A stretch of 64,000 bases of DNA from Nemertoderma westbladi. Taxonomy: Eukaryota > Animalia > Xenacoelomorpha. Position numbers and translations under genes: made by a program. The number at the start of each line of letters is the position of its first letter. Position 1 is the stretch's first letter. The DNA lies in the NCBI GenBank assembly GCA_032718475.1, contig JAUCBJ010007509.1:1-64000 (forward strand), read 5' to 3'. Below are positions 1-64,000 of the stretch, piece by piece. The notes beneath the pieces were generated by a model. It was not told where the DNA came from and did no database searches. It saw only the letters and a program-made list of their open reading frames with translations.

Positions 1-903
1 ATCTTCACTGATTTTAGTCACATATAAAAGGAACACAGGCTGACTCATGTAGGGTCTATCAAATAACATTAGATTCACTTCAAACCACTTTAACATAAGT
101 CACAATCGTTATTGGTAACCTTTCTCTCTTACCTTCGGTATATCAAGAATATTGGGTTTCGGGGTTATTTATCGTTATTCCAAATATAATAATTCATCAA
201 CCATATTATGAAGAACTGACAGTAAATAGCAGTATAAAACAATAACTGAACACTGATTGTTATGAGTTTGCAATGTTTCAGCAGTCAGTATGTATGATCA
301 GTTAGCAGTCCGTTAAAGGATATATGTCCTTGTAATTAAACCTACTAGTGTTGAGCTAAAAAGCATAAAACATAAAATACTACAAAGCCGTTCTTTCGTG
401 GCTTTGAAAAACTCGTGACTACTGCTCTATACGAGGATACCAACTCCCTTATTCCACGAAGCTCCCGTTCAACACAGAGAAAGAGCAGTGAGATAGGAAA
501 TTTTCAGTTCAGTGCTCTGTGATAGGTCGAAATCAAGGCTAACTCAAATTCTATTGGGAGATACAACACAAGGCTATGACGCAACCTCCCTAGGCTTGTT
601 GGCCGATTAAACAGAGCCCAGATGCCTGCGTATAGCAAATCAGCCAATAAGCTGGTAACTTGCACTATTTTTAGTTATAGATCACTTTGAGAGTATTCTT
701 AGCGACTGGGGGGGAACTGGCCAACAAGGCAAACTAATCAGTTATCCCACAAAAGCTTTTACATTTTTTGAGGTTGTGTAACTGTGTTTTAAATCCGTGC
801 TTGTTGTGAAGGCTTACGAGTAACTCGCAGCAGTAATTGTGATATGGCAGAACTGTAGATTTGTAAATATTTAGTTTTGTTTTATTTGTTAACTGTCCTT
901 TAA

Positions 904-2493
904 CCCTATTAGTACCGGGCTATAAAATGTTGTACAAATACCGGGGGGGGGGGGGGGGGAGGGGGGGTCATATTGACCCCTCCCCCGCCCCCCACCCCCC
1001 CGCCACCCTCTAAAATCTACAAATTTTTACAAAAACGTCTGATTTTTTGTTTGTACGTAGATATCACTAGTTAAGATCGTTCGAAAAGAAAAAATGTACT
1101 GGAGTGGTTATAATGCAGCACCAAAATTACAAGTAGTGCACAATTTTCTCAAAATTTGAAAGTTACATTTTTCGGCTAATTGTTTTTCAATACAGGTATT
1201 CTGGGGCGCAAAATACATTGGAAAATATTTTAAAATGATATGCTCACTATAAATGGCTGTTTAGTCCTCTCTGCGTAGGAAAAAAAAACGAAAAAAACAA
1301 GTAACCAGCACTTTTCAGTTAAAACACAAAATTTTTAATTCACTTATACTATGATATAAATTCACATTTTCAGGTTTTCTAGGGCGCTGATTCTAATGGA
1401 ATACATTTCTAAAATGCCCCATCATTGCTACTTGTATTTTTCGGCGTAATTTGGCAAATTTTGGTGCTAGGACCAAATTTCGTACCCATCACCAAAAAGT
1501 ACAAGTTTGCGATGTCCAGTGATGTTTTTATTGATTCCATCGGATTCAGGACCCTCATAAACCCGTATAACGCCATAAACAAGATGATACTATCTACTGA
1601 TCAATTTGCTTATTTTCCAAAATTTGGTGCTGGCACAACAATTTTCACCCACCGGCGAAAAATACAAGTTTGAAAACTCGTATGAAATTTTTACTGATTC
1701 CATTGAATTCAGAACCCTCACAAACCCGTATAACGCAAGAAACAAGGTGACACAATCAATTTATATATTTGATGGTTTTCAAAATTTGGTGCTAGCACCA
1801 CATTTTGCACCCACTTCCGAAAAATACAAGTTTGAGATGCCTAGTTCGAAAATTATATATTCCATTCAATTCAGAATAGCCATAAACCTCTAAAACACAA
1901 GAAATATATTGTCACAAACAATTTTATCAATTGAATGAATTTTCAAAATTTCGTGCTAGCGCCAAAATTTGCACCCACCACCGAAAAATACAAGTTTGAT
2001 ACGCTTGGTGCAACTCGTATATATTTCATCGAAACCAGAACCCCAAAAAACCCCAATTGCGTAAAAAACAAGTTTCACACAATCAATTTACAAAATTGAC
2101 ATATTTCAAAATTTGGTGCTGGCACCAAAAATTGGCACCCGCCGAAAAAAACAAGTTTGAAATTTCTAAATCAATTTATATGTATTCCATCCAATTGCTA
2201 ACACCAAAAAACCGGTGTAAATCAAAAATAGAGATGTTACAAATCATATTTAATGAAATGTAATTTTCAAAAAACGTCTCAAAAAAAAGTGCCAAAAGTA
2301 GGGTTAAAAAATGGTGCTATAACTCGAAAACTACCCAATATTTTTGAAAACGGTTTTCTCTACTAGGAAGACAATAGATTTTTAGGAAAAGTCATAAAAT
2401 TTCAGATTCCCAACTGCGTTTGTTTCAGAATTATAATAAAAAAACCACGGGGGGGGGGTCATATTGACCCCCCCCCCCCCTGGTTTAATAGGG
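904..2493. mobile_element. Non-autonomous piggyBac-type DNA transposon, copy 1
   Basis: TTAA at 900-903 and 2494-2497; termini CCCTATTA...TAATAGGG; GGGGTCATATTGACCCC subterminal palindromes at both ends; internal ~163-bp tandem subrepeats; no coding capacity. Confidence 0.8.
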
Positions 2494-2771
2494 TTAAGCA
2501 CCGAGGCCCTACGTCGAATCTCTGTTTGACTATTTTAGTTTGTACTGTATACTGTACTGATTAATTCAGTCTATGCAGCAGTTATAGTAATTAGTAATAA
2601 AGTGTACAGTGCAACATTATCATTCACTTCACTTCACAAATTGCCGTGTCTTCCCTCTAACCTACCAGCTATAACTGACTATACTTAATATCTCTACTAA
2701 GTTTGATATACTTACTTTTTCTGAGACATTTAGTAGTGACTTAACAGACATTCTGAACTTAGATACCTTAA

Positions 2772-4295
2772 CCCTATTAGATATGAAACCTATAAAAATG
2801 TTGTACAAATACCGGGGGGTCATGGTAACTCCTCCTTCTAAAATCAACAAATTTGTTTGTACGTAGATCTCACTAGTCCGAATCCGACCGAAAAAAAACA
2901 ATTTAGAAAAAAATTACTGGGGTGATTATTTTGCTACACCAAAATTACAAGTATTGAACAATTTTCATAAAATTTGAAAGTTATAATTTTCGGCTAATTG
3001 TTTTTCAATACAGGTTTTCTGGGGCGCAAAATCCATTGGAAAGTGTTTAAAATCATCTGATTACTAAATGGTTGTTTTAGTCCTTTACTTAGGCAAAAAA
3101 TGAAAAAAACAAGTAACCAGCACTTTTTAGTTTGAACACAAAATTATCAATTCGCTTATACGATGCTATAAATTCACATTTTTAGGTTTTCTGGGGCGCT
3201 GATTCTAATGGAATGCATTTCTAATTTGCTAGATCAATTCTAATTATATTTTTCGGCATAATAAGGAAAATTTTGGTGCTAGCACCAAATTTCGTAGCCA
3301 TCACCAAAAAGTACATGTTTGAGATGTCCAGTGCTGTTTTTATTGATTCCTTCGGATTCAGAACCCCCATAATCCCGTATCACGCAAGAAACAAGATGAT
3401 ACTATCTATTGATCAATTTGCTTATTTTCTAAAATTTGGTGCTGGCACAACAATTTTCACCCACCGGCGAAAAATACAAGTTTGAAAACTCTTATGAAAT
3501 TTTTACTGATTCCATTGAATTCAGAACCCTCACAAACCCGTATAACGCAAGAAACAAGGTGACACAATTAATTGATATATTTGATGATTTTCAAAATTTG
3601 GTGCTAGCACCACATTTTGCACCCACTTCCGAAAAACACAAGTTAGAGATGTCTAGTTCGATAATTATATTCCATTGAATTCAGAACAGCCATAAACCTC
3701 TAAAACTCATTGAATTATTTCCAACTCATTGAATGGATTTTAAAAATTTCGTGCTGGCGCCAAATTTTGCATCACAGCACCGAAAAATACAAGTTTGATA
3801 CGCTTGGTGCAACTCGTATATATTTCATCGAAACCAGAACCCCAAAAAACCCCAATTGCGTAAAAAACAAGTTTCACACAATCAATTTACAAAATTGACA
3901 TATTTCAAAATTTGGTGCTGGCACCAAAAATTGGCACCCGCCGAAAAAAACAAGTTTGAAATTTCTAAATCAATTTATATGTATTCCATCCAATTGCTAA
4001 CACCAAAAAACCGGTGTAAATCAAAAATAGAGATGTTACAAATCATATTTAATGAAATGTAATTTTCAAAAAACGTCTCAAAAAAAGTGCCAAAAGTAGG
4101 GTTAAAAAATGGTGCTATAACTCGAAAACTACCCAATATTTTTGAAAACGGTTTTCTCTACTAGGAAGACAATAGATTTTTAGGAAAAGTCATAAAATTT
4201 CAGATTCCCAACTGCGTTTGTTTCAGAATTATAATAAAAAAACCACGGGGGGGGGGGGGGGTCATATTGACCCCCCCCCACCTGGTTTAATAGGG
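2772..4295. mobile_element. Non-autonomous piggyBac-type DNA transposon, copy 2 (chimeric)
   Basis: TTAA at 2768-2771 and 4296-4299; same termini; 5' half matches copy 3 and 3' half matches copy 1. Confidence 0.8.
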
Positions 4296-4401
4296 TTAAG
4301 CACCGAGGCCCTACGTCGAATCTCTGTTTGACTATTTTAGTTTGTACTGTATACTGTACTGATTAATTCAGTCTATGCAGCAGTTATAGTAATTAGTAAT
4401 A

Positions 4402-6618
4402 CTACTAGGATCGGCATGCTGCATTGCAGCTGCATTTTTAAGAATGCTGTGCCGGCTTGTCAACAAAATTGCACCGCCACAACTCCCTATCACCCATGAC
4501 ATTTGCTAGATCATCCGCATCTTTAAGGCCAGTGTCCTTTAAGATGCGTCTCAAGAAAGTCATGGGCTGTCCACCATGCTTATTTACTCCATGAGGCTGC
4601 CAAAGTACAAGATTATGCACTGGCTGGTCCTCACGGCGAAAGCAATGTCCTGCAAAGCGGAGGCGATTTTGTTCTAGTGTCAAGCTTGGGGGAACCAATG
4701 AGACACCTCCAATGTTATATAGTGTCTGGTTGGAGATGTGTGCATTGTACTTGACACAATGTACCCGGCGTAGCATTCTTGTGAATGTGCCATCCAGAGA
4801 TTTGGTGTCCTCAGCAGTTAGAGCCCAGCATGGACTCCCGTAGAGGAGTACTGGAACTACTGCTGCTCTAAATAATCGGACCTTAAGTTTCCGATTAATT
4901 CTAGGTGACTTCCAAATCCTGGAAAGCCTATTCAAGGCTGCCCATGCCTTTCCCTTACGTATTCGAAGGTCCTCACCTGACTTCCGGATCCATGATCCCA
5001 GGTAACAGAAGTCGTCCACATGCTCAAGCATACCATCCTTTGAGCTTATGCTCATCCGATCAGAGACTTGCTGAGGACTTTCAAAGTTAACTGTCAGAAT
5101 TTTGGTCTTTCTGGAGTTAATAAAAAGACCAACACTAGAAGCAGCATGTTCTAATGAGCTGAGGAGCCGCTGGGCTCCCTCTAATGATTCTGAGAGTACT
5201 CCTAAGTCATCAGCAAAGTCTAGATCAGTTAGGTACTTGGCAGGATTTCCTCGACTTCTGGAGCCAGTAGGTGGAGTTATCATCACCCCATCATCATTAT
5301 GATGATCTAAGGACATGCGTAGAACATAGTCAACCACAATAATGAACAAGAATGGTGCAAGTGTGTCTCCTTGGAGGACGCCCCATAACACTTCAAATGG
5401 TTCTGTGTCACCGTCAACAGTAGACACAAATGTTGTCGAACCATCGTATACTGATCTGATTGCTGCAATAATTTCATCAGGAATCCCATATAATGAAAGT
5501 ATGCTGAACATACGTGAGCGAGAGACTGAATCAAAGGCCTTGAAGAAGTCAACAAAGATAACAGCCAGATGCCTGTCTTTCTTTTTTGATAACTCTTCAA
5601 TTATCCTTCTAAGTGCCAAAATGGGCTCCATGGTCCCACGACCTTTACGGAACCCATTCTGATTTCCACGTAGCAGTCTCTCAATGGGATCCCTGATGCG
5701 ATTTAATAGAATTCTATTGTATAGTTTTGCAGCAATCGAGATCAATGAGATTCCCCGAAAAGAACCATAGAGTGTTAGGTTGCCCTTCTTGGGAACTGGC
5801 ACCAACTTATTTGTTTTCATTTCTTGTGGGACTCTTGTTGTACGGTACATGTCTACTATGATGGGATAGATGAGCTTTAAACACTCAGGTATTTTAAAGA
5901 CCTCAGGGGGAACACTATCTACTCCACTGGCACGATTGGTCTTAATGCTCTTTGCAGCAGCCTTCACTTCTGCAAAGGAGATATCGCCAATGGGAATATC
6001 TGGGAGTACAGACTCAGACACTTTTACTTCTATAAAGTTATCAGGCAATACCCTGTCATTATTGAGGAGCTTTTCAAAGTGGGCTTTCCAACCATTGAGG
6101 CGATCGGCTGGTGATTCAGCCTTAACCTTGGTGGTTGGTTGGCTTTTCCGCCCAGTAAGCAGATTGATCGATTTCCATGCCTGGGATGATTGCCTGCTGT
6201 CGTCAGCATCATTGATGGCATCAACCTGTTGGTTTATTAGCTCCTGTAGATTAACAGAGTACTGCCTGTTCAGGGATCTAGATGCAGCTTTAACTGCATT
6301 CTTGGCCGCTGTAGTCTGTTTGAGTCGGGACTCTTTCTGCGCCTTATGAAGGTCATTTCGGCACTTCTGAATTTTGTTGTCAGTCCAGGGGGCCCTTTTC
6401 CTGTTTCGAGGGTATACAGGAACTGTTTCTGCAGCTGCTAACTTAACTGCTTCTGTAAAGGCAGTATAGCCCTCACAGTGATCTGCCGCCTCAGAGGCAA
6501 GAGCCTCATACCTGTTGCTCAGCTGTAGTGTGAAGCTGGATCTCACACTTGGCTGTTGCAACAGAGAGGACCAGTCATGCCGTGGCAAGGCAGATTTCGT
6601 ATTATAGTATTAGTGATA
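4402..6618 (-). mobile_element. 5'-truncated RTE-clade non-LTR retrotransposon
   Basis: 12-bp TSD TAATTAGTAATA (4390-4401, 6619-6630); short (TAG)n tail at the 3' end on the minus strand; the empty site is visible in the duplicated spacer near 2588. Confidence 0.9.
4438..6588 (-). CDS. RTE-type reverse transcriptase (APE endonuclease lost by 5' truncation)
   Basis: 716-aa open ORF with FRGISLIS, QNGFR, VDFFKAFDSV, QGDTLAPFLF, DFADD, FCYLGS and the RTE C-terminal RLRFAGHC motif. Confidence 0.92.
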   Translation of the reverse strand: MPRHDWSSLLQQPSVRSSFTLQLSNRYEALASEAADHCEGYTAFTEAVKLAAAETVPVYPRNRKRAPWTDNKIQKCRNDLHKAQKESRLKQTTAAKNAVKAASRSLNRQYSVNLQELINQQVDAINDADDSRQSSQAWKSINLLTGRKSQPTTKVKAESPADRLNGWKAHFEKLLNNDRVLPDNFIEVKVSESVLPDIPIGDISFAEVKAAAKSIKTNRASGVDSVPPEVFKIPECLKLIYPIIVDMYRTTRVPQEMKTNKLVPVPKKGNLTLYGSFRGISLISIAAKLYNRILLNRIRDPIERLLRGNQNGFRKGRGTMEPILALRRIIEELSKKKDRHLAVIFVDFFKAFDSVSRSRMFSILSLYGIPDEIIAAIRSVYDGSTTFVSTVDGDTEPFEVLWGVLQGDTLAPFLFIIVVDYVLRMSLDHHNDDGVMITPPTGSRSRGNPAKYLTDLDFADDLGVLSESLEGAQRLLSSLEHAASSVGLFINSRKTKILTVNFESPQQVSDRMSISSKDGMLEHVDDFCYLGSWIRKSGEDLRIRKGKAWAALNRLSRIWKSPRINRKLKVRLFRAAVVPVLLYGSPCWALTAEDTKSLDGTFTRMLRRVHCVKYNAHISNQTLYNIGGVSLVPPSLTLEQNRLRFAGHCFRREDQPVHNLVLWQPHGVNKHGGQPMTFLRRILKDTGLKDADDLANVMGDRELWRCNFVDKPAQHS

Positions 6619-6803
6619 TAATTAGTAATAAAGTGTACAGTACAACATTATCATTCACTTCACTTCACAAATTGCCGTAGTCTTCCCTCTAACCTACCAG
6701 CTATAACTGACTATACTTAATATCTCTACTAAGTTTGATATACTTACTTTTTCTGAGACATTTAGTAGTGACTTAACAGACATTCTGAACTTAGATACCT
6801 TAA

Positions 6804-8322
6804 CCCTATTAGATATGAAACCTATAAAAATGTTGTACAAATACCGGGGGGTCATGGTAACTCCTCCTTCTAAAATCAACAAATTTGTTTGTACGTAGAT
6901 CTCACTAGTCCGAATCCGACCGAAAAAAAACAATTTAGAAAAAAATTACTGGGGTGATTATTTTGCTACACCAAAATTACAAGTATTGAACAATTTTCAT
7001 AAAATTTGAAAGTTATAATTTTCGGCTAATTGTTTTTTAATACAGGTTTTCTGGGGAGCAAAATCCATTGGAAAGTGTTTAAAATCATCTGATTACTAAA
7101 TGGTTGTTTTAGTCCTTTACTTAGGCAAAAAATGAAAAAAACAAGTAACCAGCACTTTTTAGTTTGAACACAAAATTATCAATTCGCTTATACGATGCTA
7201 TAAATTCACATTTTTAGGTTTTCTGGGGCGCTGATTCTAATGGAATGCATTTCTAATTTGCTAGATCAATTCTAATTATATTTTTCGGCATAATAAGGCA
7301 AATTTTGGTGCTAGCACCAAATTTCGTAGCCATCACCAAAAAGTACATGTTTGAGATGTCCAGTGCTGTTTTTATTGATTCCTTCGGATTCAGGACCCCC
7401 ATAATCCCGTATCACGCAAGAAACAAGATGATACTATCTATTGATCAATTTTCTTATTTTCTAAAATTTGGTGCTGGCACAACAATTTTCACCCACCGGC
7501 GAAAAATACAAGTTTGAAAACTCTTATGAAATTTTTACTGATTCCATTGAATTCAGAACCCTCACAAACCCGTATAACGCAAGAAACAAGGTGACACAAT
7601 TAATTGATATATTTGATGATTTTCAAAATTTGGTGCTAGCACCACATTTTGCACCCACTTCCGAAAAACACAAGTTAGAGATGTCTAGTTCGATAATTAT
7701 ATTCCATTGAATTCAGAACAGCCATAAACCTCTAAAACTATTGAATTATTTAACTATTGAATGGATTTTAAAAATTTCGTGCTGGCACCAAATTTTCACA
7801 CAGCACCGAAAAATACAAGTTTGATACGCTTGGTGTAACTCGTATATATTCCAACAAAACGAGAACCCCAAAAAACCCCAATTGCGTAAAAAACAAGTTT
7901 CAAACAATCAATTTACAAAATTGACATATTTCAAAATTTGGTGCTGGCACCAAAATTTGGCACCCGCCGAAAAAAACAAGTTTAAAATTTCTAAAATAAT
8001 TTATTGGAATTCCACCCAATTGCTAACACCAAAAAACAGGTGTAAATCAAAAATAGAGATGTTACAAATCATATTTAATGAAATGTAATTTTCAAAAAAC
8101 GTCTCAAAAAAGTGCCAAAAGCAGGGTTAAAAAATGGTGCTATAACTCGAAAACTACTCAATATTTTTGAAAACGGTTTTCACTACCTACTAGGAAGACA
8201 ATAGATTTTTAGGAAAAGATATAAAATTTCAGATTCCCTACTGCGTTTGTTTCAGAATTATAATAAAAAAACCACAGGGGGGGGGGGGGGGGGTCATGAC
8301 CCGCCCCCCGCGTTTAATAGGG
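6804..8322. mobile_element. Non-autonomous piggyBac-type DNA transposon, copy 3
   Basis: TTAA at 6800-6803 and 8323-8326; CCCTATTA...TAATAGGG termini. Confidence 0.8.
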
Positions 8323-8329
8323 TTAATCT

Positions 8330-10900
8330 GTCTTAAGCCAGATATTGCCTGTGTCATTTTGATTTGTTATTGTCCGTATGTGTTCCCCCCACTCCAATCT
8401 ATTGTCAATAAATACACCAAGTTATTTTATATGATCCGACTGTTTTATTATTGTTTTTGAATCATTTGCTAGATCGAGGCTAATTTCACCTGTTTCTGGT
8501 GTCCTAGGTGCTAATGACATAAAGTTTTTTTCAGTTTTTTGATTGTTTAAATAAAGATGCAGCGAAGAGAAAATATTTTCTAGTTTATTTATTTGTTGAG
8601 ATAGTAAGTTTACAAATTCTTGTTTATTTTTATGTGCGGAGTATATTAAAGTATCATCCGCGAACTGTACCATGTTGAGATCAGTTGTAGAGACTAAAGA
8701 GTTTACATACATTCGAAATATAATTGGACCTTGTGAGTGAACCCTTGTGGAACGTGGGATTTGTTCCCATGTAGGTAGAAGTGGTCCCATTAACTTTCAC
8801 CCTTTGAAATCGAGGAATGAGAAAATTACTTATCATGCTAACAACGGTGCTGTGGAAGTTCAATTCTTGTAATTTAATTAATAGTTATGGAGTGGTTCAG
8901 GGATTTAAAAGCCCTGCTGATATCTAGGGCCACTATTATTGCTACGTATTCTCCTTTATTTAGATTACCGCACCATGTTTCTGTAGCATAGATTATGGCA
9001 TCCCTTGTTGGATATGATTTGCAAAATCCAAATTGTGTAGTACGTAATAGATTATATTTATTTAATTATTGTATTTTGTATTATTTGTATGTAAAATACT
9101 TTTTCGAATATTTTGTCAAAAGTGGATGTAACGGATATAGGTCTATAATTTTCGGGATCATCGATTTATCCCCTTTTGTACACAGGTGTATTTTCGGCAA
9201 ATTTTAATTTATAAGGAAATACTGAGCGAGTAATAGATTGATTTATTATATGCGTGAGTGGGAATACTATTTTTGGTGAAAGTATTTTGATTTCTTTAGG
9301 AGTATGGATGACGGGCCGGGTGATCTACTGTGATTATGTCTATATTTTTGAAACTGAAGACGACATTTTTGGTAAATCCGTATTTACATAATTTTGAATA
9401 TTGGTTGCAATATTTGTTATCCCCATAAACTTACCCATAGCCAAATATGTTTTGTTAAATAGCTTAGCAATTCCTAGTTTATCTTTGATCAAATTATTGT
9501 TTTGTTTATCCTTCAATTCAGAAATATGACAAACCTTAGCATTCATATTTAGGATGTTATTAAATATCTTCCACTTATCTCCCGGGTATTTGGTTCCTGA
9601 AAATTTATATCTAATATATTTGTTTTTTAACTGTTAGGTCATGGCGTTGAAACTGTTTCGGCTTAATTTAAATTTTGCATAATTTTCGATTGTTTTATCA
9701 TTTCGCCATTCTCCAAAGTTTATTTTTTTAATATTGCATAAGTTTTGTAATTTATCATTCCACCAAAATGGCTGCAATACTCGTTTGTTTTTATTACCTG
9801 GCGAAATTAATTTCCGCCGGATCGGTGCATGTTTATTTAGGGCTTTTAAAATTTGACTCTTGAAAAATTAATATGCTTCATTGACATCTGTGATTTGGTA
9901 AATATTACTCCAATTAATTTTATTTAAATCAGTAAGAAATGCATTCTCGTTAAATTCAGTGAAATCGCGAAATTCCTTCCATGTTTTGGTTTTAATGTCC
10001 GTGTTGTTATTATTTATTTTGGTGCTTTTTGCAATTACGAATTCGTGGTCTGAAAAATCACAAAATGCTACCATTAAATCTGTTATAAATCATTTTGTTG
10101 TGATAAAGATCTATTAATGAGTTATTTGTTTTTCCATATCTAGTGGGTTGTGTTTTATCTGGTATAACCAAGTTGTATAGTGCAATTAATGTATCTAAAT
10201 TGTCAGAATTGATATCGCGGTGAAGTCATCAATATTGAGGTCCTCCATGATAATTATCTTGTCCCGGTCACTGTTAATAGCGTTCTCTATTTCTTCAGTA
10301 AAATTTACAAGAAAGACTGGTGCTATTTTTTTGGAGCTATTTTTCATTTACAATCTCGACCCAGAGGGATTAATGAGGAACATTCAGGTTTGGTTTAATA
10401 ACGGCCATTTGAAGCTAACATTTCATTTTGGAAGGGACATACAAAACGACTCCTCCACCCTTTCGGCGCTTGCGGTCTTGTCTGTAGATAATAGATTAGG
10501 AGATATATAAATTAAGAGTTTATTATTTCAGAACTTGACAGCTTAGAAATGCCTATTGAATTTATAAACTTTTATAGAGTGGACTTATATTTTATGCCAT
10601 AAACGAGTTCGGATAGCACCTGTTTGCAATATTAGTTTTCTTGCACATATATTAATTATTCTCTAACCGTTAGATCCATAACAATTGATGATTGACACTT
10701 TTTTGTTTTATAGTCAGGTTTCTGTTTTATATCAGCCCAAGCAATTTTCTTCGTTACGTTGGTATTCCTAAAGTTAACAAACGAATTATTAATTAGTAAT
10801 TAAGGCGGAGGTGCTTGATTTGAAACTAAATTCACATCCCTATTTTTACATAAACTTATCTTTTTACATTTCAGATGACGTAGAACTGAATTATATCTAT
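8330..10900 (-). pseudogene. Degenerate CR1/L2-like LINE ORF2 (endonuclease plus RT)
   Basis: Fragmented frames: FSDHEFV (end of APE), FLTDLNKINWSNIYQITDVNEAY, RFQRVKVNG, QGP..F..Y.N, QFADDT; boundaries approximate. Confidence 0.75.
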
Positions 10901-11335
10901 AATGGGAATATTATCTCACAGAGTGGAATGGAATAGTATAACTCGTAATTATCATGGATATAATATTGTGGTTATAAATAAGTGAACGAAGTTTCGAACG
11001 TTATTAAACGAAGTTTGAAGGATGAACAAATATACTGAATGTAATAAAATACCTTTTCTTGATACTTTTACACGAATGGCGTTTATAATCGATAATGCCC
11101 ATAAACAATATGGTGATGAAGTTTAGGAACAAACAGACAAGAACGTAGCCCTGGGTGGCCGACCATTTACCAGGTGGATGTGTAGCGAATACTCGTGAGT
11201 TAATCCGAATCATGCTGAAAGTGAAACAAAAAACAAGAAATTTATTTATAATAAAGGTAATCGAAATAGTTTGAATATAGTAAGTGTACAGTAAACTCGC
11301 AGGCAGTGAACATCGGTTTCGGATGTGGGTTCAAC

Positions 11336-11650
11336 ATTTTGGTGCTAGCACGAAAACTTGCCATATTACGCCAAAATTATGCCAATAAATACCACTTGAA
11401 TTGAGCTGAGCATTTGAAAAGTACGACACTAGAATCCATTTTCCTCAGAAAACGTAAAAGGTGAAATTATAGCATATTATTTATTATAACTCAATTCAAA
11501 ATTTTTGGATCAAACTGAAAAGTGCTGGATATTTGATTTTTTCATTTTTTGCCTACATAGAGGCCTGAAAATGCCATTTATATTACTGTAGTAAACAGAT
11601 GAATTTAAAAACGTCTTCAAGGGGATTCAGCCCCCCAATAAACCAATATA
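11336..11650 (-). mobile_element. Diverged internal fragment of the piggyBac-type non-autonomous family
   Basis: Reverse complement resembles 1180-1470 (GGTGCTAGCAC, CCAGCACTTTTCAGTT, TAAATGG motifs). Confidence 0.6.
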
Positions 11651-11721
11651 CATTAACTACAGAACTAGGAGGTCTAACTCATAACTGCCTAATTAATATT
11701 TATTAATTTGTTATTGTTGTA

Positions 11722-12300
11722 TTGGCAACAATGATGACGTCAGTGTCTCGGAGAAGTCAGTCAGGAAACGGGATAACGACAGCCGACACGTATGATGTAC
11801 TACAGGACAGGGAGGATGGGAGGTCAACTAGTGACAGGAGTTCTGAAGGCGAGGCTTCTGTCTCAAGTGGGGAAACAGGAATGATTATTGTCAACCCAGT
11901 GCTATGCCTGTTACTTTATGGGTTGTCGACTTGTGCTTTTGCAGTAACAACCGAAGTTTATTTAAAACGATATACCCCAGAAGAAATACTGGAAAGCTAA
12001 TTCTCTTCTTTTCAACAATATTGGGGTTTGCAGACAAATATTTGGGGAGTTACATTACAGACGGGATACAAAAGAGAGACCAACAGCGTTCACTAATCTA
12101 CAAGATATATATACAAGAATCTTTCCAAATATGATAATTCAGATAAGCTGCCCACAATTGCAGTTAGATTCGTTATCATTACCGGTACTAGTTTCCAGTG
12201 ATAAAGTTATGGAAACGGAATGTTACTCTCAGTTATCACTCATTACTGATAAATTAACATCACTTGAAGCCAAAAAGTCAGTCTATGGGATAGATTTATA
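11722..12300 (+). pseudogene. Possible LINE ORF1-like remnant
   Basis: IIVNPVLCLL...YTPEEILES resembles the N-terminal domain of CR1/Crack-type ORF1 proteins; reading frame is broken. Confidence 0.3.
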
Positions 12301-13329
12301 AAAACGGATACCTCAGAAGTATGTTGTTGGAATAGGTGACAGGGTGGTACCGGTACCAGAAGTGGAGAACCTGTAAACCTCTAACATTTGAGGTTACAGC
12401 CGGGAACATCATGCTTATGTACCATGAAGAAGCGGGGAAGGCGAGCTTTTGAATAAACTTTCGAGATCTAGCAAAGGCCCTACACTCTTCTACATGGCAC
12501 ACTGGTGTCTGTCACAAATTCCAATTGTCAATTAATACAAATTCCAACAATGATTCTACTAGTAGTAGTAGTAGCATCACTTCCCATCCAGATACTGCAG
12601 TATCATAATTCTACAGGTGCTGCTTGCAATGACATATTATTGGCGATATTGTGATTTTTCTTACAACTCCATTGATGTACACGAGGTCAGTAACACTGTC
12701 TTGATAACCTAGAATTAATAACAATTTGGGATATATTTCATGGATATTATATGTTTAGTTGTAACAATTTAAATAATTTTTATACATCGACTATCAATCA
12801 TTGTTTTAGCACAGATCATTTTCGACATTGGGCGAGGTGATCGAATCTATAGCAATTGCCATGTGAAGCTGGAACATAATGAACAGCTGGTTCCATTACC
12901 AGAGTGGTTCCTTAAAGCCACTAACAATGCCTGTAAGTTGAGCAACAATACCCAGGTCGAAAATTTCGGTATATATTTGAGAAATATGTTTGTCCCAGTT
13001 TGACTACTCTGCTATCTTCTATGATATTTAATATTATGGACATATATTATGGACTTAAATTATATATATATTATGGACAAATAGGGTCAACTGCCATATT
13101 CTCACAATGTGTAATTCGTTTTGCATTGAAAATGAGTTATACTTTTAGACAAGCTTATAAACTAATCGATGGCGAAATTTAATTGCCGTCGCTAACTCTA
13201 CTTAATAATCTTCAGAAATTATATTTTATTTATATTTCACGTCAAGCTACTAATAGTAAAAAATGTAAGCGGATTCAGTTCCGCTGCATTACCCTCATAA
13301 ATGGGAAGTGGCACCTTTTTTCAGTAACA

Positions 13330-13858
13330 TGTTGGAGGTACGAGATTGGTAATAACCAATCTCGTTTCACAATCCAACATAGGGGACAAAACAACCCCAA
13401 AGCCACACAAAGGGAGGTCAGAGGTCAAAATCACCTCGGGAGGGATGAACAACCAGCAGGGGCCAACAGGGGGGGGGGGGGGGGGGGGGCACTCCCAGAG
13501 AGAGTGGGAGGCGTGAAGTAGATTATCAGCCAATAGGGGCAGGGGAGAGCATCCACTGGATGAAAGGCCACAGCAGCGTAGGAGTGATTACATATATTGT
13601 CAAAGCATATTACCATACCGGTTCAGTTACTCAGTCATCAGTTTAGTGCAGACCGGTGATATTTTACACTGTCACCATCACCGACACACATACATCTACC
13701 GGTACCCATCTTATATTATCAATGGTGCTTAACTGCAATTCTTACTGTGTTATTACTGATACTGTTATCTAAAATATCAAGACACAACATCAATCAACCC
13801 TTATTGTTTTCACTATGACGGCCTCGGCCTGGATATCAGAAATCCCTAAGGTAAAACA
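13330..13858 (+). repeat. Putative solitary 5' LTR (TGTT...AACA)
   Basis: TGTTGG start and AAAACA end immediately upstream of a gag-like ORF; no partner LTR in the window. Confidence 0.3.
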
Positions 13859-13948
13859 CGGTGACGCGTAGTATACAAATCCGGTCGGGATCCCTTGATC
13901 CCGTCAGTGTAAAATTACCAACTACCGAACTGTGACTGTAAAATAAAG

Positions 13949-15360
13949 ATGAGCGCAGGAGGACCCCAACTATCAGAGGGAGAGAGGACACCGCCGCGGA
14001 CCCCGGACGACACCAACCAAACGATCCGCGAGGCTGTGACGCGAGGGTATCGACCTGCGACGCCGGATTTGCCGATGAGGGATGATCCGGCATCCCAAGC
14101 GGAGGGCGGCCGTCTACCACTAGGAAGGGACGAGTCGACGCACGACGGCGGTCAGAGTACCGAAGTCGCCGGCCAGCCACAGGCCGACGGACGGCCCACC
14201 GGAACAGCGACGGTGGGGCCGCCGGTACAATGCCGAACCAGGAGAGGAGGAGGAGATGTCGGCGAAGAGGACGTCAGGACCAGCAATCGGCTTCGACTGG
14301 CCTACAATGCCACCAATAAACTATTGAAGGAGGCCAAAGAGGGAGAGAAGGTAAATGAGGGGAAGTTGAGCCAGAGACTAGGTGAGTCGAATAAACAATT
14401 CCGATATCTAGTTCGTTTCGGGCAGGGAGAATTGGCGAGTGAGAGAGTGAGGGGGGTCGCCACCGAACTATTCGAACTGTGGCGATCCGGGGTTATGGAG
14501 CCTGAAGTGGTGTACGTAGGGCCGTATTTAGTGGATGCTAGGGGAATTAAGTTAGTGGGTTGGGCAGATCCGCACGAGGGCCAACCCGAGTTTAACCCCG
14601 AGGATTCAGTCTTGTCGGTTAGCGAGAACCCCAGAAAGCGGGGGAAAATTAGTAGGACAGAGAGGCGACGGGAGTCCGTTGCGACCGATAAGTCCACTAC
14701 ATCCTCCGCGAAAGCAAGAAGGGTGTTGGAAATAGATCTGGCGTGTCAATTAGACATGGTGGCGCTGGACCAGAAAGAACTAGAGAGGCAGTTGGATGAG
14801 GGAACTGCGCTGTTAGAGAAAGAGAGAGAGTTGGCGAGGGAGTAGCAGAGAGGGTAGCGAGAAATTGTAGAGAGCAAGAAGAGAGAGAGGCAGAGGAATG
14901 TAAGGAGCGAGAAACGAGAGTAGAGAAGGAACGTAAGGAGCGAGAAACGAGAGTAGAGAAGGAAAAGAGCGAGAAGTGAGAGAGGCAATGAGGATAGAGA
15001 GATAAATGAATGAACATAAAGAGCGGGAAGTGAGAATAGAGAGCGAGCATAGAGAGCGGGTGGCGAGAGAAACAGAGTCTGCGAACCAGAGTTTGTGAGA
15101 GGATAGAGAGAGAGAGCGTGGGAAAGCGCATGCGGGTTGATATGCATGCCCGGTTGTGTGGGCTTATGCAATATCAGGCCAAACAGAAGCGCCGACTGGA
15201 ACTGGCGCAGTTGGGATTACCTGAGAGTGAGGCTGGCTCGGTTAGTATTTACGAGGAGCCAGAGGTTATGGAAACGTTTGTAAATACCCCACTTACAGGG
15301 ACCGGACGACAGACCCAAGACTTGGTAACTTTGTTCTCTAAGAAAAGAGCTTTCGAATGA
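13949..15360 (+). pseudogene. Truncated LTR-retrotransposon gag-like ORF (BEL/Pao-like N-terminus)
   Basis: 298-aa ORF continuing into an E/R-rich coiled-coil region broken by stops; S-rich SSAKARR segment before the coiled coil. Confidence 0.45.
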
Positions 15361-15460
15361 GCCTAAAACGAACTTCGTACGACCACTAGAACTGGAGATT
15401 ATACATTTTGAAGATCTCCGATGACCAATAAGTCTATTCCGTGTAATCGCGCAAAGACCG

Positions 15461-16240
15461 CCCTAGTAGCACATAACGTTCACAAACAGCTTTTGGACGT
15501 TGAGAACATGTCCACTCCATAAACGTCGCACATACTGTACCAGATTTTAACGTTCTAAATTAGTCTCCATATAATAACGCCTAAATGGTGTTGGTGTTTC
15601 AACTGAAAAGTAACGTTCATTAATGGTATCAGTTAATTTCCCGTTCATGTTCTTGGACGTTTGAATGGCGTCCCAAGCAATAACCAGTTCAATTTGAGTT
15701 CATAAACTGATAATTAACGATTTGTAAATGGCAACAGTTTAATTTCCGTGCTATTGTGAACGTTTGAATAATGTTCAATATCCAATACAACTTAACCAGT
15801 TCAATTTCAGTTCCGCAATTTTTCCTCACATAAATAAATGTCGTTCAAAAAATGTTCCAAAATTATGTATGGTACACGATATCATAACCGTAGTTCAAAA
15901 TCAGTTCAATTGTACGCATTTTCTGTTCAAAATGATAATGCTCTGAACGAAAAACTTTTCCACGCTTTTGTACACCATTGTAATGTTTTGGAAGTGTCTG
16001 TACATGAGTCATACTTTAGTAGTTACATCAGGCAAAAGTAGAACTGCAATTGCGTACTTAAATGTTTGTTGTACCACAGCAAAGTATCCTAATATAACAT
16101 ACGCAGTTTTGTATGGGTTTAGTAACTATAATTTATCACATAGTTATTTCGATTTGGATCAAACATTTGGTACTGTAATAAATTTGAATAATACTATACG
16201 CGTATATGGTAGAAGAACGTGTACGGTTTTTTTTTAATAA
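15461..16240 (+). mobile_element. EnSpm/CACTA-type left termini and subterminal repeats (two candidate ends, 15461 and 15672)
   Basis: CCCTAGTAGCACATAACGTT and CCCAAGCAATAACC starts followed by repeated AACGTT/CAGTTCAAT motifs upstream of a CACTA transposase. Confidence 0.4.
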
Positions 16241-16710
16241 TTACCGGCATTATTTACTACTAAGGTACATGATATAAACTACTTTATTAATAGTTTTCTC
16301 TAGGCCTAGATAAAAAATCAATATTTTTTGCTACTATAAATATGCGAGGCTTGGGGGGGGGGGGGGGGGGGGGGTGGAGGACGCAAATCCCATCTTATCG
16401 AAATTAATATATCTGTATAGGGCCTATCGTCTGAAGTTAAATTATCAATTACCGGTAAAGAAAATACACTTTATTCTTACCAAAACAATAAACGAAAGTC
16501 CATAGTTAACAGTTTTATTTTTGAGAACAATAACCTTTTTTTGCATCAATTTCCCCCTAGACAATGGTTGTGTTTGATTGCATCTCGTGAGTCCCCCACC
16601 CCCTCGCCGCCCGCCCTATCTGAAAGATACAGTACCGGTAGATAACATCATCGAATACATTATGTACATTATGTATTTTAAGTGGTGTGAGGTACAGTAG
16701 GCCCAACAGA

Positions 16711-18933
16711 ATGCCGAAGTATTTATGTAATAACACAATAAGAAAGAGGGCACGGCGGAAATCTCAGGCCGTTATATCTACTATTCCTGGATGCTGCTCT
16801 TCTGCTGTTTCCTCTGAACTTCCTCAAAATCTTCCCCCAACTTTAGCTTCAGTTTCAGATACTCACTTTAAATATGGTGAAAATAATTGTAATGCCAGTC
16901 TACCCGTTCTGGGGTCATTGGAAATGGACATTGAGTGTGATTTGCAGCAATCAGAAAATTTTGAATGCCCTGCAAATGACAATATATATGATAGTGATTC
17001 AATTTATTGTTCTGATTCGAGTGTTAGCAATTGTAGTGATAGTGACATCGATATATCGAATTACCAAAGTCATTATAGTGATGCAAGTGATAGAGATACA
17101 TAATATATTAATGATGCTAGTGACTTTTATTCCAGACCTACAAATTTTCCAATTCAAGCAAAGCTAGCCATGTGGGCATTGTCAGGAAATGTGACACATA
17201 AAAATGTAACGAGTCTTCTAAAAATTCTTCATGGCACTATTCCAGATTTGCCTTTGGATTCTAGAACATTGCTTAAAACTCCTCGAACTAGGCATAAAAC
17301 TAAGATAATTGGAAGTGGATTTTATGCGCATTATGGAATAAGAGAACATCTTTTAAAATTTTGCTCACGAGATGATATTGGTCTCATTAAACTAGTTGTA
17401 ACAACCATTATTAATGATTTAATTATTGAAATTGGTCTCGCGATAAATATTGATGGATTACCACTGTTTAGTAGCTCCAGTACCGAATTCTGGCCAATTT
17501 TAGGCACATTTTATTTTCCAGAAAAAGGGATTCGTTCCCATCCTGTAATTATTGGATTGTATTGCGGACCATGTAAGCCATCTAACGTTGATGATTATCT
17601 AGAGGATCTTGTGAACGAATTACAAGATATGTTAACTAATAAAATTGCATTAAGAGATCAAGTACTAATTGCATTGAAGTTGCAGCGCTTTATTTGTGAC
17701 TATCCAGCTCGTGTTTACATATTGAAAATAAAATCCCATGCCGGATACTTTGGTTGTGATAAATGTGAATGTAAAGGAAAGCATTATTCCTGTGTCACAT
17801 TTGATAAAATAAATGCCAAATTGCGCACCGATAAATCTTTTAGAGAAAAAGGTAACCCAAGTCATCACAATGGTGTTTCAATTTTGGAAAAGTTACCGAT
17901 TAAGATGTTGGAAGATTTCCCAATAGATGCTATGCATCAGGTATTTTTAGGTACAATGAGAAAATTGTTGAGAGGTTGGTCAAGGGGAAAATCATTTATT
18001 AAGCTCAATACTGGTGATGTTGAGAAAATATCTTCTCGCTTACTGTCAATGCAAGTGCCTTTCGAATTTGCGAGAAAACCTCGTACGTTAAAAGATATAG
18101 ATAGGTGGAAAGCCTCTGAGTTCCGGCAGTTTTTGCTTTACACAGGACCTGTGGTCCTTCAGGGTGTCCTCCCACTAGCCCAGTTTAAGCATTTCCTGAT
18201 GTTGCACGTGGCTATACGTATATTGAGTTTCTGGGAGGATTCTGCAGCAATTGATTATGCTGAAAAACTTTTGCGAGAATTTGTTTCATTGGTTATGACA
18301 ATTTATTCTCCTTTACTCCTCTCATATAATGTTCACTCTTTAATTCATCTGGCAAATGATGTCAGGCTACATGGGAAACTTATGAATACAAGTGCATTTA
18401 TATACGAGTCGTTTTTATATCAAGTGAAGAGAACAGTTCGCTCTTATAGTAACCTTCTAGGACAGATGCATAGACGTATTCATGAGTTATCTCATTTTAA
18501 TATGACACTTGGAGATCATTCGAACCCATGCAATGAAAAAGCAAATGTAATTTGCAGTAGAATCGAAATTTTGCCATCCGAATATGCCGCGGATTTCTCA
18601 GGCTATTCTATTGCGAAGAATGATCTATTTACATTTTCAACAAAATCGCCCAACAATGTTGTATCATATGATAACAAGATTTTTAAAGTTATTCACATAG
18701 TCAAGGATAAATTAAATGCTGAAGTGTCGTTCGTGCTGCTGGAATATATCAGTGTTTCTATACTCTTTGGATACCCTTGTGCCTCAAATAGTATTGGAAT
18801 TGTTAAAGTTAAGAATAATATGTTTTCAAACAATCACAAGCGTATACTTCTTAGCCAACTAACAAAGATGTTTCCTATAAAAATTCCAGACACAACTGAC
18901 CTTGCCATATTTCCTCTTTTGCATGGCGATTAA
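16711..18933 (+). CDS. EnSpm/CACTA (CMC) superfamily transposase with one in-frame stop (17101-17103)
   Basis: NIDGLPL, WPILG, CD.PAR, GYFGCDKC, IDAMHQVFLG, RWKASEFRQFLLY, YNVHSLIH and SAF.YE motifs; ORFs 16687-17103 and 17170-18933 share a frame. Confidence 0.88.
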
Positions 18934-19126
18934 TTAATTATTGAATAGTAAAAAAAATTGTCTAATCTAAAGTACATAACTTCATCTACTGAAGTACGGT
19001 ACGTTTGTTATACAATATTTAACTCAACTGTGTAAATTAAACTATAAAGGCAAAGCGAAAATTTAAACCGTATATAAACTGTGAAGATATTGCATCTCAA
19101 CTGACGAATTATAATATTAATTAGTA

Positions 19127-19340
19127 ATGAAGACATATGTAATAGTTCATTTTATTGGAAATGACTCCGTGGACTGGGCGCCGTCGTTGTGGCTAGCAAA
19201 TAAGGAACTGCCCCCTAAGGAATCTATGGTGCATATACATTGGCCTCAAAGAAATGCGGGAGGATTGAGACGAAAACTCCAAGCAGATTTGAATATTGCG
19301 ACATGGCCCATGTTTGAAGTCAAATACTGAATTATACAGG
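19127..19340 (+). CDS. First exon of the EnSpm accessory gene (DUF4806-associated type)
   Basis: YVIVHF...VDWAPSLWL...HWP pattern typical of the second gene of animal EnSpm elements; candidate donor ACAG/GTTGG near 19339. Confidence 0.55.
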
Positions 19341-19936
19341 TTGGTATTATTAAATTATATTATTATAATAAATATTATTATTATTGTGTTAGTGACATGA
19401 TATAAACTTAATTATGGGCTTTGGGGTGATACATCACGGCGTGAAATAAAGCAACAGTATTCTTTCAGTAATTGTACCATATTCTACGGTCAAGCTGAGG
19501 TAGGCCAATCAGTACCATAAGTAGCATAAGTATAAGTATTATATTAAGCATTATAAGCATAAGTATAATACTGCTGTTCTCTCAGGCTATCAGTACCGGT
19601 TAGTATATATATAGCACTATTTTGCTGTATTGTATGTACAGATGTAGGTATAAAGCAGGTATTTCTGTATTTTAGTACCGGTACCGGCACTGGTACTGCT
19701 ATAGGCCTACTGTGTAGCCTACCATTTAAATACGGTTATTTTAGGCCTACCGGTTGTGCTAATAAATTTTAAATAATTGATAGGCGAAACTGGATTGCAG
19801 GATTGTGGAAAATGTGGATATACCTTTCACATAATTTAGGCCTTACTGTATTAGTTTTATAATCAATAATGGATCATGACTACTGTCTGAGTAGTGTTAC
19901 GGATAGCGGCTCCACTACTTCCAACAGCACAGAAGG

Positions 19937-20590
19937 CCCGCCTCTGTAACCTGCCCCTTTCCCTCAATTAGTTAAATGATCGTTTATTGTTTTGGTTAGA
20001 AAATCCCGTCTCTGTAACCTGCTCCTTTCCCTCAATTAGTTAAATGATCGTTTATTGTTTTGGTTAGAAAATCCCGTCTCTGTAACCTGCTCCTTTCCCT
20101 GATTTGGTAAAGTGACTGTTTATTGTTTTGGTTAGAAAATCCCGCCTCTGAAACCTGCTCCTTTCCCTCAATTAGTTTAAGTGATCATTTATTGTTTTGG
20201 TTAGGAAATCCTGCCTCTGTAACCTGCTCCTTTCCCTCAATTGGTAATGTTATCGTTTATTGTTTTGTTTAGAAAATCCCGCCTCTGTAACCTGCTCCTT
20301 TCCCTCAATTGGTAATGTTATCGTGTATTGTTTTGGTTAGAAAATCCCGCCTCTGTAACCTGCTCCTTTCTCTCAATTGGTAATGTTATCGTTTATTGTT
20401 TTGGTTAGAAAATCCCGTCTCTGTAACCTGCTCCTTTCCCTCAATTAGTTAAATGATCGTTTATTGTTTTGGTTAGAAAATCCCGTCTCTGTAACCTGTT
20501 CCTTTCCCTGATTTGGTAAAGTGACTGTTTATTGTTTTGGTTAGAAAACTCGGCCTTAACCTGCTCCTTTCCATCAATTGGTAATTGTTT
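19937..20590. repeat. Minisatellite, ~68-bp unit, ~10 copies
   Basis: CCCG(T/C)CTCTGTAACCTGCTCCTTTCCCTCAATT...TTTATTGTTTTGGTTAGAAAAT recurring every 68 bp. Confidence 0.95.
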
Positions 20591-20802
20591 TTGGCTATAA
20601 AATGAGTGTTTTGCTACATCATGTGGTAATCGATTATCGACAACAACCACAAACTATTAAATATAGAGTCTTTTTACCACAGGCGCTATATAATTATATT
20701 CCCTAAATGCCGTGGATTTTCAAAATTTTATTTTTATTCGAATTAACTTTGCTAAAAGATTACTTTGAGTCCTCATTTGAATTTGTTATATCTATTGTAC
20801 GA

Positions 20803-21334
20803 TGTTTAGTCAAGTGGTTCAGTAGCTCAGTCGGTAGAGCGTTGGAAATTATATGTGTAGTAGGTATTGAGTTCGAATCCTAGTAAGTGCGAATTATTTT
20901 TTGTGCAGAATTTCAACTCATTTAAATTGACCGCTACAAATTAAATTGCATTTGTCTGTACCTAGATTAACCAATGAGACTGCAGTTATTAGATTGTAAC
21001 CAATGTCGTGCAAGTTATATATTAGCTGGACCAATAGCTATCTTTAAAAACCTGTTAGAACCTATAGAACAATCGAGAATTTTCTCGATTGATTGCGGCA
21101 CAAATTTGGTATAAAAGGTGCGATTTCGTTCATTAGTTATCTCTTTCTATATTCAATTACACTCCACACTCTCACTCTTCACTTACACAATTATTCTGAG
21201 TTACCTGATATTTGTTTATTCTGTCATTAGTTTTCAGAATACATTTTGTATTATTATCTGCAATAAATTCAGAAATACCGCTACCTGCCTTTTCTTTTCA
21301 CCATGATTCACTACGGTGAACACACTTAGGAACA
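20803..21334 (+). repeat. Putative 5' LTR of the BEL/Pao element
   Basis: TGTT...AACA ends; three ACCAAT boxes, TATAAAAGG near 21110 and AATAAA near 21262; lies upstream of the gag ORF; no second LTR in the window. Confidence 0.45.
20817..20885 (+). other. tRNA-like Pol III promoter sequence (A and B boxes), not a functional tRNA
   Basis: TAGCTCAGTCGGTAGAGC (A box) and GAGTTCGAATCC (B box); acceptor and anticodon stems do not pair. Confidence 0.6.
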
Positions 21335-23427
21335 GGATGGCCGGCTAGATTTCGGGCCGCAGCAATGAACGGGAACATCAAGGGAATGTAGACAGGAGAC
21401 AACCCGCAATATCATCGTAGTTATTCGCCCATCGCCTGAAAGGTTAGACAGCGTTCGATGCCTTGCTACCCAAGCGTAAGACCAAAAGATCAAAGGTAGA
21501 AGTAGTGACACGCTGTACGCCTAAAATTACAACTAGGGACTGTACTGTCTTAATTCAGGAAAAAACCGCAGTAGACCTTCATATTCCTACGGGGGGGAGA
21601 GAGAGAGCAGGCAGAGATACTAGTACGCAGATAGGACGTAGGTACACCGGTACAAAGCATACACATTGGTAGGGTGCAGCAAACTGTACGCCTAACTCTT
21701 GCTAAGTACAGGTGCGTCTGCGACTATTTGTAGTACAACGGTGTCCATTGCATTAGAACTTGTAGGCTAGGAGGGTTGCTGTGTTTCACCTGAATTAGGA
21801 TTGTACCGTTCAGGCGGTAGGGCAGTTTACGACTAGGCGCAAATAAATTGAGGCTATTAGGGATATACTAACATCTACCGTGTCCCCGCCAACGTCCTGA
21901 TAGGAAGTTACCCAGCCTACCTAGGTGACTAAAATTCCAGATAAGAGCCAGGATAGCTATTAGTAACAGTACGCCTACTGTAGTAAACTAACACATTTCT
22001 TCTTAGTATTAGGGACCTGGTAAATTAAAAATTGCCGAATTCTGGGCGTAGCATTAACTTTATGCCTGAATTTGAGTCCTGGAAATACGCAAGAGGGGAA
22101 GGAGCCTTATCATTCGTGAGTATTGGACCTACAAGTTACAAAATTAGAATATTCGTAAAATGCACACCGTACCCAGTAATTATATATATGAAGGAGCAAA
22201 ACTGCTTTTGACTGTTCAGAATTTACACACGCGAGTTAGAAATTATTTACACCTCTAAATATATAAAATTAACTTTGTCCGTACTGCGCTTTGCCTGCTA
22301 GTTAGACATCTCCAAATCTCTGCACCTAGCTAGCGTCCCTTTCGCCCAACCATATAAATCACACCGCAGCAAAGTATACGAGCCCCTTAGTCCGTCAGTG
22401 AGTCAGCCTGATTTTAGGATTCGCTGCGCGGGATTTTGTTTTATCGAAGTTTGTCTGCTCGTAGACTGTTTTCTGCCTCACCGGTTATAAGAGATCGATA
22501 CTGCAACATATTCGTTTACTTAGAGTTTACTGTTTTGGTGAGAAGGTCGGATTTATGATTTGATTCACAAACTTTACAGTAAGATATTGCAGGTATTGTT
22601 ACTGTCTCTTCAAATAGTAGGAATATGTTTTACTGAACTACGGTTCGGTAGGACTAAAGTTATTTGAAAATTTTGTATTTTGAGGTAAAAGTTTATATTT
22701 GATTAGCTAAGTGCTAATATTTTGAAATAAAAATTTGATTTGAACCGCGTGTAAAATATTTTGGAATTGAATACCGGTGTTTAAAAGGGTTTAAATACCA
22801 TATTGTACCGGTACAAAAATTTTCGTAAAAGTAAAACCTAACTCTTTTGTTTTTCAGGATTCAGAACTCATTTCTAGACTGTAACGGGAGCAAGACCGTG
22901 TTTAGCAAGTTTGGGAGATAGATAACTCAACAACTTTGGTTGGGAAAATCGCGCTTCGTCCGCAACGCTGAAAACGGAAAGGTTCACGTCCGGTTTGTAT
23001 CTGGGAATCTGTTTTTCTGGAGAATTATTGGAGTGGGTGAGTTTGAAAGGTTGCATAAATAAGTTAGGCATTACCGTATTAGTTAAAATTATTGTGGGTT
23101 CCACTGTCTCAAGTATTTATGCATTCCGTATGATTTCTTTGTTCATTGCTGAATTAGTCCGTATTATTGTATTTAATTTACCTTTTGATAACGCATATCG
23201 TTATCCGATTTATTTGTTATAAAATTGGCCGCTAGGCTAATTTTATTATATACTTATTCCGTGACATTTATTTGCTGTAAAATTGGCCGTCTAGGCTAAT
23301 TTTATCCATCTGCTATAAAATCGGCCGGTAGGCTAAATTTATATGACTGTAATTAGTACCGTTTAAATATAAATACGGTAAGTTTGATACTTTGACACTC
23401 ACTTTTACTTGACTTACAACTACCGAA

Positions 23428-25121
23428 ATGAGTGACAAACAAGACTATACGAAAAATACACAAACCGACTATGACTCATGTGACGGAGATAAGTCAGAAG
23501 CGGAAGAACCACAGGGGAAGACTCGTGAGCCTACCGAACCTACACCGTGCGCGTCACCAGTACATCCAACGGAAGTACCGGATGCCGTAGTACGAGGCGA
23601 CGGCAGGACTGAGGATTTCCTAACGGTCCCGCAACCTAGATACAGGGAAACGGAGATGGTAAGTTCAGTAGGAAGCCAGGAGAGCGTAGTTAGAAGCGTC
23701 GGCGGTTACATGGCGCATATTACCAGGAGTATTGGAGAAGGCCAACGCATATTAGACGAGTTAACCGCTCCGATGTCTCGGTTCGAGTTCTACACTCTAC
23801 AGGTGAGAGTACAGAGTAAAGTATATAAGTCCGTAGATAACCTAATTGGTCTACAAGATCTAGCTAGACAGAGACAGGATATGGACACTCAGCTTAGAAT
23901 CCTCGAGAAACTAATGATCACTAGAGAGAAACTGATTCAGTTTAAGTCGACGATTAGGCAGATACAACAGGAACAAGCGGACCAGTTGTTAGGTGAGTCA
24001 GTTTCGGACGAATTATTGCAACCCGAGGAAGAACAGGAACTGTATAGGCTAGATAGGCAATTGAAACACCTGACGGATCACTTACGCATGTGCGGCGAGG
24101 ACGTCGGAGATTGGGAAACCGTGCCGGAGGCTACGAGGGAAACTTCACTCGCACAAATCGAACTGGCACCGGGAACACTAAATCAATCACTGGTGAGTAT
24201 TCGCAGCGAAATTGGCGAGGTGAGTATGGCTACGTCAGAAATTGCTCGACAACAGCAGCTCTACAGACAACAACAGGAGATGGAGGAACAAACTCAACTG
24301 CTAATGGCACAAGCAGCAGTACAAGAAGAGAAACTACGTGTTGCGAATGTTGCAAGAATCTCTCATCTGCAAGAACAAGCCGAGTTGGAAGCAGCCGAGA
24401 TGGAAAGATTAGAGTTGGACATTGCACAACAAGCGGCAGCGGCAGCGGCCGAGTCAGAGCGACAAGCAGCAACGGCCGAGTTAGAGCGACAGAGGTTAGT
24501 ATCAGAAGCGAGAGCCGAGATGAAAAAATGGCAAATAAAGGCTCAATCAGCTATACGACAAGCGGAGTTTGAGGCGCAACAACAACAGACGGAACAACGC
24601 GAGAAGGAAGTTAAACTTCATTTCGAACTCGGGAAGAAGGCGAGAGAATTAGCCAACGCGAAGGAAGATCTGGATCTACAAGCCCGCGATCGATCGATGA
24701 GATCTCGTGACGGACATGATTTGGACCAGTTAGAGGTAAGGCACCGTCAAATTCAGGAACGAATGAAGGAAGGAAGTGTAGGGGCACCTGGGCGAGAAAG
24801 ACAACTAGTAAAGGACTTATGTCAAAGATTCCCTCGAGTAACTCCTATGTTTGCACCAGTTACGACTAAGAAACCTATTTCGATTACTGGTAGTAGTAAT
24901 ATTTCTCCTATCCATGGTGCGACGGAACACAGGTTTGTTATTCCGGACAAGTTCACACCGCCAAGAGCAACGTCGTCGCCTATTCTGAAAGTCAAGGTAA
25001 GTAACCCACCGATTACAGATCGTAGTAGTTTGTTGACTGGACCTGCACTACTAACGACAAAACAGGTGAGTCCACCTTCGACACCAAAACTCGTTACACA
25101 CTACACGTACCCAATGATGTT
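23428..25121 (+). CDS. BEL/Pao gag, 5' part (interrupted by the Polinton)
   Basis: Long coiled-coil ORF that joins 43250-44453 in frame once the Polinton and one TSD copy are removed. Confidence 0.85.
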
Positions 25122-25446
25122 AGTAGTATGGGATGCTAGCCCCTCCGCACAAAGTGGTAATGATGGGCTACGGGCCCATCATTACCATCCATTTCTGGTA
25201 CTGCAGCCAATCAGAAGCCTCCATTTCAACCTTTTGCAGTGGTCGTTATTATTTCAACCAATCAGATGTCAGCATTTCATCCATAACCATGGTAACTTCT
25301 CAAGTTCCCGCATCTTCCGCTAGAGGCGTTATTAGTCACCCAACGCTAGTACTGCATCCAATCACCAACCTTTATTTTACAGGTGTTCGAGTGTCTACAC
25401 TTAGCATCAGGTAACTTCTATTATTTTTCAAATCGCTATTTTTCAC
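25122..25446 (+). repeat. Polinton left TIR
   Basis: Reverse complement of 42929-43243 apart from a few SNPs and one 18-vs-8-nt replacement; several CCAATC boxes. Confidence 0.95.
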
Positions 25447-26023
25447 CAACCATTCCATATTCATCTTCACATAGCCTAACCTCACGATGCATGGCTAGCC
25501 CCCATCCCATCGCTACTCAATCCACAGCTGTTACCCACCCAACCACCCACCAACCAACCAATCAACAGCGATGTTTGCCTAACCCTACAGTTATTCACCT
25601 TTTCACAACGTTACCACCACTGCCACGTTACCACCACCACTGTATACTGTATATGGTGACGACGTGGCCACCAACTACACGCATCGTGCATATATTATAT
25701 CGATTGCCAAATCCACGACTGCTCTCGCCAAATCAACAAACCAACTAGTATGATACATGAGATTCCGTCACGTTCTAGCTACGCGTATACGAGTATTAGT
25801 GATCATTATTACGCAATAATTTTTTTGTTTATACAGTAGTTCCCTACCAGCTAATCAACCAATCAATAAACCGAATTTAGGCTATTTCTCAGTTTAAGAC
25901 CTGTATTATTTTTGAAAATATCTTATATATATAATCTCTTGCTTTAATCGCAATTAATCATTTGTAATGGTTTTAGTTTAAAAGTTTTTACTTTGTTTGA
26001 TTTACAATAAAATAAATTAAATA

Positions 26024-26470
26024 ATGTCTTCTGATTCCAATATGGTTATGCCAATGGTAAGGCATTCATTTTTTGCAGAAGATGGTCAAGCCTATATTGT
26101 TATTGATTATACAATTTACCGTCAGGGAGATGATAAATATAAAATTGAATTTTCTGAAAAAGCCAGGAAAGTTTTAAGCTCAATTGATATTGATGCTTCT
26201 GATAATAGTATTCATCTTTTAGATTACAACCTGAAAGCTGAGCATGGGGGAGGAAAATTAAGCAACATTTTACTATTATCCATGATAGAGGGATTTATTG
26301 TTATTACACAATACAACGAAGCTGGTGAAAAGTTTGAAATATGGCTAAATCGGCATAGCCCCTACGAAATTATGTCTTTCTTTATTGTAATGATTTCAAA
26401 AGAATCCTTTGTCGAACCTGAAGAATCAGCGGATAATGTTGAATATGTTGATAATATCATTGATTCTTGA
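26024..26470 (+). CDS. Polinton hypothetical protein (148 aa)
   Basis: Clean ATG-started ORF in AT-rich DNA, preceded by TATA-rich sequence; no motif recognised. Confidence 0.65.
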   Translation: MSSDSNMVMPMVRHSFFAEDGQAYIVIDYTIYRQGDDKYKIEFSEKARKVLSSIDIDASDNSIHLLDYNLKAEHGGGKLSNILLLSMIEGFIVITQYNEAGEKFEIWLNRHSPYEIMSFFIVMISKESFVEPEESADNVEYVDNIIDS

Positions 26471-26639
26471 CTTTTCCCTCTATATTATAAATATTTTATG
26501 ATTATATATAAAATTTTGTTGTTTTTAAATAATCGAAAATTGTAGTAGTATTTGTATATACAGTATAACAGTTTTGTTTGTTTGTTGTTGTTGTTGTGTA
26601 TTGTGGTAATTATTTTCAATTTACTTTAAAATTTGGAAA

Positions 26640-27092
26640 ATGGATATTTTAAATGAAAAATGTCCAGTTTGCTATTCTAAGTTATTGCAACAACATCGAG
26701 ATTATTATAAATGTGAAAATAAACATGCAACTTGCGTACAATGTATTGTACAATATTCCAAAATGAATAATTATTGTTCTAAAATTTGTCCTATTTGTCG
26801 CGCATCCATATCTAAGTTTAATATAAAGTTGGCAAGATACCAACCCTATTATTGGAAAGAGCTTCGCAATATAACTTATATTTCTGCGAAAAGTAATGAT
26901 CCTGGAGATTTATTTACAATATTGGAGAATATTTTTTATAGAAACGTAGTACGACGCTGTTGCTACTATATTCCTTATTTTTTTAGCAGCGAACATAAAA
27001 AAATCATTAGCGCGAAATTCTCGGGAAGTGATTTCCAAACCGCCGATGTTACCTATCATTATTTCGCGTATAAAGATGCTCACCATGCTTGA
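26640..27092 (+). CDS. RING-finger (C3HC4) protein, putative E3 ubiquitin ligase
   Basis: CPVC-x12-CENKH-x2-CVQC-x14-CPICR. Confidence 0.8.
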   Translation: MDILNEKCPVCYSKLLQQHRDYYKCENKHATCVQCIVQYSKMNNYCSKICPICRASISKFNIKLARYQPYYWKELRNITYISAKSNDPGDLFTILENIFYRNVVRRCCYYIPYFFSSEHKKIISAKFSGSDFQTADVTYHYFAYKDAHHA

Positions 27093-27311
27093 AATTACAT
27101 CAGTCTATACTATAATTGGAAATAGCACCTTTTGCTGCAGCGAGCGTCACATACTGTAGTTGTGTCATATGTTAATTAAATATACAGTACTCTAATATTA
27201 TTGTAGTTCCAACAATTATTGTTATATACATAGTAATGGTGTTGGTTTATTGATATTGATATTGATATTATATTATATTATATTGTTGATATATCTTAAT
27301 AATAATAATAA

Positions 27312-27992
27312 ATGGCTGACTTTAATTCAGGCCCATATAATTTAAACTTTCAAATGGGTACAAGTATGATAATTTCAGGGCCATCTGGTTCCGGAAAGTC
27401 AACCTTTGTGGGGAATTTAATTAAACACAAGAATGGTTGTTTCAACGAAGCCCCCTTGCGAGTATTGTATTGTTACGGGAGCAATCCCCCGACTATTCCT
27501 GGTATTACTCACCTTTACAAAGGCTTGCCTGAAAATATAGATAGTTTAGTCAATAGTCGAGATTTATTAATTATAGATGATTTGTTAACAGAAACTGAGT
27601 CCAGTACAGCTTTAACTGTATTGTTTACTAAGGTGGCTCATCATTCCAATATATTTATTTGTTTTATAACGCAAAACATGTTTTACGGTGGGAAGCATAA
27701 CCGCACAAGATCAATTAATAGCCATACTTTAGTATTAATGAAAAATCCGAGAGACAGTCTATCGGTTTTAAATTTCGCGAAGCAGATGTTACCAGGGCAG
27801 ACCAAATTTTTAGTTGATTCCTATCAAGATGCGACAATTCAACCATTTTCACATTTCTTAATTGATTTACGACAGGAAACACCCGAACATTTAAGATTTA
27901 GATCTGATATATTTCGTAATCATAATTGTTACATTAAAAATTACACTGACTATAAACGTAGCGAAAATAATAATAATAATAATGATAAATAA
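27312..27992 (+). CDS. DNA-packaging ATPase (FtsK-HerA/A32-like)
   Basis: Walker A GPSGSGKS, Walker B LLIIDD, HHSNIFICFITQN, R-x3-N finger and KNPRD, all typical of Polinton ATPases. Confidence 0.93.
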   Translation: MADFNSGPYNLNFQMGTSMIISGPSGSGKSTFVGNLIKHKNGCFNEAPLRVLYCYGSNPPTIPGITHLYKGLPENIDSLVNSRDLLIIDDLLTETESSTALTVLFTKVAHHSNIFICFITQNMFYGGKHNRTRSINSHTLVLMKNPRDSLSVLNFAKQMLPGQTKFLVDSYQDATIQPFSHFLIDLRQETPEHLRFRSDIFRNHNCYIKNYTDYKRSENNNNNNDK

Positions 27993-28029
27993 TTAATATT
28001 TTGTAACAATTTTCAATAATGTTGCAACA

Positions 28030-29349
28030 ATGAAAAGACTTGTGCAGAAATATCGTAACGAACTGGAATTTCTACGCAGCGCTACCCCTCAACAAAGAAC
28101 TTATTTTATTAACCATACCGCCAGTAACGAATTAATACGGCTCATTGTAAATACTGCATTAAATGTTCTAAAAGGTAATGTACAATTGACCCCTCATTCA
28201 TTTAGAAATATTCGCCGCTATAAGAAGGTATTGAAATCACTCAACCGTAAAACAAAAAATATATCAAGTTACAGAAAAAAGTTAAGTAATCAATTAAGTA
28301 AAGTTAAGTTAAGAATTTATTTAGATCCTTCATCCCCCGCGGGATTTGCAAGTGTTGCAAAATTAGCAAAAGCTGCAAACATCAAACCGGCGCAAGCCCA
28401 GAAATGGTTGAGTGGACAAAAGACATACACCCTTCACGCTCCACGTAGACAACATTATCCAACATCTAAAATATTTACGGGAGGCATAAAAGATATATAT
28501 ATGATAGATCTGGTGGATATGCAGCAATATAAGTCGCAAAATAATAATTATAACTATATATTAACGTGCATTGATGCCTTCAGTCGGCTTGCTTTTGCCT
28601 ATGCTATGAAAACAAAAAAGGGTGTTGAAATTATTAGTATATTGCAAAAAATATTCCAGAAAGGAAAACCAAACAGAATCGCCACGGATCAAGGTTCTGA
28701 GTTTCTAAATAAATCTGTAAGGAAATATTTAGATACGTTAGGTATACAGTATTACGTAATGTATTCTGTGAATAAGGCGGCTATTGTCGAGAGATTCAAC
28801 AGAACCCTAAAAACAAAGATGTTCAAAATTTTCACGCAAAGGGGAAATAATATTTGGATAAAAATTTTACCTAAGCTTATCTCGGCTTATAATAGGTCGT
28901 ATCATAGAACAATACAAATGACACCTATTGAAGTTAATAAATTTAATGAAACTGAATTAATGAATAGATTATATGGGAAATATAGACAGATAAATCACAA
29001 GAAAATAAAATTTAAAGTTGGAGATACAGTACGATTATCTATTGCTCGTACTGCTTTTGCTAAAGGCTATTGAGAACAATGGACACGTGAATTATTTATT
29101 ATTCATCGGGTCAGGTTGGATAGAGTACCAGCGGTAATGTTCGATATTAAGGACAGCACCGGAGCTATAATAAAGGGCTCATTTTATTCTCACGAACTCC
29201 AAAAGGTCCACCCGAATAGTAATATTTATCTAGCAATTGACAAAAAAAATATTGGCAAACTGAAAGAACGTGTACACAATGGGAAGAAAGAATATTTAGT
29301 CCGATTCATCGGATCCAAGAAACAGTCCTGGGTACAGCATATTCAATAA
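28030..29349 (+). CDS. Retroviral-like (rve) integrase with C-terminal chromo-like segment; in-frame TGA at 29071-29073; N-terminally fused to a basic Polinton ORF
   Basis: DDE triad in IDLVDM / TDQGSEF / VERFNRTLK; YNRSYHRTI; FAKGY*EQWT; GSFY..ELQ; YLVRFIG; ORF 29116-29349 is in the same frame. Confidence 0.92.
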
Positions 29350-29598
29350 GCTTAGGTTTATACTGTATATTAATTCATTTTGGTCGCATATGACCGTAAT
29401 TAATCAATAATATTAACTCGAATGATATTACTATATCTATAGTTCATCCGCTTTAAATAAAGCTAGTAAAATATTGATCCCTCGCATATACTGTAGAAGA
29501 TGCTGGCAATGAACGTGGTCACAGATGTCTATAATTTAACATTATACTGTATGTACAAAGGAGTCAAGTAGAGAGAGCGAGCTTAAATAATAATAATA

Positions 29599-30471
29599 AT
29601 GGCCACAGATACATATATCACTCTACTTTCAGATAGCTCATTGAACACTTATCCCAATAATAATCCTAGTGAGTTTACTGTTGATTTAGCCGAAGAATTA
29701 TATATTGGTCCAAACGCTAAAATTGGACTTGCCGAACTTCAATATCAAGCAACATACAGTAATATTACGCTGCAAACTCAAATCTCACTGTCAATCGGGG
29801 TAGATGCAAAAGATGCCAAATTATATAGTTTATTTCCTGGTATGCATAACTCTATTCAAGTGATTATTGATGATATAAATAAACTGTTTAATTCTGAAGC
29901 GAAATATAGAGATTTCGAATTCATTTTTAATACAAATAATTCTAGAATTAAATTTAAATTTCCTAAAAAGTTGAAAAAAATACAATTAAGTCTACGCGGC
30001 GATTTAATACAAATTCTAGGCTTAAAACCGTTATTGGATCGGAATCATCCGGATATTCCAAATTGGGATATATACAGTACCACTACAGTAGATGAATTAA
30101 GCAATATAGAACAGCCGATATTAATTTTAAATTATAGCGGGCCAAAAATTTCGGAAATTGGCATTTTAGATTTTCCAGCTCCCACGAATATAACACGTAA
30201 TAAAGACACTATCTTTATATACACAGATATTATTAAGAGCTCATTTGTTGGCGACGCTTTAGCTCCGCTCTTAAGAACCTGCCCTTTAACGCAATTAAAT
30301 CGAAAATATATTAATCACGAATACGAGAGCATTTGCTATTTCCCATTGTTGAATAAAAAACTAAAAACAATCTTAATTACTTTACGTGACGGCCAAGGCC
30401 AATTAATTAACTTCAGCGGAGGTCGCACTGTTATAACACTTAAGTTAATACGGGGTGGCGGCGATGGATGA
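29599..30471 (+). CDS. Minor capsid protein (penton) 1
   Basis: YITLLSDSS..YPNN..SEFTV.L, IGLAELQY, IFIYTDII...VGD..APLLR, YFPL and I.LRD..G..I.F motifs. Confidence 0.85.
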   Translation: MATDTYITLLSDSSLNTYPNNNPSEFTVDLAEELYIGPNAKIGLAELQYQATYSNITLQTQISLSIGVDAKDAKLYSLFPGMHNSIQVIIDDINKLFNSEAKYRDFEFIFNTNNSRIKFKFPKKLKKIQLSLRGDLIQILGLKPLLDRNHPDIPNWDIYSTTTVDELSNIEQPILILNYSGPKISEIGILDFPAPTNITRNKDTIFIYTDIIKSSFVGDALAPLLRTCPLTQLNRKYINHEYESICYFPLLNKKLKTILITLRDGQGQLINFSGGRTVITLKLIRGGGDG

Positions 30472-31309
30472 GTTCTACGTTAGACTACCGAGTAATTCCT
30501 GTCCAATTGATTTTCCCCGCAATAGCGCTAGTAATTATCAGATAAATTTCCACGGCGCCTTACCTATAAATCCAAACGAAAACTGGGTGGTAGGTATAAA
30601 AAGTATATTTTACTTAGCAACGTTGCCGTCCATGTATAACAATGTAGAGAATGTTATTTTATTAAAAAAAGGGAAAAAAATTTTTGAGGATACACTTCCA
30701 TCTGGTTTATTCTACAGTATCAATGACATTATAGATTATTTTAACACGGGGGCGTTGAAAGATAAATTACAAATAGTTGAAAATACTCAGCAAAATAGAT
30801 TGCAATTTATTTTAGGGAAAACTGTGCGAGAGTTATTTATAGGTCAACAATTAGCCTATTATTTTGGAATTACTGAAAATAATCTCGGTGCGAATTTAAA
30901 TCCAAATTTTAAAATTATTTTGAAGACGAAAAATAATATAAAGGGTTATTTAATAAAGGTTATCGGAAATGGAGAAAAGGCTTACCAGATGGTATTTTTA
31001 TGTCCTCAACCACCCAACTCTATTCCAGAACCTAAGTCGAACATGTACGTGACTACTAATATAATTGAAAATCAATATATTAACGATTTTGGTTTAGCTT
31101 TACTTCGTCGTGTTGCGATACCTGATGATGTGAAATATGGTAGCGTAATAAATAAAGAATTTGTCAAGGATACAATTCATTATATCCCTGTAAAAAAATC
31201 ATATAAGATAACATACATTCATATTGAAATAACAGACAAAGAAGGAAAAGATTTGAATTTTGAATACGGCACAACTTCTATTACATTACACTTTAAACGT
31301 ATAAATTAA
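30464..31309 (+). CDS. Minor capsid protein (penton) 2, diverged paralog
   Basis: FYVRLPSNS...FPRN..SNY, WVVGI, MYVTTNII..Q...D...LLR, YIPV, IEITD..G..L.F..G...ITLHFKR. Confidence 0.85.
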   Translation: MDEFYVRLPSNSCPIDFPRNSASNYQINFHGALPINPNENWVVGIKSIFYLATLPSMYNNVENVILLKKGKKIFEDTLPSGLFYSINDIIDYFNTGALKDKLQIVENTQQNRLQFILGKTVRELFIGQQLAYYFGITENNLGANLNPNFKIILKTKNNIKGYLIKVIGNGEKAYQMVFLCPQPPNSIPEPKSNMYVTTNIIENQYINDFGLALLRRVAIPDDVKYGSVINKEFVKDTIHYIPVKKSYKITYIHIEITDKEGKDLNFEYGTTSITLHFKRIN

Positions 31310-31310
31310 A

Positions 31311-31871
31311 ATGGATTCTGATTTATTTCAAAGATACAGTAAACCTCAATATGGGGGTTCAGACTCTAATCTTGCTGTTTTTAAAGGTGGAAGAAGTACC
31401 AGAGGCTCGACGCAAGTTCCTGTTTTTCGTGGTGGTTCATATATTGACCCTTACGGTCAACAAATTGGCACATTTGGTCCAAACTTAAAACAACGTTGTT
31501 TTCAGCGTTATCGTAGAGGTATGCGGGCAAATCAACACGGAGAAGGTATATTTACAGACGCCTTATCGACATTAAAAAAAATTGGTAAGCCATTAGCTAA
31601 AAAAGTTTTACAGAAAGCTTTACCATTTACCACAAAATTTATGAGACAACACGTAATACCAAAAGGTAAGCGGGTCTTACATCAGCAGGCTAATACAGTT
31701 ATTAATAAAGCATTAAATAAAATGAAACCGTCAACAAGGTCGGTTGTAGAAAAAGTTTATAGAGATTTAAAGCGACCCGCTAGACCAATGTCTATGAACA
31801 TACATCATCGACGTAGTAAAAAGAGAAATATAAAAGGCAAACTGAAACACTGCGAAAAAAGTATTTTTTAA
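31311..31871 (+). CDS. Basic virion core/membrane-active protein with adenain-type cleavage motifs
   Basis: QYGG, FKGG, VFRGG and QHGEG followed by an amphipathic helix (IFTDALSTLKKIGKPLAKKVL); K/R-rich; sits between penton and MCP. Confidence 0.7.
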   Translation: MDSDLFQRYSKPQYGGSDSNLAVFKGGRSTRGSTQVPVFRGGSYIDPYGQQIGTFGPNLKQRCFQRYRRGMRANQHGEGIFTDALSTLKKIGKPLAKKVLQKALPFTTKFMRQHVIPKGKRVLHQQANTVINKALNKMKPSTRSVVEKVYRDLKRPARPMSMNIHHRRSKKRNIKGKLKHCEKSIF

Positions 31872-31873
31872 TA

Positions 31874-32914
31874 ATGTCAATTATTAAGGAATTAGATTTA
31901 TTTTCTACACAGCCAATACAGACTGAATTTAAAGCAAAGCAATATGAAACAATTTACCCTGTATCTAATCTCAGAAGTGAATCTAGGGAGGTCACCTTCC
32001 TTGTACCCAGATCCAATGAATTCTATACGAAACTGCAAGACGCGTTATTAATTACAAAATGTACAGTACGTTGGGATAGACGACTTGAAAACTCCCATAT
32101 TTATATGCTGAATTACCCAGCTGAAACTATGTGGAGTGATATTAAAATAGACCTTAATGAGAAGCAGGTTGAAAATAGCAATAACCATTATTTCTACAAG
32201 TCGTACTTATCCAATTTATTATTTACAACTTACGAGGATAAAAATGGGCTACTGGGTGCGGGTGGCTTTCATCAACCTTTATCTGAACACGGAAATGAAA
32301 TTGATCCCGGCGCGCATCCTATTGCCGATGCCTTTAGTAAACAAATGCAATTTGTAAGTGGATTGACGATTGATTTTGATACTGAAACTAAAATAATACA
32401 ACCTAGGTATGATTTAAGAATGCATTTTAGAAAAGTATCAAATTCGTTTATTTTTCAAATCACTCCAAACGCAAACGCCGTGACAAATCTTCGACTAGAA
32501 TTAGATGAAATAAAAATTCTAATCCCTAGAATGGGGGTTAATCCAGTAATAGAAAGCAGTCACCTAAAAGGTTTAGAGAGCTACGATATTGAATATCAAT
32601 TTCAAAAGAAAGAGGTAACTACATTTACTATTCCAGCTCAAACCACTCAATTAATGAAAAACATTAATACATATATTAACGGTTATGGAGGTAATAATAT
32701 AGACCATGAAACCTACTTAGGTAATTGTCCCATCCTATCCTGGGACCTAACCGCCGATGGCTACGTTAGAGATCCGCAACCCTCGATATATACTAACGGT
32801 CAATTAAAATTAAGATTTGCCGAACCGTTGGTTGAAACCATAAATGTAATCGTTTTTAATATTTATGATCAATCATTAAGTTTAAATAGCAGGAAAGAAA
32901 TACATATCGATTAA
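31874..32914 (+). CDS. Major capsid protein (double jelly-roll, Polinton PY type), apparently internally deleted
   Basis: ELDLFS..PIQT, YP, N....MWSD..I.LN...V...NNHY.YKSY, WDLT.D, L.LRFAEPL...INVIV motifs. Confidence 0.85.
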   Translation: MSIIKELDLFSTQPIQTEFKAKQYETIYPVSNLRSESREVTFLVPRSNEFYTKLQDALLITKCTVRWDRRLENSHIYMLNYPAETMWSDIKIDLNEKQVENSNNHYFYKSYLSNLLFTTYEDKNGLLGAGGFHQPLSEHGNEIDPGAHPIADAFSKQMQFVSGLTIDFDTETKIIQPRYDLRMHFRKVSNSFIFQITPNANAVTNLRLELDEIKILIPRMGVNPVIESSHLKGLESYDIEYQFQKKEVTTFTIPAQTTQLMKNINTYINGYGGNNIDHETYLGNCPILSWDLTADGYVRDPQPSIYTNGQLKLRFAEPLVETINVIVFNIYDQSLSLNSRKEIHID

Positions 32915-32916
32915 GT

Positions 32917-33369
32917 ATGTTATCTACAGAGGACCTTGATATGTTTCCAGTGGGTGGTCACTATTTGGGCGCGTTTCCAGCTAATAAATTACCTAAATTA
33001 GATAATAATAAGCGGCAGGATTATGGCTTGATAGTAAATACTGATAGAGAGCATCTGCCCGGGATTCATTGGATCGCGATATATATACGAGATAATGAAG
33101 CCGAAGTATTTGACTCGTTTGGACCAAAATATCCAAACAGATGCATCGAAAAATGGCTTGAGAAAATTTCCGCAAGGTGGCGTACTACACGCAAACAATT
33201 TCAAGACCCCAGGAGGACCACATGCGGTCTATACTGTCTTTATTATTTGGTAAATCGTATTCACACAATCTATCCAATGAGAGCGTTTACAAATAATGTG
33301 GAAATCAATGAAATTATATTATATAAATGGCTTGTTAATTATTATAAATTAAACCAACAAACTTTGTAA
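32917..33369 (+). CDS. Adenain-like cysteine maturation protease
   Basis: VNTD...PGIHW, FDSFG, Q....TTCGLYC (catalytic H/D/Q/C). Confidence 0.93.
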   Translation: MLSTEDLDMFPVGGHYLGAFPANKLPKLDNNKRQDYGLIVNTDREHLPGIHWIAIYIRDNEAEVFDSFGPKYPNRCIEKWLEKISARWRTTRKQFQDPRRTTCGLYCLYYLVNRIHTIYPMRAFTNNVEINEIILYKWLVNYYKLNQQTL

Positions 33370-33400
33370 TTAATCATTTAACTTTTGTTTATCAGATAAA

Positions 33401-33997
33401 ATGGATAATATTATTTTTGTTGATTTTCAATATTATAAGATAGACAATAAGGAGTATCCTGTAGTATTTAAAGAATTTGCTATTTTCGATTCTAATTACA
33501 CCAAAACTAATGTAAAGACGTTTTTAATTAAAGGCCCGTCTAATATTAAGTTATCAGCTTTAGATGCAGCTCACGTAAACAATTTACGGGATATGACTTC
33601 TCACTTGCCCTGGAACTACGGGGACATTTCTCAAGATGACTTTAAAAAATATATGAAGAGACATTTAAAATATAAAAAAAATATTCATGTATTTGGGTTG
33701 CTGAAACGGGCAATATTAGTTTCCCAACTCGATGTTCACGAGCCAAATTCGGTGGAGAAATTGGGAATATATAAGCAATATCACGATTATTTAACACCTT
33801 GTCGATTTCACGACCGATTCACTACAATGGAAAGTAAATGTGCGTTCCACTTAAACATAAGGGATAACTGTCTGCGATACTGCTCAGCAAAACGTGTTGG
33901 CAGGTATGAGGCTCTACACTTTTTCATGAGAAAGCGTTTAACTGCGACTGATGATGATAAACAGAAAGAAATAACTGCGGTGGAAGATGTACTGTAG
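33401..33997 (+). CDS. Polinton accessory protein, possibly DnaQ/DEDD exonuclease-like fold
   Basis: IFVDFQ...VFKEFAI, LPWNYG and a C-terminal C/H cluster; resembles a recurrent Polinton ORF family. Confidence 0.55.
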   Translation: MDNIIFVDFQYYKIDNKEYPVVFKEFAIFDSNYTKTNVKTFLIKGPSNIKLSALDAAHVNNLRDMTSHLPWNYGDISQDDFKKYMKRHLKYKKNIHVFGLLKRAILVSQLDVHEPNSVEKLGIYKQYHDYLTPCRFHDRFTTMESKCAFHLNIRDNCLRYCSAKRVGRYEALHFFMRKRLTATDDDKQKEITAVEDVL

Positions 33998-34349
33998 GTT
34001 TACTCTAAGCATGTAATGTGATGGGATAATATAATTTTATTTTAGTGATGATCTTGATGTTAATATAAAAAATATAATAAAATATAATTTTTTACAACAA
34101 GTTCTCTAAAAAAGAGTCAATTGCGCTAGGTTAACTATACACATTTAACAATATGATGTAGACGTAACATGTACAGTAAGTATTCTCGATATCATTCTAA
34201 TATAGATGTACTGGTATTGTGAAACAGCCTATACATCGCAAACTAATAACACATACAGTAGTTGACTAGTAATATTAGTCAGAAAATGCAACATAATCTG
34301 TATAGGGTGTAATGATAACCTGTTGGTACCGGTACTGATAAATTATAGG

Positions 34350-35520
34350 CCTATCTACAACTGTCATCCACTTTATCAGTACCGGTAGTGTTTTACTCTT
34401 CCAACACTGTAGTTTCTGTCTAGTGGTATCGGTACAGCAGTAATCTGATGCATGCAGGGGTCTCACATATAGGGATTAGATCACCTATCCAAACAATACA
34501 GTACTGCTGTACTGTCGCTGTTCTTGATGTAACATCATAATCAGATAAAGCATACTGATTTCCTTTGATTAGCATTGTACTGCAGTACCGGTACGACAGT
34601 ACCTGCAGTAACAAACTAAACCAATGTATACAATATCGTGAGCTAGTTACAATCAGATGTGTACGCAGTCAGCCACGTTGCGGGGATGCGGTCAACCTCA
34701 CAGCTAGCCTCGCAGCTCCTATCCACAACTGTCATCCACTTTATCAGTACAGCAGTAATCTGATGCAATAGCATTTGTTTTTTTTCACCTATAAGGATAC
34801 TGCTGTCTACCCGAACCTTGATTAGCATAGGCCTACAGCTGTCATAACCTAGATTACATGCAGGGGTCTCACATATAGGGATTAGATCCCCTACCTAAAC
34901 AATACAGTACTGCAGTACTGTCGTTGTTCTTGATGTAACAGCATAATCAGATAGAGCATACTGATTTCCTTTGATTAGCATTGTACTGCAGTATTAATGT
35001 AACAGTACCTGCAGTAACTGTAGTACAAACTAAACCAATGTATACAATATCGTGAGCTAGTTACAATCAGATGTGTATGCAGTCAGCCACGTTGCGGGGA
35101 TGCGGTCAACCTCACAGCTCCTATCCACAACTGTCATCCACTTTATCAGTACAGCAGTAATCTGATGCAATAGCATTTGTTTTTTTTCACCTATAAGGAT
35201 ACTGCTGTCTACCCGAACCTTGATTAGCATAGGCCTACTGCTGTCATAACCTAGATTACATGCAGGAGTCTCACATATAGGGATTAGATCACCTACCCAA
35301 ACAATACAGTACTGCAGTAGGCCTACTGTCGCTGTTCTTGATGTAACTGCGTTGTCAGATAGAGCATACTGATTTCCTTTGATTAGCATTGTACTGCAGT
35401 ACGGTACCGGTACCACAGTATTAATGTAACAGCACCCGCAGTAACAAACTAAGTCATTGTATACAATATCATGAGCCGGATATAATCAGATGTGTACACA
35501 GTCATGGGATGCGGTCAACC
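34350..35520. repeat. ~404-bp tandem repeat (~2.8 copies) between convergent gene blocks
   Basis: GG(G/A)GTCTCACATATAGGG near 34457, 34863 and 35266; CAACTGTCATCCACTTTATCAG three times. Confidence 0.9.
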
Positions 35521-35725
35521 ACGCAGTCAGAGCAGCATCGCTGCCAGCCTCGCAGCCAGCCTCGCGGCACGCAGCAGCCTCGCAGCCAGCCACCCTCGCA
35601 GCCAGCCTCGCGGCACGCAGCAGCCTCGCAGCCAGCCATGCAGCCAGCCTCATGGCGCGCAGCAGCCTCGCAGTTGATCATGCAGTCAGCCAGCCAGCTA
35701 CGCAGCTAGGCACGCAGTCAGCCCG
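35520..35725. repeat. GC-rich short repeat (GCAGCCTCGCAGCCA-type units)
   Basis: Iterated CAGCCTCGCAGC / GGCACGCAG units. Confidence 0.85.
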
Positions 35726-35811
35726 TGAGAGTCATACTTATTCAAACGAGGTTAGTTTTCCCTAACTACCGATAGATTGATTGAAAAATAATAATGTTTA
35801 ATTTTCACCTT

Positions 35812-36357
35812 CTAATCACCAACACCTAAAGTCACAACACCAAACATTAATAAATAATTAACAAGTTTACTAAATATAGGGTAATAAATGTGAAATTTGC
35901 TAGGTGAACACATTAAAGTACATTTACCAGTATGAAAGCAACAAATGACTACGGTATTATTTATTCTTATTTTGCAATTATTAAAAATTTCAGGTTCATA
36001 TATAACTTGAAGTTGTACATTATCAAAGACAACATAAAACCCGGTATTGTTTATCAATAACCTATAGACTACAGACTTAATACTAAAAATATAAGTACAT
36101 AAATTAACAGATTTTAAAATCAAATTAATACTAGTTTTATCAAATATATGCTTTTTTACTTTTTGGAAATTATACTTACTGCCTAATAATGTAATACGAC
36201 CATTTTTAAATATTAATAATGTGGCACCAAATATCTTATATATAAACTGATTTGGTTTGAGTATGTGTTTACCAGATAATTGATTTTTTAATTCTTTAAA
36301 ATTAATCGCTGACACTTGCTGGCAACTTACATTCTTATTGACTATCTGATAGTTCAT
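35812..36357 (-). CDS. TATA-binding protein (TBP)-like protein
   Basis: 181 aa, the size of the TBP core; YQIVN, INFKEL, ATLLIFKNGRITLLGSK (cf. TTALIFSSGKMVCTGAK), YEPEIF (cf. YEPELF), VICCFHTGKCTL (cf. VLLIFVSGKVVL). Confidence 0.8.
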   Translation of the reverse strand: MNYQIVNKNVSCQQVSAINFKELKNQLSGKHILKPNQFIYKIFGATLLIFKNGRITLLGSKYNFQKVKKHIFDKTSINLILKSVNLCTYIFSIKSVVYRLLINNTGFYVVFDNVQLQVIYEPEIFNNCKIRINNTVVICCFHTGKCTLMCSPSKFHIYYPIFSKLVNYLLMFGVVTLGVGD

Positions 36358-39300
36358 TGTTTGGTTCCCGATAAATAGGTATATTGTTTTTCTTTATCGG
36401 TTTTTTGACCTTTGTTTGATAGTGACCCCAGGGAAGCGAATGATTTTTATTAACCCAATAAAGTTTATCATCAAATGCGCTGAGAGCAAACTTATCACGT
36501 GCTACAGTGTACACTTTGTGTAATTTGCTCTGAAATTGATGTATTTCTTTTGAAATTTCTTCGTTTGAGTTATATGCTCTTACATAATCTTCGTGGCAAA
36601 TATTTTTTTCCACGACAGCTCTTGTAATACCTTTTGCTCTACGAATATTGGATTCATTGAATTCCAAAATTGAATATAATTTTGGTCTTAAAAATACTGC
36701 TTGTTTAATTTCACGTGAGGCTAGTTCGTCTTTACAGTAATAGAGTCTGGATTTATTTTTATCGCTGTAGAGAGGGTGATCCTTGGGGTAATTGGATGTA
36801 TCTAAAATATTATTTTTAATTAAGGCTTTTAAGAAATTACTCTGCGATGTATTATAGTAACAACCTATTAAAGAGTCCGTATCTGATGCTACAATTTCAA
36901 TTCGACAGTTTAATTCTTTCTCAATAGGTAGCAATTTATCATAATACAGCTGATACATATCCAATTTAGCCAAGTCCAAGACAGTACTACCTATATAGAC
37001 CGGCTTATCGAGAGTTACAGAGTCTTTTACTAATAAGTGACCCGATAAGGAATCGTTATAAATCATGAAATTTTCGTGATTTATACGTTTGACTAATTGG
37101 TCACATTTTTCTTTACTATTAGCGATACGAAAGTTGCATCGGTCCCTTATTTTTTCAATCGTTTTTCCAAATAACGAATTATTCAGAAGCTTCGCGACAG
37201 CTGTTTCAATATACGTTTTTGCTATTCTCCTTTGATTAATATTAAAATCTATATAGGGTTTAAATACAAAGTCTTGATGGAAAGAATACAATTTATGGAG
37301 CTTAGTAACAATTAAACCTTGTTTTATATAAAATTTTAACAGTTTTAAATTTACATGATAGAATTCCTTATCGAATTGTGTCAACATAAGTTTTGGTGCA
37401 CACATCTTATAATTGCTATTAGTGCCTCTTTGTTTACAAACATGATTATATTGTTCCCTCATATATGGTGAAAGCATTGTCTCATTTATACTTAAATGTT
37501 CTGGAGCTAAGGGTAGTTCTAATGTACGATCGTGAATATCTTTGGGATATTTCAAATCGCAAATTAAGAAAAACCCAATATCCCCTTCAGTATCAAGATT
37601 TGATAAATATTTTATTAGTTCTTCTGGAGCAGCATTCTCTAAATATGTAACGTTGACTTGTTCAAACCCTGAAACAGGTAGCTTTTTACTTAAATTACCT
37701 GAATACAAGGAATTAAAATCTATATTGAAAATATGACACTCTTCCTTGCTTGGATCATAATTATCAGGATCTGGTATATTTGATTCTATGTAATGCTTTC
37801 GACAGAATGAAACCCCTCCTCTAATAGATGCTTCAAAATCTCTATATGTTTGGTAATCTTTTATTAATGCTAACTTACATTTATTGTATTTCAGGGCGCA
37901 ATCATAAGTGAAAGCTGCGATACTGCAATAATAAACTACTTCTAATTCGTAGTTTTGTCTACATACTCTCCTAAAGTTCTCAAATATATCAGCGAGGAGA
38001 CAAACATCGAGTTTTAAGTATGCTAAAAGATAATCCTTGAGATTCACACAGTCAAACTGACTCCATGATGCGTTGGCAAAACTATATTCCTCGGGAGTAC
38101 AGGTATTTTGTGTTAATTTACTATAAAATTTGTCTATTGATGGTAATTTCGAATCATTGAATTTATTTAAATCTGACAGATACTCGTAGGGAAATATACC
38201 TTTTCGTTTAATTGTTGCATTATTTAAATTTGGATAAAAATGTTTCATTTGCTGTTCAGTAATTGGTAGAACTGATGTTATATCCTCGCTGTCTATATCC
38301 TTTGTTGAACAATCAACTAAAGTACTTAGGGAAAAGGATAAAAATTGATATGTGTCTAAGACACGTAGCTCGATTTTTGTTTTTTGTTCTTTCACTGGTA
38401 TATGCATACTCAGTGAAATATACCTTTCAGAATTTTTAGGGATTACCTTTATATCCCAATCGGAATATTTGTTATTGCTAAACCCAACTTGCAAAAGAAA
38501 ATGCAAATCGTAGAGATTGCAGTTGTGTGCAGCGAGTATATACATGTGTCGTTTCAACGATAAAGAGCGGTTACATGCGTTACAAGCGGCTGCTATATAG
38601 TTACCAGTAATATGTGAGTGATGTTTATTTTTCTCAGACTTATCCTTAAATAAAACATCTACTTCGTTAAGTATAATCTTCTCTCGCGTATGGGTTTCTG
38701 CCCACTTATATAATTGGGTGATGTCATTATATACAGAGTCTAAAAAGTCTTGAATACAGTTGTTGTCGATTGTTTTTGTAAAGGTCTTCAAATAAAATTT
38801 TGGTGGATTGATTAATTCACTACTAGGAACAATTAAATAACTTACAGCGCATGGAATATGATTCTGAATAAATTTACTGTTGGTGGCTGGCTCCAAAATA
38901 GATTCTATGTCAAAATATATTACAAACAATGCTGGTAATGTTCTGTCTAAATTTCTAAAGCTAATGTGAGTTCTTTTTTCAGACGGTAGCTTCTCAACTT
39001 GACTTTTTCCTCGATAACAAGCAAGACGGTGACGTTCTAGAACATTTCTGTAGAAATGCGACAAATACCGTTCGCAATATTTCCTACATCTAATATGCTT
39101 ACCTGTTGTATTCATCAAACGATTCAAGTTAGTTATGCAAACATAATGTGATTGTTTACTCGTATTCTTATTTTTTACAAGTAATATATTCAATAACTCT
39201 TTATCTGGAGTGATTTTACTAAATGGAGCCTGTCTTAATATAGATACTCGATTGTTGTCGTAGAGTAATAAATTAATTATATATGCTGAATTCTGTTTTT

Positions 39301-40309
39301 CAAAAAGTTTAATTGCAAGCTGCCATTCTGTTGGATAATCTTTGTTCCCATTGTCAAAAATAAAATGACTCATATAATTTTTGTACTGCGAAGTACGATA
39401 TTTGTTGTTCTTCACTTTGCTACTAAATTTTGTGGCTATAATTGCCCATTTAAAACAATCATTATCAGCCGTTTGTATATTTATAACACATCGTTTACTC
39501 GATAGAGCCTTAGGTAACTCCATATAACCGTGACCTTTATATTCCAGTGACTTACACTTGGATTCAGCTACTTTAATTTCCACTCTTAATAAAGATTTAA
39601 CGCGCTACCCTGAGCCACGAGTGTTAAATATGGCTATTTTTTGCATTAATTTTTCTAGTACATACTCAAACCATGTGTCAAAACTTTCATGTGAATCTAC
39701 GGTATTAACTGAACCACCTGGAGAACTAAAATAGAAAGTTTCTTCTTGGTCACCCTCTGAAAAATGTGATCGATACATGAGTATATTCACACCTAGCCAG
39801 GGTCTAAGTACATTCATTTCGCTAAGTTTTCCTAATAATAAGTTTTTGATGTGTGGTAGAATATGAACTATGGATGAATGAATATCAGGAAAATCTTCAT
39901 CATTTGGAAGATTATAAACATAGATTTCTAAACGGTTATCGTGTGCGGATCGTTCGATGCTAAAAATTGATGGACCTTGACCAGATTTCAGTCTTTTTCT
40001 AGATGCTACAGTATTGTTTTGGTTCCGTTGTGATGGTCTAACATGATAATAACGTTGGTGGCAGTCGTGACGTAAATAATTCTCATATAAATACTCTTTA
40101 TTACAAGTAGGGCAAGTTTTTTCATACACGTAAAGCTTCATTTCTTTACATCCCGTAGTTGTTTCATGTCGTTTGCATATTTCTTCACGTGAACATTTCA
40201 CATGACAATTAAAACAATTGTATTCTTCAAAATGAGATTTCACGTGTGTTAAATAATTTCGTTTAGAAATTTGAAGAGGACAAAATGGACATTTCAATTG
40301 TTTATCCAT
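36335..40309 (-). CDS. Protein-primed family B DNA polymerase with N-terminal zinc fingers; one in-frame TAG at 39605-39607
   Basis: Exo I YFDIES, Exo II HN..YD.HF, Exo III YLKLDV; RGG, DFNSLY, KLLNNSLFGK, SDTDS, RPKLY, KG; degenerate EndoVII-like HSHITG..AAC.ACN; the upstream ORF joins in frame as GSG*RVK (GSGW motif). Confidence 0.95.
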
Positions 40310-40863
40310 CTCTTTATTATCCTAAAAACAATTTAAAATTAATATGAATATTGTTATATATATAATCAAAAAAAATTCATAAGCTACTCAACACAAATAA
40401 AATATAATATCTAAACTTTAATTAATTTAATATTTTCAGAATGAGCTCGATTGAATCAGTTGAGCTCTTTATATATATATATATTTCAAGTTTCTACTTA
40501 TACCAACCAATCATAAATAACAGTTACATTGGAAACTAATATCATAAATGAAGTTGCTTTTACAACTGAATTCTTTATAATAAAATCAAGTCTAAACCAA
40601 GATGTGCATAATGCGTTTTTAATTTTCATTGATAAAGTAGGTTTTACATGCTAATGTTTTATTATGGTGGTGTAAACTCATGCATTTACATGGGAATGTT
40701 TTATACCTAATCCCATGCTCACATTAAATATAAACTATCACCAATATTTACTCAATAAAGTCACCTTTACATGCAAATACTTTATAATAATCACGCTTTG
40801 TGATAAAAAGTTACCTTTACAAGTTAGTGTGAAACTGAAAAAAAGTCTCTAGTTAATAATAAA

Positions 40864-41907
40864 TCAATCTGATACTGTTTTTATATGTTCCTTATTGTAA
40901 TCTGCTACCTCTTCACTTGCTTTTGTAACTTTTATTTTCTTTGTAGGTATAGAATCATTGTTGGGAATGGAAGATGTTTGAGATGTAGATCTGCGCTTTC
41001 TATCACTCGAGGTCTCTTCGATGTATGTCTTTGGATTAAATGTGGATGAAACTACTTCTGGAAATGACTTATTAACCTTAAACTTCCAAGTTGGTGGATA
41101 TAGAATCGCGAAACCGTCTGTTATATCAGTTGATGAAACATTTAACATCATATCGTAGAGAAACTCTATATATGGTATGTCTTTATCGTAATGTAACTGT
41201 AAATATTTGCTTTCCTTGTCTGTAATAATTACTTTTTTTTCTTGTACATTTATTTTTACTTTAAGTCGGTCAGATAAAGCTTTATCGTCCGTATCTAGCT
41301 CTGAAAAGACACCTTCGTTACTAATTTCATAATTCCATTCATACCACAATGAATTTACTTCCGATGCTGTTAAGTTAAACCCATTATAATACCTAAGACC
41401 AATAGCATCAGAATATCTAGCTGAAATCTCCCATAGTCCCATATAAGTCGCTCCTTTATATTTGCTTACAAAACCAACAAAAGATGGGTTGGTTAAATTA
41501 ACAACAGAACACTGATTTATTATTTCGAGTGGTGGTGATAACAATTCTAATATTTCTGTCTTACTCTGAAGCAATAAATTAATGAGTGATTTGTTTAGAA
41601 TTTGACATTTGCCTTGCTTCTGAATATATACGTTTTCAGTAATAACACAGGTGGAAATATTTAACTTTCCTCTTGCAAATTCTATATTAGGATAAATATT
41701 ACCTCTTGAAACTGGTGATTCCTTTTGTCGGTTGATTAATATTTCTAAGACGTCTAGAAGGTAGAGTGTATCCTGGTAAGAGAAGCACGTTGTTACATTG
41801 CTATCGCTTGAGAGTAATATAAGGTACTTGCCATAAACAATACTACAGGTATATTTATTAAATGTAAATTTCCAAGTATTGCTTGAAGTTTTTTTAAATA
41901 AATCCAT
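40864..41907 (-). CDS. Polinton protein (347 aa) with a PC4-like segment
   Basis: FVSKYKGATYMGLWE-x13-GFNLTASEVNSL resembles the PC4 pattern V..FKG....DIRE....KGISL..EQW..L; basic S/T-rich C-terminus with KRR/KKIK (NLS-like). Confidence 0.55.
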   Translation of the reverse strand: MDLFKKTSSNTWKFTFNKYTCSIVYGKYLILLSSDSNVTTCFSYQDTLYLLDVLEILINRQKESPVSRGNIYPNIEFARGKLNISTCVITENVYIQKQGKCQILNKSLINLLLQSKTEILELLSPPLEIINQCSVVNLTNPSFVGFVSKYKGATYMGLWEISARYSDAIGLRYYNGFNLTASEVNSLWYEWNYEISNEGVFSELDTDDKALSDRLKVKINVQEKKVIITDKESKYLQLHYDKDIPYIEFLYDMMLNVSSTDITDGFAILYPPTWKFKVNKSFPEVVSSTFNPKTYIEETSSDRKRRSTSQTSSIPNNDSIPTKKIKVTKASEEVADYNKEHIKTVSD

Positions 41908-42421
41908 AATTAGAATGAAAACTATTTTGAAAAATAAAAACTAAATAAATGATTATTAGAATGTAAAACTTCGGTTTATATGCTTGCTTTAATAAAACAG
42001 AGTGACTTACAGTGAGGAATATAGTTGCTTCGTGTAACAGATGCAACGTGTACAGCTAAATTTATTACATTAGCGTGAGTTAGAGAGTGAAATAGCAGTA
42101 ACGTGTAACAGATGCAACGTGATCAATGCTAGCCCTGTCATTCTAACTTATATTCAACTTAGTTGATCGACCAGTTACATCGATAAAAGAAATCGATTAT
42201 TATTAATAGTCGAATTAATGTATTCTACGCTATAGTAATTATGTTAAGGAACTAGAAGCTATTTATAAACATCTGCTACCTGTGATGAAGATGAAGAATT
42301 CAATGACTATGGTATAACTCAGATATTTATCGCCTTTTTCTCTCGAGGTTGGATGGAAGAGTGATTGGTGAGTTGTGAGGAGTTATATCGGTCCCGGGTT
42401 CGAACCCTGTTGAATATTTTG

Positions 42422-43049
42422 TTATCTGAAAAATTGCAAAATTAAATTTAGTTACTAGTGAAAAATAGCGATTTGAAAAATAATAGAAGTTACCTGATGC
42501 TAAGTGTAGACACCCGAACACCTGTAAAATAAAGGTTGGTGATTGGATGCAGTACTAGCGTTGGGTGACTAATAACGCTTATCTGAAAAATTGCAAAATT
42601 AAATTTAGTTACTAGTGAAAAATAGCGATTTGAAAAATAATAGAAGTTACCTGATGCTAAGTGTAGACACTCGAACACCTGTAAAATAAAGGTTGGTGAT
42701 TGGAGGCAGTACTAGCGTTGGGTGACTAATAACGCTTATCTGAAAAATTGCAAAATTAAATTTAGTTACTAGTGAAAAATAGCGATTTGAAAAATAATAG
42801 AAGTTACCTGATGCTAAGTGTAGACACTCGAACACCTGTAAAATAAAGGTTGGTGATTGGATGCAGTACTAGCGTTGGGTGACTAATAACGCTTATCTGA
42901 AAAATTGCAAAATTAAATTTAGTTACTAGTGAAAAATAGCGATTTGAAAAATAATAGAAGTTACCTGATGCTAAGTGTAGACACTCGAACACCTGTAAAA
43001 TAAAGGTTGGTGATTGGATGCAGTACTAGCGTTGGGTGACTAATAACGC
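42422..43049. repeat. 157-bp tandem repeat x4 overlapping the inner right TIR
   Basis: Units start at 42422, 42579, 42736 and 42893; near-identical. Confidence 0.97.
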
Positions 43050-43243
43050 CTCTAGCGGAAGATGCGGGAACTTGAGAAGTTACCATGGTTACGGATGAAA
43101 TGCTGACATCTGATTGGTTGAAATAATAACGACCACTGCAAAAGGTTGAAATGGTGGCTTCTGATTGGCTGCAGTACCAGAAATGGATGGTAATGATGGG
43201 CTACGGGTGACTTTGTGCGGAGGGGCTAGCATCCTATACTACT
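42929..43243 (-). repeat. Polinton right TIR
   Basis: Ends ...ATACTACT; inverted match to 25122-25446. Confidence 0.95.
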
Positions 43244-43249
43244 GACGTT

Positions 43250-44453
43250 TCGACCTATAAGGCCAGCTGATTCAAATGCTGTCATTCGACCACCGGTTCA
43301 GTTTACATCGCAATCTACGACTTCGAGGAAGACTTGTGAGCCTACCGAACAACGGAGACCAGTGGATACGCGACAGTTCAACCAGTTTACATCGCAATCT
43401 ACGACTTCGAGGAAGACTTGTGAGCCTACCGAACAATGGAGATCAGTGGACGATGTTCCGAAACGAAACGTTAGAATTTGTATGACGCAACGGACGCGAG
43501 CACGTCGACCACCATATCCAGATGATAGTAGTACTTCGAGCGAATCGGATTACCCGAAACGCGAGGTATTTAGAACAGGGGCGGCCGATGAATATAAACG
43601 CGAGCGTTCAGACAACTCCTTTGTAGACAATCCTCCACAGAATACACCAACACAGAAGGCGTTACAACCAACGGACGCAATCAGTACACAACAGTTCGCC
43701 GACATCCTGCGACCAGTTGTTAACAAGTTGGCTCAGATCGAGGAACGCTTGCAGGAAGTTCACACCAACAGTTCGAGAAATTCCGAATTCGAACACAATA
43801 GAAACCCAAAGGTTCCGCAAAGACAAATACCATCGACCAATACTTCATATCAGGGAAAAGCGCCAAGAAGGGACATCAACCAGATTACCAACCAAGGACG
43901 CGAAACTCTGAACGTTGCCGAGGAAATAGCGAAATTCGCAGCTAGACAAGGACTACCGGTGCAACAACCACCTAAGTTTTCCGGTAGCTCAAAACACTGG
44001 CACACTTTCATAGACTATATCGAATCTCAGATCGCCGTGTGCGCCTTTACATCACGGGAGAAGTTTAATTACCTGCTTCAAACGTTGTCGGGAGAACCTA
44101 AACGTTTGGCGGAGACCTTCGTTGGTGTACCGGACGCCTTCGAACTAGCGTACGATCGTTTAACTTCGATCTACAGAGGTACAGTCAGCATGGCCAGGTC
44201 AGTGATAGAGGAACTCTGTAAGGGAGGGGCTATTACTAAACCCGTCGACTTATTGAAACTGGCTGACGAAATAAAGAACGCTATCACTACTTTGAGATCC
44301 ATTGGACAACTTGACTACGGGAATACCCCTACAGTCCTATTAAAGATCATAGGACGACTCCACCATCGACTTCGTCGGGAGTGGAGGAAGATCGAATACC
44401 AGCGGGAAGAGCGGGGTGGATTCTTAAAACTGGAAGATGTGTACAACAAGTAA
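43250..44453 (+). CDS. BEL/Pao gag, 3' part (DUF1759-like), truncated
   Basis: LP..QPPKFSG...W.TF, EKFNYLLQTLSGEP, AY.RL...Y motifs; in-frame 84-nt duplication at 43299/43383; no pol follows. Confidence 0.88.
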
Positions 44454-44889
44454 ATAAAAAAAAGGGCCTGTTCTGCAAAAGCTTTAAATGTACTATATTC
44501 GCACGCACCAGCCAGTTATCAACAAGCAGAAACGTGATCGGCGCAAGTTTGTTGTGCTGCTTTCCAGTGGTTAGTTAGTATGTATCAGCCCCAACACACT
44601 TTGCCAGTTCTTCTCCTTTGGGAACTTCACTCTACTGTCGTCCTGCTAGCTTGAGCATCCTGAGAAAACCTGCTGTATTGGGGCGAAACCTACTGATCAG
44701 CTGTCTGCAGTCAGCTGATCACTGATTACATGCATGTCTGGGTCTCCAGTCGATTTTTATTTACTTGTTGTACATACCTACCAGTATGGTTATTTACTAT
44801 TTTAGTAGCTTGACGTTTAAATATAAATAAAATATAATTATCAACTTTTCAAGCTTTCCTTACTACTGCTTAATCTTCAGAAAGATGGA

Positions 44890-45306
44890 GTGTGTGTGAA
44901 CTGAACTGGACCTTGGAACTGACAAAATCACTTGAACAAAGAATTGAGGGGTGCTACACAAGACTACTAAGGGCAGCCCTAAACATCAGCTGGAGACAAC
45001 ACATGATAAATGCCAATCTCTGTGGTACAATACCACCTGTATCAATAACCCTCCGTCAATGCAGATTGAGATTCAGTGGGCACTGCTGGAGAAGCAAAGC
45101 CGAAGTCATATCAGATCTACTTTTCTGGAAACCAACACATGGAAAGAGTACCTGTGGATGACCGACTACAACATATAGACCAGCTGGAAAGGGACACTGA
45201 ACTTCAGAGAAACGAAATTGCGACAACTATGGAGAATTGGGAAGCCTGGAAGGATCTCGTTTCCACTGTTCGAAATCACTCGACCTAGTAGTAGTAAGTA
45301 GTAGTA
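44890..45306 (+). mobile_element. 3' fragment of an RTE LINE (different family from 4402-6618)
   Basis: GCYTRLLRAALNISWRQH, RLRFSGHCWR, LLFWKPTHG; TAGTAGTAGTAAGTAGTAG tail. Confidence 0.85.
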
Positions 45307-45339
45307 CACATTATAAAGGCTCTTGCTAGGCTTCCATAG

Positions 45340-46000
45340 GATGGTAAAATCAACGAGAATGTTATCTTACTTGTGGATGAGATGAAGTTAGTGAAGGAAG
45401 CTTCATATAATCTGATAGATTTTGTTGGTTTGGGCAATGATGGTAACTTTTACACTATAATAGTCTGTTTTATGTTTGTTGATTTAAATAGTAATATCCT
45501 TTATTGTCTGCGCATTACCTGTTACTTCAGCTACTGCAGCTTTGATATTAAAGAGTTTCTTGGAGCAGTGGAAAATGTGACCAATTCAAAATTATCTACT
45601 AGAATGATCTAGATAGGATCCTATAATTCACCAGTCAACACTTCGACATTTAAGAAATTATATAAACATTATCCAGTGGAAAACCCATTGCCTACTGAGA
45701 TAAATAGAGTTATCAGATAGATATAAAGGTCATAAAATTTACCTGCAGTATGATCCAGAACATTTCGTTGAAAACATTTGAAAGAGTTTAGCGATTGGAA
45801 AGTTGATAGACGAGTTCAGAGTATTGCTGCATTCAAAGAGTGACAATGTAAGGAGACTGAGAAGAAGTGAACTCAACTGACCTGACATACAATGATATTT
45901 TTTATTTTTATTAATAATTATCAATATTTTATTATAGTGTCCATATTTTGGGCCCTTGTTAATTTTTCTAAGAGGGATTAACTTTGAGGTTCGAACAATG
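45340..46000 (+). pseudogene. P-element/THAP9-like transposase remnant
   Basis: VILLVDEM....Y...FVG...IVCFM pattern; heavily degraded. Confidence 0.4.
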
Positions 46001-46260
46001 TTGCCTTTCTGAAAGTTCACATGCTCTCAAATATTAATTAATTAATTTTCAAACATTTTCAAATTATGAATTTATTAATTTTCATATTCGCTCTGCAAAT
46101 TTAGTTGGGTTAATAATTTTTAGTTGGGTCGTATATATCGTATAACTAGTACCTCACACTAACTCTGCAAAATGTGCAATGTGGCTTAGACTTAAGTAGA
46201 GAAAAGGCACACAAAATATCAATATGCTCTTGATTTTTAGTACACACTTCATTTGGTGAA

Positions 46261-46620
46261 GGGGAGGCGGGGTAGCTCAGTTGGTTGAGCGCCGGGCCTG
46301 CAATCTATTGGTTGTACTACTAGGATCGGCATGCTGCATTGCAGCTGCATTTTTAAGAATGCTGTGCCGTCTTATCGACAAAATTGCACCGCCACAACTC
46401 CCTATCACCCATGACATTTGCTTGTATTGGTTGTAGGTTCAGCCCCGCCAGGGTCCACTCAGCCTTTCATCCACTGGGGTCGATAAAATGAGTACCAGTT
46501 AAATAACTGGGAGCAAATCTTGGGATAGGAGTAGCGACCACCCCTACGCTCAGGTAGCAGCTATCGAAAGAAGAGCCTTCGGGTCGCCTCCGGCTTCGGC
46601 CGACTGTTTGCTTTTTTTTT
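46261..46620 (+). mobile_element. tRNA-derived SINE
   Basis: A box TAGCTCAGTTGGTTGAGC; degenerate B box GGTTCAGCCC; central CACTCAGCCTTTCATCC..GGTCGATAAAATGAGTACCAG resembling a conserved SINE core domain; T-rich end. Confidence 0.75.
46317..46424 (-). mobile_element. 108-bp extreme 3' fragment of the same RTE family as 4402-6618, inserted in the SINE
   Basis: Near-identical to 4402-4507; 11-bp TSD TATTGGTTGTA (46306-46316, 46425-46435). Confidence 0.92.
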
Positions 46621-48059
46621 CACTCGGTGAAATGTTGATTATAACTTGACAAAGACCCTATTAAAACTATTAAAATGTTGACAGAACATAACACATTGAT
46701 TTCGCAAATGAAATCAAAAATGAAAAAGACAAAAATAGATACTTTTCAACAAAAAGGTCAAAGCAAGCTTTTGCATGCTTCTTAAAATTATATAGCCGAT
46801 GATAAATAAGCCAACTGTATTTCAATAATATTTCATTGAATTTGCTTTAATTTATGTACACCCAACAACTTTCATCATATCAACACAGTCTCCACTCATG
46901 CATTGTTGGTTGGCGGTTTTGTGGGACCGAAAGGTGAGGGCTGGTAGTGTCTGAAAGTGGCGGGGCTGCTGGTTGCTGGTGTCTGAAAGTGGTGGGGCTG
47001 CTGGTGTCTGAAAGTGGAGGGCTGCTGGTGCCTAAATTCCATGGAGCCCGGCAGTACATAAGGATTGTTTATTTTTTAATAAAATTTGTTATTTGGTATC
47101 TCTTCTAATAGCGTTGTTTGCGCTGCCGTTAGAGGAGTAAAAGGGGGTTGGTTGGGGCGCAGGTTCCAGCAATATTTGTTTCTGTCACAATCTCCCAAAA
47201 GCTCAAATTCCTCCGTTGCGATAAAGGTGGAGGCTGTGCCAAGGGTTGAGTGGCCAAGGGTGGTGACGGAGGGTGCTCTTCGGTTGGCACCAAGGGAGCA
47301 GAGCGGTTTGATTGTATCGCCCCATAAGATAGAATACCTCCAATAATGACTACAGTAACAGCAGATAGTAATTATTTAATAAAAAGTGTGCGAAAATTGA
47401 GTACACTACGACTTGTTTAAAACGTATGATATCAAATGATCGACAATAGACTCTTTTTAAGAGGCCATTTCAAAAAAATCTGTTAGGTTGTATAAATATA
47501 GTAGTAGTAGTCCATGCACCTACTCATAAAAAAATAACACATTCTTAAATTTTGTGTATTTATTAAATAGAGGCCTCCAGCGAAAACCATAATTCTTAAA
47601 ATATTTGATCGTCTATACCTCAGCTGTATCTCAACGAAATTCAGATATTGTTACATATTTCGAATCCTTGCCAATGTAAGCATTCTAATGATATGATAAA
47701 AATTACTACCAATGTGTAGAATTACCATGATACCGAGGTTGCGATTTCGCAAAAGGCACTATACACCATAGTGCCTTATATTATATGGTCACTATATTGA
47801 TTCAGTTGATGGACCAGTATTGTTAGTCACTTTTACTGTATATGTTAGAGCAATACAGATAGGGTTAGACTCATATCATTATTGTATAACAGTGAGAATA
47901 CAATCTGATTCCTGTATTCAAGAATATTTACTGTGCACAAGGTATTCAATGGAAATATTACATTGTTGCACGATTGGTAAAACAGTAAAATGAAATATAT
48001 TAAATAAAATAGTGATTCAGAAATTCAGTATTTAAAATATATTAATAGTAACAATATTT

Positions 48060-48780
48060 TCACACACAACTATCTGAAAGAGAGTGGAATGGTGTGGTGC
48101 TGCTGCACAGTTTATGACGTAAACTGTGGTAAGTCATTCTCTTTACAACGTGGTGATTTCTCTGTCCCGGTTTTCTCCTAGTACTCCAGTGTATTGCTGG
48201 TCCTTCAGGGAATCCCTCCGCGATAAAGTTTTCCTGCCGCCGCTCAGTACGGAACGCCCTATAAGCTTCGATAACCTCCGTTTTAAAAAGACCTGGTGAC
48301 TTAGAGAGGATATCGTAGGTTATTGTGCTCTCCCCGACCAGATTTAGGGCGAGTGTGTGTTGAGGATGTTGGAAGATGTAATCCCAGCATTCTTTAATAA
48401 AGGTCACCTTTACTTTCTCTCTCCTTCAGGTTTTTCAGAGTGAGAAATGGTCCTATTTCGGTCATTGCATATACCGCGGGGTTAATCTTTATCCTGAAAA
48501 TTCGCATCCCAGTTTCAACAGAAACGAGATGGAGTTTGCTTAACGAACCTATTATCATGCAACACTTTTTCTTTTTTGTTTCAACATTTTTACTTAATGA
48601 GTGCGCCGTTTTAATAGTTACCCCCAAACACTCATACTCATTTGTCACTGTAACTCTCTTCCCTGTGTATGTAAACACATCTGTTCGGGGGAGAGGACGG
48701 CCCTTTTGGAATTATATAATTTTTGTCTTTTTTAAATTGACCTTCGTGTCGTGTCAGTGCATATAGAAACCAGACGATTC
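48060..48780 (-). pseudogene. LINE RT C-terminal remnant
   Basis: N.KKTK...F, YECLGVT (YLG-like motif), IFRIKINP..Y. Confidence 0.5.
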
Positions 48781-48830
48781 TGAGAAAAAATAATTTTTGA
48801 GTTATGTATTGCATAAGAAGCGCATTTTAA

Positions 48831-49043
48831 TTACCTTTCTAAAGCACCTACCCACATGTCATTGCGACTCACAGTTCAAAAGTTACACAATAAATAGTGA
48901 AAGTATATGAAAGGAAAATTTGAAAGGAAAAATCTTTTACCTTTCTAAAGCACCTACCCACATGTCATTGCGACTCACAGTTCAAAAGTTACACAATAAA
49001 TAGTGAAAGTATATGAAAGGAAAATTTGAAAGGAAAAATCTTT
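48831..49043. repeat. 106-bp perfect tandem duplication
   Basis: TTACCTTTCTAAAGCACC starts at 48831 and 48937. Confidence 0.95.
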
Positions 49044-49616
49044 TTATCTGTCTGACTGTCTGTCAAATATATAACAGCATTCTAGCTAACTAAAATGTTG
49101 TAGTGGGGGTATATCTGGTCGGATATTTCATTTCCGATGTAATGTTTCATGCTTGAAGAAATCTAGACTGTATCTGGGTCTGTCTGTCTGTCGTTCTGTC
49201 TGTAGGGTCTGTCTGTCAAAAAATTAAGCTTCCCCCACAATGTAATATTAGATTTGGAAACCACTGTATTAACTCATATCTTTGTTCGTCGACAAAATTG
49301 CAATATTCAGTCAGTGTATTAGTGTAGCTTGGGAAGGGTTCGAGGCTTGGGTTCGGGCTGCAGTTTTAGATTATTTCTACACACTTGGCCAATGAAATGG
49401 CGGCAAATGGTTGCTCCTTCTGGCCAGCAGGAAGGTTCGAATATACTACTGTTGCAGATGCTATGTTTGGACAAACTACGTGAATCCAGTAAACCTGCTT
49501 TGGAACAGGAGCCCATCGCTACTACAATACCGGGTCGAGTTGATCTTCGTTTCTCTGATGGATTATGTAGGGGTCTCATTTACGCGGCTTCTGCAGTACA
49601 CTGAAAAATCGTACCA

Positions 49617-50082
49617 GGTTCTTTTTTAAAAAACCTCTGGTTTTCGAAAATAACCTCAGGTTAATTTGGTGAATTTTTGACCTGCGGTTAATTCGAGGAA
49701 CCAGAGGTTTATCGATTTAAAGATAACCTGTGGTTAAATTTAATAAATTAAACCTCAGGTTGTTTTCGTATAACAACCAGTGGTTGTGCTTAAGATCAAG
49801 TGGTGTTTCAGGTTTCAAAATAAATGGTTTAACCTGCGTTTAATGTGGATAAACTGGTGTTTCAGGTTTCAAATAAATGATTTAACCTGAATGGTTAAAT
49901 GAAGTGTTGGCTTTTGGAGCAGGACGACCTCGAGCATCTAATGGAAGCAGTCGTGTGCTTCCAAATATACGATACGACAACATTGGGAATTATCTTGTGC
50001 CTACTGTAGATAAAAAGAAGCGGCGCTGTGCAGGATCTAACTGCACAACAAGGATGCATTACCATGTGCAACAAGTGCGATC
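49617..50082 (+). repeat. ~465-bp direct repeat, copy A (AACCTCAGG-rich end plus piggyBac C-terminal fragment)
   Basis: Matches 51781-52244; encodes IRYDNIG..VP...KRRC...C and MCNKCDLGLC (piggyBac cysteine-rich domain); preceded by CACTGAAAAA at 49599. Confidence 0.85.
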
Positions 50083-50454
50083 TTGGTTTATGTCTCTACT
50101 GCAAAATAATCTTATACTAAATTAGTACTCAATTATACTTAAAATTATCTTAACCAAATAATCTTATAATTTTCTATAAACCGAATAATTTCTTGAATTA
50201 TAATATATATTTTATCTTATTATATCTTATATCTATATTTCCATGCATTTTTTTAACTCTGAAAAATTTGATTAGTGAAATGTCCAAGCGTGCACTATAG
50301 TGCACAGATATTTCCAAAAACAGAAATTAGAAAAACAATTTTTTTTCAATTTACTTTGATACATTTACCTAGTTATATACCATTTTTGTTTTCTTGGCTC
50401 CTTGAAAAGTTAATTCAGGATAATTGTTTAATTATTTCGTTTCAATTTATTATA

Positions 50455-51046
50455 ATGCAACCACCACCCGTTGTCGATGGGCGCAGTCACATGGAAAGAG
50501 AGGGGGTCGATATTGTCGATGGGCGCAGCGTACCTTTAAAACCTGTAGTATATAAAAAATCTTCGGAAGTAATTATTGAAAAATTGAATGAAGTACAGGT
50601 ACTTGTAAACCAAAAAGCGATTCTAAGCATGTTGGCTGCAACGAAAAGGAACGAATCGAATTGTGGAGAACTGAATCGAATTACTTTTAACCTGCCTCTC
50701 CGCTCTCTTTCAGACATGGATGCCCTGGAATCTCTATTATTAAATGACGATAACGTCCGAAACATTTGTTAAACAGTTATCCGCTATAGGTGGCCGAAAT
50801 GTAGGGGATACTGTTCGTGCAGTATTGCGAGTCATTTTCGCGGATGGTTGTGCAGTAAACCTAAACTGGTGTGGGACAGGCGGTAAACGAGGTATGAAAG
50901 ATACCATCCTGGTAAAACTAATTACTGAATCTGTAGTCGGATCATTGTATTATACTACTGAATATGGTTATTGTGGTATACACCGGGATATCAAGGAATG
51001 GATGAAGCATGCTAAGGATAGAATAAAACAAACAATAGCAAAATAA
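50455..51046 (+). pseudogene. DUF4806-type EnSpm accessory gene, 3' part (frameshifted)
   Basis: LPL.S..D...LE..L, L..IGG, V..VLR, NW.G..GK, IKEW.KHAKDR. Confidence 0.75.
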
Positions 51047-51494
51047 CAGCAATAAACATTTAATTTAGTAAAATTAATAATTAATTAATCTTTACTAATT
51101 TTATTTGTGCTATGAGTCATTATACAATTGATCGTTACATTGTCATATATATATCAAGATATTGTTTACACCTTTACTAATTGGAAGCTATTTTATTCAT
51201 TTTACTTACCGACCCAGAAACTAAATCTTGAATGGGTTTGGCGGATGCAATAAGGGCTAATACTTATTTTACGTATCACTTTTTTGGAAGAATTTTGACT
51301 CCCCCCCCCCCCCCCCTCTCTTGTCACAAAGTGTTATGATAGCTCGGACGTAAAAATTGAGTAATTGAAAGTTAATGGCATTTCATGGTCAAAAAATATC
51401 CTCATGTTTTCTTAGGTTCAATCCTTCCCTCATGTGACATGATTGAATCGCAATTTGCAGTATTGTGGTATGGTTATAGTATAGATTTATAGAA

Positions 51495-51779
51495 AAGGAC
51501 GTGTAAATGACGTGTTGGAATAAATGTAGAATACGTCTACAAGACGTCTAGCGACGTCTTGAGGACATCAGAAGGACGTGTTAGGGACGTCAATCCACTC
51601 CTTTTCGAGACGTCATTTGGACGTCAATCCACTCCTTTTCGAGACGTCATTTAAAAGACGTCTTTATGATGTGTTGAACACTAGCAAAATGACGTCTTGG
51701 TGGACGTCATTAATAAAGACGTCATCGTCCAAATATGGCGGCATATTGACTTCAATATGACGTACTAGTGTGCATAGGG
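51495..51779. repeat. GACGTC-rich subterminal repeats ending GTGCATAGGG (candidate EnSpm right end)
   Basis: More than 10 GACGT(C) motifs followed by a GGG terminus. Confidence 0.55.
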
Positions 51780-51780
51780 T

Positions 51781-52244
51781 GGTTCTTTTTTAAAAAACCT
51801 CTGGTTTTCGAAAATAACCTCAGGTTAATTTAGTTTTTTGACCTGCGGTTAATTCGATGAACCAGAGGTTTATCGATTTAAAGATAACCTGTGGTTAAAT
51901 TTAATAAATTAAACCTCAGGTTGTTTTCGTATAACAAACCAGTGGTTGTGCTTAAGATCAAGTGGTGTTTCAGGTTTCAAAATAAATGGTTTAACCTGCG
52001 TTTAATGTGGATAAACTGGTGTTTCAGGTTTCAAATAAATGATTTAACCTGAATGGTTAAATGAAGTGTTGGCTTTAGGAGCAGGTCGACCTCGAGCATC
52101 TAATGGAAGCAGTCGTGTGCTTCCAAATATACGATACGACAACATTGGGAATGATCTTGTGCCTACTGTAGATAAAAAGAAGCGGCGATGTGCAGGATCT
52201 AACTGCACAACAAGGATGCAATACCATGTGCAACAAGTGGGATC
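51781..52244 (+). repeat. ~465-bp direct repeat, copy B
   Basis: Near-identical to 49617-50082. Confidence 0.85.
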
Positions 52245-54136
52245 GTTTTGGGCCAAAGAGACACAAAATATAACCCTAATTCTTGGGCTAACTTTTTCGA
52301 CTAAATCTGTATTCAGCCCTGTATCCAGGGTTATTCAGGGTGAAATTATAAGAAAAAACGTTATAAGAAATCGTATGTGTGTTATAGTTATAGCTCAGAT
52401 GAAATGAATAAAATAAATTTTAAAATAGAACAGTAAAACAACATTACTTACCTTAGAAATGCCATGATGCTTAGACTGGCTCTGGCATTGGTATGGGTAA
52501 TGTCAAGCCAGAAAGTAAGACAACCAGTAGAGACAGTAACCATTGCAGGGAAGTGAGTATAAATGATATAGTTGAGGCTTTGTCTTTCAAAGAACATGGT
52601 CATCTTTAGCATAGTTTCTACATCACCTATTTTAATCATGGTACATATATAGATAAATAGATAAATGTAAAATTATACTTTTAGTAAGTTATGTGTAATT
52701 AGGGAGCATTATTAACATATAGCGCTATAAGCTTGCTGAATAAAATTATATTTCCTAATTAAATTCATAGAGGAATTTAATTAGATAAAATGAAAACTAA
52801 ATGAATATTGTTTATGAAAGATAAATAAAATATATAATTAAATAAAATTTAATTTTTAATAATTATAATAATTTAAATTTAATAATAAAATTTGCTTCGC
52901 ATTCTTGCAGCCATAGAAATATTGTTAATTTCACTAGAAACACTAAAACTGCCACAATTTTGGGCGAAATTTATCGAGAGTTTGTTTTTATGAATTAGCA
53001 TCCTCAGCTCCCATAACTTATCGGTTACAATATAAATATTTCTCCTCACAATTTTTTATATTAACTATTTAATAATTTTTAAATGGGTTCAGTATTTAAC
53101 TATTTTAAAAATATATAGTGAAAATCATCAATTGGTTAAAATAAAAAAAATTATAAAATACTGGAGGAGTTGAATTTGAAAATGGGAAATGGCGTCAGGA
53201 ATCCGACAGGAAATAATTGTCTTCAAAGTCTAAAGCTTCCTTCCAGCTCAAAACTATGTCTGGGATCTGGTAGATGAATAATGTCTGCCACAATGGAAGC
53301 ACACTGCCGAGCTAACATTTTCATAACAGGGGTTTTACATAAATATGTTTATCCATTTTGGGTCAAACGTGACCCAAATGGTTGAACACGGGAGGGAATT
53401 GTTTAGTGACAAATAACACAAATTCAATGAGAAGTGATATAATGTGAAAATAGAGCATTCACTCTTATGTGCAAAGTCATAGAATGGCTATGAATGGTAG
53501 AATGGGTCTTCCATACATACTATTTAGAAGTTACATATGACTGAAAAATGTAAGTTTTAAATTTTTAAAACTAAATAGATTAAATTTAAAAAAATAGAGT
53601 AAAAATACAAAAATAAATTAAGTAAATAAAAATCAAATTTAAAAGTTAAATATAGTAATTCAAATTTCAAATATGGTAAATAATATAAGTATATATAATG
53701 CGATTAAGTGTAAGTGTTAACCTTTTTCACCAATAATTTGCTCGGATGTGAGTTTGGATTTTGTAAACGAGAAATCATTAATGATATTAACTTTGAGCAT
53801 CGTTGTAAAGTTGTTATTTTTCTCCCAATTTGGAATTATTTCCACACCTCTTATAACTGCATAGAGTAATAGTATATTATATCTGTAATGTAGTGTGGTT
53901 GACCTTTATATATTTATTTTGTTAAAAGTTATATAACCATATTTAATGCATTGTAGTGAATACTAAACCAATTTACTTAATAAACTACTACTACAAGGTT
54001 GTGTGAGTTCAGATAATTATACATACTGTAGTTGTCGCAATTTCGTTTCACTTAAGTCCAGTATCCCTTTCAAGTTACCATGTCAAACCCAGTCTATGTT
54101 GGAGATGCCTACTTTGAGTTGGTGGCAAGAAAAGTA

Positions 54137-56298
54137 GTTCCCTTGCGATAATTTTGCGTTCACTCGCAATAATTTAGCGTTCCCTCACGATAATTTCGCG
54201 TTTCCTCGCGATAATTTCGTGTTCCCTCACGATAATTTCGCGTTCCCTCGTGATAATTTCGTGTTCCCTCGCGATAATTTCGCGTTCACTCGCGAAATAT
54301 TTTGCATTCCCTCACGATAATTTTGCGTTTCCTCGTGATAATTTCGCGTTCCCTCGCGAAATATTTCAGAACTGAGCGGTGATCTTTCTAGCTAATCAGA
54401 CAAACCAGTAGGCCTATAGTATAGGTGATGGTACACAAAACAATAGGCTATACTGGTAGTGATAGCAGATGTCGGAACAGGAGACCAATGGGAATATCAT
54501 GATTGAGAATTATATCGAACTTGGTTTTACTTATTTGCAAGTTTGCAATATTTAGAGTTCTAACTAAGTTAATTGCTGGCTATTTTTTGGAGGCTATTAT
54601 GTCATTAAAGGGGTGTTCTAGAATTGTACGAGGTGATATGGGAACCGAAAATGCACGAGTCACAATGATACAGTGATACTTGAGAAGAAATGGTACAGAT
54701 ACTTTACAACCAATATGTTACATAAATGGCGCGAGTACAGCTAACCAGCGCATTGAATCGTTTTGGGTGATGCTAAGACGTGGCTGCACTGAATATTGGA
54801 TTGCGTTTTTTCACAACCTGCAGGATACAGGATAGTTCAACAGCAGTTATCTACACAAAAGTGTGGTGCAATTTTGTTTTACCTGTCTAATTCAAACTGA
54901 ACTCGATAGGTTTGCTAAAGCTTGGCATTGGCACTTGATAAGACCGTCATCTAACCCAAATGTGCCCTCTGGTAGACTGGATGTGATGTATGAGGCGCCA
55001 CAATTATGAGCTACCAAGCAGAGCCAGTTCACAGCAGAAGAAAGGTTCAACATTCGACAGAGGAAGTGATATTCCGGACAACATCAGACTATTGTGATAA
55101 TGATATTTACAATCGTTGCATTGATATTTTGGCTGAAAACGATTTTCAGCTACCAAATTCCCCTTCCAGTGCTCAGAATTTGTATACTTTTTTAGTCACC
55201 AGCATTGAGGAAGCAATTGGTGGTAGTGAGTGACTGAACACTGAACTAACTGATTGTTTTGTTAAGTAACACTTGTACTGAGTAACATGTCCATGGGGGC
55301 ATGGTTTTGTTAAGTAACACGTGTAATGAGTAACACATCCATGGGAGCATGAAGTGAGCAAAGCCTTAGCATTTGCGCTCGTTCGTTTTTTACTAAAATT
55401 CAGATTCTTATAAATAATCTTTTGGCAGACTACATGCGTACCAAGTTTGGTTGAATTTCATAAAAGAATAATATTCCTGTATATATTTCCTGTAGGCATA
55501 TGGGTATCGGAACTTTCTGGTTTATTTGATCCATGGACTTGGACTCTACTAAATGTGATTGCGCTTAAATGGTCAACATATGCAGGAAGATATGATGATA
55601 GTGATATGTAATAATATATAATGATATGATGAGTAATATCATCCATCAATATAATTATTGAACAATCTATCTTAGCTGCCTCCATTTTAGCTAAACTAGT
55701 CCCTGAAACTCCACGCGTTTTGAGTAATTCGTACAACCCCTTTGTCCTGGGACAATTATCCATAAAATCCATAGTCCACTAGTCCGAAAATAGGCCTACT
55801 ACTACAGTCAGGAGTCAGACAGTACTACCGATACACGATACACGTATACCTTACAGCAGTGTAAGTACAGCCTTACCATATCTGTCTGCCCATCAGTGTA
55901 TGAAGATCTGCAGGCTACAGTGCTGAGGTACTGTACCAGTACCTATTTAGCATGGATTTAGCATGAGGGAACGCGACATATTTCGCGAGGGAACATGAAA
56001 TTATCATGAGGGAATGCGAAATATTTCGCGAGGGAACACAAAATTATCACGAGGGAACGCGAAATATTACGCGACGGAATGCAAAATATTTGGCGAGGGA
56101 TCGCGAAATATATCGTGTTCGAATGCGAAATGATCGCGAGGGAACGTTAAATTATATATTTCTTCAGGGAAAGCAAAGTATATCGCGTTCGAACGCGAAA
56201 TTATTGCGAGGCAACATGAAATTATCGTGAGGGAACACGAAATATTTTGTGAGGGAACGCAAAATATATATTTTTCCTCTCATATTAGGGGGTCCGTA
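54137..56298. mobile_element. Degenerate IS3EU-like DNA transposon
   Basis: Inverted arrays of ~22-bp TTCCCTCGCGATAATTTCGCG (54137-54370 vs 55966-56270); right end GGGGTCCGTA; integrase remnant at 54600-55230 (VRGDMGTEN, STANQRIESFW, FCF..IQ.EL, W..H.IR); SAM-like second gene 55458-55772 on the minus strand. Confidence 0.75.
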
Positions 56299-56329
56299 GA
56301 GACCTGATATAGAGGTACAAAAACACTAC

Positions 56330-59300
56330 TGCTGTATTGTCCTTATTATTATCTGTTATATTTTGATTATTAGTTTTCCTTGATGTACTGCCGTGCCTTT
56401 CTGTTACTGTCTTATTGTTCTCCTTTTGTATTAGTTTTCCTTGATGTACGGCCATGCCTTTCTGTTACTGTCTTTCTGGTCTCCTTTTGTATTTGATATA
56501 TTTGTGTATCTGTCATTCTATTTATGGTTCTGAGATTATACACAACACCCCATCACACAATGACTCCTTAACAGTGGTGACCCAGACTCAGCACTCCAGC
56601 CTTGTGAAATACAATACAGCAATATGCCAACCCAGTCTACAGTACTGGTTACACTAGAGGACTTACCCTGATCATCCGTACACTCTACCTACGCCAGCAC
56701 ACAGTACATACCGATACAATCATGCCTGAAAGCGATGATGATGCTAGAGCTGCAGGTTAACTATCGCCCAAGTTTCCATAAAGCCACCCGTGTTTTATTG
56801 ATCCAATCCCTGTGTTTGGTTCCAGTTGATGGAATCTCATTTCATATTGGCAGGAATTACAAATGTACAAAATTTCACCACATGATGGCCAATCTACCGG
56901 AGGATGTTACTCTCAATATAGCCTCCGACATCAACAAATATGGGGACATCAAAGATGTAATCTTACAACTTTCCCAAAAGACCAATACCGAGTTATTAGA
57001 AGAAGCCCTCGGACAAGTATTGCTTGATGGAGAGAGAGTGTCATCTCACAAAAGCGGATGATGACATCATGCGCCATAAACTCGCTCTAGTCTAGTTCGC
57101 TCTAGTTGCACACCAACAACTTCCACAAGAGGAATTTGCTGTGCTCGCAGACACTATTTTACAGTTCAGCCAAGCATCTGAACAACCTTGTTCAATAGTC
57201 TCTAAGATCTCAACTAAACCGGATGCCGACTGTGACTAGAATCTATAAACTGCGGCAGTTCCGGCTATTCCAACAGCCCGCGTAAACGGAACAACTGCAA
57301 TGGAGTTGACCATCGTCAATCTAATCCCTCATCGTTCCCCGGGGGTGCCTTGTTCCCATTTTTAGAAGGTCAAAAACCAAAAATATGTTGCTACCATGTC
57401 TACTACAGGGGCCGTGCTAGGCCTGTAAACCTTGGTCACGCCCTCCGTCACATTCTCAATCCCGATCGACCTCCCCTAGTCGATCGGAAAACTAACAACC
57501 CTCAGTACAGCAGCTGCATGTACTGAGGGTGCTGCCATTTTTCCAGACAACTGCAGCCATCTCAATCTTGACGACTAATGAACGCAAACTCACCTTTCTA
57601 ATAGACACTGGCTCACATGTTTCTCTCCTACAGCCATCCTCTGAAGGACTATTGTTGGGAACCCACACCCATCTGCCTACACAATGCGTCAGGCTCTCCT
57701 ATCACCATCCATGGTAAAATACACTTACATATCTCGTTTCTTCGGCAAAATCTCCCATTCATCTTCTATATCACTGATGTTTGAGACAACATTCTTGAAT
57801 TCGACTATCTTTATCAAAATGAGATGTTGTTGGATTGTAAAACCCACGAGATTATAGATAAGAAAACGAATCTATACTCATCAGTGGTTGAACCCAAAAA
57901 CACACGGAGTTTCTCCGTCTCTAAAGTTGAGATCAGCCACCCAGATTCTCAACTAAAACAACTCTTTAAAGAATTCTCCCCCTATTTGATCCTGACAATG
58001 TGTCTTGTTCCGGTTTTGTTCCTGATACTGCACACCGGATCATTACTGGAGATCACCAATCTGTATTCTGTAAACCTCGCCAACTCACAGGAACTAAACT
58101 CAAAGTTGCTAAACAAGTATTTGAAGACATGCTACAAAAAGGATTAATACAACCATCCAGCAGTCCCTGGGCATCTCCGCTCCACATGGTCCCTAAAAAG
58201 CGATCCGTGGATCAGTGGCGACCTTGTGGAGACTATCGCGCTTTAAAGCTGGCCACTCAACCAGATCGCTATCCGATCCCACATATTAACCACTTCAACA
58301 CTCAACTCAAAGACTCAACCATATTCAGCTCAATCGATCTTGTCCATGCGTACAACCAAAGAAGCGTCTCCCCAGAAGTCTACAAGAAGATACCTAAAAC
58401 TGCTGTGACAACTCCTTTTGGTCTGTACAAATATTTGAGTCTTCAGTCTTTCCAACAAACCATGCACAAAGTTTTCCATGATATTCCATTCGTCTTTATT
58501 TACTTAGATGACATTTTGGTACATAGGAAAGATCAAGAAACTCATTATAAACATCTATGCGTGGTTTTCGAACGACTCCATAAATACAACCTAAAGATAA
58601 ATTTTGATAATGTAAATGGCTCCATGACTCCATGGTGTTTCTAGGATTTAATCTCTCCACCACAGGCATCTCGCGTCCAGTCGAGCATGTTGCCACGTTG
58701 ACCGATCTCCCAGAACTCAACAGTTATGCAGAGCTGCGAAGAACAATCGGTATGTTTACTTTTTACCGATGATTCATTCCCCATTTCAGCTCCATCATAG
58801 AGCCTCTTCAAACACTGCTTAATAAAACCCAACCAACCAAGAGACACTCCCCTCACCAAAAGTTTATACAGGAAGAGTGGACTCCCGAACATTCTTTATA
58901 ATTTACTGACCTGAAGTCAGCATTATCAAATGCTATACTGCTCCATCACCTACCAATTGATGATTCTCCATTGACCCTCACAACTGATGCATCTAAGATA
59001 GCTATTGGTGGGGCACTTCACAATACAATATTGACAGAAGAATCAATTCCTAGGTTTTTACTCGCGTCGACTCACCATGATTCTCAGTGGTCCACATTCG
59101 ATAGAGAATTACAGCATACCAATCGACTATTTATTTCCATGAAACCCTTGAAGGCCAAACAGTTACATTGTTCACAGATCATAAGCCTCTAGTATCCGCT
59201 TTTAACAAAATGAACAGCGTTTCTCAGAGACAAAACTGCCAACTCTCATTCCTCACCGAATATATCGACCACATGGAGTATATATCTAGTGATACCAATT

Positions 59301-59530
59301 TAGTTGCAGATACTTTATCTCGGCAAGTTAGTTCTACTCATATTGAAACTTTTGGATTGGATGATATTGCCCAAGCTCAATCACAAAATCCGGATTTAAT
59401 TCCTCCAGACTGTTCCTTGAAAACTGTAACATTTAACACAGCAAATGGACGAGATCTCATCTGCAATACTTCCACAATCCACGCGACCAATCATCCCGTC
59501 CAGCTTACAGAAAATAATCTCCGATGAGTT
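56330..59530 (+). mobile_element. Degenerate Ty3/Gypsy LTR retrotransposon
   Basis: AACA followed by GTGGTGACCCAG (PBS-like) near 56573; gag remnant; protease FLIDTGS; [24 protein letters not shown]; RNase H TDAS, DREL, TDHKPL, N.VAD.LSR; many frameshifts. Confidence 0.88.
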
Positions 59531-60536
59531 ACATGGTCTCAATTTAAGAAAGTACTCTAGGGTTTCTCTATATAATATTATTAAAAACACAATTAACCCC
59601 GGATGTGGGTGTTTACAATTATTATTATTAAAAATGCAATATTAACTATTAATATTTATGACAACGATTTTAACATGTTAAATTATTCATACACATCACA
59701 TATACACAAGCATAAATTCACACATAGAATATATTTCAATAAATCACTGATCTGGGCTAATCTGTGAGGTCTTTTTTGCTTGTACTTTTCACCTATTTAT
59801 CTTCTCTATTGAAATGTTAACAATAATATATATATGTTAATATTTAGTTGTAAAAACTCGTGTTTAATGTTTATTACAAGTTTCTTAATAAATTGTGATA
59901 TATATTACACCAAGGTATTCATTCGAATGTGGAATCTTGAGTTCATATCTACTCACAATCATTTGCGTAAATGGCAAACAATACCATGGTGCAGTTCATG
60001 ACATCATGTGGAAAAAAAGATACATCATTGTTGCAAAGCATTGTTCTCTTCTGCCTGGAACAAACACAATTTTAAATATTGTTTAGCTATATAAATAATA
60101 GTAATTGTTTTAAACCTCTGGGACTAAAAATAATTATGTCAGGTTCAATGATCATGATCATTCTTGACATATCTTAAATGCTCTCATTAAACAACTCGTT
60201 AAAAATATGGTACACACTTTTAAACAGGATACTACTGTAAAATATCATAGTTTTTAATTACGTTTGGCATGCTTTAACAAGGCCTGTTGGTAATATGGTA
60301 GCTGTTAAGATATCCTTTTCACCAGATATGTGTAATGCCCCACGCAAATGTTCCATAACAACCAACCATAAATATGATATATCATCTTCACTTGATACCA
60401 AGAATGGTGCAGTCAGTGTACCAATCTACAACAACATAAATTGTAAATGTCAAGATGAGCGCAGTCAAAATAACATTCTACAACATAAGATATGTAATCA
60501 GGTGACCTCCGGGTAGAAAGTCTGATGCTCTAACAA

Positions 60537-63520
60537 TTTCGATAGCCGCTCCAGTAAAAGGTAGACCTGGAAATACTACCTGATAAATACTACCCTTCCC
60601 AACTCATTCATTCAATGTGGACTCTGCCTCCGAATGTAGCGTCCCTGCCTGGAATGACCTCCAGGCTCGCTAACCTTCTCCCACAGCAAATATCACTGAT
60701 AGGTTCAGATTTCCCATCCTTAATCCAAGTTTCTTGAGTGCCTTTACCGAGTCGATTCCTATGGTTCCATGGTACATCAGCACGCATGCAGAAACAGTAA
60801 CCAGGGTGGAGTCATTGTCAAAACATTTCCTGCACCAATCGCTGCTAGGATGTCATTCTACAGTATGTTTATTGCTAGGATGTGATTATTCTGCTGGATG
60901 TTTTATCATTGTAGGATATTAGTTGTACTGGTCTCGTGATAGATTCAGTGATTATTATTAATTCCTACGGTGCTGACTTAAATATATATCGCAGTATATT
61001 GCACTATATTGCAGTACCATTCATCAGTCAGGACACCCTGCCTGTACTACTGTATACATTATTCCAGTATGTCTGTATGTCGCTCATACTCTCAATATAT
61101 ACTGCTGTATAATATATGATAGTTGGATTCTTAAATACAACCTTAACAGTCGCGAATGGCCACAACCCTGGACCATCACCACTGAACATCTAGGTTTGTT
61201 GACCTCATCATCTTTATACATTACTATATCCGGGGATCAGTTTCCCTCTGGAATTGAAATCAGAGGTCTATGAAGTACGTTTTGTCCTCTGTACTTCAAC
61301 TGATCTGCTAAGAGTTTTTGGAAATGCTCATGGTGCCTGTTTCATTCCAGCTGGGTCTTTGGGCATATTGGAAGTATATGGCCAAGGGTTTATATTTTGC
61401 AGCATGTATAGCATGCTCGTGATACCTGGTTCCTCACCTCGCCTCTAGTATTCCTCGCCTTGTTATATAAGAGGTTTCCTTGAAGGTGAATCATCCCTAT
61501 CCACTCCCTGGCTGGGATCCACGTAGGGGGTTCAGGCAAACCATTTCTGTGTTTCAGGACTGCCAGCTGCATCCTTGAGTCCTGATCCATCCTTATTGCT
61601 ATACAGCCTGGACTGCCATACCTATAGTATCACTCTCTTGTTCTCTCATGGTGCGTTGTCGATAAGTAATCACTCGCTAGCTTTCAAAAGCGTTTAAGAT
61701 TGGCTCTCATCTTTGGACTCCACAACTCTTCCCAGTCTCTGAGTCATTAACAGCAGGATCTGTATAACTAGGGCTGGAATATCCAGTCACCCATCCTTGG
61801 AGTGAGCATGGAAATAAGTGAGGGGGTATCTCGTGGCATTTTCAGCCCCTTCCTCACCACAGCCCTTATTTTTCAGTCAACTCATTTTAGTAGTTTCTTA
61901 GTTGGGCATCCTATAACATTTGGTAGTAGATTACAGGGATGACATTTACCTTTATGATGGACAACCTGTGTTGTGGCTTCAAAGGTGCCTTTGTTATGTT
62001 TCTGAGGATGGTTATATGTCTGTTTTCAATATCCACCTTTGCTTCTTCTGCTCCTATCAGTGTAGCAAGGTATCTTTGGGTGTCGTCAAGCCGCATCGCT
62101 GGTATCAGTTCCCTGTTCGCAACAAGAAATGGGTTTGGGTTCACATTCCACTTCTTGGTTATTTAAGCTCGCTGACTTTCCCTTCAGACTGTACCTGATG
62201 GACAATCCTGCCTTTTTTTAAGGCTGCCTCTATGCTCGCAAGGTTGGTGCAACATCCCTCAGGCGTAGATGCTACTAGAGCAATGTCATCTGCAAACGCT
62301 ACATGGTTTATAGTAATGTCCCACTTCTCATCAGTGAATCTTAGGCGATAGCCAATGCCATCTTCGAGGTGGGACAGACCCCAATCCATTATCATTAGGA
62401 AGAACCCACTCGATAGAGGGTCTCCCTCTTTTTTGCACCATGTCTGATTACTAGGGGCTGGCTCAGCTCATTAAGGACTCTCAGCCGTGTTGTAGATTCG
62501 GTATATAGGTACCTCATATATCTAATGAAGCAATGGGAGATACCCAGCCGGGCTGCAGCTAGCAGCAGCAAGTCATAGGAGATGCTGTCAAATGCCTCAG
62601 AAACAACAATGATAGCAAGGCATATGTGAGATGGTGCTGATGTGCCTGTTCATAATGCTGTGTAGTAACCCAATATTATCTCAGCATCCATCACCCGTAA
62701 GGAACCCTTTCTGCCATTTACCAATGGATAAACCTGCTTCCATTTCCTTGCCAACATTCTAGTAGTCTGATGACCATAGAACTGATGGTTATCAGTCTAT
62801 GTTCCTCTGGCCATGTTGGATTTTCTATCTTTGGGATTAGGATAGTTACACCTAGTCTAAGCCTTCAAGGTTGGTATCCCACAAATTACCATGCCTTAAA
62901 GTGACCTGCTAAGAGGTCTATAGGGGTCTTTCAGAGGTCTGGACCATGCCAGGACTGGATTCCATCATCCTCATCATCTCTGTGCGAAGGTCTTTCGGAT
63001 CAAAGGAATGGATGAGTTCCCAACACATTTTGTTAACCTGTTTCAGTGTCCTTTTATCTGATGCACTTTGCATTCCAAATTTAGCAGCCCAGAAGGGTAT
63101 AACTTTATCCAGTGGCATTCGTTGCCTTTAATTCCACTATGTATCTTTGAGGACTGACTCGATACAAAACACTTTTGGTTTCTCTTCATTAGGGATTGTA
63201 CTCTCAGATAATAATACCTCTTCTTAATAAATTCCTCAAAAGAGCTTTCGATGCAGTCTTTTGTCTCTTGGCTGAGATTCCCATGGTTCTGTATAACATT
63301 CCATACCATCACATGATCTCTCATAAGGGAACTTTGGAAGGAGGTTTTATGCGACTCGAACCAGTCCTCGTTGGCCTGATGATCAATATCAGATTCATCT
63401 GATCCCCGGTTTGCAGTGTCCTTGAATAACTGGGTGGATACATGATCGAGCTTCACAGTTGGCTTTTGTGTAGAGACCAATGTCTCCTCACCATTGACTG
63501 ATGTCATTTTCATGGGTGCC
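60537..63520 (-). mobile_element. Degenerate R2-like (RLE-type) non-LTR retrotransposon
   Basis: GDPLS, VAFADDIAL, RYL, APLKPQHRL, C..C knuckle and PD-type nuclease region; GGCTATCGAAA 3' end. Confidence 0.7.
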
Positions 63521-64000
63521 TAACTCTTAGTCAGGGTATTATTATCAGGTGTCCAAAATACATCGCTTTCATTTGTCCCTTTAGGTATGGTAGGGCTGAT
63601 GAAGGTCTCTTCAATATATATATACCAATGTATCACTGTTGATATATATATACTATTTTTCACTTATGGAACAAATAATTATTTCATCAAGCAAAATAAA
63701 GCCAAACAAAGTCAACCAAAACAATCTGTCCTGACTTCCTAAACAACGAAAATGAGTGCAAGTGGCCCTAAACACTCGGTCTGTTCACTAATCGCTGAGA
63801 ATGTGGGCAGTTCACTAGGCAATCGAATATTTGTTCGGAGAATATTTTATTATTTCGACTCCTAAATAGTACAATGTGGCTGTAATTGCGGTTGGATTAT
63901 GACATTAGATTTACTGAATGTAGTACCCAACATTAAGACAACCGCTTAAGGTAGAATTATCAGTTTAATTTATTATCTAAATGTAAATAACTAAACTATT

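Follow-up and report, generated by a model that had tools for sequence, protein, structure and literature searches.

The 64,000-nt window of Nemertoderma westbladi DNA that we analyzed contains a Maverick/Polinton element which encodes its own homolog of the TATA-binding protein (TBP), and this gene is a real, selected and lineage-specific Maverick TBP. The element, delimited by its terminal inverted repeats (TIRs), end motifs and flanks, is a Polinton/Maverick: it has a protein-primed polB together with a retroviral-type integrase, TIRs, a 6-bp target-site duplication and a size in the range of 15-20 kb. The TIR arms 25174-25446 and 42929-43201 are 99% complementary. The element was inserted in a BEL/Pao-type gag (23428-25121 and 43244-44453), of which the ORF resumes at 43482 (DUF1759). 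Its features are listed below by position and strand, where a dot stands for features without strand.

25116..25121 (.): left target-site duplication, a 5/6 match to 43244-43249 (flanks GATGTT/GACGTT, 6 bp, one mismatch)
25122..43243 (.): Maverick/Polinton element, 18,122 bp, AGTAGT termini
25122..25446 (.): left TIR
26024..26470 (+): 148-aa ORF, family not found in Pfam
26640..27092 (+): RING-finger-like protein, under the Pfam cut-offs
27312..27992 (+): packaging ATPase with P-loop; weak match to Pox_A32 (E 0.002); 21 homologs in related loci
28030..29349 (+): retroviral-type integrase (INT; rve, E 3e-12), interrupted by a stop codon (29071-29073); the C-terminal part, 29137-29349, is still in frame
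29599..31309 (+): two ORFs resembling minor-capsid (penton) proteins, each with 10 homologs in related loci, no Pfam match; presumably minor capsid, from Polinton gene order
31311..31871 (+): basic 186-aa ORF, likely a core protein
31874..32914 (+): major-capsid-like ORF, 10 homologs in related loci, no named match; taken by us to be the major capsid (MCP) from Polinton gene order
32917..33369 (+): adenain-type cysteine protease (PRO), Peptidase_C5 above cut-off
33401..33997 (+): 198-aa ORF, family not found in Pfam
34451..35691 (.): 402-bp tandem repeat (2.3 copies) and GC-rich minisatellite, between the converging arms
35812..36357 (-): TBP homolog, 181 aa, intact; F50, F125 and F141 retained, first stirrup short (KPNQ), second stirrup YEPEIF retained
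36335..39523 (-): protein-primed polB, 1062 aa; 88 homologs at E<=1e-20 among 6389 candidates, several with PF03175
39605..40309 (-): N-terminal part of polB, zinc-finger-like, in frame, severed by a stop at 39605-39607; longer polB homologs exist
40864..41907 (-): 347-aa ORF, family not found in Pfam
42422..43243 (.): right TIR, its inner 157 bp present as four tandem copies (42422-43049, 99%)

The TBP gene is an uninterrupted ORF of 181 amino acids from ATG to stop, located on the minus strand like polB and overlapping the polB end by 23 nt. An initial annotation of this DNA had placed it in this way between the TIRs, and the coordinates and TIR arms agree; the peptides quoted there are found in the translation, and the ORF is indeed without an intron and without an N-terminal tail. 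The same annotation read the protein as a TBP homolog with both halves of the saddle, and this reading is borne out by Pfam and by structure prediction. The whole protein matches PF00352 in two stretches with 36.1 bits (cut-off 22.9; E 5.7e-9), and each half matches Pfam TBP separately (E 4.5e-4 and 2.4e-4). From the single sequence, AlphaFold reached a pLDDT of 41.9 only; prediction from an alignment of 123 rows has a pLDDT of 81.8 and gives a TBP saddle over the whole core. The best 39 rows listed by Foldseek against PDB are all TBP-containing entries (39/39), and in the VIA comparison the model reaches Z 13.8 (rmsd 4.0, 170 residues aligned) against Z 7.1 for the best non-TBP structure. The best named viral fold matches are giant-virus TBPs. 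The ORF at 35812-36357 is a real TBP-family (PF00352) gene, and its product is strongly basic (21 K+R vs 6 D+E). As a single query the protein finds no relatives, neither in a word-indexed protein search (0 of 41 candidates) nor among 1.84 billion representatives (0), PDB sequences, viral contigs and metagenome contigs.

Judging from its variants, the gene is maintained and selected. A sister subfamily differs from it in 50 of 293 bases, with no gaps. Among the 40 variant rows listed (30 more rows lie beyond these), 39 are inside the ORF; 26 of the 39 fall on the third base of a codon (p 2e-5), 21 are synonymous when each is taken singly (19% expected), and none creates a stop. The same copy is otherwise decaying: polB and the integrase are split by stops and the capsid gene is apparently deleted in part, yet the TBP frame is whole. 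The apparent internal deletion in the major-capsid-like ORF lies near 32646, where a contig has ~218 extra bases. In contigs from four sequencing runs, each from a different study, 28-30 of the 30 bins of the element are represented, and the two deepest runs contain thousands of element pieces of graded identity, as expected of a multi-copy family, depth not being copy number. In run X5, labelled as a different organism, pieces are found in 28/30 bins over 25832-40784, the longest being ~97-98% identical; a close relative, a mislabel or horizontal transfer are possible sources.

To look at the relatives, 108 loci, many of them fragments, were fetched by polB similarity, and TBP is present in two of them, L031 and L038, whose polB relatives match PF03175. 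Named polB matches come from insects, a spider and a brittle star. In L038 the TBP gene is ~1 kb downstream of polB; in L031 it stands directly before the ATPase and integrase, 5.5 kb from polB. Of the other loci, 15 have matches to ATPase, INT and MCP, and none of these 15 has a TBP match, which indicates that the TBP gene marks one Maverick lineage and that Mavericks manage without it. As for the other genes, L031 also encodes KilA-N and a parvovirus-type PLA2. L038 has two short ORFs between polB and TBP (4454-5492) with no Pfam match, which to the eye resemble PC4/whirly proteins. The 347-aa ORF of the window element was considered as a PC4-like partner, and no similarity was found.

A search of 1183 candidates with a profile made from three TBPs (window, L031 and L038) yielded 360 proteins at E<=0.001; the 120 best of them are short, and PF00352 is matched in 119 of the 120. 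Ten family clusters were checked and the sole name was an automatic 'TBP' label. The family as a whole may be Maverick-borne, the genomic context having been seen for 2 of 122 relatives. The window protein scores 50.8 bits on a profile of the family from which it was itself left out, compared with 16.6 on an archaeal profile and at most 6.8 for 500 shuffles; its identity to any relative is at most 25-26%. Trees with archaeal and eukaryote-type TBPs, none of them an animal TBP, TRF2 or TRF3, nest the window protein in this short divergent family (99/96; 100/100), apart from the archaeal and the three eukaryote-type TBPs, and grouping with the latter is rejected (p-AU 0.002). The 123-row tree is a quick tree and the second tree kept 33 of 48 rows (L113 and 14 further rows left out). 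The window protein's branch is very long (3.4-3.8), and the program warns of long-branch attraction.

In viral contigs, two TBP scans matched one stretch each and no locus, and polB alone had no match. A motif scan of them gave 14 loci, 5 of them with TBP; Maverick genes were found in 0 of these 14. Separately, Pfam TBP was found in 0 of 6 whole records searched. L113 and L122 are viral proteins of 566 aa in which an N-terminal TBP domain is followed by a long C-terminal extension.

Analysis of the saddle residues changes one part of the initial annotation, which had claimed candidates for all four DNA-intercalating Phe. Three match (F50, F125 and F141), and the fourth, F38 in KPNQF, probably does not, so that three Phe rather than four are probably kept. 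F38 stands 12 residues ahead of F50, where the corresponding spacing is 17 in 96/96 archaeal repeats measured and 16 in repeat 2 of the window protein. The F38 column is Leu in 114/122 family rows, the predicted structure puts F38 inside the strand 37-42, and by register the first intercalating position in the window protein is Lys/Pro. The earlier register is favoured by the HMMER alignment to the archaeal profile, which matches F38 to the first Phe but has to delete five residues to do so. Across the family F50, F125 and F141 are conserved in 120, 121 and 117 of 122 rows. Sixteen residues ahead of the second Phe, repeat 2 has Phe in 116/122 rows and repeat 1 has Lys or Arg in 107/122.

The two stirrups differ in the same way. 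The second, [YF]EPExF, is found in 116/122 family members; the first is shortened family-wide to [KR]Px[QM] (111/122), and two canonical stirrups are found in 0/122. In the window protein the first central Asn (N7) and the basic residues K41/R131 are retained, the second central Asn is replaced by Ser, and six near-invariant family columns are departed from, with loss of the family-invariant Pro-Ala and Gly. In TBP the binding site of TFIIA is close to the first stirrup, and the 5' end of the TATA box is held by the C-terminal Phe pair. By their offset from Phe, E121 and E123 of the second stirrup are the counterparts of A. thaliana E144/E146, and the C-terminal stirrup glutamates are described as the main TFIIB contacts of TBP (PMC10005294). 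If the TFIIA and Phe-pair geometry holds here, TFIIB recruitment and recognition of the 5' half would be retained, and the 3' half and the TFIIA side would be rebuilt.

Candidate promoter sites in the element are the following.

25644..34260 (+): ATAC[A/T]GTA, 14 sense copies, 9 of them intergenic, in the virion/integrase arm; candidate element-specific site
25926..25962 (+): TATA box and TCATT, upstream of the 148-aa ORF
33343..33378 (+): TATA box and TCATT, upstream of the 198-aa ORF
40440..40477 (-): TATA box and TCATT initiator-like site, upstream of polB
41948..41980 (-): TATA box and TCATT, upstream of the 347-aa ORF

The host-type combination of TATA and TCAKT (TCATT ~30 nt downstream) stands before 4 of 13 genes and before none of the virion genes; 0 of 2000 shuffles reach four, for a pattern that was picked after inspection of the sequence. 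Canonical TATA words are enriched upstream of the element genes (20 seen, 6.3 expected), and ordinary TATA words are found 45 nt before MCP and ~80 nt before INT. TATT words (9 seen, 8.4 expected) and TAAG words are not enriched in these regions, and in the seven upstream regions of the virion module no shared word at a fixed position did better than random sites. At 40548-40788, upstream of the TATA box of polB, a motif of 20-34 bp built around CATGTAAA occurs three times with spacing between the copies, possibly as a host-factor enhancer.

The most over-represented word in the element is ATACAGTA, which also recurs in the central 402-bp repeat. ATACWGTA has 14 sense copies in the virion arm, where 300 shuffles give 3 at most, with 6 on the other strand, 1 in the polB/TBP arm and 0.12 per kb in the host flanks. 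Nine of the 14 are intergenic although non-coding DNA makes up 18% (p 1.6e-4). Their distance to gene starts is not fixed, and none lies within 200 nt of INT, mCP2, core, MCP or PRO. The shorter TACWGTA occurs at 1.36 per kb in the element, at no more than 0.48 in 43 other loci and at 0.52 in the host flanks; equally over-represented words are found in loci without a TBP match, the window ranking 4th of 44.

In L031 (11153-18662) the word CATAAAC stands before 8 of 13 genes (shuffle maximum 3), and all 12 of its copies lie on the coding strand, none on the opposite one; 3 of the 8 sites overlap a stop codon. Two other genes of L031 have TATA with the initiator. Among the top upstream words of the ten strongest loci (of 41 analyzed), CATAAAC alone begins with a base other than A or T; it occurs once in the window element. 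The genes with TATA and initiator on one side, and ATACWGTA (window) and CATAAAC (L031) on the other, suggest two promoter classes in these two elements, whose link to TBP is hypothetical.

Our working explanation, which we hold at slightly less than even confidence, is that the element TBP is a late-promoter factor, with predicted DNA binding, that would switch on the virion and integration genes as the TBP-like proteins of herpesviruses do. Host TFIID would first start polB and the other genes with TATA and initiator, and TBP would be made with this early arm. The element TBP would then bind a TATA variant, possibly TATAC[A/T]GT, for which host TBP has little affinity, through its intact C-terminal half and remodelled N-terminal half. 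Since the element is without a polymerase of its own, the E121/E123 stirrup would recruit host TFIIB and hence Pol II. The genes for capsid, ATPase, protease and integrase would then be expressed in a late wave, comparable to that driven by herpesvirus TBP-like proteins at TATT promoters. The retained TFIIB stirrup and the two suggested promoter classes would agree with a redirection of host initiation to the element promoters, one of the possibilities raised in the initial annotation. EBV BcRF1 binds TATA and TATT alike in vitro (PMC4893493), and specificity may therefore need partners. In the element no herpesvirus-type pre-initiation partners were identified, three of its ORFs being without a Pfam family.

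One possible option besides a late factor, which we regard as unlikely, is that the element TBP replaces or adds to host TBP at all element promoters with no separate late motif, for example in germ cells, if these have little host TBP or use a paralog in its place. This would fit the retained three Phe, N7 and TFIIB stirrup, the ability of three-Phe TBPs to bind TATA-like DNA (PMC5825884), the enrichment of canonical TATA words and the lack of a virion motif at fixed position. However, the family-wide loss of the first stirrup tip together with the concave-face changes points to altered DNA specificity, and L031 has a non-canonical, strand-biased word.

Another hypothesis, which also seems improbable to us though worth weighing, is that the protein is a decoy or modulator of the host, which binds TFIIB-family factors or other TBP partners via the kept stirrup and so damps or redirects host transcription. 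The EPE stirrup is kept in 116/122 members while DNA-face residues vary, and the window copy has lost Pro-Ala and Gly that are invariant in the family; yet the three intercalating Phe, N7, K41/R131 and the strongly basic character suit DNA binding, and the L031 motif would be left unexplained.

A role in protein-primed replication, with binding of terminal, repeat or single-stranded DNA instead of promoters, is in our view distinctly unlikely. The overlap of the gene with polB in the window, its position ~1 kb downstream of polB in L038, the recurrence of ATACAGTA in the 402-bp repeat and the binding of single-stranded DNA by Giardia TBP, in which three Phe are missing (PMC12209930), speak in its favour, but in L031 the gene is before the ATPase and far from polB, a replication protein would not need to retain the TFIIB stirrup, and just one Phe is lost. 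Finally, a recent host retrocopy or neutral passenger, for which the intronless ORF, the polB overlap, the low identity to relatives and the empty single-sequence searches could be quoted, is very improbable given the synonymous bias without stops among the listed variants, the family-profile score far above the archaeal and shuffled ones, and the grouping with the family and not with the three eukaryote-type TBPs, in trees where host TBP was not among the rows.

The late-factor explanation can be compared with known systems. Cellular and archaeal TBPs (PF00352; PDB 1mp9, 1cdw, 1ytb, 2z8u) have in common with the window protein the two-repeat saddle (Z 12-14 over ~165 residues), the second stirrup YEPExF and three of the four Phe. 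The window protein differs in its ~19% identity to them, in a short first stirrup without its Phe and in the change of the second central Asn to Ser; unlike cellular TBP it has no N-terminal tail and is encoded by a mobile element. TRF2/TBPL1, which is absent from our trees and is a cellular gene unlike the window TBP, loses more Phe. It is a paralog of TBP in which intercalating Phe have been lost and promoter use has changed (PMC10005294).

Among viruses, beta- and gammaherpesviruses likewise have no RNA polymerase of their own and bring a TBP-fold protein, which makes them our working analogy. EBV BcRF1, MHV-68 ORF24 and HCMV UL87 are TBP-like late factors that act with a multi-protein viral pre-initiation complex at a TATT box (PMC4893493). 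In contrast, the window TBP is a bare 181-aa core, is closer in sequence to cellular TBP and is not a member of that group. The TBPs of Nucleocytoviricota and mirusviruses (ASFV B263R, HaV01, Terrestrivirus) are divergent viral TBP cores too and give the best viral fold matches, and ASFV B263R also retains three Phe (PMC5825884); their genomes, however, are far larger and mostly have their own RNA polymerase. Three eukaryote-type TBPs from viral contigs that were tested are outside the window protein's family.

The closest published case is found in Starrett et al. 2021 (PMC8502044, Fig. 5 legend; preprint 10.1101/697771, legends of Figs 5-6), where a TBP label is given in MELD viruses with an adintovirus-like PolB. 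As in the window, this would be a TBP-like gene in a midsize Polinton-related element; there, TBP is a legend label only, and in the section concerned, which is mainly on non-animal hosts, it comes with no residue, family or promoter analysis. Within the full-text literature (subscription journals, Repbase and some supplements being outside this scope), a TBP tied to a Polinton-like element was found only in that paper and its preprint, and TBP or TATA terms are absent from the main text of the Polinton papers PMC11161782, 10.64898/2026.06.19.733378, PMC10748475 and PMC8097293. In the literature searched, the TBP gene is already known as a label given once in print, and its structure-level redesign and promoter logic appear to be unstudied.

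Virions of animal Mavericks have been hard to observe (PMC8097293). A captured TBP with a family-wide redesign offers a one-protein handle on the timing and activation of virion genes in Polintons. It would also supply naturally occurring TBP variants whose DNA specificity is altered, and would be a third route of viral TBP adoption besides those of giant viruses and herpesviruses. A further step, possible but in our opinion somewhat unlikely as a whole, is that one Maverick lineage carries a self-encoded early-to-late switch, made of a minimal TBP with redesigned first stirrup, an element-specific TATA variant (CATAAAC in L031, TATAC[A/T]GT here) and host TFIIB and Pol II. If true, no viral system of promoter specificity known so far would be smaller, and protein and motif would have diverged in step from one family to the next.

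Several minor observations concern the element and its surroundings. The left TIR contains a perfect 14-bp hairpin (25155-25187) that is absent in the right TIR (43190-43210) and resembles a local inversion-duplication close to the terminus. The 402-bp repeat is rich in short palindromes, and the length of 34451-35691 varies among copies. At the left border, a 631-aa ORF from 23428 extends into the TIR. The flanks contain reverse-transcriptase genes, a CACTA-like transposase remnant and an inverted minisatellite pair (4438-5850, 8422-8790, 17170-18933, 58129-58644 and 54137-56265).
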